In this document: positions 1 to 24,740 of the stretch, piece by piece
How positions within the stretch are numbered: the first letter of the stretch is position 1
Layout: every line of letters starts with the position of its first letter
IMG/VR virus record: IMGVR_UViG_648276671_000014
DNA length: 24,740 bases
Reading direction: 5' to 3' (one strand)
Source: a virus
Taxonomy: Duplodnaviria; Heunggongvirae; Uroviricota; Caudoviricetes
The notes under the pieces: model-generated
What the model was told of the DNA's origin: nothing
The model's input: the letters and a program-made list of their open reading frames with translations, nothing else
Databases searched by the model: none
Program-made: the position numbers and the translations under genes

Positions 1-1056
1 TTATTGCGGGGTAATGCCAACCGCTGCCGCCACTTTGTCGCCATTTGGTAACGTTGCCAGTGGATTGAAACGGAGCGCCGTTTCCAAATGATCCGGTGCC
101 AGATGCGCATAACGCATAGTCATTTTTATATCGTGGTGTCCGAGAATTTTTTGTAAGGCCAAGATGTTTCCACCCGACATCATGAAGTGCGCCGCAAACG
201 TATGGCGCAGAACGTGTGTCAGTTGACCGCGAGGGAGAACGATAGACGTTTTTTCCATCACGGATAAAAATTGAAAATAGCAGTCTGTGAAGAAATTGAA
301 CCCATCGAGCGCCATGATCTCTTCATAAAGCTCTTTACTGATAGGGATGCTTCTGTTTTTCTTCCCCTTCGTTCTCACAAAGGTGATTCGGTACTTGGTG
401 ACCTGTGAGCGGGTAAGATTGATTGCTTCTCGCCAACGTGCGCCTGTACTTAGACATATTTTTACCACCAGTGCCAGAATTGGGTTCTGACGTTTGCAGT
501 CAGACAGTAATTCGATAATCTGCTCATGTGTAAGCCATGCCATTTCCTTTTCTGCGATAGTGAATTTGCGCATCTTCTCTAATGGGTTTGGAAGTGTCCA
601 TTCACCCAGGCGGGAAAGTTCTCTGAAAACGCTGCTTAGATGGCTTTGCTCCAGGTTAACAGTAACTGGGCTTGCTCCTTTCTTCCATTTTTCACTGAAG
701 TAGATTTCACCAGTAAGGCGTTTATCGCGATAGTGAGCAAACATTTTTGAGGTGAGATCAGTTGCAAGGGGATTTCCCAAGGCGTCAACCATCAACAGCA
801 GCTTGTTGTAGACATGCTGTCCGGCAGTAAGAGATTTGCCATGTAATTTGAACCATAGCTCAACCATATCTTTCAGTGTCCGACGATCCACTGATTCGCC
901 CAGCCAGGGCTTTGCTTCTATTTCCCCCATGGTGTATCGCTCGAAGGCCAGTGCTTCGCCTTTGGTGGCGAATTGTTTACGCACACGACGCCCATTACGT
1001 CCGGCGGGGTAACATTCGCAAAGCCATTTCCCTGTGGTGAGTTTTCGTACTGCCAT
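1..1056 (-). CDS. int: P2/186-family tyrosine integrase. The ORF track extends to 1212, but the likely start is Met53 (MAVRKLTTGKW...) at 1056.
   Basis: The C-terminus (...HVLRHTFAAHFMMSGGNILALQKILGHHDIKMTMRYAHL) carries the R-H-R-Y tyrosine recombinase signature. A GGAGGG SD lies 6 nt upstream of the ATG at 1056. The stop codon is at 1-3. Confidence 0.88.
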   Translation of the reverse strand: MAVRKLTTGKWLCECYPAGRNGRRVRKQFATKGEALAFERYTMGEIEAKPWLGESVDRRTLKDMVELWFKLHGKSLTAGQHVYNKLLLMVDALGNPLATDLTSKMFAHYRDKRLTGEIYFSEKWKKGASPVTVNLEQSHLSSVFRELSRLGEWTLPNPLEKMRKFTIAEKEMAWLTHEQIIELLSDCKRQNPILALVVKICLSTGARWREAINLTRSQVTKYRITFVRTKGKKNRSIPISKELYEEIMALDGFNFFTDCYFQFLSVMEKTSIVLPRGQLTHVLRHTFAAHFMMSGGNILALQKILGHHDIKMTMRYAHLAPDHLETALRFNPLATLPNGDKVAAAVGITPQ

Positions 1057-1244
1057 AAAAAATGCCCTCCAGTAGAGAGCATTTTCACTGTATGTATAAC
1101 CAGTGTCAATGTATGAAATCCTACGACCATACATCTCACTGAAGCCATAATTAAGTTGGCTATTCTTTTTGCTATGTGAGCATGTAATTTTTGCGGTTAA
1201 CCTGCGGCTCATTTTTATTTTAGGCGCAGATATAAAAGCAAAAG

Positions 1245-1436
1245 TTATCGTGAGTTTTTAGTACAGATTTTTTTGGATTTACTAATAGTTCCATCATTGC
1301 AAACGAATTTGCCATCTGAGGTACAGTGAGAAACACCTCCCTTTTTCCCTGAACAGGGATAATTTCTAGCATGGGTAGTTAGTGGGTTTAATAATAAAGA
1401 ACATGACAAAACCACAAAAAATACCTTACCAAGCAT
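1245..1436 (-). CDS. Small secreted Cys-rich protein (63 aa). Predicted signal peptide followed by a ~40-aa mature peptide with 4 Cys. Candidate moron co-transcribed with cI and int.
   Basis: A strong SD (GGGAGGA, 5 nt spacing) lies upstream of the ATG at 1436. The hydrophobic N-terminus [23 protein letters not shown] is signal-like. The region 1213-1450 is AT-rich and sits between cI and int. Confidence 0.5.
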
Positions 1437-1451
1437 AGTTTCCTCCCGGTA

Positions 1452-2021
1452 CTATTTAACATACTTGACTGTTAAACTTATAATTTTACCAATTATTTCA
1501 ATGTCTTCTATCTTGCATTCGAAGGCTCTGTTTCCACCCTCGACGAAGATTCTTCCACCGGGTAAACGAGTAATGTCACGGATCGTTATTTCGCCATCAA
1601 TACTTATTACCCATTTACCATCACGTATATCATCAAATTCCTTATCACAAATAAATTCAAAATTATTATCTGTGATTACAAAAAGATTCTTGAATGCCGA
1701 CGGTAGAAATTCCCTATCGAAAATATAAAAACCGTCTTCACACAAGGCCCCATCAGATAATACATATTTAGCAACTTCCATAGTATTTGTATTACCTGAA
1801 GTTTGCTTTGAACCATGCCCGGTTGTGAGCCAATTAAGCGAGGTGCCCGTTTCAAGGGCGCACTGGATTACCCATTCTGCGGGGAATGAGTCACGCATGT
1901 AGCGTGTGGCGAGTGTACTTTTAGAGATTCCTAAATGATCGCACAACGCCTGTCGAGTCTTGAATCCATAAGCTTCTACCATGCGCTCTATAGCGCCTCG
2001 TCCGCCTTTCTCCAAATTCAT
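1452..2021 (-). CDS. cI: 186-type CI immunity repressor (189 aa). The ATG at 2021 is preferred over the GTG at 2027.
   Basis: The N-terminal HTH (EAYGFKTRQALCDHLGISKSTLATRYMR) resembles phage 186 CI. The length is ~190 aa. It lies divergent from apl/cII, with a promoter/operator region between them. GGAG sits 6 nt before the ATG at 2021. Confidence 0.8.
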   Translation of the reverse strand: MNLEKGGRGAIERMVEAYGFKTRQALCDHLGISKSTLATRYMRDSFPAEWVIQCALETGTSLNWLTTGHGSKQTSGNTNTMEVAKYVLSDGALCEDGFYIFDREFLPSAFKNLFVITDNNFEFICDKEFDDIRDGKWVISIDGEITIRDITRLPGGRIFVEGGNRAFECKIEDIEIIGKIISLTVKYVK

Positions 2022-2045
2022 GGTCACTCCAAGTGAACTTTTGTC

Positions 2046-2074
2046 TTGACGATTTCACCGTGCGATCGTATGTT
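2046..2074 (+). promoter_or_regulatory. Candidate rightward lytic promoter pR. TTGACG (2046-2051), 17-nt spacer, TATGTT (2069-2074). Followed by nested inverted repeats (GTTTGTGGTGTTCACAAAATACAAAC) that are candidate CI operators.
   Basis: Near-consensus sigma70 hexamers with a 17-bp spacer, read directly from the sequence. Located between divergent cI and apl as in phage 186. Confidence 0.5.
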
Positions 2075-2146
2075 TGTGGTGTTCACAAAATACAAACGAT
2101 CCGTATTCGTCCTGATTAATCATCATTAAACGAGGAATGTTGCATC

Positions 2147-2368
2147 ATGAGACCTAACATTTCAATCACTCTTACCACGCCTCATGTGACTATTGAACGC
2201 TATAGCGAGCTGACAGGGCTGTCCATCGATACTATCAATGACATGTTGGCTGATGGACGCCTTATCCGTCACCGTTTGCGCAAAGATAAAAAACGCGAAA
2301 AAGTGATGATCAACATAGCAGCCATGACCGTTGATGCGCTTTCAGAATGCAATCTAAACCTTAATTAG
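2147..2368 (+). CDS. apl: Apl/Cox-like excisionase and transcriptional repressor (73 aa).
   Basis: A small basic HTH protein encoded first in the rightward operon, directly opposite cI as in 186 (apl) and P2 (cox). Confidence 0.65.
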
Positions 2369-2400
2369 TTCGATTCTGAAATACATCAGAGGCATTGACC

Positions 2401-2910
2401 ATGTTTGATTACCAAGTTTCCAAACATCCACATTTTGATGAAGCCTGTCGTGCATTCGCATTGCGCCACAACTTGGTGCAACTGGCAGAACGTGCAGGCA
2501 TGAATGTGCAGATTCTGCGGAACAAGCTGAACCCAGCGCAACCTCATTTATTAACCGCACCAGATATCTGGCTGCTTACTGATCTGACAGAAGACTCAAC
2601 ACTGGTAGATGGTTTTCTGGCACAGATTCATTGTCTGCCATGTGTACCGATTAATGAGGTGGCAAAAGAGAAACTGCCGCATTACGTCATGAGTGCAACC
2701 GCAGAGATCGGGCGTGTTGCTGCAGGTGCGGTATCTGGCGATGTAAAAACCAGTGCAGGTCGTCGTGATGCTATCAGCAGCATTAACTCTGTAACACGAC
2801 TGATGGCGTTGGCTGCTGTTTCATTGCAGGCCCGTTTACAGGCTAACCCTGCGATGGCGAGTGCAGTTGATACCGTGACTGGCCTAGGTGCTTCATTCGG
2901 TTTGCTGTGA
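2401..2910 (+). CDS. cII: 186-type CII lysogeny-establishment activator (169 aa from the ATG at 2401; the ORF track starts at a TTG at 2395).
   Basis: Length and position (directly after apl) match 186 CII (169 aa). The N-terminal region is HTH-like. Confidence 0.7.
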
Positions 2911-2917
2911 GGTGCTT

Positions 2918-3214
2918 ATGCTGACGAAAGAACCATCATTTGCATCGCTGCTGGTAAAGCAAAGCCCGGCAATGCACTACGGTCACGGCTGGATCATGGG
3001 TGAGGATGGAAAACGCTGGCATCCATGTCATTCACAAGATGAATTGCTGTCTGAATTGACCACGAGGAAACGGAGAAAGTCAAAATGTATGCAGCGGAAA
3101 GTGAAGTGGTTTATCAGTTTTGTTACAGAGGGGAGAGTTATTCAGTACCTGAAGATGATTTGCTCTGTTGCTATCCGTCGTTGTCGGGCGATGGCAGTTA
3201 CTTTTTCACGCTAA
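2918..3214 (+). CDS. Fil-like small protein (motif QSPAMHYGHGWIMGEDGKRWHPC). The true 3' end is uncertain because the C-terminal tail overlaps the next ORF in another frame.
   Basis: ATG at 2918. The HGHGW/KRWHPC motif is recalled from 186/P2-like Fil proteins (from memory, unverified). The last ~40 codons look non-protein-like. Confidence 0.4.
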   Translation: MLTKEPSFASLLVKQSPAMHYGHGWIMGEDGKRWHPCHSQDELLSELTTRKRRKSKCMQRKVKWFISFVTEGRVIQYLKMICSVAIRRCRAMAVTFSR

Positions 3215-3309
3215 AGGATGGGACGTTTTTACGGGGAGAGCAGGTTAAAGAGACGGTACGAAAAAATGTATCTCCCCTTGAGCGTTACCGTAAGAACAAA
3301 GAACGATAG
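3085..3309 (+). CDS. Hypothetical early protein (74 aa).
   Basis: A GGAGAAAG SD lies 7 nt upstream of the ATG. The composition is protein-like. It overlaps the tail of the previous ORF. Confidence 0.5.
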   Translation: MYAAESEVVYQFCYRGESYSVPEDDLLCCYPSLSGDGSYFFTLKDGTFLRGEQVKETVRKNVSPLERYRKNKER

Positions 3310-3331
3310 GTGCGTTTGGGGGATATGAAGT

Positions 3332-3673
3332 ATGGCAATTAATGGCGCTGCGGCGACTGTTCCATTAAGCCCCGGTGAACGCCTGAATGGACTTAATCAC
3401 ATTGCGGAATTAAGGGCGAAAGTATTTGGCCTGAATATTGAGTCAGAGCTTGAGCGGTTTATTAAAGATATGCGTGATCCACGGGATATCAATAACGAAC
3501 AAAATAAACGGGCACTGGCTGCTATATTCTTTATGGCAAAAATTCCAGCTGAACGTCATAGCATCAGCATTAATGAGCTGACCACTGACGAAAAGCGGGA
3601 GTTGATTAAAGCAATGAATCATTTTCGTGCAGTGGTGAGCTTATTTCCCAGACGGCTAACCATGCCGAATTAA
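3332..3673 (+). CDS. Hypothetical P2-like early-region protein (113 aa).
   Basis: ORF with an upstream GGGGGA. Conserved position in the early operon of P2-like prophages. Confidence 0.6.
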   Translation: MAINGAAATVPLSPGERLNGLNHIAELRAKVFGLNIESELERFIKDMRDPRDINNEQNKRALAAIFFMAKIPAERHSISINELTTDEKRELIKAMNHFRAVVSLFPRRLTMPN

Positions 3674-3740
3674 CCAACTAATGAAATTAATGGCGTAAAC
3701 CCGCCGGGTATCCCTTTATCTAAATTCAGGAGAATTGATT

Positions 3741-3974
3741 ATGCGTAATATTGAAACTCTCACGACTAAAACCGGACCGGATGATGCAGGGCTTAATATT
3801 TTACTGACAGAGGCTCGTCTGGAAGAACGCCGGGCAAGGGCTGAAGCAATGGCAGCTCGCCTTGATAGCCTGGCGTGTCATATCACATCCCGCCAGCTAA
3901 ACCACGTCGAAGCAGCAGAACTACTGCGTGTAACTGCTGAAGCAATCCAGAACGAAGCGCAGGAGATCCACTAA
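3741..3974 (+). CDS. Hypothetical early protein (77 aa, DUF2732-like). The ATG at 3741 is preferred over the TTG at 3735.
   Basis: AGGAG SD upstream. Coiled-coil-like, Ala/Arg-rich. Confidence 0.6.
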   Translation: MRNIETLTTKTGPDDAGLNILLTEARLEERRARAEAMAARLDSLACHITSRQLNHVEAAELLRVTAEAIQNEAQEIH

Positions 3975-4201
3975 TGGCTGATGCAATGGATCTCGTACAG
4001 CAGCGAGTTGAAGAAGAACGCCAACGTCATATCCGTGCTGCCCGTGCCAAAACACCGGGCGTGTCCCGCGTGCTTTGCGTTGAGTGTGAAGCGCCAATTC
4101 CGCCAGCACGCCGTCGTGCCATTCCGGGTGTGCAGCTTTGCATTACCTGTCAGGAAATCGCAGAGCTGAAAGGCAAACATTACAACGGAGGTGCTGTATG
4201 A
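3974..4201 (+). CDS. TraR/DksA-family C4 zinc-finger protein (P2 Orf82-like, 75 aa).
   Basis: CVECEAPIP...CITCQ is a CxxC-N17-CxxC motif typical of TraR/DksA. TAATG overlap with the upstream gene. AGGAG SD. Confidence 0.75.
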   Translation: MADAMDLVQQRVEEERQRHIRAARAKTPGVSRVLCVECEAPIPPARRRAIPGVQLCITCQEIAELKGKHYNGGAV

Positions 4202-5055
4202 GCACCATCCTGAAATGGGCGGGAAATAAAACCGCCATTATGTCCGAACTGAAAAAACACCTTCCTGCTGGCCCGCGACTGGTTGAACCTTTCGCGGGTT
4301 CCTGTGCTGTGATGATGGCGACGGATTACCCCAGCTATCTGGTTGCTGATATTAATCCTGATTTAATCAACCTCTATAAAAAGATTGCCGCTGATTGCGA
4401 AGCGTTTATATCTCGTGCCAGAGCTTTATTTGAGGAAGCAAACAGGGAGGTGGCTTATTACAACATAAGGCAGGAGTTTAACTGCTCAACTGAAATTACT
4501 GACTTCATGAAAGCAGTATATTTCCTGTATCTCAATCGTCACGGTTACCGTGGGTTATGTCGCTATAACAAGAGCGGGCATTTCAACATTCCCTACGGTA
4601 ATTATAAAAATCCGTATTTCCCTGAAAAAGAAATTCGCGCATTTGCAGAGAAAGCCCAGCGAGCAACGTTTATCTGCGCCAGCTTTGATGAAACGCTGGC
4701 GATGCTGCAGGTGGGGGATGTGGTGTATTGCGATCCGCCTTATGACGGTACGTTTTCCGGCTATCACACTGACGGCTTCACTGAAGATGACCAGTATCAC
4801 CTGGCATCTGTTCTTGAATATCGATCATCAGAAGGTCATCCAGTCATTGTTTCTAACAGTGACACATCCCTGATCCGTTCGCTGTATCGAAATTTCACTC
4901 ACCACTACATCAAGGCAAAACGCAGCATCGGCGTGTCGGCTGGCGAGAGTAAATCTGCAACAGAAATCATTGCTGTTTCCGGGGCGCGCTGCTGGGTGGG
5001 ATTTGATCCTTCGTGTGGCGTGGATAGTTCTGCTGTGTACGAGGTGCGTATATGA
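4198..5055 (+). CDS. dam: DNA adenine methyltransferase (Dam/D12-class N6A MTase, 285 aa from [11 protein letters not shown]).
   Basis: Motif I (KWAGNK...EPFAGS) and motif IV (DPPY) of Dam-family MTases. GGAGG SD. The stop codon overlaps the A start. Confidence 0.85.
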
Positions 5056-7466
5056 GTCATGACGATATGAGCAACTCTAGCGGCTTTAACGAGGCCGCTG
5101 CAGCATTTTCATGGAACGGCCCGAAAAAGGCCATTAACCCTTATCTGGACCCGGCGGAAGTTGCGCCGGAGTCTGCACTTTCAAACCTGATCACTCTGTA
5201 CGCTGCCGATAATGAGCAGGAACAGCTGCGCCGCGATGCACTGAGTGAGCAGGTCTGGGAGCGTTATTTCTTTAATGAATCTCGTGATCCTGTCCAGCGC
5301 GAAATGGAGCAGGATAAGCTCATTAGCCGGGCAAAGCTGGCGCATGAACAGCAGCGTTTTAACCCGGACATGGTCATTCTGGCGGACGTCAGCGCCCAGC
5401 CCACCCATATTAGCAAGCCGCTGATGCAACGTATCGAATACTTCAGCAGCCTGGGCAGGCCAAAGGCTTATTCCCGCTATTTGCGTGAGACGATTAAGCC
5501 ATGTCTGGAGCGACTGGATTGTGTACGTGACAGTCAGCTGTCTGCTTCTTTCCGTTTTATGGCAAGCCATCAAGGGCTGGAGGGCCTGCTGATCCTGCCT
5601 GAAATGAGTCAGGATCAGGTGAAACGCCTGTCCACCCTGGTAGCTGCGCATATGAGCATGTGCCTTGATGCAGCTTGTGGCGATTTGTATGCCACCGATG
5701 ACGTTAAGCCAGAAGAAATCCGCAAGACATGGGAAAAGGTGGCGGCGGAAACCCTGCGTCTGGATGTCATCCCACCTGCGTTTGAGCAACTCCGTCGGAA
5801 AAGAAACCGCCGTAAACCCGTGCCCTATGAACTCATTCCGGGTTCGCTGGCGCGTATGTTGTGCGCCGACTGGTGGTATCGGAAATTATGGAAGATGCGT
5901 TGCGAATGGCGGGAAGAGCAGTTGCGTGCTGTCTGCCTGGTCAGCAAAAAAGCATCTCCCTATGTCAGCTATGAAGCCGTGATGCATAAACGTGAGCAGC
6001 GCCGTAAGTCGCTGGAGTTTTTCCGTTCTCATGAACTGGTGAACGAAGACGGCGACACGCTGGACATGGAGGATGTGGTAAACGCCAGCAGCAGCAACCC
6101 TGCGCATCGCCGCAATGAGATGATGGCCTGTGTTAAAGGTCTGGAGCTTATCGCGGAAATGCGCGGTGACTGCGCCGTTTTCTACACTATCACCTGTCCG
6201 TCACGTTTCCATTCCACGCTCAACAACGGCAGACCCAACCCAACCTGGACAAATGCGACGGTAAGACAAAGCAGCGATTATCTGGTCGGCATGTTTGCTG
6301 CATTTCGTAAGGCAATGCACAAAACCGGGTTGCGCTGGTATGGCGTACGGGTGGCTGAGCCGCACCATGACGGTACTGTGCACTGGCATCTCATGTGCTT
6401 CATGCGTAAAAAAGACCGCCGCGCCATCACTGCATTACTGCGTAAGTTTGCCATCCGTGTAGACCGCGAGGAGCTGGGCAACAATACGGGGCCACGCTTT
6501 AAGTCTGAGCTGATTAACCCGCGCAAAGGAACACCGACAAGCTACATCGCGAAATACATCAGTAAGAACATTGACGGGCGTGGTCTGGCTGGCGAGATCA
6601 GCAAGGAAACGGGTAAATCCCTGCGTGATAACGCCGAATACGTCAATGCCTGGGCGTCTCTGCATCGTGTTCAGCAGTTCCGCTTCTTTGGTATTCCGGG
6701 ACGTCAGGCTTACCGTGAACTTCGCTTGCTGGCTGGTCAGGCGGCAAGGCAACAGGGTGACAAAAAAGCAGGTGCGCCGATACTGGATGACCCGCGCCTT
6801 GATGCCATCCTGGCTGCTGCTGATGCTGGTTGTTTTGCCACCTACATCATGAAGCAGGGCGGCGTACTGGTTCCCCGTAAATATCACCTTATCAGAACCG
6901 CTTATGAAATCAACGAAGAGCCGACCGCCTATGGCGATCACGGCATTCGTATTTATGGCATCTGGTCACCCATTGCAGAGGGCAAGATCTGCACTCATGC
7001 AGTGAAGTGGAAAATGGTTCGTAAGGCCGTTGACGTTCAGGAGGCGGTAGCCGACCAGGGCGCTTGCGCCCCTTGGACTCGTGGCAATAACTGTCCCCTT
7101 GCTGAAAATTTGAACCAACAAGGGAAAGACAAATCAGCTGATGGGGATACCAGGACGGACATTACCCGCATGGATGACAAGGAGTTGCACGATTACCTGC
7201 ACAGTATGAGCAAAAAAGAGCGCCGGGAACTGGCTGCAAGGTTACGCCTGGTGAAACCGAAACGGCGTAAAGACTACAAACAGCGAATTACAGACCATCA
7301 GCGACAGCGGCTCGTCTATGAACTGAAGTCCAGAGGATTTGATGGCAGCGAGAAAGAGGTCGATTTACTCCTTCGCGGCGGCAGTATTCCGTCAGGAGCA
7401 GGCCTGCGTATCTTCTATCGGAACCAGCGTTTGCAGGAAGATGATAAGTGGCGAAACCTGTATTAA
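5052..7466 (+). CDS. A: Replication initiation protein A (rolling-circle nicking endonuclease, 804 aa).
   Basis: Size and position match P2/186 gpA. The [11 protein letters not shown]-type motif and catalytic Tyr-containing region are present. Confidence 0.9.
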
Positions 7467-7558
7467 TTACGCGGGTTAACAATTCGTGCTCTTAATAATA
7501 CCAGGCATATCAGGCTGATGAACGTAAAAAAACGTTTTACATCAGTAAGATTATTATA

Positions 7559-7578
7559 TACTGTAAATATAAACAGTG
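7559..7578 (+). promoter_or_regulatory. LexA (SOS) box TACTGTAAATATAAACAGTG. It overlaps a candidate promoter (TTTACA 7536-7541, -10 around 7557-7564).
   Basis: Perfect CTGT-N8-ACAG with an AT-rich centre, read directly. Positioned like the LexA-controlled p95/tum promoter of phage 186. Confidence 0.65.
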
Positions 7579-7619
7579 GTTATACATACAGTATCGCTTG
7601 TGGTGTCATAGGAGGAAAG

Positions 7620-7808
7620 ATGCAGGACTATTTTTTGGAGTCTTTGAAGCTCCAGCGCATTGATTTTTTTCTTAAGCTTGTAGCGGCTAGTGAGTGTAGT
7701 GATGAAGAGAAGGGGCTGGCTTTGCAGTGGGTTTCTGAACTGACAGATGAACTCATGGCAAAAATCAGAACCCACGAATACAACCGCTCAATGGATGTCA
7801 TCAGCTGA
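7620..7808 (+). CDS. Small protein (62 aa) downstream of the LexA box. Possible N-terminal Tum-like antirepressor part.
   Basis: GGAGGA SD 5 nt before the ATG at 7620. First gene after the SOS box. Confidence 0.5.
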   Translation: MQDYFLESLKLQRIDFFLKLVAASECSDEEKGLALQWVSELTDELMAKIRTHEYNRSMDVIS

Positions 7809-7818
7809 GGTGACTTTT

Positions 7819-8052
7819 ATGCGCATTGAAATAATGATCGATAAAGAGCAGAAGATTAGCCAGTCTACCCTGGACGCCCTTGAATCCGAGCTTTACCGCA
7901 ATCTGCGCCCCCTATATCCAAAAACGGTAATTCGCATCCGCAAAGGTAGCTCTAACGGTGTGGAACTGACTGGACTGCAACTGGACGAAGAAAGGAAGCA
8001 AGTGATGAAAATTATGCAGAAGGTGTGGGAAGACGACAGCTGGCTGCATTAA
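7819..8052 (+). CDS. DinI-family protein (77 aa).
   Basis: Clear similarity to E. coli DinI recalled from memory (MRIE..DAL..EL...W..D.W). GAGGTG SD. Preferred over the 101-aa track ORF from 7747. Confidence 0.7.
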   Translation: MRIEIMIDKEQKISQSTLDALESELYRNLRPLYPKTVIRIRKGSSNGVELTGLQLDEERKQVMKIMQKVWEDDSWLH

Positions 8053-8322
8053 GAAACGTTGCTGGCGTCTGAACTTGCTTCTGGCGTCAGCAAGGTTGAA
8101 CAACGAGCTATGCGAGGCGTTAGTGTCAATTTGTTACCTTAACCACTATATATGCCAGGAAATTAACAGTTCTTAAGAAACCGCTTGCATGATCGAGCGC
8201 ATTGAACTTAAGTTTAAGTAACGAAATCAACAGATGATATTGTTGTCTAAATTTTAAAGATAATCTGTTGAGGTTGTAGGCGTCGGAGTGTAGACTTCCG
8301 CGCCATGTGAAAAGGGGGAGTT

Positions 8323-8538
8323 ATGTCAAGCATCGCCGCATTTAGCCTGGGTAACCCAGTTGAACGTCTGGCAAGGGTTCTTAAAGAGAACCAGGACAAA
8401 CTCAATCTTAGTAAAGATGGTTTTGTGTCCGTAGACTTGTCTAACAAAAGAGCAATGGATGCCATCAAGGCACAGATGGATAAGCTTGAAGGCATCAAAA
8501 CGAGCACTGTAAAAGAGAAAACTAATAGAACCAGATAA
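8323..8538 (+). CDS. Hypothetical small soluble protein (71 aa). First gene of a cargo operon.
   Basis: GGGGGAG SD 4 nt before the ATG. Its stop is coupled to the next start (TAATG). Confidence 0.55.
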   Translation: MSSIAAFSLGNPVERLARVLKENQDKLNLSKDGFVSVDLSNKRAMDAIKAQMDKLEGIKTSTVKEKTNRTR

Positions 8539-8738
8539 TGGCAACATTACTTTTAGCAGTGATTTTGGTTAGTGGTTTTATTTATGTAAACCTATCACTT
8601 TCAACAAGATACCGATATAAGCGTTCCAACGGCTGGGACGCTTATTTTTTGTGGCTGCCTGGGGTATCGTTTTTTTCTCCTTGGCGGTTTTTTCACCTTT
8701 ATTTTGAACGTCAGCGGAGGGTTTCGTTGGCTGGCTAA
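8538..8738 (+). CDS. Small membrane protein (66 aa, N-terminal TM helix). Possibly the N-terminal part of a larger frameshifted gene.
   Basis: Translational coupling (TAATG) with the upstream gene. Hydrophobic N-terminus LLLAVILVSGFIYV. Confidence 0.45.
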   Translation: MATLLLAVILVSGFIYVNLSLSTRYRYKRSNGWDAYFLWLPGVSFFSPWRFFHLYFERQRRVSLAG

Positions 8739-8772
8739 TGCCTTGAATCTAACACCTGACAGTTTTAATGGC

Positions 8773-9378
8773 ATGTTGTCTTCATCGAAAGACAAACTTC
8801 AAAGAATAAATGAAATCAAACAGATAGCATGGGTTATGATTTCAATTGTTCTCGCTGCGATTTCAGGTTTTGGAAATAAGTTACGCACATCACGTGGAGA
8901 TCGTCGCTGGGATGCCTTAGCTAAAGCTGTGGGTAATAACGCTTTCGAATCATTACTCATGGAAGCGTCCGCAAGACAGTTTCCGATCATAGCAACTCTG
9001 TCGTCTCGCAAAATCTATGTTGGTCTTGTTACTTGTCCGGCGTTAGAAAACGGGCTTTCAGAACACCTTGAACTTCTCCCGATGTTAAGCGGATATCGGG
9101 ATAAAGATGATCTAACGATTAGTATCACGACTAACTATCACCAACATTATCTTGATAGTGGTGTGATAAGTGGAATGTCTCGGCTTAATATCGAAGATTT
9201 CCGTGTGCTCATACCAAAAGATGAGGTTGAAACAATTTCGTTTTTTGATACTGAGACATATAACAAATTTAAAGAAAATGAAGCCAGGGATAGAAAGAAC
9301 TGTCGAAAGATTGGTAGTAAAAGTGCATCTTCGCGCAGCAAGCGTGCAGCAGATGCTGAGTCAAATGATCGTGCATGA
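8773..9378 (+). CDS. Hypothetical membrane-anchored protein (202 aa from the first ATG). The reading frame is open from 8590 with no SD, so it may be fused to the previous ORF by a +1 shift in T-runs.
   Basis: Long open frame with a TM segment (IAWVMISIVLAAISGF). Followed by a rho-independent terminator. AT-rich cargo. Confidence 0.45.
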   Translation: MLSSSKDKLQRINEIKQIAWVMISIVLAAISGFGNKLRTSRGDRRWDALAKAVGNNAFESLLMEASARQFPIIATLSSRKIYVGLVTCPALENGLSEHLELLPMLSGYRDKDDLTISITTNYHQHYLDSGVISGMSRLNIEDFRVLIPKDEVETISFFDTETYNKFKENEARDRKNCRKIGSKSASSRSKRAADAESNDRA

Positions 9379-9426
9379 CTATGCTGCATGAGATCGCATG
9401 ATCGTTTGAGGATCGTTTTTGCTAAG

Positions 9427-9451
9427 GCCCGCCAGAACTGGCGGGCTTTTG
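9427..9451 (+). terminator. Rho-independent terminator (GCCCGCC-AGAACT-GGCGGGC-TTTTG).
   Basis: Perfect 7-bp GC stem plus a T-run, read directly. Confidence 0.7.
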
Positions 9452-9496
9452 CGTAGATCATGCACCTGCATGAAAACTACTACATAAAGCGGGCAG

Positions 9497-9515
9497 GCGT
9501 GGCGGGGATACGAGT
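9497..9515. other. cos: cos-like site (GGCGTGGCGGGGATACGAG).
   Basis: Its first 13 nt match the 19-nt cohesive-end sequences of 186 and P2 (GGCGTGGCGGGGAAAGCAT and GGCGAGGCGGGGAAAGCAC, both recalled from memory). It sits between the A-side cargo and Q as in P2. Confidence 0.45.
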
Positions 9516-9697
9516 GCGCGTAATAACTAATATTCCTATTGACTTTCTATGATGCAATAGCTAATTTATTTCTAGGCCTATAGTTTAATTTGGGAAAACG
9601 GCGGAGTATGATTTAGGTTATATATCCGTCATACCGGTTCGATTCCGGTTAGGCAAAGAGCATTTTAGAGTGTTCTTTGCCTAACAGGATACGTAAA

Positions 9698-10447
9698 ATG
9701 ACTGATGACGAGATTAAAAATATTTTCCATGCTCAAACTGATAATGTTAGAGAGCTTGAGAAAGTCTGGAAACAAATAGTCAAAGAAATTAATACTGCAT
9801 TACGAACAGATAATGCAGTCCAAGTTGCACTTAAAACCAAAATGCTAGGTTTGGTTTTTTGCGCTCTTGCCGAAGCTCAATTTTCAAAGTTGATCCACAC
9901 GCCCGGTCAATTTTCCCCTAATGAAATAGAACAGATTAAATATGCAGCTTCATCTAATGTCTCAGATGGATGGTTAAAGTGCATAAATTTGGCTACGAGA
10001 CGACTATCGAAAGGCACAAAGCATAATCATGTTCCTAATGTTATTCAGGAGCTTGAAAGACTAGTTGATGATTTTATAAAAGCGCCAAGTTTAATTAGAA
10101 ATAAAATTGCGCATGGACAATGGGTTGTCGCTCTTAATAGAAAGAATACACATGTGAACTCAGAAATGACACATACTTTGCGTAATTTGACAATAGTGGA
10201 ATTAACAAAGTTTAAAGATGCTTTCACGAGAATGTCGCGAATAGTCGAAGATATTATTAAATCTCCTAATAAAGCTCATTTGCGTGATTATTGGCCGCAG
10301 CTTGAAGAGTTTAGAGCAAAGCAAAAGGAAATGGATAGTTGGACTCTTGCTGAAAAAGTCTTCCAATTAAAAAAGAAATATAATTACTCATCTAATATGA
10401 GATGTGAATCATGCGGTCAGTTACATGTTGATAGAAATAAACAATGA
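9698..10447 (+). CDS. HEPN-like protein with an RNKIAHG (Rx4HG) motif, 249 aa. Candidate abortive-infection or toxin RNase.
   Basis: AT-rich gene between cos and Q. ATG at 9698 (the track ORF starts at a TTG at 9677). The Rx4-6H motif followed by G is characteristic of HEPN nucleases. Confidence 0.55.
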   Translation: MTDDEIKNIFHAQTDNVRELEKVWKQIVKEINTALRTDNAVQVALKTKMLGLVFCALAEAQFSKLIHTPGQFSPNEIEQIKYAASSNVSDGWLKCINLATRRLSKGTKHNHVPNVIQELERLVDDFIKAPSLIRNKIAHGQWVVALNRKNTHVNSEMTHTLRNLTIVELTKFKDAFTRMSRIVEDIIKSPNKAHLRDYWPQLEEFRAKQKEMDSWTLAEKVFQLKKKYNYSSNMRCESCGQLHVDRNKQ

Positions 10448-10537
10448 TGATTATTATTTTGTGACACTTTCAATATTTTAATGCTTTATATATTAGCAAT
10501 GGTCATTAACATGACCATTGCTATGTGACCTAATATA

Positions 10538-11581
10538 TTAGTTATCTTCTGTCCTGAGCGAGTAAAAGCTAAAACGGAGAATTTCTTCACCAAGCCAGTT
10601 ATTTAGTTCCTGTAAACGTTTCTGCAGTGACATTAGTTCATTGCGTACAAAAACGCGACTAGCTTTCTCCACATCCCCAAATCCCCCAACATTATTTGGC
10701 ATTATCCCCATCATCTGTGGCGGCACGCGGTGCGCTGCCATCATGTCATCCCGACTCACGTTCTTGATATTAAGAAATTCATCCTTCGCCGCGACTTCTG
10801 ACAATGGGATGATCTGAAGCCCGTCCTTTTTGCCGTTAGGCGAGTACATAAACAGGTTGCGGAAGTTGCCTGGACCTTTGGCGCTTTTCATCGCGTTGCG
10901 GAGGTTGTTCACATCTTCCTGGTTCTGCGCGGCATCGGTCATGTACATGATGAAGCCTGCATGGCTGCCGTTGATGTAATACTTACGGCGGAACAGCGTG
11001 GCAGACTCGTTGAGCAGGGCGGATGGAATGGCAGAAAGATAGCCGGGCAGGCCGTAGATCTCCTGGTTGATGTCCGGTTCCATCAGATGAAAAATGCTGC
11101 CTTTCGTGAACTGATACGGCTGGGTTGTCATACCGTATTGCACAAACCAGTAGGTATCCAGGTCTAACCCGCGTCGGGTGTATTTTGCCAGCGCAGGCTC
11201 AAGGGCGATAACTTCACCGAATCGGTTCGTGCGTTTCTCCAGGTAGGCGTTACCAAATACCAGATAGTCCTGCACAAAACGCGAAAAAGCCTGCTGGCTG
11301 AGCAGCGGATGAGGGATATAGGTACTGGTCAGAATGTTGCACTTTACTGCAATCGGGGAACTGTGATGCACGGCGGCGCGGAAGGTGCGCGCCAGTCCGT
11401 TAAAGCTGACGGGCGGCTCATACCAACGGTCCATCTGTACGCATTCCACATAGTCCAGCAGTTCACGGCGGTCCAGAACAGGAACGGGATCGCCGAAGCT
11501 GAATGCTTCGGCTGTAGTTTGACTTTTAAGCTGGATCTGTTTCGTCGCCGCAGCTCGGTTCTTCTTACTCTTTCCCATCAA
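10538..11581 (-). CDS. Q: Portal protein (gpQ-like, 347 aa).
   Basis: P2 gene order Q-P leftward, and size (P2 Q is 344 aa). Confidence 0.88.
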   Translation of the reverse strand: MMGKSKKNRAAATKQIQLKSQTTAEAFSFGDPVPVLDRRELLDYVECVQMDRWYEPPVSFNGLARTFRAAVHHSSPIAVKCNILTSTYIPHPLLSQQAFSRFVQDYLVFGNAYLEKRTNRFGEVIALEPALAKYTRRGLDLDTYWFVQYGMTTQPYQFTKGSIFHLMEPDINQEIYGLPGYLSAIPSALLNESATLFRRKYYINGSHAGFIMYMTDAAQNQEDVNNLRNAMKSAKGPGNFRNLFMYSPNGKKDGLQIIPLSEVAAKDEFLNIKNVSRDDMMAAHRVPPQMMGIMPNNVGGFGDVEKASRVFVRNELMSLQKRLQELNNWLGEEILRFSFYSLRTEDN

Positions 11582-13344
11582 AAAATCTCCACAATATTGC
11601 TGGTATTGGCGGATTCGCCCTGCAGCGGTTCGTTAAACAGTGCGTGCATCGTTGCCCATGCCAGATCGGCGTGGCTGGCTTCTTCGCTGCGGCTGGCTTC
11701 ATAGGTCGGGCGGTTGCCACTGGCGGTGGTGGCGCGACGGATTGCCATAAATGACTGCGCAATGTCGGTATGTCCGGCGTCAAACTCCAGACGGCGGTGG
11801 CTGATAATGTCGTAGGCCTTGAGTACCAGGGCGTTTTTAACGTTGGGGTTGTAGACAAACTCCCGGACGGCAGGAAAGAACGCTTTCACGTTCTCGTAAA
11901 CCCCGTGACCAACGCCGGTTGAGTCGATGCCGATGTAGGTCACGTTGTACTGCTCGGTCAGTTTTTTGATTGCGTCAGCCTGGGCGCGGAAGTCCATCCC
12001 GCGCCACTGGTGACGCTCAAGAATGCGAAACTTACCGCCCGGCACGGCTGGCGGTGCCACCACCACGCATCCGGCGCTGTCGCCGTTCTGCGTACCTTTT
12101 GCCGGGTCATAACCGATCCACACTTCGCGCCAGCCAAACGGGCGCAGGGCCAGAGCATGAAAGTCGGTCCAGACTTCCCAACTGTCCACCATGCACGCCT
12201 GCAGCTCGCTGAGCGGAAACACGGACGCGAGATCGTCCACAAACTCGCACATCAGCAGGTTCTGGTATTCGTCCAGGCTGTACTCCATGCGCAACTGGTC
12301 GAGGTCGAACAGGTTACAGCCGCCGCGCACCGCATCTTCCACAGTGACTATCTGGCGGTACTGCCCGTCTGCGCACAGCAGGCCGGGGGCCAGATTGCTG
12401 TGGGACAGGTCGATGTCCACCTTATCGGCTTTGTTGCGCCCACGATTGAACAGCGCACCGGACCAGAACGGATAAGCACTGTGAGTCAGGCTGGATGGCG
12501 TGGAAAAATAGGTTTGTCGCCATTTTTTGTGAATAGCCATCCCGGAAGCCACTTTGCGCAGCTCCTGGAATTTCGGTATCCAGAAATATTCATCCAGATA
12601 CAGGTTGCCGTGGTAACTCTGGGCCGTGCGGGCATTGGTGCCGAGGAAGTAAAGCGTGGCTCCGTTAGGAAGCACCATCGGATCGCCTTTTAGCTCTACC
12701 TCGACTTCTTTGGCGAAGTCGATGATGTACTGCTTAAAGACGTGAGCCTGTGCCTTACTGGCGGAAAGGAAAATCTGGTTACGTCCGGTAAGCAGGGCGT
12801 CAATCAGGGCTTCACGGGCAAAGTAAAAGGTCGCGCCGATCTGGCGTGACTTCAGCAGGTTGCGGATGCGGTTGGTTTTTCCGGCTTCCCACCAGTGGCG
12901 CTGGTAGTTGAACATGGAGGAATGGAAGATTTCTTCCAGTTTCTCAATCTGTTCATCGGTGAAAACATTCTTTTCCGGCTGACGGCGCGGGCCCTTATTG
13001 CGGTTGGCGACGTTAGGGTTTAAGTCAGCTTCGTTGCCGCCATTGTTAAACTTGCCGATCCGCGCGTGGCGCTCCGACTGGCGCGCCAGCAGGTCAATTT
13101 CTTTGAAATCTTTCCCTTCTTTATGCTCCTTCATGATGAGCTGGCAGTAGCGTGCGGCGGTGGTGAGCTGCATCTGATCCAGCGGCCCATAGTCACCCCA
13201 CTTGTCGCGTTTTTTCCAGCTGTGAACGGTTGCAACTTTCTCGCCCAGCATTTCAGCAATGCGGGCTACGCGGTATCCCTGAAAGTACAGCAGCATGGCC
13301 TGCCGACGGGGATCGAGATCTGCGGGTGTCAGTGTGGTGTTCAT
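11578..13344 (-). CDS. P: Terminase large (ATPase) subunit (gpP-like, 588 aa).
   Basis: Size (P2 P is 590 aa), position, and a Walker A-like motif (LKSRQIGATF). Confidence 0.9.
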   Translation of the reverse strand: MNTTLTPADLDPRRQAMLLYFQGYRVARIAEMLGEKVATVHSWKKRDKWGDYGPLDQMQLTTAARYCQLIMKEHKEGKDFKEIDLLARQSERHARIGKFNNGGNEADLNPNVANRNKGPRRQPEKNVFTDEQIEKLEEIFHSSMFNYQRHWWEAGKTNRIRNLLKSRQIGATFYFAREALIDALLTGRNQIFLSASKAQAHVFKQYIIDFAKEVEVELKGDPMVLPNGATLYFLGTNARTAQSYHGNLYLDEYFWIPKFQELRKVASGMAIHKKWRQTYFSTPSSLTHSAYPFWSGALFNRGRNKADKVDIDLSHSNLAPGLLCADGQYRQIVTVEDAVRGGCNLFDLDQLRMEYSLDEYQNLLMCEFVDDLASVFPLSELQACMVDSWEVWTDFHALALRPFGWREVWIGYDPAKGTQNGDSAGCVVVAPPAVPGGKFRILERHQWRGMDFRAQADAIKKLTEQYNVTYIGIDSTGVGHGVYENVKAFFPAVREFVYNPNVKNALVLKAYDIISHRRLEFDAGHTDIAQSFMAIRRATTASGNRPTYEASRSEEASHADLAWATMHALFNEPLQGESANTSNIVEIF

Positions 13345-13390
13345 GGCACAAACCTACAGCCTTGAATGAAGGCTTTCCCCGCCTGCGGTT

Positions 13391-13408
13391 TGTGTGGTTG
13401 TCGGTACA
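13391..13408 (+). promoter_or_regulatory. TGT-N12-ACA late-activator (Ogr/B-family) binding site of the P/O divergent late promoter region.
   Basis: TGTgtggttgtcggtACA, read directly. It lies ~80 bp upstream of the O start, consistent with P2 late promoters. Confidence 0.5.
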
Positions 13409-13486
13409 AATACCGCGCATTGTTTCACTGCCCCCATCACCGCAACCATAAGGCTCCAGTAAGTTTTTTCTAACGGAGCACGGCTC

Positions 13487-14341
13487 ATGACAGTGAAAGC
13501 AAAGCGTTTTCGCATCGGGGTGGAAGGTGCCACCACCGACGGACGCGAAATCCAGCGTGAATGGCTGGAACAGATGGCAGCCAGCTACAACCCGACGGTG
13601 TACACCGCGCTGATTAACCTTGAGCACATCAAGTCTTATCTGCCGGACAGCACCTTTAACCGCTACGGCAAGGTGACGGCGCTGTTTGCTGAAGAAATCA
13701 CGGAAGGTCCGCTGGCAGGCAAGATGGCGCTGTATGCCGACGTTGAGCCAACGGAATCACTGGTGGAACTGGTGAAAAAAGGCCAGAAATTATTCACCTC
13801 TATGGAAGTCAGCCCGAAGTTTGCTGATACGGGCAAAGCCTACCTGGTCGGCCTGGCTGCCACTGATGACCCTGCCAGTCTGGGCACTGAAATGCTGACA
13901 TTCAGCGCCAGTGCAGCCCATAACCCGCTGGCAAACCGCAAGCAGAATCCCGCCAATCTTTTTACCGCTGCAGAGGAAACGGTGATCGAACTGGAAGAAA
14001 TCCAGGATGACAAACCGTCCCTGTTTGCCCGTGTCACGGCGCTGTTCACCAAAAAAGAGCAGTCCGATGACGCCCGGTTCTCTGATGTGCATAAGGCCGT
14101 GGAACTGGTCGCCACTGAGCAGCAGGACCTGAGTGCGCGCACCGAAAAATCCCTGTCTGAGCAGGAAGAACGCCTGTCTGAGCAGGAAGAACGCCTGTCT
14201 GAGCTGGAGACTGCCCTGCAGGCACAGCAGACCGCCTTTAACGAACTGGTGGACAAGCTGAGCCAAGAAGACAGCCGCCAGGACTACCGCCAGCGTGCAA
14301 CAGGCGGTAACGCCCCCGCTGACACTCTGACCAATTGCTGA
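13487..14341 (+). CDS. O: Capsid scaffolding protein (gpO-like, 284 aa).
   Basis: Same length as P2 gpO (284 aa). First gene of the rightward O-N-M-L operon. Confidence 0.88.
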   Translation: MTVKAKRFRIGVEGATTDGREIQREWLEQMAASYNPTVYTALINLEHIKSYLPDSTFNRYGKVTALFAEEITEGPLAGKMALYADVEPTESLVELVKKGQKLFTSMEVSPKFADTGKAYLVGLAATDDPASLGTEMLTFSASAAHNPLANRKQNPANLFTAAEETVIELEEIQDDKPSLFARVTALFTKKEQSDDARFSDVHKAVELVATEQQDLSARTEKSLSEQEERLSEQEERLSELETALQAQQTAFNELVDKLSQEDSRQDYRQRATGGNAPADTLTNC

Positions 14342-14357
14342 TGGAGCACAAAACCTG

Positions 14358-15416
14358 ATGAAGAAGAATACCCGCTTTGCTTTTAACGCTTACCTGCAGC
14401 AACTGGCGCGTCTGAACGGTGTGGCAGTTGAAGAACTGTCCAGCAAATTCACCGTAGAGCCGTCTGTACAGCAGACGCTGGAAGACCAGATCCAGCAGTC
14501 CGCCGCTTTCCTGACGCTGATTAACGTCACGCCAGTGACTGAGCAGTCCGGTCAGCTGCTGGGGCTGGGTGTTGGCAGCACCATTGCCGGAACCACTGAC
14601 ACCACCGCGAAAGAGCGTGAACCTGTCGATCCGACGCTGATGGTCGATGTGGAATACAAATGCGAACAGACCAACTTTGACACGGTGCTGACCTACGCGA
14701 AGCTGGACCTGTGGGCGAAGTTTCAGGATTTCCAGGTGCGTATCCGTGACGCCATCGTGAAACGTCAGGCACTGGACCGCATCATGATCGGCTTTAACGG
14801 CGTGAAGCGTGCGAAAACCTCCAACCGTAGTGAAAACCCGCTGCTGCAGGATGTGAACAAAGGCTGGCTGCAGAAAATCCGTGAGGATGCACCGGATCAC
14901 GTCATGGGCAGCACCACCACGGGCGGCGAAACCACACCGGGTGCGGTGAAAGTCGGGAAAGGTGGCGAATATGCCAACCTGGACGCTGTAGTGATGGATG
15001 CGGTCAATGAGCTTATCGACGTGGTCTACCAGGATGATGACGATCTGGTGGTGATTTGCGGTCGTGAACTGCTGTCTGACAAGTATTTCCCGCTGGTCAA
15101 CAAAGAGCAGGAAAACAGTGAAAAACTGGCTGCCGATATGATCATCAGTCAGAAACGCATGGGTGGCCTGCAGGCCGTGCGTGCGCCGTTCTTCCCGCCG
15201 AATGCGCTGCTGATCACCCGTCTGGATAACCTGTCCATCTACTGGCAGGAAGACACCCGCCGCCGTTCAGTTATCGACAACCCGAAACGTGACCGGATTG
15301 AAAACTTTGAATCCGTTAATGAAGCCTATGTGGTTGAGGACTACCGCTGCGCCGCACTGGTGGAAAACATCCAGATTGGCGATTTCAGCGCCGCCGCAGC
15401 AGAAACCGGAGCGTAA
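14358..15416 (+). CDS. N: Major capsid protein (gpN-like, 352 aa).
   Basis: Strong similarity to P2 gpN recalled from memory (TRFAFNAYL...KFTVEPSV...GFNGVKRA...). Confidence 0.92.
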   Translation: MKKNTRFAFNAYLQQLARLNGVAVEELSSKFTVEPSVQQTLEDQIQQSAAFLTLINVTPVTEQSGQLLGLGVGSTIAGTTDTTAKEREPVDPTLMVDVEYKCEQTNFDTVLTYAKLDLWAKFQDFQVRIRDAIVKRQALDRIMIGFNGVKRAKTSNRSENPLLQDVNKGWLQKIREDAPDHVMGSTTTGGETTPGAVKVGKGGEYANLDAVVMDAVNELIDVVYQDDDDLVVICGRELLSDKYFPLVNKEQENSEKLAADMIISQKRMGGLQAVRAPFFPPNALLITRLDNLSIYWQEDTRRRSVIDNPKRDRIENFESVNEAYVVEDYRCAALVENIQIGDFSAAAAETGA

Positions 15417-15419
15417 TCC

Positions 15420-16070
15420 ATGAGCCTGAGTCCCGCACGGCAGCATCGCCTGCGCGTTCAGGCTGAACAGGCCGCCCGCGAGGGCGGCAGTGTTCGCCAC
15501 GCGTCGGGCTATGACCTGATGCTGCTGCAACTGGCGGAAGACCGCCGCCGTCTCAAGGGCGTTCAGTCCACGGTCAAAAAAGCGGAAATCAAGGTGGAGC
15601 TGCTGCCGAAGTACGCCGCCTGGGCGGAGGGGGTCCTGGCTGCCGGAGGCGCTCAACAGGATGACGTGCTGATGTACGTGATGCTGTGGCGTATTGATGC
15701 CGGAGATTATGCCGGGGCGCTGGAGATTGGGCGTCATGCCCTGCGTCATGGCTGGGTGATGCCGCTGGGTAACCGCAACGTGCAGACCGTGCTGGCAGAG
15801 GAAATGGCAGACGCGGCGCAGAGCGCAATGCTTGCCGCCACCGGCTTTGATGCTGATCTGTTGCTGCAGACGCTGGAGCTGACAGACGGTCTGGATATGC
15901 CGGACCAGTCACGGGCGCGTCTGCATAAAGCGATTGGCGCGGTCCTGAGTGAAAGCAATCCGGCTTCCGCCCTTAATCATCTCAACCATGCGTTACAGCT
16001 CGATCCCCGCTGTGGCGTGAAAAAAGACAAACAGCAGCTGGAGCGCAGACTGCGCAATGACAGCCGCTGA
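15420..16070 (+). CDS. M: Terminase small (endonuclease) subunit (gpM-like, 216 aa).
   Basis: Similarity to P2 gpM recalled from memory (RHATVYE/RHASGYD, LWRID, GALEIGR, LELTD..DMPD). Confidence 0.85.
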   Translation: MSLSPARQHRLRVQAEQAAREGGSVRHASGYDLMLLQLAEDRRRLKGVQSTVKKAEIKVELLPKYAAWAEGVLAAGGAQQDDVLMYVMLWRIDAGDYAGALEIGRHALRHGWVMPLGNRNVQTVLAEEMADAAQSAMLAATGFDADLLLQTLELTDGLDMPDQSRARLHKAIGAVLSESNPASALNHLNHALQLDPRCGVKKDKQQLERRLRNDSR

Positions 16071-16164
16071 CAGAACGTGCCCCGCGCACGGGCGGCACGG
16101 GGTGGCGAAAGGCACAGCCACATCAAAACTCCGTCCACCGCCCTCTATTTCAGGAGAAAGCAGC

Positions 16165-16629
16165 ATGAAGTTTGTTGCGCCAGAACAGGCACCGGAACAG
16201 GCGGAAATCATCAGAAATACGCCGTTCTGGCCTGATGTGGACCTGTCGGAGTTTCGCAGTGTCATGCGCACTGACGGCACGGTGACGCAGCCGCGTTTAA
16301 AGCAGGTTGCGCTGTCGGCAATTTCGGAGGTCAACGCAGAGCTGTATGAGTTTCGCAGACGCCAGCAGATGCTGGGGTATGCGTCGCTGGCAGAGGTTCC
16401 GGCGGAACAGCTGGACGGCAAAAGTGAGCGCATTCAGCACTATTTCAACGCGGTTTATTGTTGGGCACGCGCCATGCTCAACGAACGATACCAGGACTAT
16501 GACGCCACGGCATCGGGTGTGAAGCGAGGCGAGGAACTGGCAGAAGCCAGCGGTGATTTGTGGCGTGACGCCCGCTGGGCCATCAGCCGGGTACAGGATG
16601 CGCCGCACTGCACAGTGGAGCTTATCTGA
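16165..16629 (+). CDS. L: Head completion/stabilisation protein (gpL-like, 154 aa from the ATG at 16165; the track ORF begins at 16057).
   Basis: The AGGAGAAAG SD precedes the ATG at 16165. Position after M. Confidence 0.75.
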   Translation: MKFVAPEQAPEQAEIIRNTPFWPDVDLSEFRSVMRTDGTVTQPRLKQVALSAISEVNAELYEFRRRQQMLGYASLAEVPAEQLDGKSERIQHYFNAVYCWARAMLNERYQDYDATASGVKRGEELAEASGDLWRDARWAISRVQDAPHCTVELI

Positions 16630-16832
16630 TGAAAGTGCGTGCGCATCAGTATGACACGGTGGACGCGCTTTGCTGGCGTCATTACGGGCGCACGCAGGGT
16701 GTCACGGAGCAGGTACTGAAGGCAAATCCGGGGCTTGCCGAATACGGCCCCTTTTTACCTCACGGGTTGCAGGTGGAGCTGCCGGACATACCGACAACCA
16801 CCACCGTGCAGACCGTCCAGCTATGGGACTGA
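16629..16832 (+). CDS. X: Tail protein X (LysM-like, 67 aa).
   Basis: Same size as P2 gpX (67 aa). Position after L. Confidence 0.8.
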   Translation: MKVRAHQYDTVDALCWRHYGRTQGVTEQVLKANPGLAEYGPFLPHGLQVELPDIPTTTTVQTVQLWD

Positions 16833-16835
16833 ATT

Positions 16836-17051
16836 ATGACGCTTGAGCGAATCAGCGCCTTTATCACGTATTGCATCGCCGTCGTGCTGGCCTGGCTGGG
16901 CGATTTGTCCATCAAGGATGCCTCAACGCTGGGCGGCCTGATGATTGGTGTGCTGATGCTGGCTATCAACTGGTACTACAAACACAAAGCCTACCAGCTT
17001 CTGCGTGACGGGCAGATCTCGCGGGAGGACTATGAATCCATCAATCGTTAA
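16836..17051 (+). CDS. Class II (pinholin-like) holin (71 aa, two TM segments).
   Basis: Two hydrophobic helices with a charged C-terminus. Immediately precedes and overlaps the SAR endolysin. Confidence 0.7.
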   Translation: MTLERISAFITYCIAVVLAWLGDLSIKDASTLGGLMIGVLMLAINWYYKHKAYQLLRDGQISREDYESINR

Positions 17052-17547
17052 ACGCTGCCTTGTCGGAGCCGTGCTGGCTATTGCTGCCACGCTGCCGGGT
17101 TTTCAGCAGCTTCACACCTCCGTGGAGGGGCTGAAACTGATTGCCGATTACGAAGGCTGTCGTCTGCAGCCGTATCAGTGCAGCGCGGGTGTCTGGACCG
17201 ACGGCATTGGTAATACATCGGGCGTCATTCCCGGCAAAACAATCACGGAACGACAGGCAGCAGAAGGGCTGATCTCAAACGTGCTACGTGTGGAGCGGGC
17301 GCTGGAAAGATGTGTGAAGCAACAGCCGCCACAAAAGGTGTATGACGCGGTGGTGTCGTTTGCCTTCAACGTGGGGACGGGCAATGCCTGCAGTTCCACG
17401 CTGGTGAAGTTACTCAATCAGCGGCGCTGGGCGGATGCGTGCCGACAGTTGCCGCGCTGGGTTTATGTGAAAGGTGTGTTTAATCAGGGGCTGGATAATC
17501 GCCGTGCGCGGGAGATGGCCTGGTGCCTTAAAGGAACTGGACTATGA
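17032..17547 (+). CDS. SAR endolysin (T4-lysozyme/GH24-type with an N-terminal signal-anchor-release domain, 171 aa).
   Basis: GGGAGGA SD. The Gly/Ala-rich N-terminus LVGAVLAIAATLPG is followed by the E..D..T lysozyme catalytic region (DYEG...WTDGIGNT). Confidence 0.85.
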   Translation: MNPSIVKRCLVGAVLAIAATLPGFQQLHTSVEGLKLIADYEGCRLQPYQCSAGVWTDGIGNTSGVIPGKTITERQAAEGLISNVLRVERALERCVKQQPPQKVYDAVVSFAFNVGTGNACSSTLVKLLNQRRWADACRQLPRWVYVKGVFNQGLDNRRAREMAWCLKGTGL

Positions 17548-17960
17548 CGCGTGCGCTGGCAGTAGTGGTGGCGCTGGCACTCGTTGCGCTGGGCTGGCAG
17601 TCGTGGCGGCTTAACAGCGCCAGCCACACCATCGAAACGCAGCGCGCGGCGCTGAAAAGTAAAGCGCAAGAACTGACAAAGAAAACAGCCAGCTGATCGG
17701 TCTGTCCATTCTGGCTGAAACCAACAACCGGGAGCAGGCGCGGCTCTACGCCGAAGCAGAACAGACCAGCGCACTGCTGAGACAACGACAACGCCGGATC
17801 GAGGAACTGAAACGTGAGAACGAGGATTTACGCCGCTGGGCTGATACTCCTTTGCCTGCTGACATTATCCGGCTGCGGGAACGTCCGGCACTCACCGGAG
17901 GTGCAGCTTACCGTCAGTGGTTGTCCGCGAGTGACGCCGTGTCGGCTGGAGCAGGCAGCG
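17544..17960 (+). pseudogene. lysB: Rz/LysB-like i-spanin split by a frameshift. The N-terminal TM part is in frame 0 (17544-17696, 50 aa). The periplasmic coiled-coil part is in the -1 frame (17663-17960).
   Basis: The ATG overlaps the endolysin stop (ATGA). The TM segment is ALAVVVALALVALGW. The downstream frame encodes ENSQLIGLSILAETNNREQARLYAEAEQT...RENEDLRRWADTP, typical of Rz. One extra A in ACAAAGAAAAC would restore a single ORF. Confidence 0.6.
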
Positions 17961-18104
17961 CCGCGCACTAACGGTGATCTGAACGCATTGCTGGATGAAA
18001 CGGAGGCCGCCTGGGCGGTCTGTGCAGACAAAGTGGACATGATTATTGCGTGTCAGGAGCGAAACAGTGAACAAACCACAGTCCCTGCGTCACGCCCTCA
18101 ATAA
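17814..18104 (+). CDS. lysC: Rz1/LysC-like o-spanin lipoprotein (96 aa, GTG start, lipobox LTLSGC).
   Basis: Embedded in the +1 frame of the Rz C-terminal region and extends past it as in P2 lysB/lysC. Signal peptide plus lipobox. GAGGAA SD. Confidence 0.7.
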   Translation: MRTRIYAAGLILLCLLTLSGCGNVRHSPEVQLTVSGCPRVTPCRLEQAAPRTNGDLNALLDETEAAWAVCADKVDMIIACQERNSEQTTVPASRPQ

Positions 18105-18498
18105 AGCAGTGCCTTATGTCCGCAATAACCCGGACAAACTGCATCTGTTTGTGGATAACGGTTCGCTGGTTGCCACGGGGGCCAGCTCTATGTCGTGGGA
18201 GTACCGTTACACCCTGAACGCGGTGATTGAAGATTTCAGCGGCGACCAGAATCTGCTGATGGCCCCGGTTTTGCTGTGGCTGCGGGATAACCAGCCCGAT
18301 GCCATCAATAACCCGGCGTTACGGGAAAAGCTATTCACCTTTGAGGTGGATATTCTGCGCAACGATGTCTGTGATATCAGCCTTAACCTGCAACTGACGG
18401 AGCGTGTGCTGGTCAGCACTGACGGCAGTGTGTCGAACGTTGAAGCGGTAGCGGAACCTGATGAACCTGAAGAAATGTGGACGGTGAAACGTGGCTGA
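18067..18498 (+). CDS. R: Tail completion protein R (143 aa from the GTG at 18067; the track ORF starts at a TTG at 18046).
   Basis: Similarity to P2 gpR recalled from memory (KPDSLR/KPQSLR, FVDNGS, VLAWLRENQPD/VLLWLRDNQPD, LTERTLVS). Confidence 0.8.
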   Translation: MNKPQSLRHALNKAVPYVRNNPDKLHLFVDNGSLVATGASSMSWEYRYTLNAVIEDFSGDQNLLMAPVLLWLRDNQPDAINNPALREKLFTFEVDILRNDVCDISLNLQLTERVLVSTDGSVSNVEAVAEPDEPEEMWTVKRG

Positions 18499-18937
18499 AT
18501 TGCAGAAGGTGGACGACTGGCTGAGTGCCTTGCTGGTGAATCTGGAGCCAGCCGCAAGAAGCCGTATGATGCGCCAACTGGCGCAGGAACTGCGCAGGAC
18601 ACAACAGAAGAACATCAGGATGCAGCGCAATCCAGATGGCAGTAGTTATGAACCGCGACGGGTAACAGCACGCAGTAAAAAGGGGCGTATCAAACGTCAG
18701 ATGTTTGCAAAGCTGCGCACCACAAAATACCTGAAAACTGCCGCCAGCGCCGATTCTGCCAGCGTACAGTTTGAAGGTAAGGTACAGCGCATTGCCCGTG
18801 TTCACCATTACGGTCTGCGTGATCGCGTAAATAAAAAAGGTTTAATCGCGAAATATCCGCAACGTACTTTATTGGGCTTATCTTATAAAACAGAAGAAAA
18901 TATTATTATGAGCATAAAGGAGGAGCTATCAAAATAA
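18491..18937 (+). CDS. S: Tail completion protein S (148 aa, GTG start). The C-terminal ~35 aa is AT-rich and divergent.
   Basis: Position and size match P2 gpS (150 aa). The 3' end runs into the AT-rich insertion. Confidence 0.78.
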   Translation: MAELQKVDDWLSALLVNLEPAARSRMMRQLAQELRRTQQKNIRMQRNPDGSSYEPRRVTARSKKGRIKRQMFAKLRTTKYLKTAASADSASVQFEGKVQRIARVHHYGLRDRVNKKGLIAKYPQRTLLGLSYKTEENIIMSIKEELSK

Positions 18938-18978
18938 AGACGAGGAGGTTTAAATAACCCTCTCGTCTTTTGTTTTTA
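18938..18978 (+). terminator. Rho-independent terminator after S (AGACGAGgagg...ccCTCGTCT plus TTTGTTTTT).
   Basis: Stem-loop plus T-tract, read directly. Confidence 0.5.
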
Positions 18979-19203
18979 TCCATAAGCCAGCTCCTGTGGA
19001 GATGGCGATTGATTAGCTGTTCATGTAAGAGTTAAATAGAGCTGAGATTTTTTGTGTATCCGTAACTGGATCAGTCGATGAGCCTTGTCTGATATAAAAC
19101 ATATTCTCAAAGTCGCAAATTTGACCTGTGCTCTGAATAGTTATCTTGAGTATGTGTAAGCCATTGTAAGAGCAAAACTCAATATTCTTAAGTATCTGCT
19201 GTT

Positions 19204-20787
19204 TTAGAGTTTCAGTGAAATCGTATCCTTGTATTTTTGTTTTATTAACATAAAGTAATCATCAATGCTACCAGAGACTAACATTGCTTCATGATCAATT
19301 CCGTTTATATAGAACCCATTGAACTCAATTGAATTTACTCCATATAAATGTTGAATTCTATCTGCGGTTAATTTATTTTCGGCAATACCAACTAAAATAT
19401 AGCCTTTTGCGCTTTTTCCAATATTATTTATTGCTACGCAAGTTTGTAATATTCCTTTTAAACATTCATCATCAAATTCATTTTTACCTGATAAATTAAA
19501 GAACCCCTGTTTGAAATCATAACTTGGTTGTTCAGTTCTAGAATTTGTTAATAGATTGCGAATTTCAGTTACCCAAGCATGATTCACATACTTTTGAGGA
19601 GCAGGTTGGAAGTAGCGACTTATTAATGCAACAAGATCATTAACACTTTTTTCACGAGTGCTTGCAGCCCAGCGGCCACCATCGGTAACCATAATTATGG
19701 TATTGCCAGTGTTTTTTAATTGCGAGAATAAACCTTCTTTATCAATTAATTGCATATTTTGGTTGAAAAGAAGTTCATAAATAGACAAAAACACAGCTTG
19801 ATAATAACGAGGGCATTCTTGAGATGAATTATCCTCCCCTAAAATATGGCTTCTAAAAGTATCATTTTTTCCGTCATATAGGCTTGTAATTAATTCATAT
19901 ACAGCTATGAAATTCTGCTTAATAGTGGCAGCGTTATTGGTTTGAATGAAAGACTCTAATTGCTGTCTGACACCATGAGCATGAGAGGAGTTTCCTTGAC
20001 CATAGAATGTGTCGAGAGAAGTTGACCCAGATGTGGGTTTTTCTTCTAGACTGATATATGCAAGGATATTGGCTATCAATTCCTCGTCATCAGAATCACG
20101 AATACTTCGTCTTGTTAAAATATGATGTTTTATATAAAAGTGGTTATCGATATTTACCCCGTACTCCAATCTATCGTTACTGATTGAAATTTTGTGCATT
20201 TGCTGGAGATTCATAATGTCAGAATGGCTAGTATCACCTCTGATCGATGTTGATATCGATCTGACCAGTTCAGAGAAGTTACTAACTGTTCCTGCACTAC
20301 GTAATTCTTGTTTGGATAAAATCTTCCCGTTTGAGTTTATTCGTCTGAATACTTCGTCAATATTTTCATTTGTGGAGCTATATTCTGATATTGCAAATCG
20401 ATAACGTGCAATAATTGCTGAAGAATCACGGGAAAGAATTGGTTCTTTCTGAATTAAAGTTCCATTATCTTTAAGTTGTTTTGTTAAAGCTATAGAGTCC
20501 AAATCAAAATATTGTCCATCTAATGAAAATCTCTGTTCGATGAAGCTCATAATTGCTTCTAATCTTTGCATTCCATCCAATATTTCTCTTTGTTCATTGA
20601 TGGTAACAAATAATAATAACGGAATAGGATATTGTTGCAGCATAGAAGATATTAAAGAAGTCTTTTCTTCTAGAGACCATACAAGTTTCCTTTGATAACG
20701 TCTATTGACTATCAAATTTCCTTGCAAATACCATTCGTATAATTGCTCGGTAGTCCTTGAGTCAATATCAAGATTTTCATTTGGCAT
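19204..20787 (-). CDS. DUF262-domain protein (ParB/Srx-like, DGQQR-type motif ILDGMQRLEAI; GmrSD N-terminal family), 527 aa. Candidate anti-phage or type IV restriction-like function.
   Basis: Markedly AT-rich insertion between S and V. AAGGAG SD 8 nt before the ATG at 20787 (the track ORF starts 13 codons earlier). N-terminal motifs NRRYQRKLVW, YPIPLLLF and DGMQRL are typical of DUF262. No HNH/DUF1524 motif is recognisable in the C-terminus. Confidence 0.78.
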   Translation of the reverse strand: MPNENLDIDSRTTEQLYEWYLQGNLIVNRRYQRKLVWSLEEKTSLISSMLQQYPIPLLLFVTINEQREILDGMQRLEAIMSFIEQRFSLDGQYFDLDSIALTKQLKDNGTLIQKEPILSRDSSAIIARYRFAISEYSSTNENIDEVFRRINSNGKILSKQELRSAGTVSNFSELVRSISTSIRGDTSHSDIMNLQQMHKISISNDRLEYGVNIDNHFYIKHHILTRRSIRDSDDEELIANILAYISLEEKPTSGSTSLDTFYGQGNSSHAHGVRQQLESFIQTNNAATIKQNFIAVYELITSLYDGKNDTFRSHILGEDNSSQECPRYYQAVFLSIYELLFNQNMQLIDKEGLFSQLKNTGNTIIMVTDGGRWAASTREKSVNDLVALISRYFQPAPQKYVNHAWVTEIRNLLTNSRTEQPSYDFKQGFFNLSGKNEFDDECLKGILQTCVAINNIGKSAKGYILVGIAENKLTADRIQHLYGVNSIEFNGFYINGIDHEAMLVSGSIDDYFMLIKQKYKDTISLKL

Positions 20788-21001
20788 AATTTTTCTCCTT
20801 GTTAGATTGAACTTATATATTGTCAATAAACATCTTTTGTGTCAAAGATTACATAGTAACTGCCTAAATTAATTGGCTTTTAATAATTAAAGACGTAGCT
20901 TTCAAGTGCTTTTTTAAGAGCATTGAACTTCTTAACTTGCGCAACGTCATTCGACCTTTTGCAACGTATTAATGCTCTAACGCAGACCATTGAAAGGCAT
21001 T

Positions 21002-21019
21002 TGTTCTATGTCTAATACA
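21002..21019 (+). promoter_or_regulatory. TGT-N12-ACA late-activator site of the V late promoter (PV).
   Basis: TGTtctatgtctaatACA, centred ~55 bp upstream of the V start, read directly. Confidence 0.55.
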
Positions 21020-21065
21020 ATAACAAAGGCTGTCTACTGCTTGCTATTGATGGCAACCTTTCCCT

Positions 21066-21644
21066 ATGAACGCACAATTAACCGAAATCATGCGCCTTAT
21101 CACCAACCTGATCCGCACTGGTGTAGTCACCGAAGTGGACCGGGAGAATTGGCTTTGCCGGGTGAAAACGGGCGACCTTGAAACTAACTGGATCAGTTGG
21201 CTGACGCTGCGCGCGGGTAATGCCCGGACATGGTGGCGACCATCGGAAGGTGAGCAGGTGGTGCTGCTGAGTCTGGGCGGAAATCTGGAAACCGCCTTTG
21301 CGTTGCCCGCCATCTATTCGAATCAGTTCGCTCCACCGTCGACATCAGCGGATGCCTGCGTGACAGAGCATCCTGACGGCGGCTGGTTTGAATATGAACC
21401 CGCCACCGGGCGCTGGTTTGTCAGGGGCATCAAATCAATGGTCATTGAGACCGCTGACAATATCACCCTGAAAACCAGTGAGTTTGTGCTGGAGGCTGAC
21501 CGCACGCGTATTAACAGCGAAGTATTGATCAATGGTGGCGTTACCCAGGGCGGCGGTGCGATGAGTTCTAACGGGATCGTGGTTGATGCGCATCAGCATA
21601 CTGGCGTCCTGAAAGGCGGCGATACAACCGGAGGCCCGGTATGA
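21066..21644 (+). CDS. V: Baseplate spike/assembly protein V (192 aa).
   Basis: P2 gene order S-V-W-J-I-H. Size is close to P2 gpV. Confidence 0.85.
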   Translation: MNAQLTEIMRLITNLIRTGVVTEVDRENWLCRVKTGDLETNWISWLTLRAGNARTWWRPSEGEQVVLLSLGGNLETAFALPAIYSNQFAPPSTSADACVTEHPDGGWFEYEPATGRWFVRGIKSMVIETADNITLKTSEFVLEADRTRINSEVLINGGVTQGGGAMSSNGIVVDAHQHTGVLKGGDTTGGPV

Positions 21645-22000
21645 CGCTTTATAGCGGGATGAACAATACCAGCGGCAAAGTCATTACTGATATTGATCAT
21701 CTGCGCCAGTCGGTGCGGGACATTCTGCTGACACCGCAGGGTAGCCGTATTGCCCGCCGGGAATATGGTTCCCTCCTGTCGGTTTTAATAGATCAGCCAC
21801 AAAATCCGGCATTACGCCTGCAGGTCATGTCGGCAGTGTATGTGGCGCTGAGTCGCTGGGAGCCACGGCTGACGCTGGATTCCATCACCATCAACAGCAA
21901 CTTTGACGGTTCTATGGTGGTGGAGCTGACCGGGCGGCGGAATAACGGTGTGCCTGTGTCCCTTTCCGTATCAACAGGAGCAGAGAATGGCAGTGATTGA
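21641..22000 (+). CDS. W: Baseplate wedge protein W (gp25-like, 119 aa).
   Basis: Size (P2 W is 115 aa). Start overlaps the V stop. Confidence 0.85.
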   Translation: MTLYSGMNNTSGKVITDIDHLRQSVRDILLTPQGSRIARREYGSLLSVLIDQPQNPALRLQVMSAVYVALSRWEPRLTLDSITINSNFDGSMVVELTGRRNNGVPVSLSVSTGAENGSD

Positions 22001-22895
22001 CCTTTCGCAGTTGCCTGCACCGCAGATTGTGGATGTGCCGGACTTTGAGACGCTGCTTGCCGAACGCAAGGCAGAATTTGTGGCGCTTCATCCGAAAGAT
22101 GAGCAGGAAGCCGTGATCCGCACGCTGGAACTGGAATCTGAACCCGTCACTAAATTGTTGCAGGAGAACGCTTACCGTGAGTTGCTTCTGCGCCAGCGCA
22201 TTAACGAAGCCGCGCAGGCGGTGATGGTGGCTTACGCGATGGGCGGCGATCTTGACCAGCTCGCTGCCAACTACAACGTGACACGCCTGACGGTGACGCC
22301 TGCTGATAATGATGCTGTGCCGCCCGTTGCAGCTGTGATGGAAAGCGATGAAGCGTTACGCCTGCGTGTGCCTGCAGCCTTTGAAGGGCTTTCTGTTGCG
22401 GGGCCAACTGCAGCTTATGAATTTCATGCCCGAAGCGCCGACGGTCGGGTGGCGGATGCCAGTGCAACCAGCCCGGCACCTGCAGTGGTGGTGCTGACTG
22501 TCCTTAGCCGCGAAGGCGATGGAACTGCAGAAAAAGACCTGCTGGACGTGGTGGAAAAAGCTCTGAACAGTGAGAACGTCCGCCCGGTGGCTGACCGTCT
22601 GACGGTTCGCAGCGCAGAAATCATCCCGTATCGCGTGGAAGCCACCATTTTTCTCTATCCGGGACCGGAAGCAGAGCCGGTAATGGCAGCGGCAAAAGCC
22701 AGCCTGCAGAAGTACATCGCCAGTCAGACGCGTCTTGGTCGGGATATTCGCCGTAGCGCCATCTTTGCCGCCCTGCATGTTGAGGGTGTGCAGCGTGTGG
22801 AGCTGGCGTCTCCTCTGGCGGATGTGGTCCTGAACAAAACACAGGCGGCATCATGTACGCAGTGGAGCGTGACCAACGGAGGAACGGATGAATAG
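21987..22895 (+). CDS. J: Baseplate protein J (302 aa from the ATG at 21987).
   Basis: GGAGCAGAGA SD. Size equals P2 gpJ (302 aa). Confidence 0.85.
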   Translation: MAVIDLSQLPAPQIVDVPDFETLLAERKAEFVALHPKDEQEAVIRTLELESEPVTKLLQENAYRELLLRQRINEAAQAVMVAYAMGGDLDQLAANYNVTRLTVTPADNDAVPPVAAVMESDEALRLRVPAAFEGLSVAGPTAAYEFHARSADGRVADASATSPAPAVVVLTVLSREGDGTAEKDLLDVVEKALNSENVRPVADRLTVRSAEIIPYRVEATIFLYPGPEAEPVMAAAKASLQKYIASQTRLGRDIRRSAIFAALHVEGVQRVELASPLADVVLNKTQAASCTQWSVTNGGTDE

Positions 22896-23493
22896 TCTGC
22901 TGCCACCGGGGTCAACTTCACTGGAGCGCCGACTGGCGCAAACCTGTAGCGGGATTTCTGATCTGCAGGTGCCGCTGCGTGACTTGTGGAATCCGGCTAC
23001 CTGTCCGGTCAGCTTCCTACCTTATCTCGCCTGGGCGTTCTCTGTGGATCGCTGGGACGAGGGCTGGACAGAAAGCGTCAAACGCCAGGTAGTGAAGGAT
23101 GCTTTTTATATTCATCAGCATAAAGGAACCACCAGTGCCGTGCGGCGGGTGGTGGAACCGTTCGGATTCCTGATCCGCATTATTGAGTGGTGGCAGACCG
23201 GAGAAACACCGGGCACGTTTCGCCTGGATATCGGCGTGCAGGACCAGGGCATCACTGAAGATACCTATCTGGAACTTGAGCGGCTGATAAGCGATGCCAA
23301 ACCATGTAGCCGTCACATGATCGGCATGTCCATCAATCTGCAGACCAGCGGTCCGCATTGGGTGGGGGCCGCCAGCTATCTTGGCGAAGAAATCACGATC
23401 TATCCGTATATCAACGAAACAATTATTTCTGGCGGCACCGCGCATGAAGGCGGGGCGGTCCATGTTATTGACACAATGAGAGTGAATCCATGA
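22888..23493 (+). CDS. I: Baseplate protein I (201 aa).
   Basis: Position between J and H. Overlapping stop/start codons. Confidence 0.82.
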   Translation: MNSLLPPGSTSLERRLAQTCSGISDLQVPLRDLWNPATCPVSFLPYLAWAFSVDRWDEGWTESVKRQVVKDAFYIHQHKGTTSAVRRVVEPFGFLIRIIEWWQTGETPGTFRLDIGVQDQGITEDTYLELERLISDAKPCSRHMIGMSINLQTSGPHWVGAASYLGEEITIYPYINETIISGGTAHEGGAVHVIDTMRVNP

Positions 23494-24740
23494 GCACAAA
23501 ATTTTATACCCTGCTGACGGATATTGGCGCGGCGAAACTTGCCAGCGCCGCCGCGCTCGGTGTGCCGCTAAAAATTACCCATATGGCGGTCGGCGATGGC
23601 GGCGGAGTATTGCCAACGCCAGACTCAAAGCAGACTGCACTGGTAAATGAGAAACGCCGGGCTGCGCTGAATATGCTCTATATCGACCCGCAGAACAGCA
23701 GCCAGATTATTGCCGAACAGGTGATCCCTGAAAACGAGGGCGGTTGGTGGATACGTGAAGTGGGCTTGTTTGATGAGTCCGGGGCATTGATTGCCGTGGG
23801 CAACTGCCCGGAAAGCTATAAGCCGCAACTGGCTGAAGGTAGCGGGCGCACTCAGACCGTGCGCATGGTGCTGATTACCAGCAGCACGGACAATATCACC
23901 CTGAAAATCGACCCTGCCGTAGTGCTGGCAACCCGCAAGTATGTGGATGACAAGGCACTGGAGCTGAAGGTGTACGCGGATGATCAGATGGCAAAACATC
24001 TTGCCGCACCGGACCCGCATTCACAGTATGCACCCAAAGAAAGTCCGACGTTTACCGGGACACCCAAAGCGCCAACGCCAGCCGCAGGGAATAACACCAC
24101 GCAGATTGCGACCACCGCGTTTGTTCAGGCGGCTCTGACGGCTCTTATTAATGGTGCGCCAGCCACGCTGGACACGCTGAAAGAAATAGCCGCAGCCATT
24201 AACAATGATCCGAAATTCAGTACCACCATTAACAATGCGCTGGCACTGAAAGCGCCGCTGTCGAGTCCGGCACTCACCGGAACGCCAACCGCACCTACTG
24301 CGGCACAGTCGGTCAACAATACACAGATTGCCACCACGGCATTTGTGAAGTCGGCGATTGCGGCAATGGTGGGTTCTGCACCTGCGGCACTGGATACACT
24401 GAACGAACTGGCGGCAGCGCTGGGGAATGACCCGAACTTTGCCACGACAATGCTTAATGCGCTGGCAGGTAAACAACCGCTGGACAATACGCTGACTAAT
24501 TTGAGTGGAAAGGATGTAGCTGGTCTTCTCACATACCTTGGTTTGGGAGAAGGTTCGGCATTACCCGTTGGGGTGCCTGTTCCGTGGCCTTCAGCCACTC
24601 CGCCAACAGGCTGGCTGAAATGCAATGGTGCGGCTTTTTCTGCTGAAGAATACCCGGAACTGACAAAGGCTTACCCGACTAATAAATTGCCTGATTTACG
24701 CGGTGAATTTATTCGTGGCTGGGATGACGGCGGGGATTGA
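23490..24740 (+). CDS. H: Tail fibre protein H, 5' partial (continues beyond the window).
   Basis: The conserved P2 H N-terminus MSTKFYTLLTDIGAAKLA...HMAVGDGGG. No stop codon before the window end. Internal repeated motif NNTQIATTAFV...LDTL.E.AAA..NDP.F. Confidence 0.85.
   Translation: MSTKFYTLLTDIGAAKLASAAALGVPLKITHMAVGDGGGVLPTPDSKQTALVNEKRRAALNMLYIDPQNSSQIIAEQVIPENEGGWWIREVGLFDESGALIAVGNCPESYKPQLAEGSGRTQTVRMVLITSSTDNITLKIDPAVVLATRKYVDDKALELKVYADDQMAKHLAAPDPHSQYAPKESPTFTGTPKAPTPAAGNNTTQIATTAFVQAALTALINGAPATLDTLKEIAAAINNDPKFSTTINNALALKAPLSSPALTGTPTAPTAAQSVNNTQIATTAFVKSAIAAMVGSAPAALDTLNELAAALGNDPNFATTMLNALAGKQPLDNTLTNLSGKDVAGLLTYLGLGEGSALPVGVPVPWPSATPPTGWLKCNGAAFSAEEYPELTKAYPTNKLPDLRGEFIRGWDDGGD

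What the first reader, a model, noticed from the sequence alone, without database searches (positions are those of the whole stretch)
7536..8052. SOS-box-controlled Tum/DinI-like module, possibly a split 186-type antirepressor
A perfect LexA box (CTGT-N8-ACAG, 7559-7578) overlaps a candidate promoter. The box is followed by a 62-aa ORF and, in a different frame, a clear DinI-family ORF (7819-8052). In phage 186 the LexA-repressed p95 promoter drives tum, whose product is an antirepressor with a DinI-like C-terminal half (~146 aa in total). Here the two parts (62 + 77 aa) are separate ORFs that overlap in alternate frames (7747-7808). Either this lineage naturally has a two-gene version, or tum is frameshifted. 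That matters for whether the prophage is SOS-inducible. With the 186-type cI/apl/cII this marks the element as 186-like rather than P2-like in its switch.
Basis: partly seen in the sequence, partly recalled or inferred. Interest (0 to 1): 0.5.

Follow-up and report, generated by a model that had tools for sequence, protein, structure and literature searches.

The report
SOS-controlled two-gene prophage induction switch
This is the DNA-damage switch of a common 186/Fels-2-type prophage, in which a LexA-repressed promoter drives a small antirepressor gene and a separate DinI-like gene; it is intact, ordinary and already described in the literature.

Summary
A LexA box (TACTGTAAATATAAACAGTG, 7559-7578) overlaps the -10 of a promoter laid out like p95 of phage 186. 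It is followed by a 62-aa ORF (7620-7808) and a 77-aa DinI-family ORF (7819-8052). Each ORF has its own ribosome-binding site, and a 10-nt gap separates them. The reported "overlap" (7747-7808) is only an upstream extension of the DinI reading frame.

Pairwise BLAST finds no similarity between the 62-aa protein and 186 Tum, but profile methods do. hhalign gives probability 96.7% (E 3.8e-10) and aligns residues 1-44 of each protein.

The gene is not a frameshifted tum:
- The same junction is present in 80 of 80 viral contigs.
- The module occurs in 1,125 of 5,426 complete E. coli genomes.
- No fused form appears among 1.8 billion representative proteins.
- PSP3 annotates the same split as tumA/tumB.

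The E. coli HS prophage DuoHS has a 99% identical CI and a 61/62 identical small protein. A published deletion of exactly that gene, and a lexA(Ind-) allele, both abolish mitomycin C induction.

Verdict: a known, natural two-gene Tum module, so the prophage is very probably SOS-inducible. The only gap is annotation, because databases call the antirepressor "hypothetical".

The parts
7536..7541 (+). -35 hexamer TTTACA of the SOS promoter, the counterpart of 186 p95
   Evidence: Read directly from the sequence. The geometry matches the annotated p95 of 186, which has -35 TTCACA, an 18-nt spacer and -10 TACTGT. The hexamer is invariant in 77 comparable viral contigs. The generic promoter scanner did not call it, because TACTGT matches TATAAT at only 3 of 6 positions.
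7559..7578 (.). LexA (SOS) box TACTGTAAATATAAACAGTG. Its first 6 nt double as the -10 hexamer.
   Evidence: It matches the consensus at 17 of 20 positions. It is the only match in the window, with 0 of 100 shuffles matching. A box sits at the same position in all homologous loci. The core is perfect in 75 of 80 viral contigs.
7620..7808 (+). tumA-type antirepressor gene (62 aa), preceded by SD AGGAGG at 7610-7615
   Evidence: It hits phrog_698 at 3.6e-38. The N-terminus of 186 Tum hits the same phrog at 6.7e-6, and both proteins hit phrog_8554. A family HMM scores 186 Tum at 35.8 bits. hhalign gives 96.7%, E 3.8e-10. It is 61/62 identical to ECHS_RS04495, the gene deleted as 'tum' in DuoHS. 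The AlphaFold model is a two-helix hairpin with pLDDT 85.8.
7819..8052 (+). tumB, a DinI-like gene (77 aa), preceded by SD GAGGTG at 7807-7812
   Evidence: Pfam PF06183 hit at E 6.6e-23. It is 41% identical to 186 Tum residues 71-145. It matches E. coli DinI, PDB 1GHH, at E 2.7e-6. It starts exactly where the internal GTG-initiated short Tum product of 186 starts. The ORF is intact in 78 of 80 viral contigs.
8055..8097 (+). Conserved hairpin directly after the tumB stop codon, at the position of terminator t95a in 186. It has no U-tract. It probably marks the 3' end of the operon and the boundary of the cargo region.
   Evidence: The MFE is -26.4 kcal/mol, but the z-score is only -1.9. In an alignment of 11 variants, 9 of 13 pairs show compensatory double changes. 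The flanks ACGTTGC and GGTTGAACAACGAG are conserved, and the sequence diverges after them.
1452..2024 (-). cI immunity repressor, the presumed target of the 62-aa antirepressor
   Evidence: PHROG transcriptional repressor hit. It is 33% identical to 186 CI and 188/189 identical to DuoHS CI. That it is the target is inferred from 186 Tum biochemistry (papers cited).

Best explanation
This is the SOS operon of a Fels-2/DuoHS-type member of the P2/186 phage family. It is the natural two-gene (tumA/tumB) form of the 186 tum locus.

In the lysogen, LexA sits on the box that overlaps the -10 hexamer and keeps the promoter shut. DNA damage leads to RecA-stimulated LexA cleavage, and the promoter then fires. 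The 62-aa helical-hairpin protein (TumA) is made and inactivates the CI repressor by binding it. This releases the lytic promoter and induces the prophage. The co-transcribed 77-aa DinI-like protein (TumB) is a separate polypeptide. It probably acts on RecA filaments to tune the SOS signal and is not needed for antirepression itself.

Status of each step:
- Shown here: the anatomy, homology of both products to the two halves of 186 Tum, conservation of the box, and conservation of the split layout.
- Shown in the literature for near-identical or related phages: the small gene and cleavable LexA are both required for mitomycin C induction (DuoHS); the upstream gene of PSP3 is reported to carry the antirepressor activity (personal communication).
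- Inferred: LexA binds this particular box, TumA binds this particular CI, and TumB acts on RecA.
For: - Anatomy and promoter layout match 186 p95.
- The LexA box is unique in the window and conserved across diverged loci.
- TumA is homologous to residues 1-44 of 186 Tum.
- TumB is DinI-family and 41% identical to the C-terminal half of 186 Tum.
- 186 itself makes a separate DinI-like product from an internal GTG at the equivalent position.
- PSP3 annotates tumA and tumB separately. Fels-2 has the same pair, with the small protein 98% identical.
- Lemire et al. 2011 (PMC3121763) state that Fels-2 and PSP3 have tum split in two and that the PSP3 upstream gene is the antirepressor.
- The DuoHS prophage of E. 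coli HS has CI 188/189 identical, TumA 61/62 identical and an identical LexA box with a near-identical promoter region. Deleting ECHS_RS04495, the 62-aa gene, or using lexA(Ind-), abolishes MMC-induced lysis (PMC12055606).
- The split layout is universal in this subfamily.
- Distant relatives carry the LexA box and tumA without any DinI gene.
Against: - There is no direct evidence for this exact sequence. LexA binding, promoter activity and TumA-CI binding are all inferred.
- The -10 hexamer is poor (TACTGT), and the generic promoter scan did not call a promoter.
- I saw no complementation of the DuoHS deletion in the text I read, so a polar effect on the DinI-like gene is not formally excluded.
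- An identical TumA is found with CI proteins that are only 38-56% identical overall. That is unexpected for a highly specific protein-protein inhibitor, although the N-terminal domain of those CI proteins stays 70-79% identical.
Confidence: 0.9

Rival explanations
1. The locus is a 186-type fused tum gene inactivated by a frameshift or stop codon. The prophage would then have lost SOS inducibility.
For: 186 Tum is a single 146-aa polypeptide. The two ORFs here are in different frames, and the DinI frame stays open for 25 codons upstream of its ATG.
Against: - The same TGA-SD-ATG junction occurs in 80 of 80 viral contigs, and the DinI ORF is intact in 78 of 80.
- The module is present in 1,125 of 5,426 complete E. 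coli genomes.
- None of the 66 representatives found in a 1.8-billion-protein library is a fusion.
- Each gene has its own SD.
- The tail of TumA (residues 46-62) shows no similarity to the 186 linker.
- Fels-2 and DuoHS, which have the same layout, are inducible.
Confidence: 0.02
2. A fused Tum-like protein is still made, by programmed frameshifting or stop-codon read-through across the tumA/tumB junction.
For: The DinI frame is open through the last 62 nt of tumA. In PSP3 the two genes are in the same frame and are separated by a single TAG.
Against: The frame offset between the two genes is not conserved. It is +1 in the window, Fels-2 and DuoHS, +2 in the relatives that are 52% identical, and 0 in PSP3. 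There is no canonical slippery heptamer. A dedicated SD precedes tumB. Distant relatives lack tumB altogether.
Confidence: 0.03
3. The 62-aa protein is not the CI antirepressor. The DinI-like protein, or another SOS function, triggers induction, and the small ORF has some other role.
For: The 62-aa family has no Pfam, NCBIfam or PDB match. PHROGs lists it as unknown function. Its sequence does not co-diverge with whole-length CI.
Against: It is homologous to the N-terminal half of 186 Tum, the half outside the DinI-like domain. In-frame deletion of the 61/62-identical gene in DuoHS blocks induction while the SOS response stays normal. The PSP3 upstream gene is reported as the antirepressor. 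Relatives keep the LexA box and tumA without a DinI gene.
Confidence: 0.05

Closest known systems
tum (ECHS_RS04495) plus the DinI-like gene ECHS_RS04500 of the P2-like prophage DuoHS in E. coli HS (Nat Microbiol 2025, PMC12055606)
   Same: It is essentially the same element. TumA is 61/62 identical and CI 188/189 identical, with an identical LexA box, a near-identical promoter region and the same junction. The gene is experimentally required for MMC induction, and induction depends on LexA cleavage.
   Different: The cargo downstream of the DinI stop codon is unrelated, and homology ends at the stop. There is one conservative T51S difference in TumA.
Fels-2 STM2728 / STM2726.1 (Salmonella LT2) and PSP3 tumA / tumB
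   Same: Both have the two-gene layout after replication gene A, behind a LexA box. The Fels-2 small protein is 98% identical. PSP3 explicitly annotates tumA ('similar to 5' end 186 tum; UV induction') and tumB. The split is described in Lemire 2011, citing Bunny 2002.
   Different: PSP3 TumA belongs to another subfamily (phrog_1993). It has no BLASTP similarity to the window protein and only a weak profile hit. The PSP3 genes are in the same frame, 3 nt apart.
Tum of coliphage 186 (146 aa; LexA-repressed p95; Shearwin, Brumby and Egan 1998)
   Same: The genomic position, promoter and LexA box architecture are the same. The N-terminal ~45 residues are homologous to TumA, and the C-terminal DinI-like half is 41% identical to TumB. 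186 also makes a stand-alone DinI-like product from an internal start.
   Different: In 186 the two modules are fused in one polypeptide, and here they are separate genes. TumA and the Tum N-terminus are too diverged for BLASTP. The CI proteins are only 33% identical. 186 has orf97 and canonical terminators downstream, whereas the window has a U-less hairpin and different cargo.
dinI-antirepressor operons of the Gifsy prophages (GfoA/GftA; Lemire et al. 2011)
   Same: They are LexA-controlled operons that pair a DinI homologue with a small antirepressor that binds the repressor rather than causing its cleavage.
   Different: The gene order is reversed, with dinI first. The phages are lambdoid, and I tested no sequence relationship between their antirepressors and TumA.

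Membership tests
Tum-type LexA-controlled antirepressor of 186-like phages (N-terminal/TumA module) | Sequence homology to the non-DinI (N-terminal) part of 186 Tum | tested here: met
   BLASTP finds nothing. The profile tests agree: 186 Tum N-terminus against phrog_698 gives 6.7e-6, and both proteins hit phrog_8554; the family HMM scores 186 Tum at 35.8 bits; hhalign gives 96.7%, E 3.8e-10, aligning residues 1-44 with 1-44.
Tum-type LexA-controlled antirepressor of 186-like phages (N-terminal/TumA module) | Transcribed from a promoter overlapped by a LexA box | tested here: met
   At the sequence level only. The box at 7559-7578 overlaps the -10 as in p95 and is conserved in all relatives. 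LexA binding itself is not testable with these tools.
Tum-type LexA-controlled antirepressor of 186-like phages (N-terminal/TumA module) | Located just downstream of replication gene A in a prophage with a cI/apl/cII switch | tested here: met
   The gpA-like gene is at 5052-7466. cI, the cox/apl-like gene and cII lie at 1452-2910.
Tum-type LexA-controlled antirepressor of 186-like phages (N-terminal/TumA module) | Required for SOS induction; binds CI and blocks its DNA binding | not testable with these tools
   The requirement is shown for the 61/62-identical DuoHS gene. CI binding is shown only for 186 Tum, according to papers cited.
186 Tum proper (single 146-aa fusion protein) | Antirepressor and DinI-like modules are joined in one polypeptide | tested here: not met
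   There is a stop codon, a 10-nt gap with an SD, and a +1 frame offset. No fused representative exists in this subfamily. It works like 186 Tum but is the tumA/tumB form.
DinI-like family (Pfam PF06183) | Match to the family model above its curated threshold | tested here: met
   81.3 bits against a cutoff of 24.2. It hits phrog_189 'RecA filament binding protein DinI' at 1.5e-29 and PDB 1GHH at E 2.7e-6.
Host DinI (NCBIfam NF007893 equivalog) | Score above the equivalog cutoff | tested here: not met
   42.7 bits against a cutoff of 111. It is a phage DinI-like paralogue, not the chromosomal dinI orthologue.
DinI-like family (Pfam PF06183) | Binds RecA filaments and modulates SOS | not testable with these tools
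   This is inferred from the family and from the record note on the short Tum products of 186, 'modulates SOS induction'.

The most novel reading that the evidence does not exclude
One nearly invariant TumA allele may serve a whole set of CI repressors that differ strongly outside their N-terminal DNA-binding domain. Among CI proteins paired with an identical TumA, the N-terminal domain is 70-79% identical and the rest is 24-41% identical. If TumA recognises that conserved N-terminal domain, a single SOS-induced antirepressor could cross-induce co-resident relatives whose CI proteins differ in the C-terminal domain. This would be the Peduoviridae counterpart of the Gifsy 'crosstalk'. It would also tolerate frequent recombination that swaps CI C-terminal domains.
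Probability: 0.3. Interest if true: 0.4.

Novelty: already known. Interest (0 to 1): 0.12.

Why it matters
The main value is practical.

- **Inducibility.** The prophage in this window should be regarded as SOS-inducible, for example by mitomycin C or fluoroquinolones, and not as crippled. Its induction module is intact and nearly identical to that of the experimentally inducible DuoHS prophage.
- **Annotation.** The 62-aa antirepressor has no Pfam or NCBIfam model. PHROGs lists it as 'unknown function', and RefSeq calls it 'hypothetical protein'. Some GenBank records call it 'levan regulatory domain protein'. In the 186 and PSP3 RefSeq records seen here, the tum and tumB products are named only 'RecA filament binding protein DinI'. 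About one in five complete E. coli genomes carries this module, so a family model named for TumA would correct thousands of annotations.

There is no new biology in the finding as given.

Tried and rejected
**Searches that found nothing**
- BLASTP of the 62-aa protein against 186 Tum and against PSP3 TumA gave no alignment. Only profile methods show the relationship.
- Pfam, NCBIfam and PDB sequence searches of the 62-aa protein or its family found nothing.
- A Foldseek search of the predicted two-helix hairpin against BFVD gave no match with E below 0.4, so the fold is uninformative.
- PADLOC found no defence-system hits for the cargo ORFs downstream.

**Tools or sources that were not usable**
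- The generic sigma-70 scanner called no promoter, because the -10 is TACTGT. I relied on the layout shared with the annotated p95 instead.
With the single protein it returned only 100%-identical copies. I reached diverged loci through the look-up of encoding contigs.
- Bunny et al. 2002, the original description of the Fels-2 split tum, is not held. I used the account of it in Lemire 2011.
- A literature search for 'TumA/TumB/PSP3' returned only irrelevant papers.

**Hypotheses rejected**
- Programmed frameshifting or read-through is rejected because the frame offset varies between lineages.
- A pseudogene origin is rejected.
- The small hairpin with a T-run at 7797-7814, flagged by the terminator scan, is no more than chance predicts (1 found, 0.8 expected) and is not conserved in diverged relatives.

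Full report
**1. What is in the sequence**

The window is a P2/186-family prophage. It runs through the integrase, cI (1452-2024, minus strand), a cox/apl-like gene, cII, a Dam methylase and the 804-aa gpA-type replicase (5052-7466). Further on it has the portal, terminase and capsid genes. The finding lies in the 153-nt gap after gene A.

Direct reading gives the following features:
- -35 TTTACA at 7536-7541, a 17-nt spacer, and -10 TACTGT at 7559-7564.
- LexA box TACTGTAAATATAAACAGTG at 7559-7578.
- SD AGGAGG at 7610-7615, followed by a 62-aa ORF from ATG 7620 to TGA 7806-7808.
- SD GAGGTG at 7807-7812, followed by a 77-aa ORF at 7819-8052.

The 77-aa product is a clear DinI-family protein, with Pfam PF06183 at E 6.6e-23. 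It also matches PDB 1GHH at E 2.7e-6. It scores below the equivalog cutoff for chromosomal DinI, so it is a phage paralogue.

**2. Is the LexA box more than chance?**

The bare CTGT-N8-ACAG core is not strong evidence in 24.7 kb. It gives 1 hit against 0.26 expected, and 24% of shuffles have at least one hit. The full 20-mer is a different matter. It matches the consensus at 17 of 20 positions. It is the only such site in the window, and none of 100 shuffles produced one.

Conservation is more telling. A TACTG-N10-CAGT box lies 38-61 nt upstream of the homologous small ORF in 186, PSP3, Fels-2, Cronobacter phage ESSI-2 and four metagenomic or genomic relatives. In those relatives the surrounding intergenic DNA cannot be aligned. 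Among 77 comparable viral contigs the -35, spacer and box columns are nearly invariant, while the untranslated leader at 7580-7600 is highly variable.

The layout is that of the annotated, experimentally defined p95 promoter of 186, where the box starts at the -10 hexamer TACTGT and the spacer is 17-18 nt. The generic promoter scanner missed it because TACTGT is a poor -10.

**3. What the 62-aa ORF is**

BLASTP finds no similarity to 186 Tum or to PSP3 TumA. Pfam, NCBIfam and PDB hold nothing for it. Profile methods, however, agree with one another:
- The protein defines phrog_698 (3.6e-38) and also hits phrog_8554 (2.4e-8).
- The first 70 residues of 186 Tum hit phrog_8554 (3.3e-12) and phrog_698 (6.7e-6) over the same columns.
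- An HMM built from 31 diverse family members scores 186 Tum at 35.8 bits over residues 6-48.
- hhalign of that family against an independent alignment of 186-type N-terminal sequences gives 96.7% probability, E 3.8e-10, and aligns residues 1-44 with residues 1-44.

The shared signature is E-x5-R-[IV]-[DE]-x2-x-[KR]-L-x5-C-x6-[LI]-A-[LI]-x-[WL]-[IV]-x-E-[LI]. AlphaFold predicts a two-helix hairpin (helices 2-23 and 28-61, pLDDT 85.8), with the near-invariant Cys26 in the turn. The fold search was uninformative. So the 62-aa protein is a diverged homologue of the non-DinI half of Tum.

**4. Split gene or broken gene?**

Everything points to a natural two-gene arrangement:
- The TGA-GAGGTG-ATG junction is present in 80 of 80 IMG/VR loci, and the 77-aa ORF is intact in 78 of them.
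- The module is found in 1,125 of 5,426 complete E. coli genomes.
- A full HMMER scan of 1.84 billion representative proteins found 66 family members. All are short, and none is fused to DinI.
- A relative only 52% identical has the same pair of genes 11 nt apart.
- More distant relatives, and ESSI-2, keep the LexA box and the small gene but have no DinI gene at all.
- Many members of the 186-type N-terminal family are also stand-alone proteins of about 63 aa that submitters annotated as 'Tum protein'.
- 186 itself makes a separate DinI-like product from an internal GTG, exactly where tumB starts here.

The relative reading frame of the two genes is +1 here, +2 in the 52% relatives and 0 in PSP3. 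This argues against a conserved programmed frameshift.

**5. What is already known**

PSP3 is annotated with tumA ('similar to 5' end 186 tum; UV induction of prophage') and tumB. Lemire et al. [quoted passage not shown] Fels-2 carries a 98%-identical copy of the small protein and the same promoter.

The most direct evidence comes from the P2-like prophage DuoHS of E. coli HS. Its CI is 188/189 identical to the window's, its small protein is 61/62 identical, and it has an identical LexA box with a near-identical promoter region. In the Phollow study (PMC12055606), 'tum' was deleted in frame at locus tag ECHS_RS04495. The RefSeq record shows that this is the 189-nt gene directly upstream of the DinI-like gene. 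The deletion mutant and a lexA(Ind-) strain both failed to lyse or form virions after mitomycin C. The deletion mutant still mounted a normal SOS response.

For 186, Tum is described as an anti-CI factor that is expressed on LexA derepression of p95 and sequesters CI.

**6. Mechanism**

The best-supported sequence of events is:
1. LexA represses the promoter.
2. DNA damage removes LexA.
3. TumA (62 aa) is made and neutralises CI, and the prophage enters lytic growth.
4. TumB (DinI-like) is co-expressed and modulates RecA and the SOS signal.

The anatomy, homology and conservation are shown here. The requirement for the small gene and for cleavable LexA is shown in the literature for a near-identical prophage. 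LexA binding to this box, TumA-CI contact and the role of TumB are inferred. I put confidence in this explanation at about 0.9. The rivals are listed with their evidence: pseudogene 0.02, frameshift fusion 0.03, small ORF not the antirepressor 0.05.

**7. Side observations**

- **TumA and CI.** Phages with a 100%-identical TumA have CI proteins only 38-56% identical to the window's. An alignment shows that the N-terminal helix-turn-helix domain stays 70-79% identical while the rest is 24-41% identical. Across the phage collection, the presence and type of TumA track the class of the CI N-terminal domain. That domain is 60-79% identical where a TumA relative is found, except ESSI2_ev015 at 46.7%, and at most 51% identical in PSP3, 186 and others. 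This fits TumA recognising the N-terminal domain, but shared ancestry could explain it equally well.
- **Hairpin after tumB.** A hairpin at 8055-8097 directly follows the tumB stop. Nine of its 13 pairs show compensatory changes, its flanks are conserved, and homology to DuoHS and Fels-2 ends exactly at the tumB stop. It occupies the position of terminator t95a in 186 but has no U-tract.

**8. Verdict**

The frameshift alternative is rejected. The element is a common, intact and already characterised induction module, so novelty is 'already known' and interest is low. Its practical value is for annotation and for predicting that this prophage is SOS-inducible.

Noticed in passing
window 8055-8097 (flanks 8053-8125): A conserved hairpin lies 6 nt after the DinI stop. 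Across related viral contigs the stem sequence changes with compensatory substitutions in 9 of 13 pairs, while the flanks ACGTTGC and GGTTGAACAACGAG-N5-6-CGAGGCGTTAG stay constant. There is no U-tract, and Rfam has no match at gathering thresholds. Homology to DuoHS and Fels-2 stops exactly at the DinI stop codon. The hairpin may therefore mark the boundary of the exchangeable cargo region, or act as a non-canonical 3' end or stabiliser of the SOS transcript.
   Followed up: partly
window 1452-2024 (cI) compared with L091-L095: Phages that encode a 100%-identical 62-aa TumA carry CI repressors only 38-56% identical overall. The CI N-terminal HTH domain is 70-79% identical and the remainder 24-41% identical. 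Across the phage collection, TumA type tracks the class of the CI N-terminal domain. This suggests, but does not prove, that TumA contacts the N-terminal domain and could act across CI variants.
   Followed up: partly
window 8120-10450: The cargo region between tumB and the portal gene differs completely from that of DuoHS and Fels-2. It holds ORFs at 8323-8538 (71 aa, phrog_9843), 8704-9378 (224 aa, phrog_3630) and 9677-10447 (256 aa, phrog_12663). All are of unknown function, with no PADLOC, Pfam or credible NCBIfam hit. In relatives the same slot carries defence-like genes, for example GAPS4 domains in L087.
   Followed up: partly
window 9576-9654 (+): A borderline Rfam tRNA match lies inside the cargo region, at 30.7 bits against a gathering score of 29 (E 0.0078). 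ARAGORN finds no tRNA anywhere in the window. It is probably a tRNA-like fragment or a false positive.
   Followed up: partly
proteins P0267, P0272, P0275, P0284, P0289, P0292, P0297, P0301 (distant relatives of window 7620-7808): Many distant members of the TumA family end in a conserved glycine-rich tail, roughly K-[NS]-P-[QR]-x-G-G-x2-S-G-G-G-x2-[LF]-Q. The window protein lacks it. Its significance is unknown.
   Followed up: no
L092 (Klebsiella phage Kp4860-7 cI region); also other records with 2 places: The longest ORF over the cI match is 280 aa and contains two consecutive copies of the CI N-terminal HTH domain. Several Klebsiella and Salmonella phage records likewise show two matches to the CI N-terminal domain. 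This could be a duplicated N-terminal domain or a second small HTH gene next to cI.
   Followed up: no
window 7797-7814: A small hairpin, GTCATC-AGCTGA-GGTGAC followed by TTTTAT, spans the tumA stop codon and the tumB ribosome-binding site. It could couple or limit tumB translation. It is no more than the scan expects by chance (1 found, 0.8 expected) and is absent from diverged relatives.
   Followed up: partly
window 7620-7808 and database records: There is an annotation gap. The functional antirepressor is 'hypothetical protein' in RefSeq, 'unknown function' in PHROGs, and 'levan regulatory domain protein' in some GenBank records. In the 186 and PSP3 RefSeq records the tum and tumB products are named only 'RecA filament binding protein DinI'. 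No Pfam or NCBIfam model exists for the family.
   Followed up: yes

Follow-up and report, generated by a model that had tools for sequence, protein, structure and literature searches.

A tRNA-like leader RNA and a HEPN-like protein form a candidate RNA-controlled defence cassette beside cos in a P2-like prophage

The DNA analyzed here (the window, 24,740 nt) carries gpA at 5052-7466 and the portal gene Q at 10538-11581, and between them, beside cos, a 1-kb AT-rich insert. In this E. coli P2-like prophage the insert is a self-contained cassette composed of a promoter, a leader RNA and a gene for a small protein with a HEPN motif (Table 1). The cos block to its left is shared, at 92-96% identity, with Fels-2, phage 813R9, Klebsiella prophages and about 1,190 E. 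coli records. Similarity to Fels-2-like phages extends over 9371-9523, ends at 9523/9524 (up to 9538 overall) and resumes at 10593-10637; the foreign DNA is therefore slightly bigger than the 1-kb insert of the first-pass annotation, and the last 55-100 nt of Q (10538 to about 10592-10636) have been replaced by the foreign AT-rich segment. The GC content is 0.44 just upstream, 0.30-0.37 over 9500-10700 (0.35 over 10400-10699) and 0.52-0.62 in the portal and terminase genes. An AT-rich insertion of about 1 kb with one gene, as originally described from the letters of the DNA, is thus borne out by ORF calls as well as by the GC profile.

Table 1. Positions of the cassette, its parts and its flanks in the window
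Feature	Position	Strand	Remarks
Conserved cos block of P2/Fels-2-like prophage	9371-9523	none	left anchor of cargo slot
Terminator-like hairpin inside cos block	9421-9452		
cos core	near 9497-9515		
Foreign AT-rich cassette, whole	9524-10592	none	right border 10592-10636, within 3' end of Q
Sigma-70 promoter (predicted)	9539-9567	+	-35 TTGACT 9539-9544, 17-nt spacer, -10 TAATTT 9562-9567
tRNA-like leader RNA	9574-9658	+	cloverleaf, 85 nt, 5' end of predicted transcript
Leader acceptor stem	9576-9580 with 9650-9654		
Leader U8	9581		
Leader D-stem	9583-9586 with 9596-9599		G18/G19 at 9592-9593
Leader anticodon-position arm	9600-9630		long hairpin without 7-nt loop
Leader T-arm	9633-9649		loop TTCGATT
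Alternative long hairpin	9644-9689	+	3' half of T-arm, 3' acceptor strand and AAAGAGCA pair with TGTTCTTTGCCTAACAGGA
HEPN-like protein gene	9698-10447	+	ATG at 9698, stop at 10447; 249 aa
RNKIAHG codons	10097-10117	+	residues R134-G140; putative catalytic Rx4H
Perfect 13-bp palindrome	10494-10523	none	between convergent HEPN-like gene and Q
Portal gene Q	10538-11581	-	Pfam Phage_portal; right anchor of slot

The first-pass annotation had measured the insertion against P2, whose portal gene ends ~100 bp from cos, and had raised whether related prophages carry another gene at this position. They do: in the closest relatives the cos-Q interval is instead a regular cargo slot whose content differs between related prophages, holding an AIPR gene in Fels-2, a Hypoth_Ymh gene in phage 813R9 and a gene for an uncharacterized 380-aa protein in E. 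coli LD26-1. The gpA-gpQ (old/tin) interval of P2-like phages is a known defence hotspot (Rousset et al., 2022; PMC9122126), and the cassette shares with its cargo the class of locus, adjacent to cos between the replication and portal genes, and high variability among relatives, although it lies on the Q side of cos and not on the old/tin side. This position supports the reading of the cassette as variable cargo of the hotspot, and comports, together with the defence-island location of homologues described below, with the initial view of a standalone gene in the P2 defence hotspot. Neither the 50,697 phage genomes nor the 5,426 complete E. coli genomes searched contain a match to the cassette; it is found at 96.6-97.7% identity in two metagenome contigs (L001 and L002) and at 73% in two others (L093 and L094), and the E. 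coli draft genomes with an identical cassette differ in their other slot. Had the gene been a P2-like packaging factor, the data would contradict it, since it is missing from nearly all P2-like relatives; that reading has a negligible probability.

Downstream of the gene, the perfect palindrome near the Q stop was confirmed: its arms (10494-10506 and 10511-10523, 13 nt each) are 100% complementary around a 4-nt loop, and its right end lies 14 nt short of the Q stop (10538). The folding energies are -19.3 and -20.3 kcal/mol for the two strands (z about -5; none of 200 shuffles is as stable). In L001 the arms are kept and the loop is different, and in Shimwellia a canonical terminator with stem and T-run occupies the palindrome's position. 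As the palindrome has no T-run of its own, its function is offered only as a probable one, namely a two-way transcription stop or an RNA-stabilizing hairpin.

The predicted transcription start at 9574/9575 coincides with nucleotide 1 of the tRNA-like RNA. A comparison of 98 distinct upstream regions, anchored on the RNA, shows TTGACA, then a 17-nt spacer, then (TG)nTAnAAT, the last of which ends 7 nt ahead of RNA position 1; 73% of the regions have G at that position. Folded alone, 9574-9658 adopts the cloverleaf as its minimum free energy (MFE) structure (-24.9 kcal/mol), with a 3' tail of AAAG and no CCA. A covariance model (R1) detects the leader with 89.5 bits (E 1.5e-17) as its sole match in the window; each locus has a single same-strand match, which ends at the start codon, and relatives with other cargo have no match. 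The conserved promoter, the tRNA-like RNA and the alternative hairpin described below, which fill 9539-9689, had been overlooked in the first-pass annotation.

The cloverleaf, a candidate for a tRNA-like L-shape, is conserved in shape as well as in detail. On a plain MAFFT alignment, which is blind to structure, 92.9% of cells pair and 11 of the 14 pairs show double changes; covariation is 0.565, versus 0.239 for shuffled and at most 0.115 for slid alignments. The elbow nucleotides that are universal in tRNA are all kept in the leader family, across phyla: U8, A14, G53, T54, Psi55, C56, A58 and C61 are invariant, with G10, G18, G19 and A21 retained in at least 90%. In place of the anticodon loop there is a short cap, mostly of 3-6 nt; among the 94 arms at the anticodon position, two have no predicted hairpin, and the loops measure 3 nt (26), 4 nt (48, of which 22 are GNRA tetraloops), 5 nt (7), 6 nt (9), 7 nt (1) and 11 nt (1). 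The acceptor has 5 pairs, with positions 1-2 mismatched (G.A), versus the 7-bp stem of a genuine tRNA. Lacking a 7-nt anticodon loop, a 7-bp acceptor and a CCA-compatible 3' end, the element was rejected as a genuine tRNA gene, and default ARAGORN calls no tRNA. When the window leader and 13 loci were searched permissively against Rfam 15, nothing but tRNA and tmRNA-clan matches came back: the tRNA model reaches its gathering score in 3 loci, RF01850 gives partial matches, and the abiF motif RF03085 is absent. Rfam 15 holds no dedicated family for this RNA, and the leader, if the proposal below is confirmed, would constitute a new structured-RNA family absent from that database. Cloverleaves with canonical D-loop/T-loop elbow nucleotides are shared by genuine tRNA, the tRNA-like domain of tmRNA, the Y RNA YrlA and the thrS operator, and the acceptor hairpin of two-piece tmRNA precursors resembles the leader's T-arm plus 3' acceptor strand, loop and downstream strand. 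The leader differs in being the 5' end of an mRNA, without anticodon loop or CCA and without an SmpB, Ro60 or synthetase context.

RNA and protein proved inseparable across phyla. The T-arm motif stands upstream of essentially every homologue of the protein, and promoter and cloverleaf are present in every homologous locus with upstream sequence (about 100 loci, seeded on the protein). In the reverse test, seeded on the RNA only, the gene lies downstream in 54 of 54 informative metagenome loci; two matches to the RNA pattern without the gene (L111 and L117) are real tRNA-Cys genes. The pair spans Enterobacteria, Bacteroidota, Cyanobacteria and Firmicutes, and in about 150 loci of many phyla the RNA has a constant strand and distance relative to the gene. 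Since tRNA 3' ends are frequent integrase targets and the element sits at the edge of foreign DNA next to cos, one might suspect the remnant of a tRNA gene, or an attachment site that an integrative element left behind; this fixed arrangement, the compensatory changes in all stems, a promoter of its own starting at nt 1 and the lack of an anticodon loop contradict that explanation, which can be given practically no weight.

The leader has a second fold. The alternative hairpin is a 19-nt inverted repeat (89% complementary) that includes the Shine-Dalgarno sequence AGGA (9686-9689) and breaks the T-arm and acceptor, so that hairpin and cloverleaf are mutually exclusive. Both folds are conserved. 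Each of the 15 core pairs of the hairpin has compensatory changes; pairing extends to 95.6% of cells, and the covariation value is 0.739 (0.277 for shuffled alignments). The MFE structure of 9574-9700 contains the hairpin (-45 kcal/mol, z -5.8); among 90 family leaders it is the MFE structure in 89, and the tRNA part taken by itself forms the cloverleaf in 76. Of 59 leaders, 56 have a Shine-Dalgarno sequence that is paired in whole or in part. The extension of the hairpin that covers it pairs in 47-82% of rows and cannot covary, because its T-loop side is invariant. Far more stable than the cloverleaf, the hairpin would be the default translation-OFF state, and covering of the Shine-Dalgarno sequence is the best-supported function of the leader. 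The hairpin was rejected as an intrinsic terminator: it has no T-run, and a terminator scan found none in the leader. Leaders of the Bacteroidota type have the cloverleaf without the hairpin; the switch is therefore not universal.

The 249-aa ORF with RNKIAHG was present as first reported. An in-frame TTG upstream, at 9677, falls within the leader hairpin, and the N-termini of homologues align with the ATG at 9698. The protein is basic (pI 9.4) and all-helical, and in the enterobacterial clade of the family it bears a C-terminal CxxC...H tail. No feature of the family is better conserved than the Rx4H motif: among 46 sequences, with identities as low as about 20%, R134 and N135 never vary, and A138, H139 and G140 are kept in at least 90%, one member having lost the H. 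Conservation of the R...H pair among homologues, on which the first reading had been made to depend, thus holds. AlphaFold2 models are confident and helical (pLDDT 91.7 with pTM 0.86, and pLDDT 93.8), with DSSP-assigned helices at 3-36, 40-66, 74-84 and 88-101 (an insert), 112-138 and a kinked 155-162/166-188. HEPN domains are defined by a conserved Rx4-6H with N, D or H directly after the Arg, located where core helix 3 ends and the loop leading to helix 4 begins, in a fold of two alpha-hairpins whose helices 2 and 3 are separated by an insert; a second conserved acidic residue in helix 2, typically within Ex3[KR], lies beside the motif, and a composite dimer site provides metal-independent RNase activity (Anantharaman et al., 2013; PMC3710099). 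R134-x4-H139 corresponds to the Rx4-6H and N135 to the polar residue after the Arg, and in the model RNKIAHG forms the last turn of helix 112-138, at the C terminus of core helix 3, and a helical insert separates helices 2 and 3. E59 in helix 40-66 (helix 2) is at least 90% conserved; it is followed by K64, giving a spacing of Ex4K versus the typical Ex3[KR].

Database searches give a fainter picture. The protein has no match in PDB sequence and profile searches, the gene family matches no model of PADLOC-DB 2.0, Pfam or NCBIfam, and comparison with solved or curated HEPN proteins, by structure or by profile, gave nothing significant. Weak Pfam matches, all sub-threshold, recur to six HEPN families (including HEPN_AbiU2, MAE_28990, Swt1, RiboL-PSP and Cthe_2314), and in a diverse family set HEPN families are the only Pfam families matched by two or more members; these matches could rest on the motif alone. 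The first-pass reading of a HEPN protein therefore stands as regards motif conservation, position and topology, and is not sustained by significant fold or profile matches, and for the latter reason the name HEPN-like is used; motif and predicted model support that designation. Several other affiliations were rejected. Of 52 close members, 38 match IMEF_Flp, a ferritin-like encapsulin cargo, over approximately residues 169-229 (60 of the profile's 135 positions), but the match is gone in the diverse set; the resemblance is a local helical one, confined to the C-terminal helix hairpin, and the ExxH di-iron pattern is absent. No relationship was upheld to the Hypoth_Ymh cargo of phage 813R9. Membership in Abi_2/AbiF was likewise rejected, as none of 98 scanned family members matches PF07751 and alignment of the family profile to a 37-sequence AbiF profile (hhalign) is centred on the motif only, the best segment being motif-on-motif (43 columns, P 0.009, probability 4.6%). 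Helical bundles are easily over-interpreted, and the lack of a significant HEPN match could be taken to mean that the protein is not a HEPN enzyme at all, that RNKIAHG serves binding or structure, and that the cassette has a non-defence role such as regulation of prophage genes. However, the motif, its position, the following Asn and the helix 2-3 insert fit the HEPN definition together, as the helix-2 Glu may do, the recurrent weak matches are to HEPN families only, and the defence-island context described next is also in keeping with it; a non-HEPN protein is accordingly judged very unlikely.

The family is rare and patchy (188 of 185,579 species), absent from 50,697 phage genomes and mostly chromosomal, in defence islands. 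Among neighbours from homologous loci, 8 of 9 tested are PADLOC defence proteins, and the neighbouring systems include retrons I-A and I-C, IetAS, PD-T7-1, PD-T7-3 and PD-T7-5. The ORF upstream in the window's own slot 1 has no PADLOC match, and the suggested association with defence rests on the neighbours of homologous loci. The RNA itself might be the main product, acting as a decoy that shields prophage or host from tRNA-targeting nucleases (counter-defence) or as sensor bait for tRNA-acting enzymes of phages, with the protein as an accessory RNA-binding or processing factor and not a toxin: the leader mimics a tRNA without the usual cleavage site, defence systems frequently target tRNA, and the module often stands beside tRNA-targeting systems (e.g., retron I-A PtuAB and a PD-T7-3-like gene). 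The RNxxxH signature, being invariant, points to catalysis instead, and absence from phage genomes combined with a chromosomal, defence-island location is the distribution of a defence gene rather than of counter-defence; this alternative is considered improbable.

In 82 loci, ORFs lying up to 3.5 kb away were compared all against all by BLAST, and no conserved protein partner or antitoxin emerged; no neighbour family is common to more than 5 loci, and those found are at varying positions. HEPN-MNT (type VII) and other two-protein toxin-antitoxin arrangements were rejected on these grounds. The earlier statement that no cognate antitoxin is evident needs revision nonetheless, for the strictly co-occurring, cis-encoded tRNA-like leader with its alternative hairpin over the ribosome-binding site is the obvious candidate for control of self-toxicity.

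The closest parallel is AbiF, which is neutralized by an ncRNA from its own 5'-UTR that affects expression in cis and binds the protein in trans (PMC12373285). AbiF (an Abi_2/AbiD/F HEPN protein) and its ncRNA (RF03085; RCd22 of C. difficile phi027/phiC2) are likewise prophage-borne, with an RNxxAH motif, a single sigma-70-type promoter, a structured RNA in the gene's own 5' leader and no protein antitoxin. The cassette differs in having a protein of another family, and a smaller one (249 versus about 290 aa), and an RNA with a tRNA-like cloverleaf and switch hairpin but neither abiF motif nor intrinsic terminator; it thus resembles AbiF/RCd22 while lying outside both that protein family and that RNA family. 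The AbiF arrangement has been proposed as the root of Cas13. In type III toxin-antitoxin systems (ToxIN, AbiQ/antiQ, CptIN, TenpIN) the antitoxin consists of tandem repeats that the toxin cuts into pseudoknot units. As would be expected for the cassette, the neutralizer in these systems is an RNA encoded directly upstream of an endoribonuclease toxin; they bring about abortive infection and reside on mobile elements. The cassette differs in having one non-repeated tRNA-like unit (no tandem or direct repeats occur in 9380-10640 beyond chance-size pairs) and a HEPN-like rather than ToxN-like fold. A full-text search of openly accessible papers for tRNA-like RNAs associated with HEPN or Abi proteins turned up no account of this system.

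AbiD1, mentioned in PMC12373285, is a precedent for blocking of translation by a hairpin in the leader, and solo HEPN proteins offer the second comparison. HepS (Gifsy-1) is a solo HEPN anticodon nuclease in a prophage (PMC13043305), and DARNA is likewise solo; the characterized solo HEPN RNases cut tRNA anticodon loops and act by abortive infection. Like the cassette, HepS, ApeA and DARNA/PD-T7-3 are single-protein HEPN genes at prophage or hotspot sites with no conserved protein partner; they have no detectable sequence relationship to the cassette protein (no PADLOC, no PDB match), no tRNA-like leader has been reported for them, and control is by protein conformation and phage triggers. The cassette protein might accordingly be a solo HEPN Abi protein of this type, conformationally inactive and triggered by phage, with the leader as a cis expression element that never touches it. 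That such proteins work without partners is established, and the hairpin over the Shine-Dalgarno sequence fits a cis-only leader, be it a translation gate or a determinant of mRNA stability. A simple translation gate needs no full tRNA elbow, yet across phyla the elbow nucleotides vary little or not at all, and leaders of the Bacteroidota type have a cloverleaf but no hairpin. Something must recognize the tRNA shape; this alternative seems rather unlikely, if well short of negligible.

An RNA and a protein that travel together across phyla in defence islands look, therefore, like an undescribed RNA-controlled abortive-infection or toxin module, and on balance, by a modest degree, we favour the interpretation that the insert is a new RNA-gated HEPN abortive-infection/toxin cassette in the P2 gpA-gpQ hotspot. 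One sigma-70 promoter would yield a single transcript, of which the first 85 nt form a tRNA-shaped RNA and the remainder encodes the HEPN-motif protein, putatively a metal-independent RNase with tRNA as its most likely target; the leader RNA would be the built-in control of this RNase. By default the hairpin would hold the system OFF, with the ribosome-binding site covered and T-arm and acceptor destroyed. The cloverleaf may be bound by the protein as an uncleavable tRNA decoy, serving as antitoxin or autoregulatory operator by analogy with RCd22 for AbiF. Phage infection would then shift the balance, through loss of a labile leader, capture of the tRNA fold by some factor, or processing, whereupon RNase would be made or released and translation would stop. 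Protein bound to the cloverleaf would tip the leader towards the ON fold, something that a simple antitoxin model does not readily accommodate. A more specific version, in which the tRNA-shaped, anticodon-less 5' end does two jobs as conformational gate and uncleavable decoy and the tRNA-handling machinery of cell or phage is what is sensed, is put forward tentatively, with a less than even chance of being correct.

Many single-gene HEPN defence proteins pose the puzzle already raised in the first-pass annotation, namely how a potentially lethal RNase is kept silent without an antitoxin, and the leader described here is a concrete, testable candidate answer. If the proposal is true, the cassette would be the second, independent HEPN nuclease governed by its own 5' RNA, after AbiF; it would introduce tRNA mimicry as a form of immune-system regulation, and the P2 hotspot would gain a new and compact defence candidate of about 1 kb. 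It would also mean that other 'orphan' defence genes are worth checking for conserved upstream RNAs.

The first-pass annotation regarded the HEPN-like gene of the cos-Q insert as standalone, with no evident antitoxin or partner. As far as proteins are concerned this holds: among 82 loci with homologues there is no recurring protein neighbour, the commonest neighbour family being found in 5 of 82 and the positions varying. What was overlooked is a tRNA-like leader RNA, to which the gene is strictly linked. A tRNA T-loop, GGTTCGATTCC, was spotted in the 175 nt separating cos from the ATG, and in essentially all homologous loci fetched a T-loop element lies on the gene strand 25-107 nt ahead of the protein match; it lies >200 nt ahead only in distant viral loci whose match starts within the protein, and the loci without it are contigs ending short of that point. 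In the reverse test, metagenomes were searched using the RNA sequence alone as seed; of the 57 loci obtained, 54 have a gene of the protein family directly downstream, two are real tRNA-Cys genes matching the pattern by chance, and one is a contig ending after 151 nt. The association persists to 19-25% protein identity (loci L103-L107).

The structure of the leader was derived from a plain, structure-blind alignment, made with MAFFT, of 51 leaders that span many phyla (A3). This shows a cloverleaf with a 5-bp acceptor stem, U8, A14, a D-stem, G18 and G19, a variable hairpin at the anticodon-arm position, and a T-arm in which G53, T54, Psi55, C56, A58 and C61 are invariant. Within A3, 92.9% of cells are paired and in 11 of 14 pairs both sides have changed; covariation is 0.565 versus 0.239 for shuffled alignments (0/500 reach the observed value), and does not exceed 0.115 when the partners are slid. 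A covariance model built from A3 and run on the loci and the window finds exactly one strong match per locus, always on the gene strand and ending at the start codon; the single match in the window scores 89.5 bits (E 1.5e-17), and relatives carrying other cargo have none. There is no dedicated Rfam family for this RNA: three loci reach the gathering score of the Rfam tRNA model, and elsewhere there are only partial tmRNA-clan matches. Across 94 distinct sequences the loop at the anticodon position has 3 nt (26), 4 nt (48), 5 nt (7), 6 nt (9), 7 nt (1) or 11 nt (1), 22 of the 48 4-nt loops being GNRA and four UNCG; in the other two no hairpin is predicted. These short loops, together with G.A mismatches at acceptor pairs 1-2, a 3' tail of AAAG rather than CCA, and the fact that default ARAGORN calls nothing, rule out a decoding tRNA. 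Partial matches to RF01850, the two-piece (permuted) betaproteobacterial tmRNA, are seen in the window and in L027, L033, L002 and L046 (21-27 bits, E 3e-5 to 7e-3); they cover the T-arm, the 3' acceptor strand, the loop (AAGgGCAUU...GAGUGUU) and the downstream strand. The leader hairpin is similar to the acceptor hairpin found in precursors of permuted tmRNA, a likeness hinting that RNase P or a 3' trimming enzyme may process it.

In proteobacterial-type leaders the 3' acceptor strand and the next AAAGNGCA also pair with a downstream strand. For this alternative hairpin 95.6% of cells are paired and compensatory changes are seen at every one of the 15 pairs, with covariation of 0.739 versus 0.277 shuffled (0/500) and at most 0.196 with partners slid. 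The same five nucleotides covary with two partners, as expected of two structures that are both selected and mutually exclusive. When folded alone, window positions 9574-9658 form the cloverleaf (-24.9 kcal/mol), and positions 9574-9700 form the long hairpin (-45 kcal/mol, z -5.8), which breaks both acceptor and T-arm and in which the Shine-Dalgarno AGGA is paired to the T-arm UCC. Of 90 leaders, 89 have the hairpin as their minimum-energy fold, and in 76 the 5'-3' acceptor forms when the tRNA part is folded in isolation. Where a Shine-Dalgarno-like motif is recognisable (59 leaders), at least three of its bases are paired in 40, one or two in 16 and none in three. The extension covering this motif is paired in 47-82% of rows; it faces the invariant T-loop and so is unable to covary, which leaves this part of the hairpin no more than suggestive. 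A second leader type, found in Bacteroidota and some other lineages (L053, L057, L065, L066, L068, L070, L071, L080, L084, L085, L087, L089, Pantoea L077, Microcoleus L079 and Paraburkholderia L090), lacks the hairpin and has a GGGGG/CCCCC acceptor, a GCAT/ATGC D-stem, and a start codon 15-30 nt past the acceptor. Since this type keeps the cloverleaf, the cloverleaf is the universal part. The proteins that follow second-type leaders appear to form a subclade with Q rather than K at position 64.

Comparison of 98 distinct upstream regions, anchored on the RNA, reveals a sigma-70 consensus in which 17 nt separate TTGACA from (TG)nTAnAAT; the final base of the latter lies 7 nt ahead of RNA position 1, a G in 73%. 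No terminator was found between the leader RNA and the ORF, and the tRNA-like RNA is thus the 5' end of the mRNA. At the other end of the gene, the perfect 13-bp palindrome noted previously is indeed present; it lies between two convergent stop codons, and its stability greatly exceeds that of shuffled sequence (z about -5). Its arms are retained in the 97%-identical contig L001, where the loop sequence differs, and the Shimwellia homologue has a canonical stem and T-run terminator at the corresponding place. The window palindrome, which has no T-run, would act as a two-way transcription stop or as an RNA-end hairpin.

Features of the prophage and of the predicted HEPN-like protein (nucleotide positions in the window unless given as residues)
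Feature	Position	Strand	Remark
Integrase	1-1212	-	
CI	1452-2027	-	
CII	2395-2910		
Dam methylase, D12-class N6-adenine methyltransferase	4138-5055		directly upstream of gpA, overlapping gpA start
gpA	5052-7466		
DinI-like gene	end at 8052		
First variable stretch	8124-9370		slot on gpA side of cos
Conserved cos block	9371-9523		
11-nt inverted repeat, first copy	9523-9533		left border of foreign DNA
-35 TTGACT	9539-9544		
-10 TAATTT	9562-9567		
Leader covariance-model match	9572-9706		
Predicted transcription start	9574/9575		
Anticodon-position arm	9600-9630		long AT-rich hairpin
Partial RF01850 match	9633-9693		
HEPN-like ORF	9698-10447		249 aa
CxxC...H tail	10394-10423		residues 233-242
Palindrome	10494-10523		
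11-nt inverted repeat, second copy	10535-10545		over Q stop codon
Portal Q	10538-11581	-	
Terminase P	11578-13344	-	
GmrSD_N/DUF262 ORF	19204-20826	-	540 aa; lysis/tail-completion genes on one side, baseplate gene V on the other
First hairpin	residues 3-36 and 40-66		AlphaFold2 helices
Insert	residues 74-84 and 88-101		AlphaFold2 helices
Helix 3	residues 112-138		AlphaFold2 helix; motif within last turn
Kinked helix 4	residues 155-162 and 166-188		AlphaFold2 helices
C-terminal hairpin	residues 195-233		AlphaFold2 helices

The ORF is present as annotated, and RNKIAHG, from which a HEPN assignment had been proposed, is found at residues 134-140. The AlphaFold2 model is all-helical and confident (pLDDT 91.7, pTM 0.86; core 1-192 pLDDT 93.8). 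As described in PMC3710099, HEPN domains have Rx4-6H closing helix 3 and N/D/H following the Arg, helix 2 carries an acidic residue, helices 2 and 3 are separated by an insert, and helix 4 is kinked; the predicted structure agrees with this on each point. Over 46 sequences with identity down to about 20%, R134, N135 and Q141 are invariant, and N16, E59, W92, A138, H139 and G140 are at least 90% conserved. Sub-threshold Pfam matches fall repeatedly on the AbiU2, MAE_28990, Swt1, RiboL-PSP and Cthe_2314 HEPN models, and in a diverse set HEPN families are the only ones matched, again below threshold, by at least two members. Topology and conservation of R134 and H139 thus favour the proposed assignment, but PDB profile searches with the family are empty, no profile match is significant, and profile-profile comparison with AbiF aligns the motif region only (P 0.009); the label "HEPN-like" is therefore used. 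The protein, which is basic (pI 9.4), matches no Pfam, NCBIfam or PADLOC model and only PHROG 12663 (unknown function); it belongs to a new family, neither Abi_2 nor any curated HEPN family, and is probably a HEPN-type RNase. Its tail, RCESCGQLH, occurs in the enterobacterial clade only (window, E. coli, Pantoea), is missing in all other members, and may be a small tail for metal binding or for an interaction specific to that clade.

Members of the family are few and scattered: there are 160 clusters in a set of 5.8 billion proteins, 447 representatives in one of 1.84 billion, occurrences in 188 of 185,579 species genomes and in 15 viral contigs, and none among 50,697 deposited phage genomes. 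It spans Proteobacteria, Bacteroidota, Cyanobacteria, Acidobacteriota, Nitrospirota, Planctomycetota, Firmicutes and others, and its members are almost all single-domain proteins of 225-260 aa. At least 60 contigs of E. coli draft assemblies encode the exact 249-aa protein, as does Salmonella Emek, and Pantoea has a relative at 75% identity; in 5,426 complete E. coli genomes no place covers most of the cassette query, which is matched by its cos end only.

The window prophage is P2/Fels-2-like (Peduoviridae), with head, lysis and tail genes downstream of terminase P and a structural region 96-97% identical to Escherichia phage Cartapus and Klebsiella prophages. The insert is AT-rich, as reported initially (GC 0.30-0.37 versus 0.52-0.62 in Q and P). 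Compared with relatives, homology ends at 9523/9524 and restarts only at 10593-10637, so that the final 55-100 nt of Q also derive from the foreign segment. The cos-Q interval of the nearest relatives serves as a regular slot for cargo, and the different gene that the first-pass annotation proposed to look for there is found in each case: an AIPR protein in Fels-2, a Hypoth_Ymh protein in phage 813R9, and a 380-aa protein of unknown function in E. coli LD26-1. The published P2 hotspot is the entire gpA-gpQ interval around cos (PMC9122126; PMC13586616), and the cassette is inside it, on the Q side of cos. The identical cassette is present in five E. coli prophages with different gpA-side content in all five; the two slots around cos therefore swap cargo independently. 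In the window, neither Pfam nor PADLOC matches the gpA-side ORFs (8323-8538, 8538-8738, 8704-9378). A perfect 11-nt inverted repeat (ATAACTAATAT / ATATTAGTTAT) could be AT-rich chance or a trace of cassette exchange. The Dam-type gene is possibly an anti-restriction or regulatory accessory of the prophage lineage, and the GmrSD_N/DUF262 ORF (type IV restriction-like) looks like a third cargo or defence insertion.

Homologous modules likewise lie in defence islands and hotspots. Eight of nine tested neighbours are known defence proteins: retron I-A (RT, PtuA-like ATPase, PtuB-like HNH) in an Edwardsiella prophage (L004), a retron I-C RT-Toprim in Salinivibrio (L003), IetA and IetS in Variovorax (L006), PD-T7-1 in L093, PD-T7-5 in L016, and a PD-T7-3-like gene in Olleya (L072); the upstream ORF in the window's gpA-side slot has no match in the same test. 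In L072 (Olleya namhaensis, 116-4290) a 505-aa PD-T7-3 (DARNA)-like HEPN gene is followed by two complete RNA-plus-gene modules in tandem, one with a type B RNA (cloverleaf without hairpin) and a 235-aa gene (1881-2588), the second with a type A-like RNA (3390-3515; type A being the cloverleaf plus downstream hairpin) and a 257-aa gene (3517-4290). PD-T7-1/PD-T7-5 family genes lie 120-310 nt from the module in four loci, one upstream and three downstream (L093/L094 4179-5597, L016 6877-8025, L031 4627-5691), and in L093/L094, a degraded P2-like prophage, the cos-Q slot is taken up by both genes; either a preferred partnership or just a shared hotspot may explain the pattern.

The invariant tRNA elbow implies that some factor reads the tRNA shape, and the simplest candidate would be the co-evolving HEPN-like protein. 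The solo HEPN defence proteins HepS, DARNA and ApeA, as characterised, are anticodon nucleases, and a tRNA copy without an anticodon loop would suit the design of a non-cleavable decoy for such an enzyme. In uninfected cells, translation would be held low by the hairpin, and the tRNA-like fold would bind and restrain any protein made, or would serve as an autoregulatory operator. Infection would tip the balance through transcription shut-off and leader decay; alternatively, a phage or host tRNA-binding or processing factor could capture or cut the tRNA fold, or another trigger could act, and the active RNase would then halt translation. A cis-only reading, in which the leader is merely an expression gate, would draw on the pairing of the Shine-Dalgarno and would leave aside the reading of tRNA shape; it is given about half the weight of the model with a restrained RNase. 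In that preferred model the direction of control is the weakest link: were the protein to bind the cloverleaf, the leader would be pushed towards its open, translatable state, and a pure antitoxin model may thus be too simple.

AbiF already combines a HEPN toxin, a prophage hotspot and a controlling structured RNA in its own leader, so this kind of arrangement is known. Pfam, NCBIfam, PADLOC 2.0, Rfam 15 and the searchable literature contain neither the protein family nor the tRNA-like RNA nor the two-fold switch, and an anticodon-less tRNA mimic joined to a HEPN gene across phyla is unexpected to a specialist. The leader RNA makes the restraint of solo HEPN toxins directly testable.

What the first reader, a model, noticed from the sequence alone, without database searches (positions are those of the whole stretch)
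9615..9690. tRNA-like T-arm fragment plus hairpin immediately upstream of the HEPN-like gene
ACCGGTTCGATTCCGGT (9642-9658) is a canonical T-stem/T-loop (GGTTCGATTCC). It is followed by TTAGGCAAAGAG....TTCTTTGCCTAA, an 11-12-bp inverted repeat (about 9659-9685) that overlaps the RBS region of the downstream gene. No full cloverleaf can be folded upstream and the implied acceptor would start with U. It is therefore not a tRNA gene. It may be a tRNA-derived att/scar marking how the cargo was acquired, or a structured 5' leader regulating the toxin-like gene.
Basis: seen in the sequence. Interest (0 to 1): 0.33.

Follow-up and report, generated by a model that had tools for sequence, protein, structure and literature searches.

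The report
tRNA-like RNA partnered with HEPN gene
The tRNA-looking stretch is not a scar: it is a complete tRNA-shaped RNA with a competing hairpin that sits directly in front of one family of predicted RNA-cutting (HEPN) proteins in many bacterial phyla, which points to an apparently undescribed RNA-controlled toxin or anti-phage module.

Summary
The T-arm and the hairpin are real, but they lie 9 nt upstream of the stated coordinates. The claim that no cloverleaf folds upstream is wrong: Rfam's tRNA model matches 9576-9654 above its curated cut-off.

It is not a tRNA gene. The acceptor stem has 5 bp, there is no CCA, the 'anticodon' arm is a variable hairpin, and ARAGORN finds nothing.

Every homologue of the downstream 249-aa protein with upstream DNA available carries the same element on the same strand. 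These homologues carry an invariant RNKxAH (HEPN Rx4H) motif and come from about 10 phyla, prophages and defence islands. A search starting from the RNA recovered the protein in 69 of 83 metagenome hits.

Covariation supports the cloverleaf. It equally supports a mutually exclusive long hairpin that takes the acceptor 3' strand and reaches the ribosome-binding site. A conserved promoter places the transcription start at RNA position 1.

In this window, promoter, RNA and gene form a single cassette of about 1 kb in the variable cargo slot of a P2-like prophage.

Best reading: a type III-like (AbiF-like) toxin/defence module whose RNA partner mimics a tRNA and can switch between two folds. I found no description of it. 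The att-scar idea is rejected. The mechanism is inferred, not shown.

The parts
9539..9567 (+). Candidate sigma-70 promoter of the module: -35 TTGACT 9539-9544, 17-nt spacer, -10 TAATTT 9562-9567. The predicted start is at about A9574/G9575.
   Evidence: Read from the sequence. The consensus scan did not call it because the -10 matches only 3 of 6 positions. In 63 distinct homologous upstream regions, a -10-like hexamer ends exactly 6 nt before RNA position 1 in 30. No other spacing reaches more than 9. TTGACA-like -35 boxes are common. The -35 is conserved in L085/L086.
9574..9656 (+). tRNA-like RNA. Acceptor 5' strand 9576-9580; D arm 9583-9599; variable 'anticodon' arm 9600-9630 (6-bp base; Rfam counts a 19-nt loop, which RNAfold pairs into a longer stem with a 4-nt loop); T arm 9633-9649; acceptor 3' strand 9650-9654, followed by AA.
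   Evidence: Rfam RF00005, 30.7 bits against a gathering score of 29. Cloverleaf is the MFE structure. Own covariance model R1 scores 81.7 bits over 9574-9687. Covariation: 92.7% and 94.8% of cells paired, against 33-57% in slid controls, with 23 of 25 pairs showing compensatory changes.
9644..9689 (+). Long hairpin that competes with the cloverleaf. Its 5' arm is the T-arm 3' half plus the acceptor 3' strand plus AAAGAGCA. Its 3' arm is TGTTCTTTGCCTAAC plus AGGA.
   Evidence: Inverted repeat. It is the MFE structure of the full leader, -45 kcal/mol, z = -5.8. It is more stable than the cloverleaf by 9.2 kcal/mol here and by a mean of 11 kcal/mol in 55 of 55 homologues. Of its 15 pairs, 14 covary and 96-97% of cells are paired. 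This holds in an independent metagenome set where the extension pairs were not part of the alignment model.
9686..9689 (+). Shine-Dalgarno AGGA, 8 nt before the ATG. In the long-hairpin fold, GGA pairs with UCC 9644-9646 of the T arm.
   Evidence: Across the family, the in-register continuation into the T loop is paired in 66% of cells against 16-54% in slid controls. For the window itself, the accessibility calculation is inconclusive.
9698..10447 (+). ORF of 249 aa, a predicted HEPN RNase. The invariant R134-N-K-I-A-H139 motif is encoded at 10097-10114.
9540..10570 (.). Cargo cassette of about 1 kb in the variable slot of a P2-like prophage, between the gpA/DinI side and the portal gene. It holds only the promoter, the RNA and the HEPN gene.
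   Evidence: Backbone homology to more than 1,100 E. coli genomes and 56 phages stops at about 9524-9538 and resumes at about 10571-10583. GC content drops to 32-37%. A related Klebsiella phage carries a different 580-aa (1743-nt) gene in the same slot. gpA, DinI and portal assignments come.

Best explanation
The feature is the RNA half of a two-part module. A promoter-proximal tRNA-shaped RNA of about 80 nt starts at the first transcribed base. It is followed by a hairpin whose 3' arm can instead capture the acceptor 3' strand and part of the T arm. Together they form the 5' leader of a stand-alone HEPN ribonuclease gene.

Shown here:
- The RNA and the protein co-occur obligately, and the association holds in both search directions.
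- Both RNA folds are maintained by compensatory changes.
- The module moves as one cassette into phage and defence-island hotspots.

Inferred:
- The module works like a type III (AbiF/ToxIN-like) toxin-antitoxin or abortive-infection system.
- The tRNA mimic binds the HEPN enzyme as a pseudo-substrate and keeps it inactive. The enzyme's real targets are probably tRNAs or other cellular RNAs.
- The more stable long hairpin masks the ribosome-binding region and throttles translation, so that RNA is not outnumbered by protein.
- Infection would release the RNase, through transcription shut-off, RNA decay, or a factor that shifts the fold.
For: Co-occurrence:
- A T-arm motif lies 25-115 nt upstream, on the same strand, in 74 of 80 species-representative loci spanning Proteobacteria, Bacteroidota, Cyanobacteria, Acidobacteria, Myxococcota, Nitrospirota, Planctomycetes, Clostridiales and CPR.
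- The covariance model adds L069 and L070, a second tandem module in L059, and remote homologues of 19-29% identity in viral contigs.
- RNA-first scan: 69 of 83 metagenome matches have the HEPN gene within 1.1 kb downstream. The other 14 are mostly genuine tRNAs, plus a few contigs that end too soon downstream.

No other conserved partner: neighbouring genes differ in every context examined.

Structure: covariation supports both the cloverleaf and the alternative hairpin. The long hairpin is favoured energetically in 55 of 55 sequences.

Translation: the start codon lies a median of 11 nt after the hairpin. The unpaired probability of the SD region rises from 0.29 to 0.54 when the cloverleaf is forced.

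Promoter: the -10 box ends 6 nt before RNA position 1.

Context: P2 cargo hotspot, a lambdoid prophage beside an RT+ATPase pair, and a plasmid island.

Precedent: AbiF HEPN toxins are neutralised by a cis-encoded upstream ncRNA (PMC12373285, PMC12737573).
Against: - There are no experimental data on toxicity, defence, RNA-protein binding, transcript ends or processing.
- Unlike ToxI, the RNA is single-copy, and the window has no terminator between the RNA and the gene. An RNA antitoxin would therefore be made 1:1 with its mRNA.
- Class II RNAs lack the competing hairpin.
- For the window itself, SD accessibility did not rise in the model (0.34 to 0.29).
- Covariation cannot test T-loop/SD pairing because the T loop is invariant.
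Confidence: 0.5

Rival explanations
1. The leader is purely cis-regulatory. The tRNA-like fold is a handle for host tRNA machinery: 3' processing of CCA-less precursors by RNase BN/Z or RNase E, or chaperoning by TruB or TrmA. Alternatively it is a kinetic folding timer. Cutting after the discriminator (about 9655/9656) would remove the acceptor 3' strand from the mRNA and leave the ribosome-binding site open. Unprocessed transcripts would refold into the off-state hairpin. The RNA never touches the HEPN protein.
For: Two mutually exclusive folds are both under selection. The cloverleaf is transcribed first, and the long hairpin is about 11 kcal/mol more stable. The elbow nucleotides that tRNA enzymes recognise are invariant: U8, A14, GG in the D loop, GTTCRA in the T loop. 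There is no encoded CCA. The transcript starts at position 1, so no RNase P step is needed.
Against: A generic expression or processing element should also occur in front of other genes. The RNA-first scan found it only in front of this family. Two RNA classes that differ in sequence are both kept with the same protein family, which suggests a specific partnership. Class II has no switch hairpin.
Confidence: 0.25
2. The RNA is a cofactor or sensor of an active ribonucleoprotein, not an inhibitor. The HEPN dimer needs the tRNA-like scaffold to be active. Alternatively, a phage-encoded tRNA-binding, tRNA-repair or tRNA-modifying factor (or a phage tRNA) displaces or refolds the RNA and so triggers the nuclease or its translation.
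For: Association is strict down to 19-29% protein identity. The switch architecture is conserved. The distal 'anticodon' arm is hypervariable between close relatives while the rest of the RNA is identical, as might be expected of a surface under arms-race pressure.
Against: Many homologues have only a 3-5 nt loop on a short stem in that arm, so it cannot act as a guide in general. No trigger is known. This is entirely speculative.
Confidence: 0.15
3. It is a degenerate tRNA gene, or a tRNA-derived attachment-site scar left when the cargo was acquired.
For: Sequence similarity to real tRNAs: the T arm is identical to that of tRNA-Cys genes seen in metagenomes. One locus (L004) also has a genuine tRNA next to an integrase.
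Against: The fold is full length, with compensatory changes in every helix. It has its own promoter. It is present in all homologous loci whatever the context, at a conserved distance from the start codon. The 'anticodons' called by ARAGORN are random, and 58 of 81 elements are not called at all. No integrase or direct repeats flank the cassette in the window.
Confidence: 0.02

Closest known systems
AbiF (Abi_2) HEPN toxin with its cis-encoded ncRNA antitoxin (AbiFr / RCd22; Abiff motif): a type III-like TA and abortive-infection system, proposed ancestor of Cas13
   Same: A stand-alone HEPN RNase gene preceded on the same strand by a conserved structured ncRNA. It is carried by prophages and defence loci and has no protein antitoxin (PMC12373285, PMC12737573).
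   Different: The protein does not match Pfam Abi_2, and the RNA does not match the Abiff model or any Rfam family except tRNA. Here the RNA is a single tRNA mimic with a competing hairpin, not two abiF motifs. Neutralisation and processing have not been tested.
ToxIN / CptIN / TenpIN type III toxin-antitoxin systems
   Same: An endoribonuclease toxin controlled by an upstream RNA from the same promoter, with an anti-phage role (established knowledge).
   Different: Those antitoxins are tandem repeats processed by the toxin, with a terminator before the toxin gene. Here there is no tandem repeat, there is no terminator in the window, and the toxin fold is different.
tRNA-directed HEPN nucleases: HEPN-MNT toxins, and the anticodon nucleases PrrC and RloC
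   Different: They are controlled by proteins: MNT AMPylation, or EcoprrI with Stp. There is no sequence-level homology. The substrate of the present family is unknown.
tRNA (Rfam RF00005) and known bacterial tRNA mimics (YrlA Y RNA, tmRNA tRNA-like domain, thrS operator)
   Same: Cloverleaf with the canonical elbow nucleotides; scores above the Rfam tRNA cut-off. Like the thrS operator, it lies in the 5' UTR next to the ribosome-binding site (thrS comparison from my own knowledge).
   Different: The acceptor stem has 5 bp, there is no CCA, there is no 7-nt anticodon loop, and the 'anticodon' arm is variable. It does not match the YrlA or tmRNA models. It is tied to a nuclease gene.
Riboswitch and T-box style expression platforms
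   Same: Two mutually exclusive helices share one strand. One of them abuts or includes the Shine-Dalgarno sequence.
   Different: The 'aptamer' is itself a tRNA-like fold. No ligand is known. There is no terminator/antiterminator pair.

Membership tests
tRNA gene (RF00005) | Cloverleaf scoring at or above the Rfam gathering score | tested here: met
   30.7 bits against 29, at 9576-9654.
tRNA gene (RF00005) | 7-nt anticodon loop with a consistent anticodon, 7-bp acceptor stem, discriminator plus CCA (encoded or addable); recognised by a tRNA gene finder | tested here: not met
   The Rfam alignment shows 19 nt where the 7-nt anticodon loop should be. The acceptor stem has 5 bp, followed by AAAG. 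ARAGORN finds none in the window. Among homologues, 58 of 81 are not called and the rest get random or abnormal anticodons.
HEPN superfamily | Rx4-6H catalytic motif | tested here: met
   R134-N-K-I-A-H139 is invariant in 24 diverse homologues.
HEPN superfamily | All-alpha four-helix HEPN fold | tested here: inconclusive
   [not shown]
HEPN superfamily | Match to a curated HEPN profile above its cut-off | tested here: not met
   HEPN_MAE_28990 scores 14.3 bits against a cut-off of 26.8. AbiU2 and Swt1 HEPN models hit only a few members, weakly.
AbiF/Abi_2 plus Abiff RNA | Abi_2 protein domain and Abiff RNA motif | tested here: not met
   No Abi_2 hit. No Rfam family other than tRNA, even at E <= 10.
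Type III toxin-antitoxin | Upstream ncRNA on the same strand, co-transcribed with an RNase toxin gene, and no protein antitoxin | tested here: met
   The RNA ends 13 nt before the SD and start-codon region. A single promoter lies upstream. There is no conserved neighbouring gene.
Type III toxin-antitoxin | Tandemly repeated antitoxin RNA and an attenuating terminator before the toxin gene | tested here: not met
   No tandem repeats. No terminator-like site on the + strand between the RNA and the ORF.
Type III toxin-antitoxin | The RNA binds and neutralises the toxin; the toxin is growth-inhibitory | not testable with these tools
   This needs toxicity, rescue and binding assays.
Known anti-phage defence systems (PADLOC 2023, NCBIfam, PHROGs) | Match to a model of a named system | tested here: not met
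   PADLOC none; NCBIfam none; PHROG 12663 'unknown function'.
P2-like prophage cargo hotspot (the tin/old slot) | Variable insert flanked by conserved backbone between the replication-side genes and the portal gene | tested here: met
   Boundaries at about 9524-9538 and about 10571-10583. A related phage carries different cargo in the slot. Low GC content.
Integrase att site or tRNA 3' fragment scar | Partial tRNA (3' part) at an element boundary, with a direct repeat and an adjacent integrase | tested here: not met
   The fold is full length and lies inside the cassette. The integrase is 8 kb away at 1-1212. No direct-repeat partner was found.

The most novel reading that the evidence does not exclude
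The leader is a new kind of RNA switch whose sensing domain is a tRNA fold. It toggles between a tRNA mimic (ribosome-binding site open) and an extended hairpin (site closed). It would report the state of the cell's tRNA-handling machinery, or the arrival of a phage tRNA-binding, repair or processing factor. That signal would license production or release of a HEPN nuclease. This would be infection sensing through tRNA mimicry, not a simple RNA antitoxin.
Probability: 0.2. Interest if true: 0.9.

Novelty: new variant of a known kind. Interest (0 to 1): 0.75.

Why it matters
Stand-alone HEPN nucleases are common in defence islands, and how they are held in check is mostly unknown. This family has a control element that can be read from sequence: a tRNA mimic with a built-in alternative fold. 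The element is conserved across about 10 phyla and is small enough (about 1 kb) to test directly.

If the RNA is the antitoxin or the sensor, three things follow:
- RNA-controlled HEPN systems would extend beyond AbiF, the lineage proposed to have given rise to Cas13.
- tRNA mimicry would join the repertoire of phage-bacterium conflict, alongside tRNA-cleaving defences and phage tRNA counter-measures.
- A compact, natural two-state RNA device would become available.

There is also a practical point. Genome annotation will label these elements as odd or pseudo-tRNAs, or miss them, and will label the gene 'hypothetical protein'.

Tried and rejected
- ARAGORN on the window found nothing. On homologues it gave inconsistent calls, so the element is not a tRNA gene.
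- PADLOC and NCBIfam gave no hit.
- The cassette is absent from 5,426 complete E. coli genomes and from 50,697 phage records. Two distant plasmid homologues are annotated as hypothetical or not annotated at all.
- Guide RNA idea: the variable 'anticodon' arm cannot be a guide in general, because many homologues have only 3-5 nt loops there.
- Terminator idea: the hairpin is not an intrinsic terminator in the window, because no U-tract follows it.
- RNase P leader idea: unlikely, because the promoter places the start at position 1.
- SD masking in the window is not settled. The MFE structure and the inverted repeat pair GGA with UCC. The ensemble calculation shows no gain in accessibility when the cloverleaf is forced.
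- Eight literature searches and eight papers consulted (one by outline, seven by term search) turned up no description of a tRNA-like RNA linked to a HEPN gene. One catalogue of phage structured RNAs lists unnamed tRNA-like candidates that might overlap this element (PMC10690425).

Full report
**1. The observation.** ACCGGTTCGATTCCGGT occurs once in the window, at 9633-9649 (+). None is expected by chance, even with two mismatches allowed. The inverted repeat is larger than described. Its arms are 9644-9662 and 9671-9689, with a 17-bp core of 9648-9664 pairing with 9669-9685. Its 3' arm runs into the Shine-Dalgarno AGGA at 9686-9689, 8 nt before the ATG at 9698.

Rfam's tRNA model matches 9576-9654 at 30.7 bits against a gathering score of 29. 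The minimum free energy structure of 9574-9656 is a cloverleaf. ARAGORN finds no tRNA. The 'anticodon' position holds a long variable arm, and AAAG follows the acceptor instead of NCCA. This is a tRNA-like element, not a tRNA gene.

**2. Setting in the window.** The window is a P2-like prophage: integrase at 1-1212, gpA at 5052-7466, a DinI-like gene, and portal at 10538-11581. Similarity to the backbones of more than 1,100 E. coli genomes and 56 phages stops at about 9524-9538. It resumes at about 10571-10583. GC content falls to 32-37% in between. A related Klebsiella phage carries a different gene in the same slot.

The insert is therefore a cassette of about 1 kb. It holds a candidate promoter (TTGACT 9539-9544, 17-nt spacer, TAATTT 9562-9567), the tRNA-like RNA, the hairpin and one ORF.

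**3. The protein.** The 249-aa product has no above-threshold Pfam, PADLOC or NCBIfam match. Its only family match is PHROG 12663, of unknown function. Homologues of about 235 aa are widespread but rare. A search of 5.8 billion sequences found 160 clusters. Among 1.84 billion representatives there are 445 clusters at 50% identity.

**4. The RNA goes with the protein everywhere.** In 80 loci from species-representative genomes (32-75% protein identity, about 10 phyla), 74 have GGTTCRANTCC 25-115 nt upstream on the same strand. Most of the others are cut by contig ends. A covariance model built from 55 of these sequences (R1) gave four further results:
- It found the element in L069 and L070.
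- It found a second tandem module in L059, followed by a paralogous RNRIAHGQW protein.
- It found the element upstream of remote homologues (19-29% identity) in viral contigs.
- Its only hit in the window is 9574-9687.

The reverse test also holds. I scanned metagenomes with a pattern restricted to the D loop and T arm, which gave 83 loci. Of these, 69 encode the HEPN family within 1.1 kb downstream. The other 14 are mostly genuine tRNAs whose flank happened to complete the pattern, plus a few contigs that end too soon downstream.

Neighbouring genes are not conserved. Contexts include a lambdoid prophage next to an RT+ATPase pair, a locus beside a 645-aa RT and transposases, an IncFII plasmid island, and others. 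The RNA is thus the protein's only constant partner.

**5. RNA anatomy.** Class I, which includes the window, keeps the canonical elbow nucleotides: U8, A14, GG in the D loop and GTTCRA in the T loop. For the cloverleaf plus proximal hairpin, 92.7% of cells are paired, against 33-51% in slid controls, and 23 of 25 pairs show compensatory changes. On 65 distinct independent metagenome sequences the figure is 94.8%.

The acceptor stem has only 5 bp; positions 1-2 (GG) face AA. The 'anticodon' arm varies in length and sequence. ARAGORN's occasional calls give random anticodons.

Between the window and L085/L086, the proteins are 74% identical and both lie in P2-like phages. The RNA is identical except for the distal part of this arm, which is completely different.

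Class II has a different sequence, with a GGGGG/CCCCC acceptor that is again 5 bp, and it has no hairpin. It occurs in Bacteroidota, some Burkholderia, Pantoea, cyanobacteria and Planctomycetes.

A -10-like hexamer ends exactly 6 nt before RNA position 1 in 30 of 63 distinct upstream regions. The peak is sharp, and TTGACA-like -35 boxes are common. The RNA therefore begins at the transcription start, and no RNase P step is needed.

**6. The competing fold.** The acceptor 3' strand and the last two bases of the T stem are also complementary to the distal 3' arm of the hairpin. This 15-bp helix is paired in 96-97% of cells, and 14 of 15 pairs show compensatory changes. The same holds in the independent set, where the extension pairs were not part of the alignment model.

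The long hairpin is predicted to be more stable than the cloverleaf in 55 of 55 sequences, by a mean of 11 kcal/mol and by 9.2 kcal/mol in the window. In remote clades it takes in the whole 3' half of the T arm. One strand therefore has two selected partners. The RNA must either switch between folds or pass through them in sequence.

The start codon lies a median of 11 nt beyond the hairpin. In register, the Shine-Dalgarno GGA can pair with UUCC of the T loop and T stem, which is paired in 66% of cells against 16-54% in slid controls. The modelled unpaired probability of the Shine-Dalgarno region rises from 0.29 to 0.54 when the cloverleaf is forced, with an increase in 31 of 42 sequences. It does not rise in the window itself. 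Masking of the ribosome-binding site is therefore suggestive, not shown.

**7. Interpretation.** Three things are firmly shown. This is a conserved RNA-protein module. The RNA is a tRNA mimic with two alternative folds. The module is mobile cargo of phages and defence loci.

The mechanism is inferred. The closest precedent is AbiF, a HEPN toxin neutralised by a cis-encoded upstream ncRNA (PMC12373285, PMC12737573). I therefore favour a type III-like toxin/abortive-infection module, at about 0.5. In this reading the tRNA mimic occupies a tRNA-directed HEPN RNase, and the long hairpin limits translation so that the 1:1 cis arrangement does not leave protein in excess.

The rivals are:
- a purely cis-acting leader read by host tRNA-processing enzymes, or acting as a folding timer (0.25);
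- an RNA cofactor or sensor of an active ribonucleoprotein (0.15);

**8. Novelty.** The family is not in Rfam beyond the generic tRNA hit, and it is not in PADLOC or NCBIfam. Eight full-text searches and eight papers consulted (one by outline, seven by term search) found no description of a tRNA-like RNA tied to a HEPN gene. The library is incomplete, so prior description elsewhere cannot be excluded. I class it as a new variant of a known kind (RNA-controlled HEPN toxin). There is roughly a 0.2 chance that the tRNA-fold switch is a sensing device of a new type.

Noticed in passing
window 8538-9378 (+): Two overlapping ORFs, 8538-8738 and 8704-9378, match consecutive parts of the same PHROG (phrog_3630, profile positions 1-38 and 68-273). 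This looks like one backbone gene split by a frameshift: a pseudogene, a sequencing error or programmed frameshifting.
   Followed up: no
window 9425-9452 (+): GC-rich hairpin GGCCCGCCAGAACTGGCGGGC followed by TTTT, just upstream of the cassette. It is probably the intrinsic terminator of the preceding backbone operon, which would insulate the module's own promoter. The scan tool did not call it because it has only 4 T residues.
   Followed up: no
window 9563-9590 (+): An imperfect palindrome (AATTTATTTCTAGGCC / GGCCTATAGTTTAATT, centred on TAGGCCTA) overlaps the -10 box, the predicted start and the acceptor 5' strand. It could be an operator, or a coincidence of the acceptor sequence.
   Followed up: no
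L059 1881-4290 (Olleya namhaensis): Two modules in tandem: a class II RNA with its HEPN gene (1881-2546), then a class I-like RNA with hairpin (3392-3495) followed by a paralogous 257-aa HEPN gene (3517-4290).
   Followed up: partly
L085 3192-3305 and L086 2087-2200, compared with window 9574-9687: The distal part of the 'anticodon' arm is completely replaced between P2-like phages whose RNA is otherwise identical and whose proteins are 74% identical. This could reflect relaxed constraint or diversifying selection.
   Followed up: partly
[not shown]
   Followed up: no
L139 2314-6032 (-): Three weaker R1 hits (36-47 bits) lie within 4 kb of a metagenome contig that has no HEPN gene downstream. 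This is most likely an array of genuine tRNA genes.
   Followed up: no
L134, L165, L175 (metagenome): Genuine tRNA-Cys(GCA) genes share the exact class I T arm (CCCGGTTCGATTCCGGG) and a similar D stem. This hints that class I RNAs descend from a tRNA-Cys-like gene.
   Followed up: no

What the first reader, a model, noticed from the sequence alone, without database searches (positions are those of the whole stretch)
18938..21065. AT-rich single-gene insertion between tail genes S and V encoding a DUF262 (GmrSD N-domain-like) protein
The conserved P2 S-V junction is interrupted by ~2 kb of AT-rich DNA, much lower in GC than the flanking late genes. It carries one leftward gene (19204-20787) with its own SD and upstream AT-rich region. 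The protein has DUF262 motifs (NRRYQRKLVW, YPIPLLLF, ILDGMQRLEAI) but no recognisable HNH/DUF1524 C-terminal nuclease, so it is not a canonical GmrSD/BrxU. The insertion sits exactly between the S terminator (18938-18978) and the intact PV activator site (21002-21019), so late tail expression is preserved. Opposite orientation to the late operon plus foreign composition is the usual signature of a prophage-carried defence or exclusion moron. The C-terminal ~250 aa could be a new effector domain.
Basis: partly seen in the sequence, partly recalled or inferred. Interest (0 to 1): 0.72.

Follow-up and report, generated by a model that had tools for sequence, protein, structure and literature searches.

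The report
Truncated DUF262–Schlafen prophage defence gene
An AT-rich cassette at a known cargo site between two tail genes of a P2-like prophage carries a recently described kind of anti-phage gene (a DUF262 sensor fused to a Schlafen nuclease). This copy has lost its last 73 residues to a one-base deletion, so it is an ordinary and probably disabled member of a known family.

Summary
The AT-rich block between P2 genes S and V is real (30-36% GC against 55-60% in the flanks). Its leftward ORF has a solid DUF262/GmrSD_N domain. The "unknown C-terminal half" is not new. Every homologue is about 591 aa and has three parts: ParB-like DUF262, a helical NsnA/SspE-like middle domain, and a C-terminal Schlafen/AlbA_2 nuclease with an invariant E-x4-D-x-K motif. 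This is the "pSlfn7" architecture. One E. coli member, EcoSlfn7, was shown in 2026 to protect against T7 and other phages.

The window's copy has a 1-bp deletion in an A6 run. That shifts the frame after K518 and removes about 40% of the Schlafen domain, including an invariant arginine. The same allele occurs in another prophage backbone, so the deletion is inherited and not a read error.

The site is the classical P2 orf30 locus. Of 79 related viral contigs, 29 are empty and 50 carry about 19 different AT-rich cargo families, nearly all leftward. Seven of ten cargo families tested match known or candidate defence families. The variable segment begins inside S (about 18821) and includes the PV promoter.

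Verdict: a new, probably inactive member of a known kind. Interest is low to moderate.

The parts
18821..18937 (+). AT-rich 3' end of gene S (last ~37 codons) that travels with the cassette
   Evidence: Identity to the empty-site S gene of phage 500465-1 falls from 27-30 of 30 to 10-16 of 30 per 30-nt block from 18821 onward. E. coli C21, which has the same cassette, has the same S tail. Cartapus and Kp4865-2, which have other cargo, have other tails.
18931..18978 (.). Bidirectional intrinsic terminator between the S stop and the stop of the intact leftward gene
   Evidence: Folds at -18.7 kcal/mol (z -5.3) on the + strand and -18.0 (z -3.05) on the - strand, with T-runs after the stem in both directions. 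P2 has an annotated terminator at the equivalent position.
19013..19203 (-). Out-of-frame remnant encoding residues ~528-591 of the intact protein (end of the Schlafen domain)
   Evidence: The alternative frame reads ...KIQGYDFTETLKQQ...YIRQGSSTDPV...SYMNS* with no stop. Restoring one A gives a 591-aa protein that differs from P0001 at 3 residues.
19204..20787 (-). Frameshifted ORF as it stands: 518 native residues plus 9 aberrant ones (527 aa)
   Evidence: The exact protein is WP_042900211.1 / MGR3881421.1.
19234..19238 (-). A5 run (A6 in intact alleles): the site of the 1-bp deletion
   Evidence: Alignment to E. coli C21. All 26 uninterrupted near-identical E. coli copies are 1 bp longer than the query.
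19234..19533 (-). Retained N-terminal ~100 residues of the Schlafen/AlbA_2 domain. Includes the catalytic motif E419 (19531-19533), D424 (19516-19518) and K426 (19510-19512).
   Evidence: In the intact protein, Pfam SLFN_AlbA_2 spans aa 419-575. E419, D424 and K426 are invariant in 50 homologues. Coordinates.
19558..20280 (-). Helical middle domain (aa ~170-410), NsnA-C / SspE-M / GmrSD-M ('ParBDB')-like
20293..20712 (-). ParB-like DUF262 (GmrSD_N) domain, aa 26-165. Includes NRRYQRK (aa 28-34) and DGMQR (aa 71-75, nt 20563-20577).
   Evidence: Pfam E=1.3e-17. N28, R29, Y31, Q32, R33, D71, G72, Q74 and R75 are invariant.
20795..20800 (-). Shine-Dalgarno AAGGAG, 7 nt before the ATG
   Evidence: Read directly from the sequence.
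20817..20845 (-). Candidate sigma-70 promoter of the cargo gene: TTGACA, 17 nt, CAATAT
   Evidence: Relaxed consensus scan, 9 of 12 matches with a perfect -35. The stricter scan did not list it. This is a prediction only.
21002..21019 (+). TGT-N12-ACA dyad (Ogr-type activator site of the PV late promoter)
   Evidence: Present exactly 64 nt before the V ATG in the window, C21, 500465-1, Cartapus and Kp4865-2, although the surrounding sequence differs. P2 annotates an activator site in the same relative position.
21047..21065 (+). Right-hand point where similarity to empty-site relatives resumes (TGATGGCAACCTTTCCCT, then the V ATG)
   Evidence: Direct comparison of junction sequences.

Best explanation
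This is a cargo cassette at the P2 orf30 site (the S-V junction). It encodes a single-protein anti-phage system of the DUF262-Schlafen class (pSlfn7).

Shown: the intact 591-aa protein has three parts. They are an N-terminal ParB-like DUF262 NTP-binding domain, a helical NsnA-C/SspE-M-like domain, and a C-terminal Schlafen/AlbA_2 nuclease domain with an invariant E-x4-D-x-K motif.

Inferred, by analogy with SspE/GmrSD/BrxU for the sensor and with RorSlfn5/SLFN11 for the effector:
- The gene is transcribed leftward from its own promoter in the lysogen.
- The DUF262 and helical module senses an infecting phage's DNA or a nucleotide cue.
- It then licenses the Schlafen domain to cut tRNA (or another nucleic acid), which lowers the competitor's yield.
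- Late tail expression is preserved because the cassette brings a terminator after S and a correctly spaced PV activator site.

Shown: in this window a 1-bp deletion shifts the frame after K518. This removes residues 519-591: one helix, four strands and the terminal helix of the Schlafen fold, and the invariant R567 in YIRQG.

Inferred: this copy is most likely a loss-of-function allele.
For: Architecture:
- Pfam GmrSD_N at E=1.7e-17, and SLFN_AlbA_2 at 27.6 bits (cutoff 25.3), on the 100%-identical intact form P0001.
- About 120 listed homologues are 585-610 aa with 97-100% coverage.
- E419/D424/K426, D71/G72/Q74/R75 and R567 are invariant in 50 homologues down to 37% identity.
- AF2 model: pLDDT 88.7, pTM 0.84.

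Function of the class:
- EcoSlfn7 (a DUF262-Slfn fusion) under its native promoter reduced plating of a broad range of phages, T7 by 538-fold. pSlfn5 cleaves tRNA anticodon arms through the Ex4(E/D)xK site (PMC13056530).

Single-gene module:
- Distant homologues have no conserved neighbour.

Cargo status:
- Relatives have an empty site.
- 50 of 79 IMG/VR P2-like contigs carry about 19 different AT-rich cargo families at this site. Seven of ten representatives hit PADLOC families: AbiU, AriA/GajA-like, PD-DExK/NucC-like, and PDC-S15, S49 and S59.
- The same family sits in the S-V site in Enterobacter and in the gpA-gpQ hotspot in Serratia and Pantoea P2-like prophages.
- P2 itself has the layout S, terminator, leftward Orf30, PV site, V.

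Frameshift:
- Located.
- Absent from all 28 complete E. coli genomes that carry the cassette and from the 4 IMG/VR copies.
- Present, with 3 shared SNPs, in a second prophage backbone.
Against: - No experiment has been done on this allele or on its intact parent.
- I could not obtain the sequence of EcoSlfn7, so its identity to this protein is unknown. It could be the ~68%-identical IncF-plasmid paralogue.
- The same study tested other Schlafen systems that gave no protection in E. coli.
- The trigger and the substrate of DUF262-Slfn proteins have not been determined.
- The truncated protein keeps the whole sensor and the catalytic motif, so residual or altered activity is not excluded.
- The allele has persisted in two backbones without further decay, although little time may have passed.
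Confidence: 0.75

Rival explanations
1. The frameshifted allele is still functional. One route is that the 527-aa protein retains activity, since its sensor and catalytic E-x4-D-x-K motif are intact. The other is that a low-level -1 ribosomal slip of tRNA-Lys on CAA-AAA-U restores the exact wild-type reading frame (K-I-Q-G-Y...). Either would make this a down-tuned gene and not a dead one.
For: - The sequence CAAAAAUAC allows P-site re-pairing at -1. The next codon is then AUA, which reproduces the intact protein sequence (inference).
- The downstream frame has no stop or other lesion.
- The allele is shared by descent in two different prophage backbones.
Against: - No canonical X-XXY-YYZ heptamer or stimulatory structure was looked for or found, and unstimulated slippage is usually about 1% or less.
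- The lost segment holds 4 of the domain's beta-strands and the invariant R567, with near-invariant Y541 and G569. A folded nuclease is therefore unlikely.
- The apparent absence of amino-acid changes between the two backbones is an ascertainment artefact, because the look-up is by exact protein.
- Other copies are plainly inactivated by IS1.
Confidence: 0.17
2. It is a GmrSD/BrxU/SspE-type Type IV restriction enzyme that cuts modified phage DNA, as the RefSeq product name 'GmrSD restriction endonuclease domain-containing protein' suggests.
For: - DUF262 domain at E=1e-17.
- RefSeq naming.
Against: - No DUF1524/HNH domain appears at any threshold.
- The C-terminus is a Schlafen/AlbA_2 fold.
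- The tested class member acts best on T7, whose DNA is unmodified (PMC13056530; the point about T7 DNA is from general knowledge).
Confidence: 0.04
3. It is an orphan sensor subunit of a multi-gene system (Menshen NsnA or PD-T4-2_A) and needs partners encoded elsewhere.
For: PADLOC NsnA at E=3e-23 over aa 9-348, and PD-T4-2_A at E=1e-17.
Against: - The neighbours are S and V. There is no NsnB ABC-ATPase and no NsnC.
- The protein carries its own effector domain.
- Distant homologues have no conserved partner.
Confidence: 0.02
4. It has a non-defence role for the phage or host. Examples are a ParB-like partition or silencing factor, or an AlbA-family DNA-binding regulator.
For: - ParB-fold N-domain.
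- Many bacterial AlbA_2 proteins are annotated as regulators.
- 30% of prokaryotic Schlafen genes are not near known defence genes (PMC13056530).
Against: - The gene is dispensable, since close relatives have an empty site.
- It occupies two different defence hotspots of P2-like phages.
- The catalytic nuclease motif is invariant.
- A class member defends experimentally.
Confidence: 0.03

Closest known systems
EcoSlfn7 / pSlfn7 class (DUF262-Schlafen fusions; Perez Taboada et al., Nat Microbiol 2026, PMC13056530)
   Same: Same two Pfam domains in the same order (PF03235 and PF04326), the same Ex4(E/D)xK motif, a single-gene system in Enterobacterales, and expression from its own promoter.
   Different: The sequence relationship to EcoSlfn7 is unknown, because the supplementary tables are not held. 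UC4224 is not among the 28 complete E. coli genomes that carry this cassette. This copy is truncated after residue 518. The paper does not mention the P2 S-V location.
RorSlfn5 and human SLFN11/13/14, SAMD9 (Schlafen/AlbA_2 tRNases)
   Different: The sensor is a ParB-like DUF262 plus a helical domain. It is not an Ig-like domain (pSlfn5) or a helicase (SLFN11). The nuclease is at the C-terminus. Substrate and trigger are untested.
GmrSD / BrxU / SspE (DUF262-DUF1524 Type IV restriction and PT-sensing nickases)
   Same: N-terminal DUF262 with QR and DGxQR motifs, followed by a helical DNA-binding region. A single polypeptide combines sensor and nuclease.
   Different: The effector is Schlafen/AlbA_2, not the DUF1524 His-Me (HNH) nuclease. 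There is no evidence of specificity for modified DNA.
Menshen NsnA (Millman 2022; PMC12065111) and PD-T4-2_A
   Same: The best PADLOC matches. They share the ParB-DUF262 and ParBDB-like module.
   Different: Those are subunits of multi-gene systems (NsnB ATPase and NsnC effector). Here the effector is fused and no partners are present.
P2 orf30 locus and the P2 old/tin and Z/fun moron sites
   Same: Identical layout to P2: S, terminator, leftward nonessential AT-rich gene, PV activator site, V. The orf30 locus is a recognised site of horizontally acquired genes (PMC3091744, PMC6823313).
   Different: The cargo is unrelated to P2 Orf30. Recent hotspot papers stress the gpA-gpQ and Z/fun sites and mention the tail-gene sites only in general terms.

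Membership tests
pSlfn7 (DUF262-Schlafen single-protein defence) | N-terminal DUF262/GmrSD_N domain (PF03235) above the Pfam threshold | tested here: met
   65 bits against a cutoff of 33.2 on the window protein.
pSlfn7 (DUF262-Schlafen single-protein defence) | Schlafen/AlbA_2 domain (PF04326) in the same polypeptide | tested here: inconclusive
   The intact allele P0001 scores 27.6 bits against a cutoff of 25.3 over aa 419-575. The window copy reaches only 15.3 bits (E=0.029), because the domain is cut at residue 518. So the gene lineage meets the criterion but the encoded product does not.
pSlfn7 (DUF262-Schlafen single-protein defence) | Catalytic Ex4(E/D)xK motif | tested here: met
   EQPSYDFK at aa 419-426, retained in the window copy and invariant in 50 homologues.
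pSlfn7 (DUF262-Schlafen single-protein defence) | Schlafen C-lobe-like fold | tested here: met
pSlfn7 (DUF262-Schlafen single-protein defence) | Protection against phage; nuclease-dependent | not testable with these tools
   Known only for EcoSlfn7 (PMC13056530).
GmrSD / BrxU / SspE | C-terminal DUF1524 (HNH/His-Me) nuclease | tested here: not met
   No Pfam or NCBIfam match at E<=1. The C-terminus is AlbA_2.
GmrSD / BrxU / SspE | DUF262 NTPase domain with a DGxQR motif | tested here: met
   DGMQR at aa 71-75. BrxU matches at E=4e-5 by profile search.
Menshen (NsnABC) | NsnA-like gene followed by an NsnB ABC-ATPase and an NsnC effector | tested here: not met
   The flanking genes are S and V. 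There is no such pair in any homologue context examined.
P2 orf30-site cargo (moron) | Lies between S and V, is absent from close relatives, has foreign composition, and leaves the late-operon signals intact | tested here: met
Mobile element inserted by transposition or site-specific recombination | Flanking direct or inverted repeats, or a recombinase | tested here: not met
   Only short repeats of the kind expected by chance. No recombinase is present. The boundaries lie inside S and the PV region, which fits homologous exchange between P2-like phages.

The most novel reading that the evidence does not exclude
The A6/A5 run may be a natural on/off or dimmer switch for a costly nuclease. The frameshifted allele is inherited and has moved between prophage backbones. 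It could be maintained because it yields a trace of full-length protein by -1 slippage, or because it yields a sensor-only protein with its own activity (for example dominant-negative or DNA-binding). That would be a form of phase-variable prophage defence.
Probability: 0.08. Interest if true: 0.5.

Novelty: new member of a known kind. Interest (0 to 1): 0.27.

Why it matters
The significance is modest.
- It places the recently validated DUF262-Schlafen defence family as regular cargo of P2-like prophages. The family occupies both the S-V (orf30) site and the gpA-gpQ hotspot.
- It shows that the little-discussed S-V site is a true defence hotspot, with at least 19 cargo families in 79 contigs.
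- The naturally truncated allele and its intact twin (99.6% identical) form a ready-made pair for testing whether the C-terminal half of the Schlafen fold is needed.
- How a ParB-like DUF262 sensor switches on a Schlafen nuclease is still open. This family is a compact single-protein model for that question.

Tried and rejected
- NCBIfam gave no match.
- PHROGs gave only families of unknown function.
- No phage record in INPHARED carries a full-length homologue by tblastn.
- Rfam found no RNA family in the S-V block.
- The repeat search found no target-site duplication or terminal repeats. The 22-nt, 77% inverted pair at 18812/20967 is taken as chance.
- The strict promoter scan found no leftward promoter upstream of the gene. 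A relaxed scan gave one candidate.
- I tried to get the EcoSlfn7 sequence or accession from the paper and preprint, but no supplementary files are held. A search for strain UC4224 gave only the assembly number GCA_025369975.1.
- P2 Orf30 is unrelated to this protein.
- I considered using the four synonymous differences between the window and L010 as evidence of purifying selection. I rejected this because L010 was found by exact protein identity, which is an ascertainment bias.
- A profile search of the PDB by sequence found only the BrxU DUF262 domain.

Full report
**Observation.** The window is a P2-like prophage. From left to right it holds an integrase, gpA (5052-7466), the portal gene (10538-11581, minus strand), capsid, lysis and tail genes. 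S is at 18491-18937 and V at 21066-21644. Between them GC drops to 0.30-0.36, against 0.53-0.60 on both sides. One leftward ORF runs from ATG 20787 to the stop at 19204 (527 aa), with AAGGAG 7 nt upstream. Pfam finds GmrSD_N/DUF262 at E=1.3e-17 and no HNH or DUF1524 domain.

**The gene is a frameshifted copy of a longer gene.** About 120 listed homologues are 585-610 aa long and cover 97-100% of the query. The best one (P0001) is 100% identical over 98% of the query but has 591 aa. Alignment to E. coli C21, which is 99.6% identical across the insert, shows one base missing from an A6 run, seen as T5 at 19234-19238 on the + strand.
- The frame shifts after K518, and nine aberrant residues follow.
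- The original frame stays open to a stop at 19013. Adding the base back gives a 591-aa protein with three substitutions relative to P0001.
- None of the 28 complete E. coli genomes that carry the cassette has the deletion. Two of them are disrupted by IS1 instead. None of the four IMG/VR copies has it either.
- The exact 527-aa protein is nevertheless on record (WP_042900211.1, MGR3881421.1). It occurs in a P2-like prophage whose flanks differ from the window at about 200 positions in 7.5 kb, while the cassette differs at only 13.
- The window and that locus share the deletion and three SNPs against C21. The deletion is therefore inherited and not a read error.

**What the protein is.** On the intact form, Pfam gives GmrSD_N (aa 26-165) and SLFN_AlbA_2 (aa 419-575) at 27.6 bits, above the 25.3 cutoff. 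The window copy reaches only E=0.029 for AlbA_2 because the domain is cut.
- PADLOC's best hits are Menshen NsnA (E=3e-23, aa 9-348) and PD-T4-2_A. The helical region after DUF262 is therefore the NsnA-C/SspE-M/GmrSD-M "ParBDB" type described in PMC12065111.
- In 50 homologues down to 37% identity, the DUF262 motifs (N28, R29, Y31, Q32, R33; D71, G72, Q74, R75) and the Schlafen motif (E419, D424, K426) are invariant. So is R567, in YIRQG.
- An AF2 model of the intact form is confident (pLDDT 88.7, pTM 0.84).
- The frameshift removes helix 526-535, strands 537-575, helix 578-590 and R567.

**What is known.** Perez Taboada et al. (Nat Microbiol 2026, PMC13056530) classified 5,930 prokaryotic Schlafen proteins. 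DUF262 fusions make up 1.8% of them. EcoSlfn7, from E. coli UC4224, reduced plating of many phages under its native promoter, T7 by 538-fold. Mechanism was worked out only for pSlfn5, in which a phage protein triggers cleavage of tRNA anticodon arms through the Ex4(E/D)xK site. I could not retrieve the EcoSlfn7 sequence. E. coli also has a 69%-identical (nucleotide) paralogue at about 850 plasmid locations, for example beside pemIK on an IncFII plasmid. That paralogue may be the one that was tested.

**The locus.** P2 itself has the layout S, terminator, leftward nonessential Orf30, PV activator site, V. The orf30 locus is one of three regions of P2 known to hold horizontally acquired genes (PMC3091744, PMC6823313).
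- Close relatives 500465-1 and KP12 have only 68 bp between S and V. Cartapus has a 176-aa leftward ORF there. Kp4865-2 has a 503-aa rightward P-loop protein.
- Among the 79 IMG/VR contigs with the most similar gpS that also retain V, 29 sites are empty and 50 are occupied. The occupied sites fall into 22 length classes and about 19 cargo families. All are 31-37% GC and nearly all point leftward.
- Seven of ten cargo representatives match PADLOC families: AbiU, AriA/AriAB/GajA-like, PD-DExK/NucC-like, and PDC-S15, S49 and S59.
- Homologues 89% identical sit in the same site in Enterobacter, and beside an S/R remnant in Cronobacter. Homologues 72% and 68% identical, in Serratia and Pantoea P2-like prophages, sit in the gpA-gpQ hotspot instead.
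- More distant homologues in Vibrio and Rivularia have no conserved neighbour.

**Boundaries.** Similarity to the empty-site S gene collapses from 18821, so the last ~37 codons of S are replaced by an AT-rich version. Each cargo type has its own S tail. Similarity resumes at 21047. The PV dyad TGT-N12-ACA differs in sequence between cassettes but always lies 64 nt before the V ATG. No terminal repeats or recombinase are present. Cassettes therefore most likely move by homologous exchange between P2-like phages. The hairpin at 18931-18978 can terminate transcription in both directions. A candidate promoter for the cargo gene is at 20845-20817.

**Mechanism.**
- Shown: the domain architecture, the conserved catalytic and NTP-binding motifs, the cargo status, and the truncation.
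- Inferred: the DUF262 and helical module senses phage DNA or a nucleotide signal, as in SspE, GmrSD and BrxU. It activates the Schlafen nuclease, which cuts tRNA as pSlfn5 and SLFN11 do.
- Inferred: the window allele is inactive because 40% of the nuclease fold is missing.
- Not excluded: a -1 slip of tRNA-Lys on CAA-AAA-U would recreate the wild-type frame exactly. This is speculative.

**Verdict.** This is a real cargo gene and a correct call as a defence moron. However, the "new effector" is a known Schlafen nuclease, the family and the insertion site are already described, and this copy is truncated.

Noticed in passing
window 9576-9654 (+), with ORF 9677-10447 (+): A tRNA-like element: Rfam tRNA at 30.7 bits (gathering threshold 29), with good acceptor, D and T arms but a 19-nt 'anticodon loop'. 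ARAGORN calls nothing. It lies directly upstream of a 256-aa ORF with no Pfam or PADLOC match (only phrog_12663, unknown function). Megablast finds 7470-9524 in many E. coli genomes, but finds 9525-10540 in none of 5,426 complete genomes.
   Followed up: partly
window 7470-10540: A second low-GC block (33-46%) lies in the classical gpA-gpQ (tin/old) hotspot. It holds a DinI-like gene (7747-8052) and a 224-aa ORF (8704-9378; phrog_3630, unknown function), plus the tRNA-like module described above. None matches a known defence family.
   Followed up: partly
L009 4836-6608 (E. coli plasmid pEC96-CTX-M-215) and about 850 plasmid locations: A paralogue of the DUF262-Schlafen gene, 69% identical at nucleotide level, is widespread on E. 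coli plasmids. On an IncFII plasmid it sits next to pemIK. N-terminally truncated forms are very common in the databases (P0068, 500 aa, 1,685 members; P0075, 336 aa, 1,100 members). This suggests frequent inactivation.
   Followed up: partly
window 18821-18937 and 21002-21046; L002, L003, L004: Each S-V cassette brings its own AT-rich version of the last ~37 codons of the tail-completion gene S and its own PV promoter sequence. The TGT-N12-ACA dyad stays fixed 64 nt before the V ATG. The C-terminal tail of gpS is therefore exchangeable.
   Followed up: yes
IMG/VR loci L021, L061, L081, L051, L097, L074, L032/L055, L048/L050: Several recurrent S-V cargo genes either gave no PADLOC match (L061, L081, L051) or were not scanned at all. 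Examples are a 189-aa protein in 9 contigs (L021), a 271-aa Cys-rich HNH-like protein (L061), 304-aa and 386-aa proteins, a 584-aa protein (L097), and small membrane proteins. These are candidate unknown defence or exclusion genes.
   Followed up: partly
E. coli CFSAN064035 (NZ_CP031134) and 22AR0322 (NZ_CP195467): In two complete genomes the same cassette is interrupted by IS1. This is a second, independent route of inactivation of this gene.
   Followed up: no
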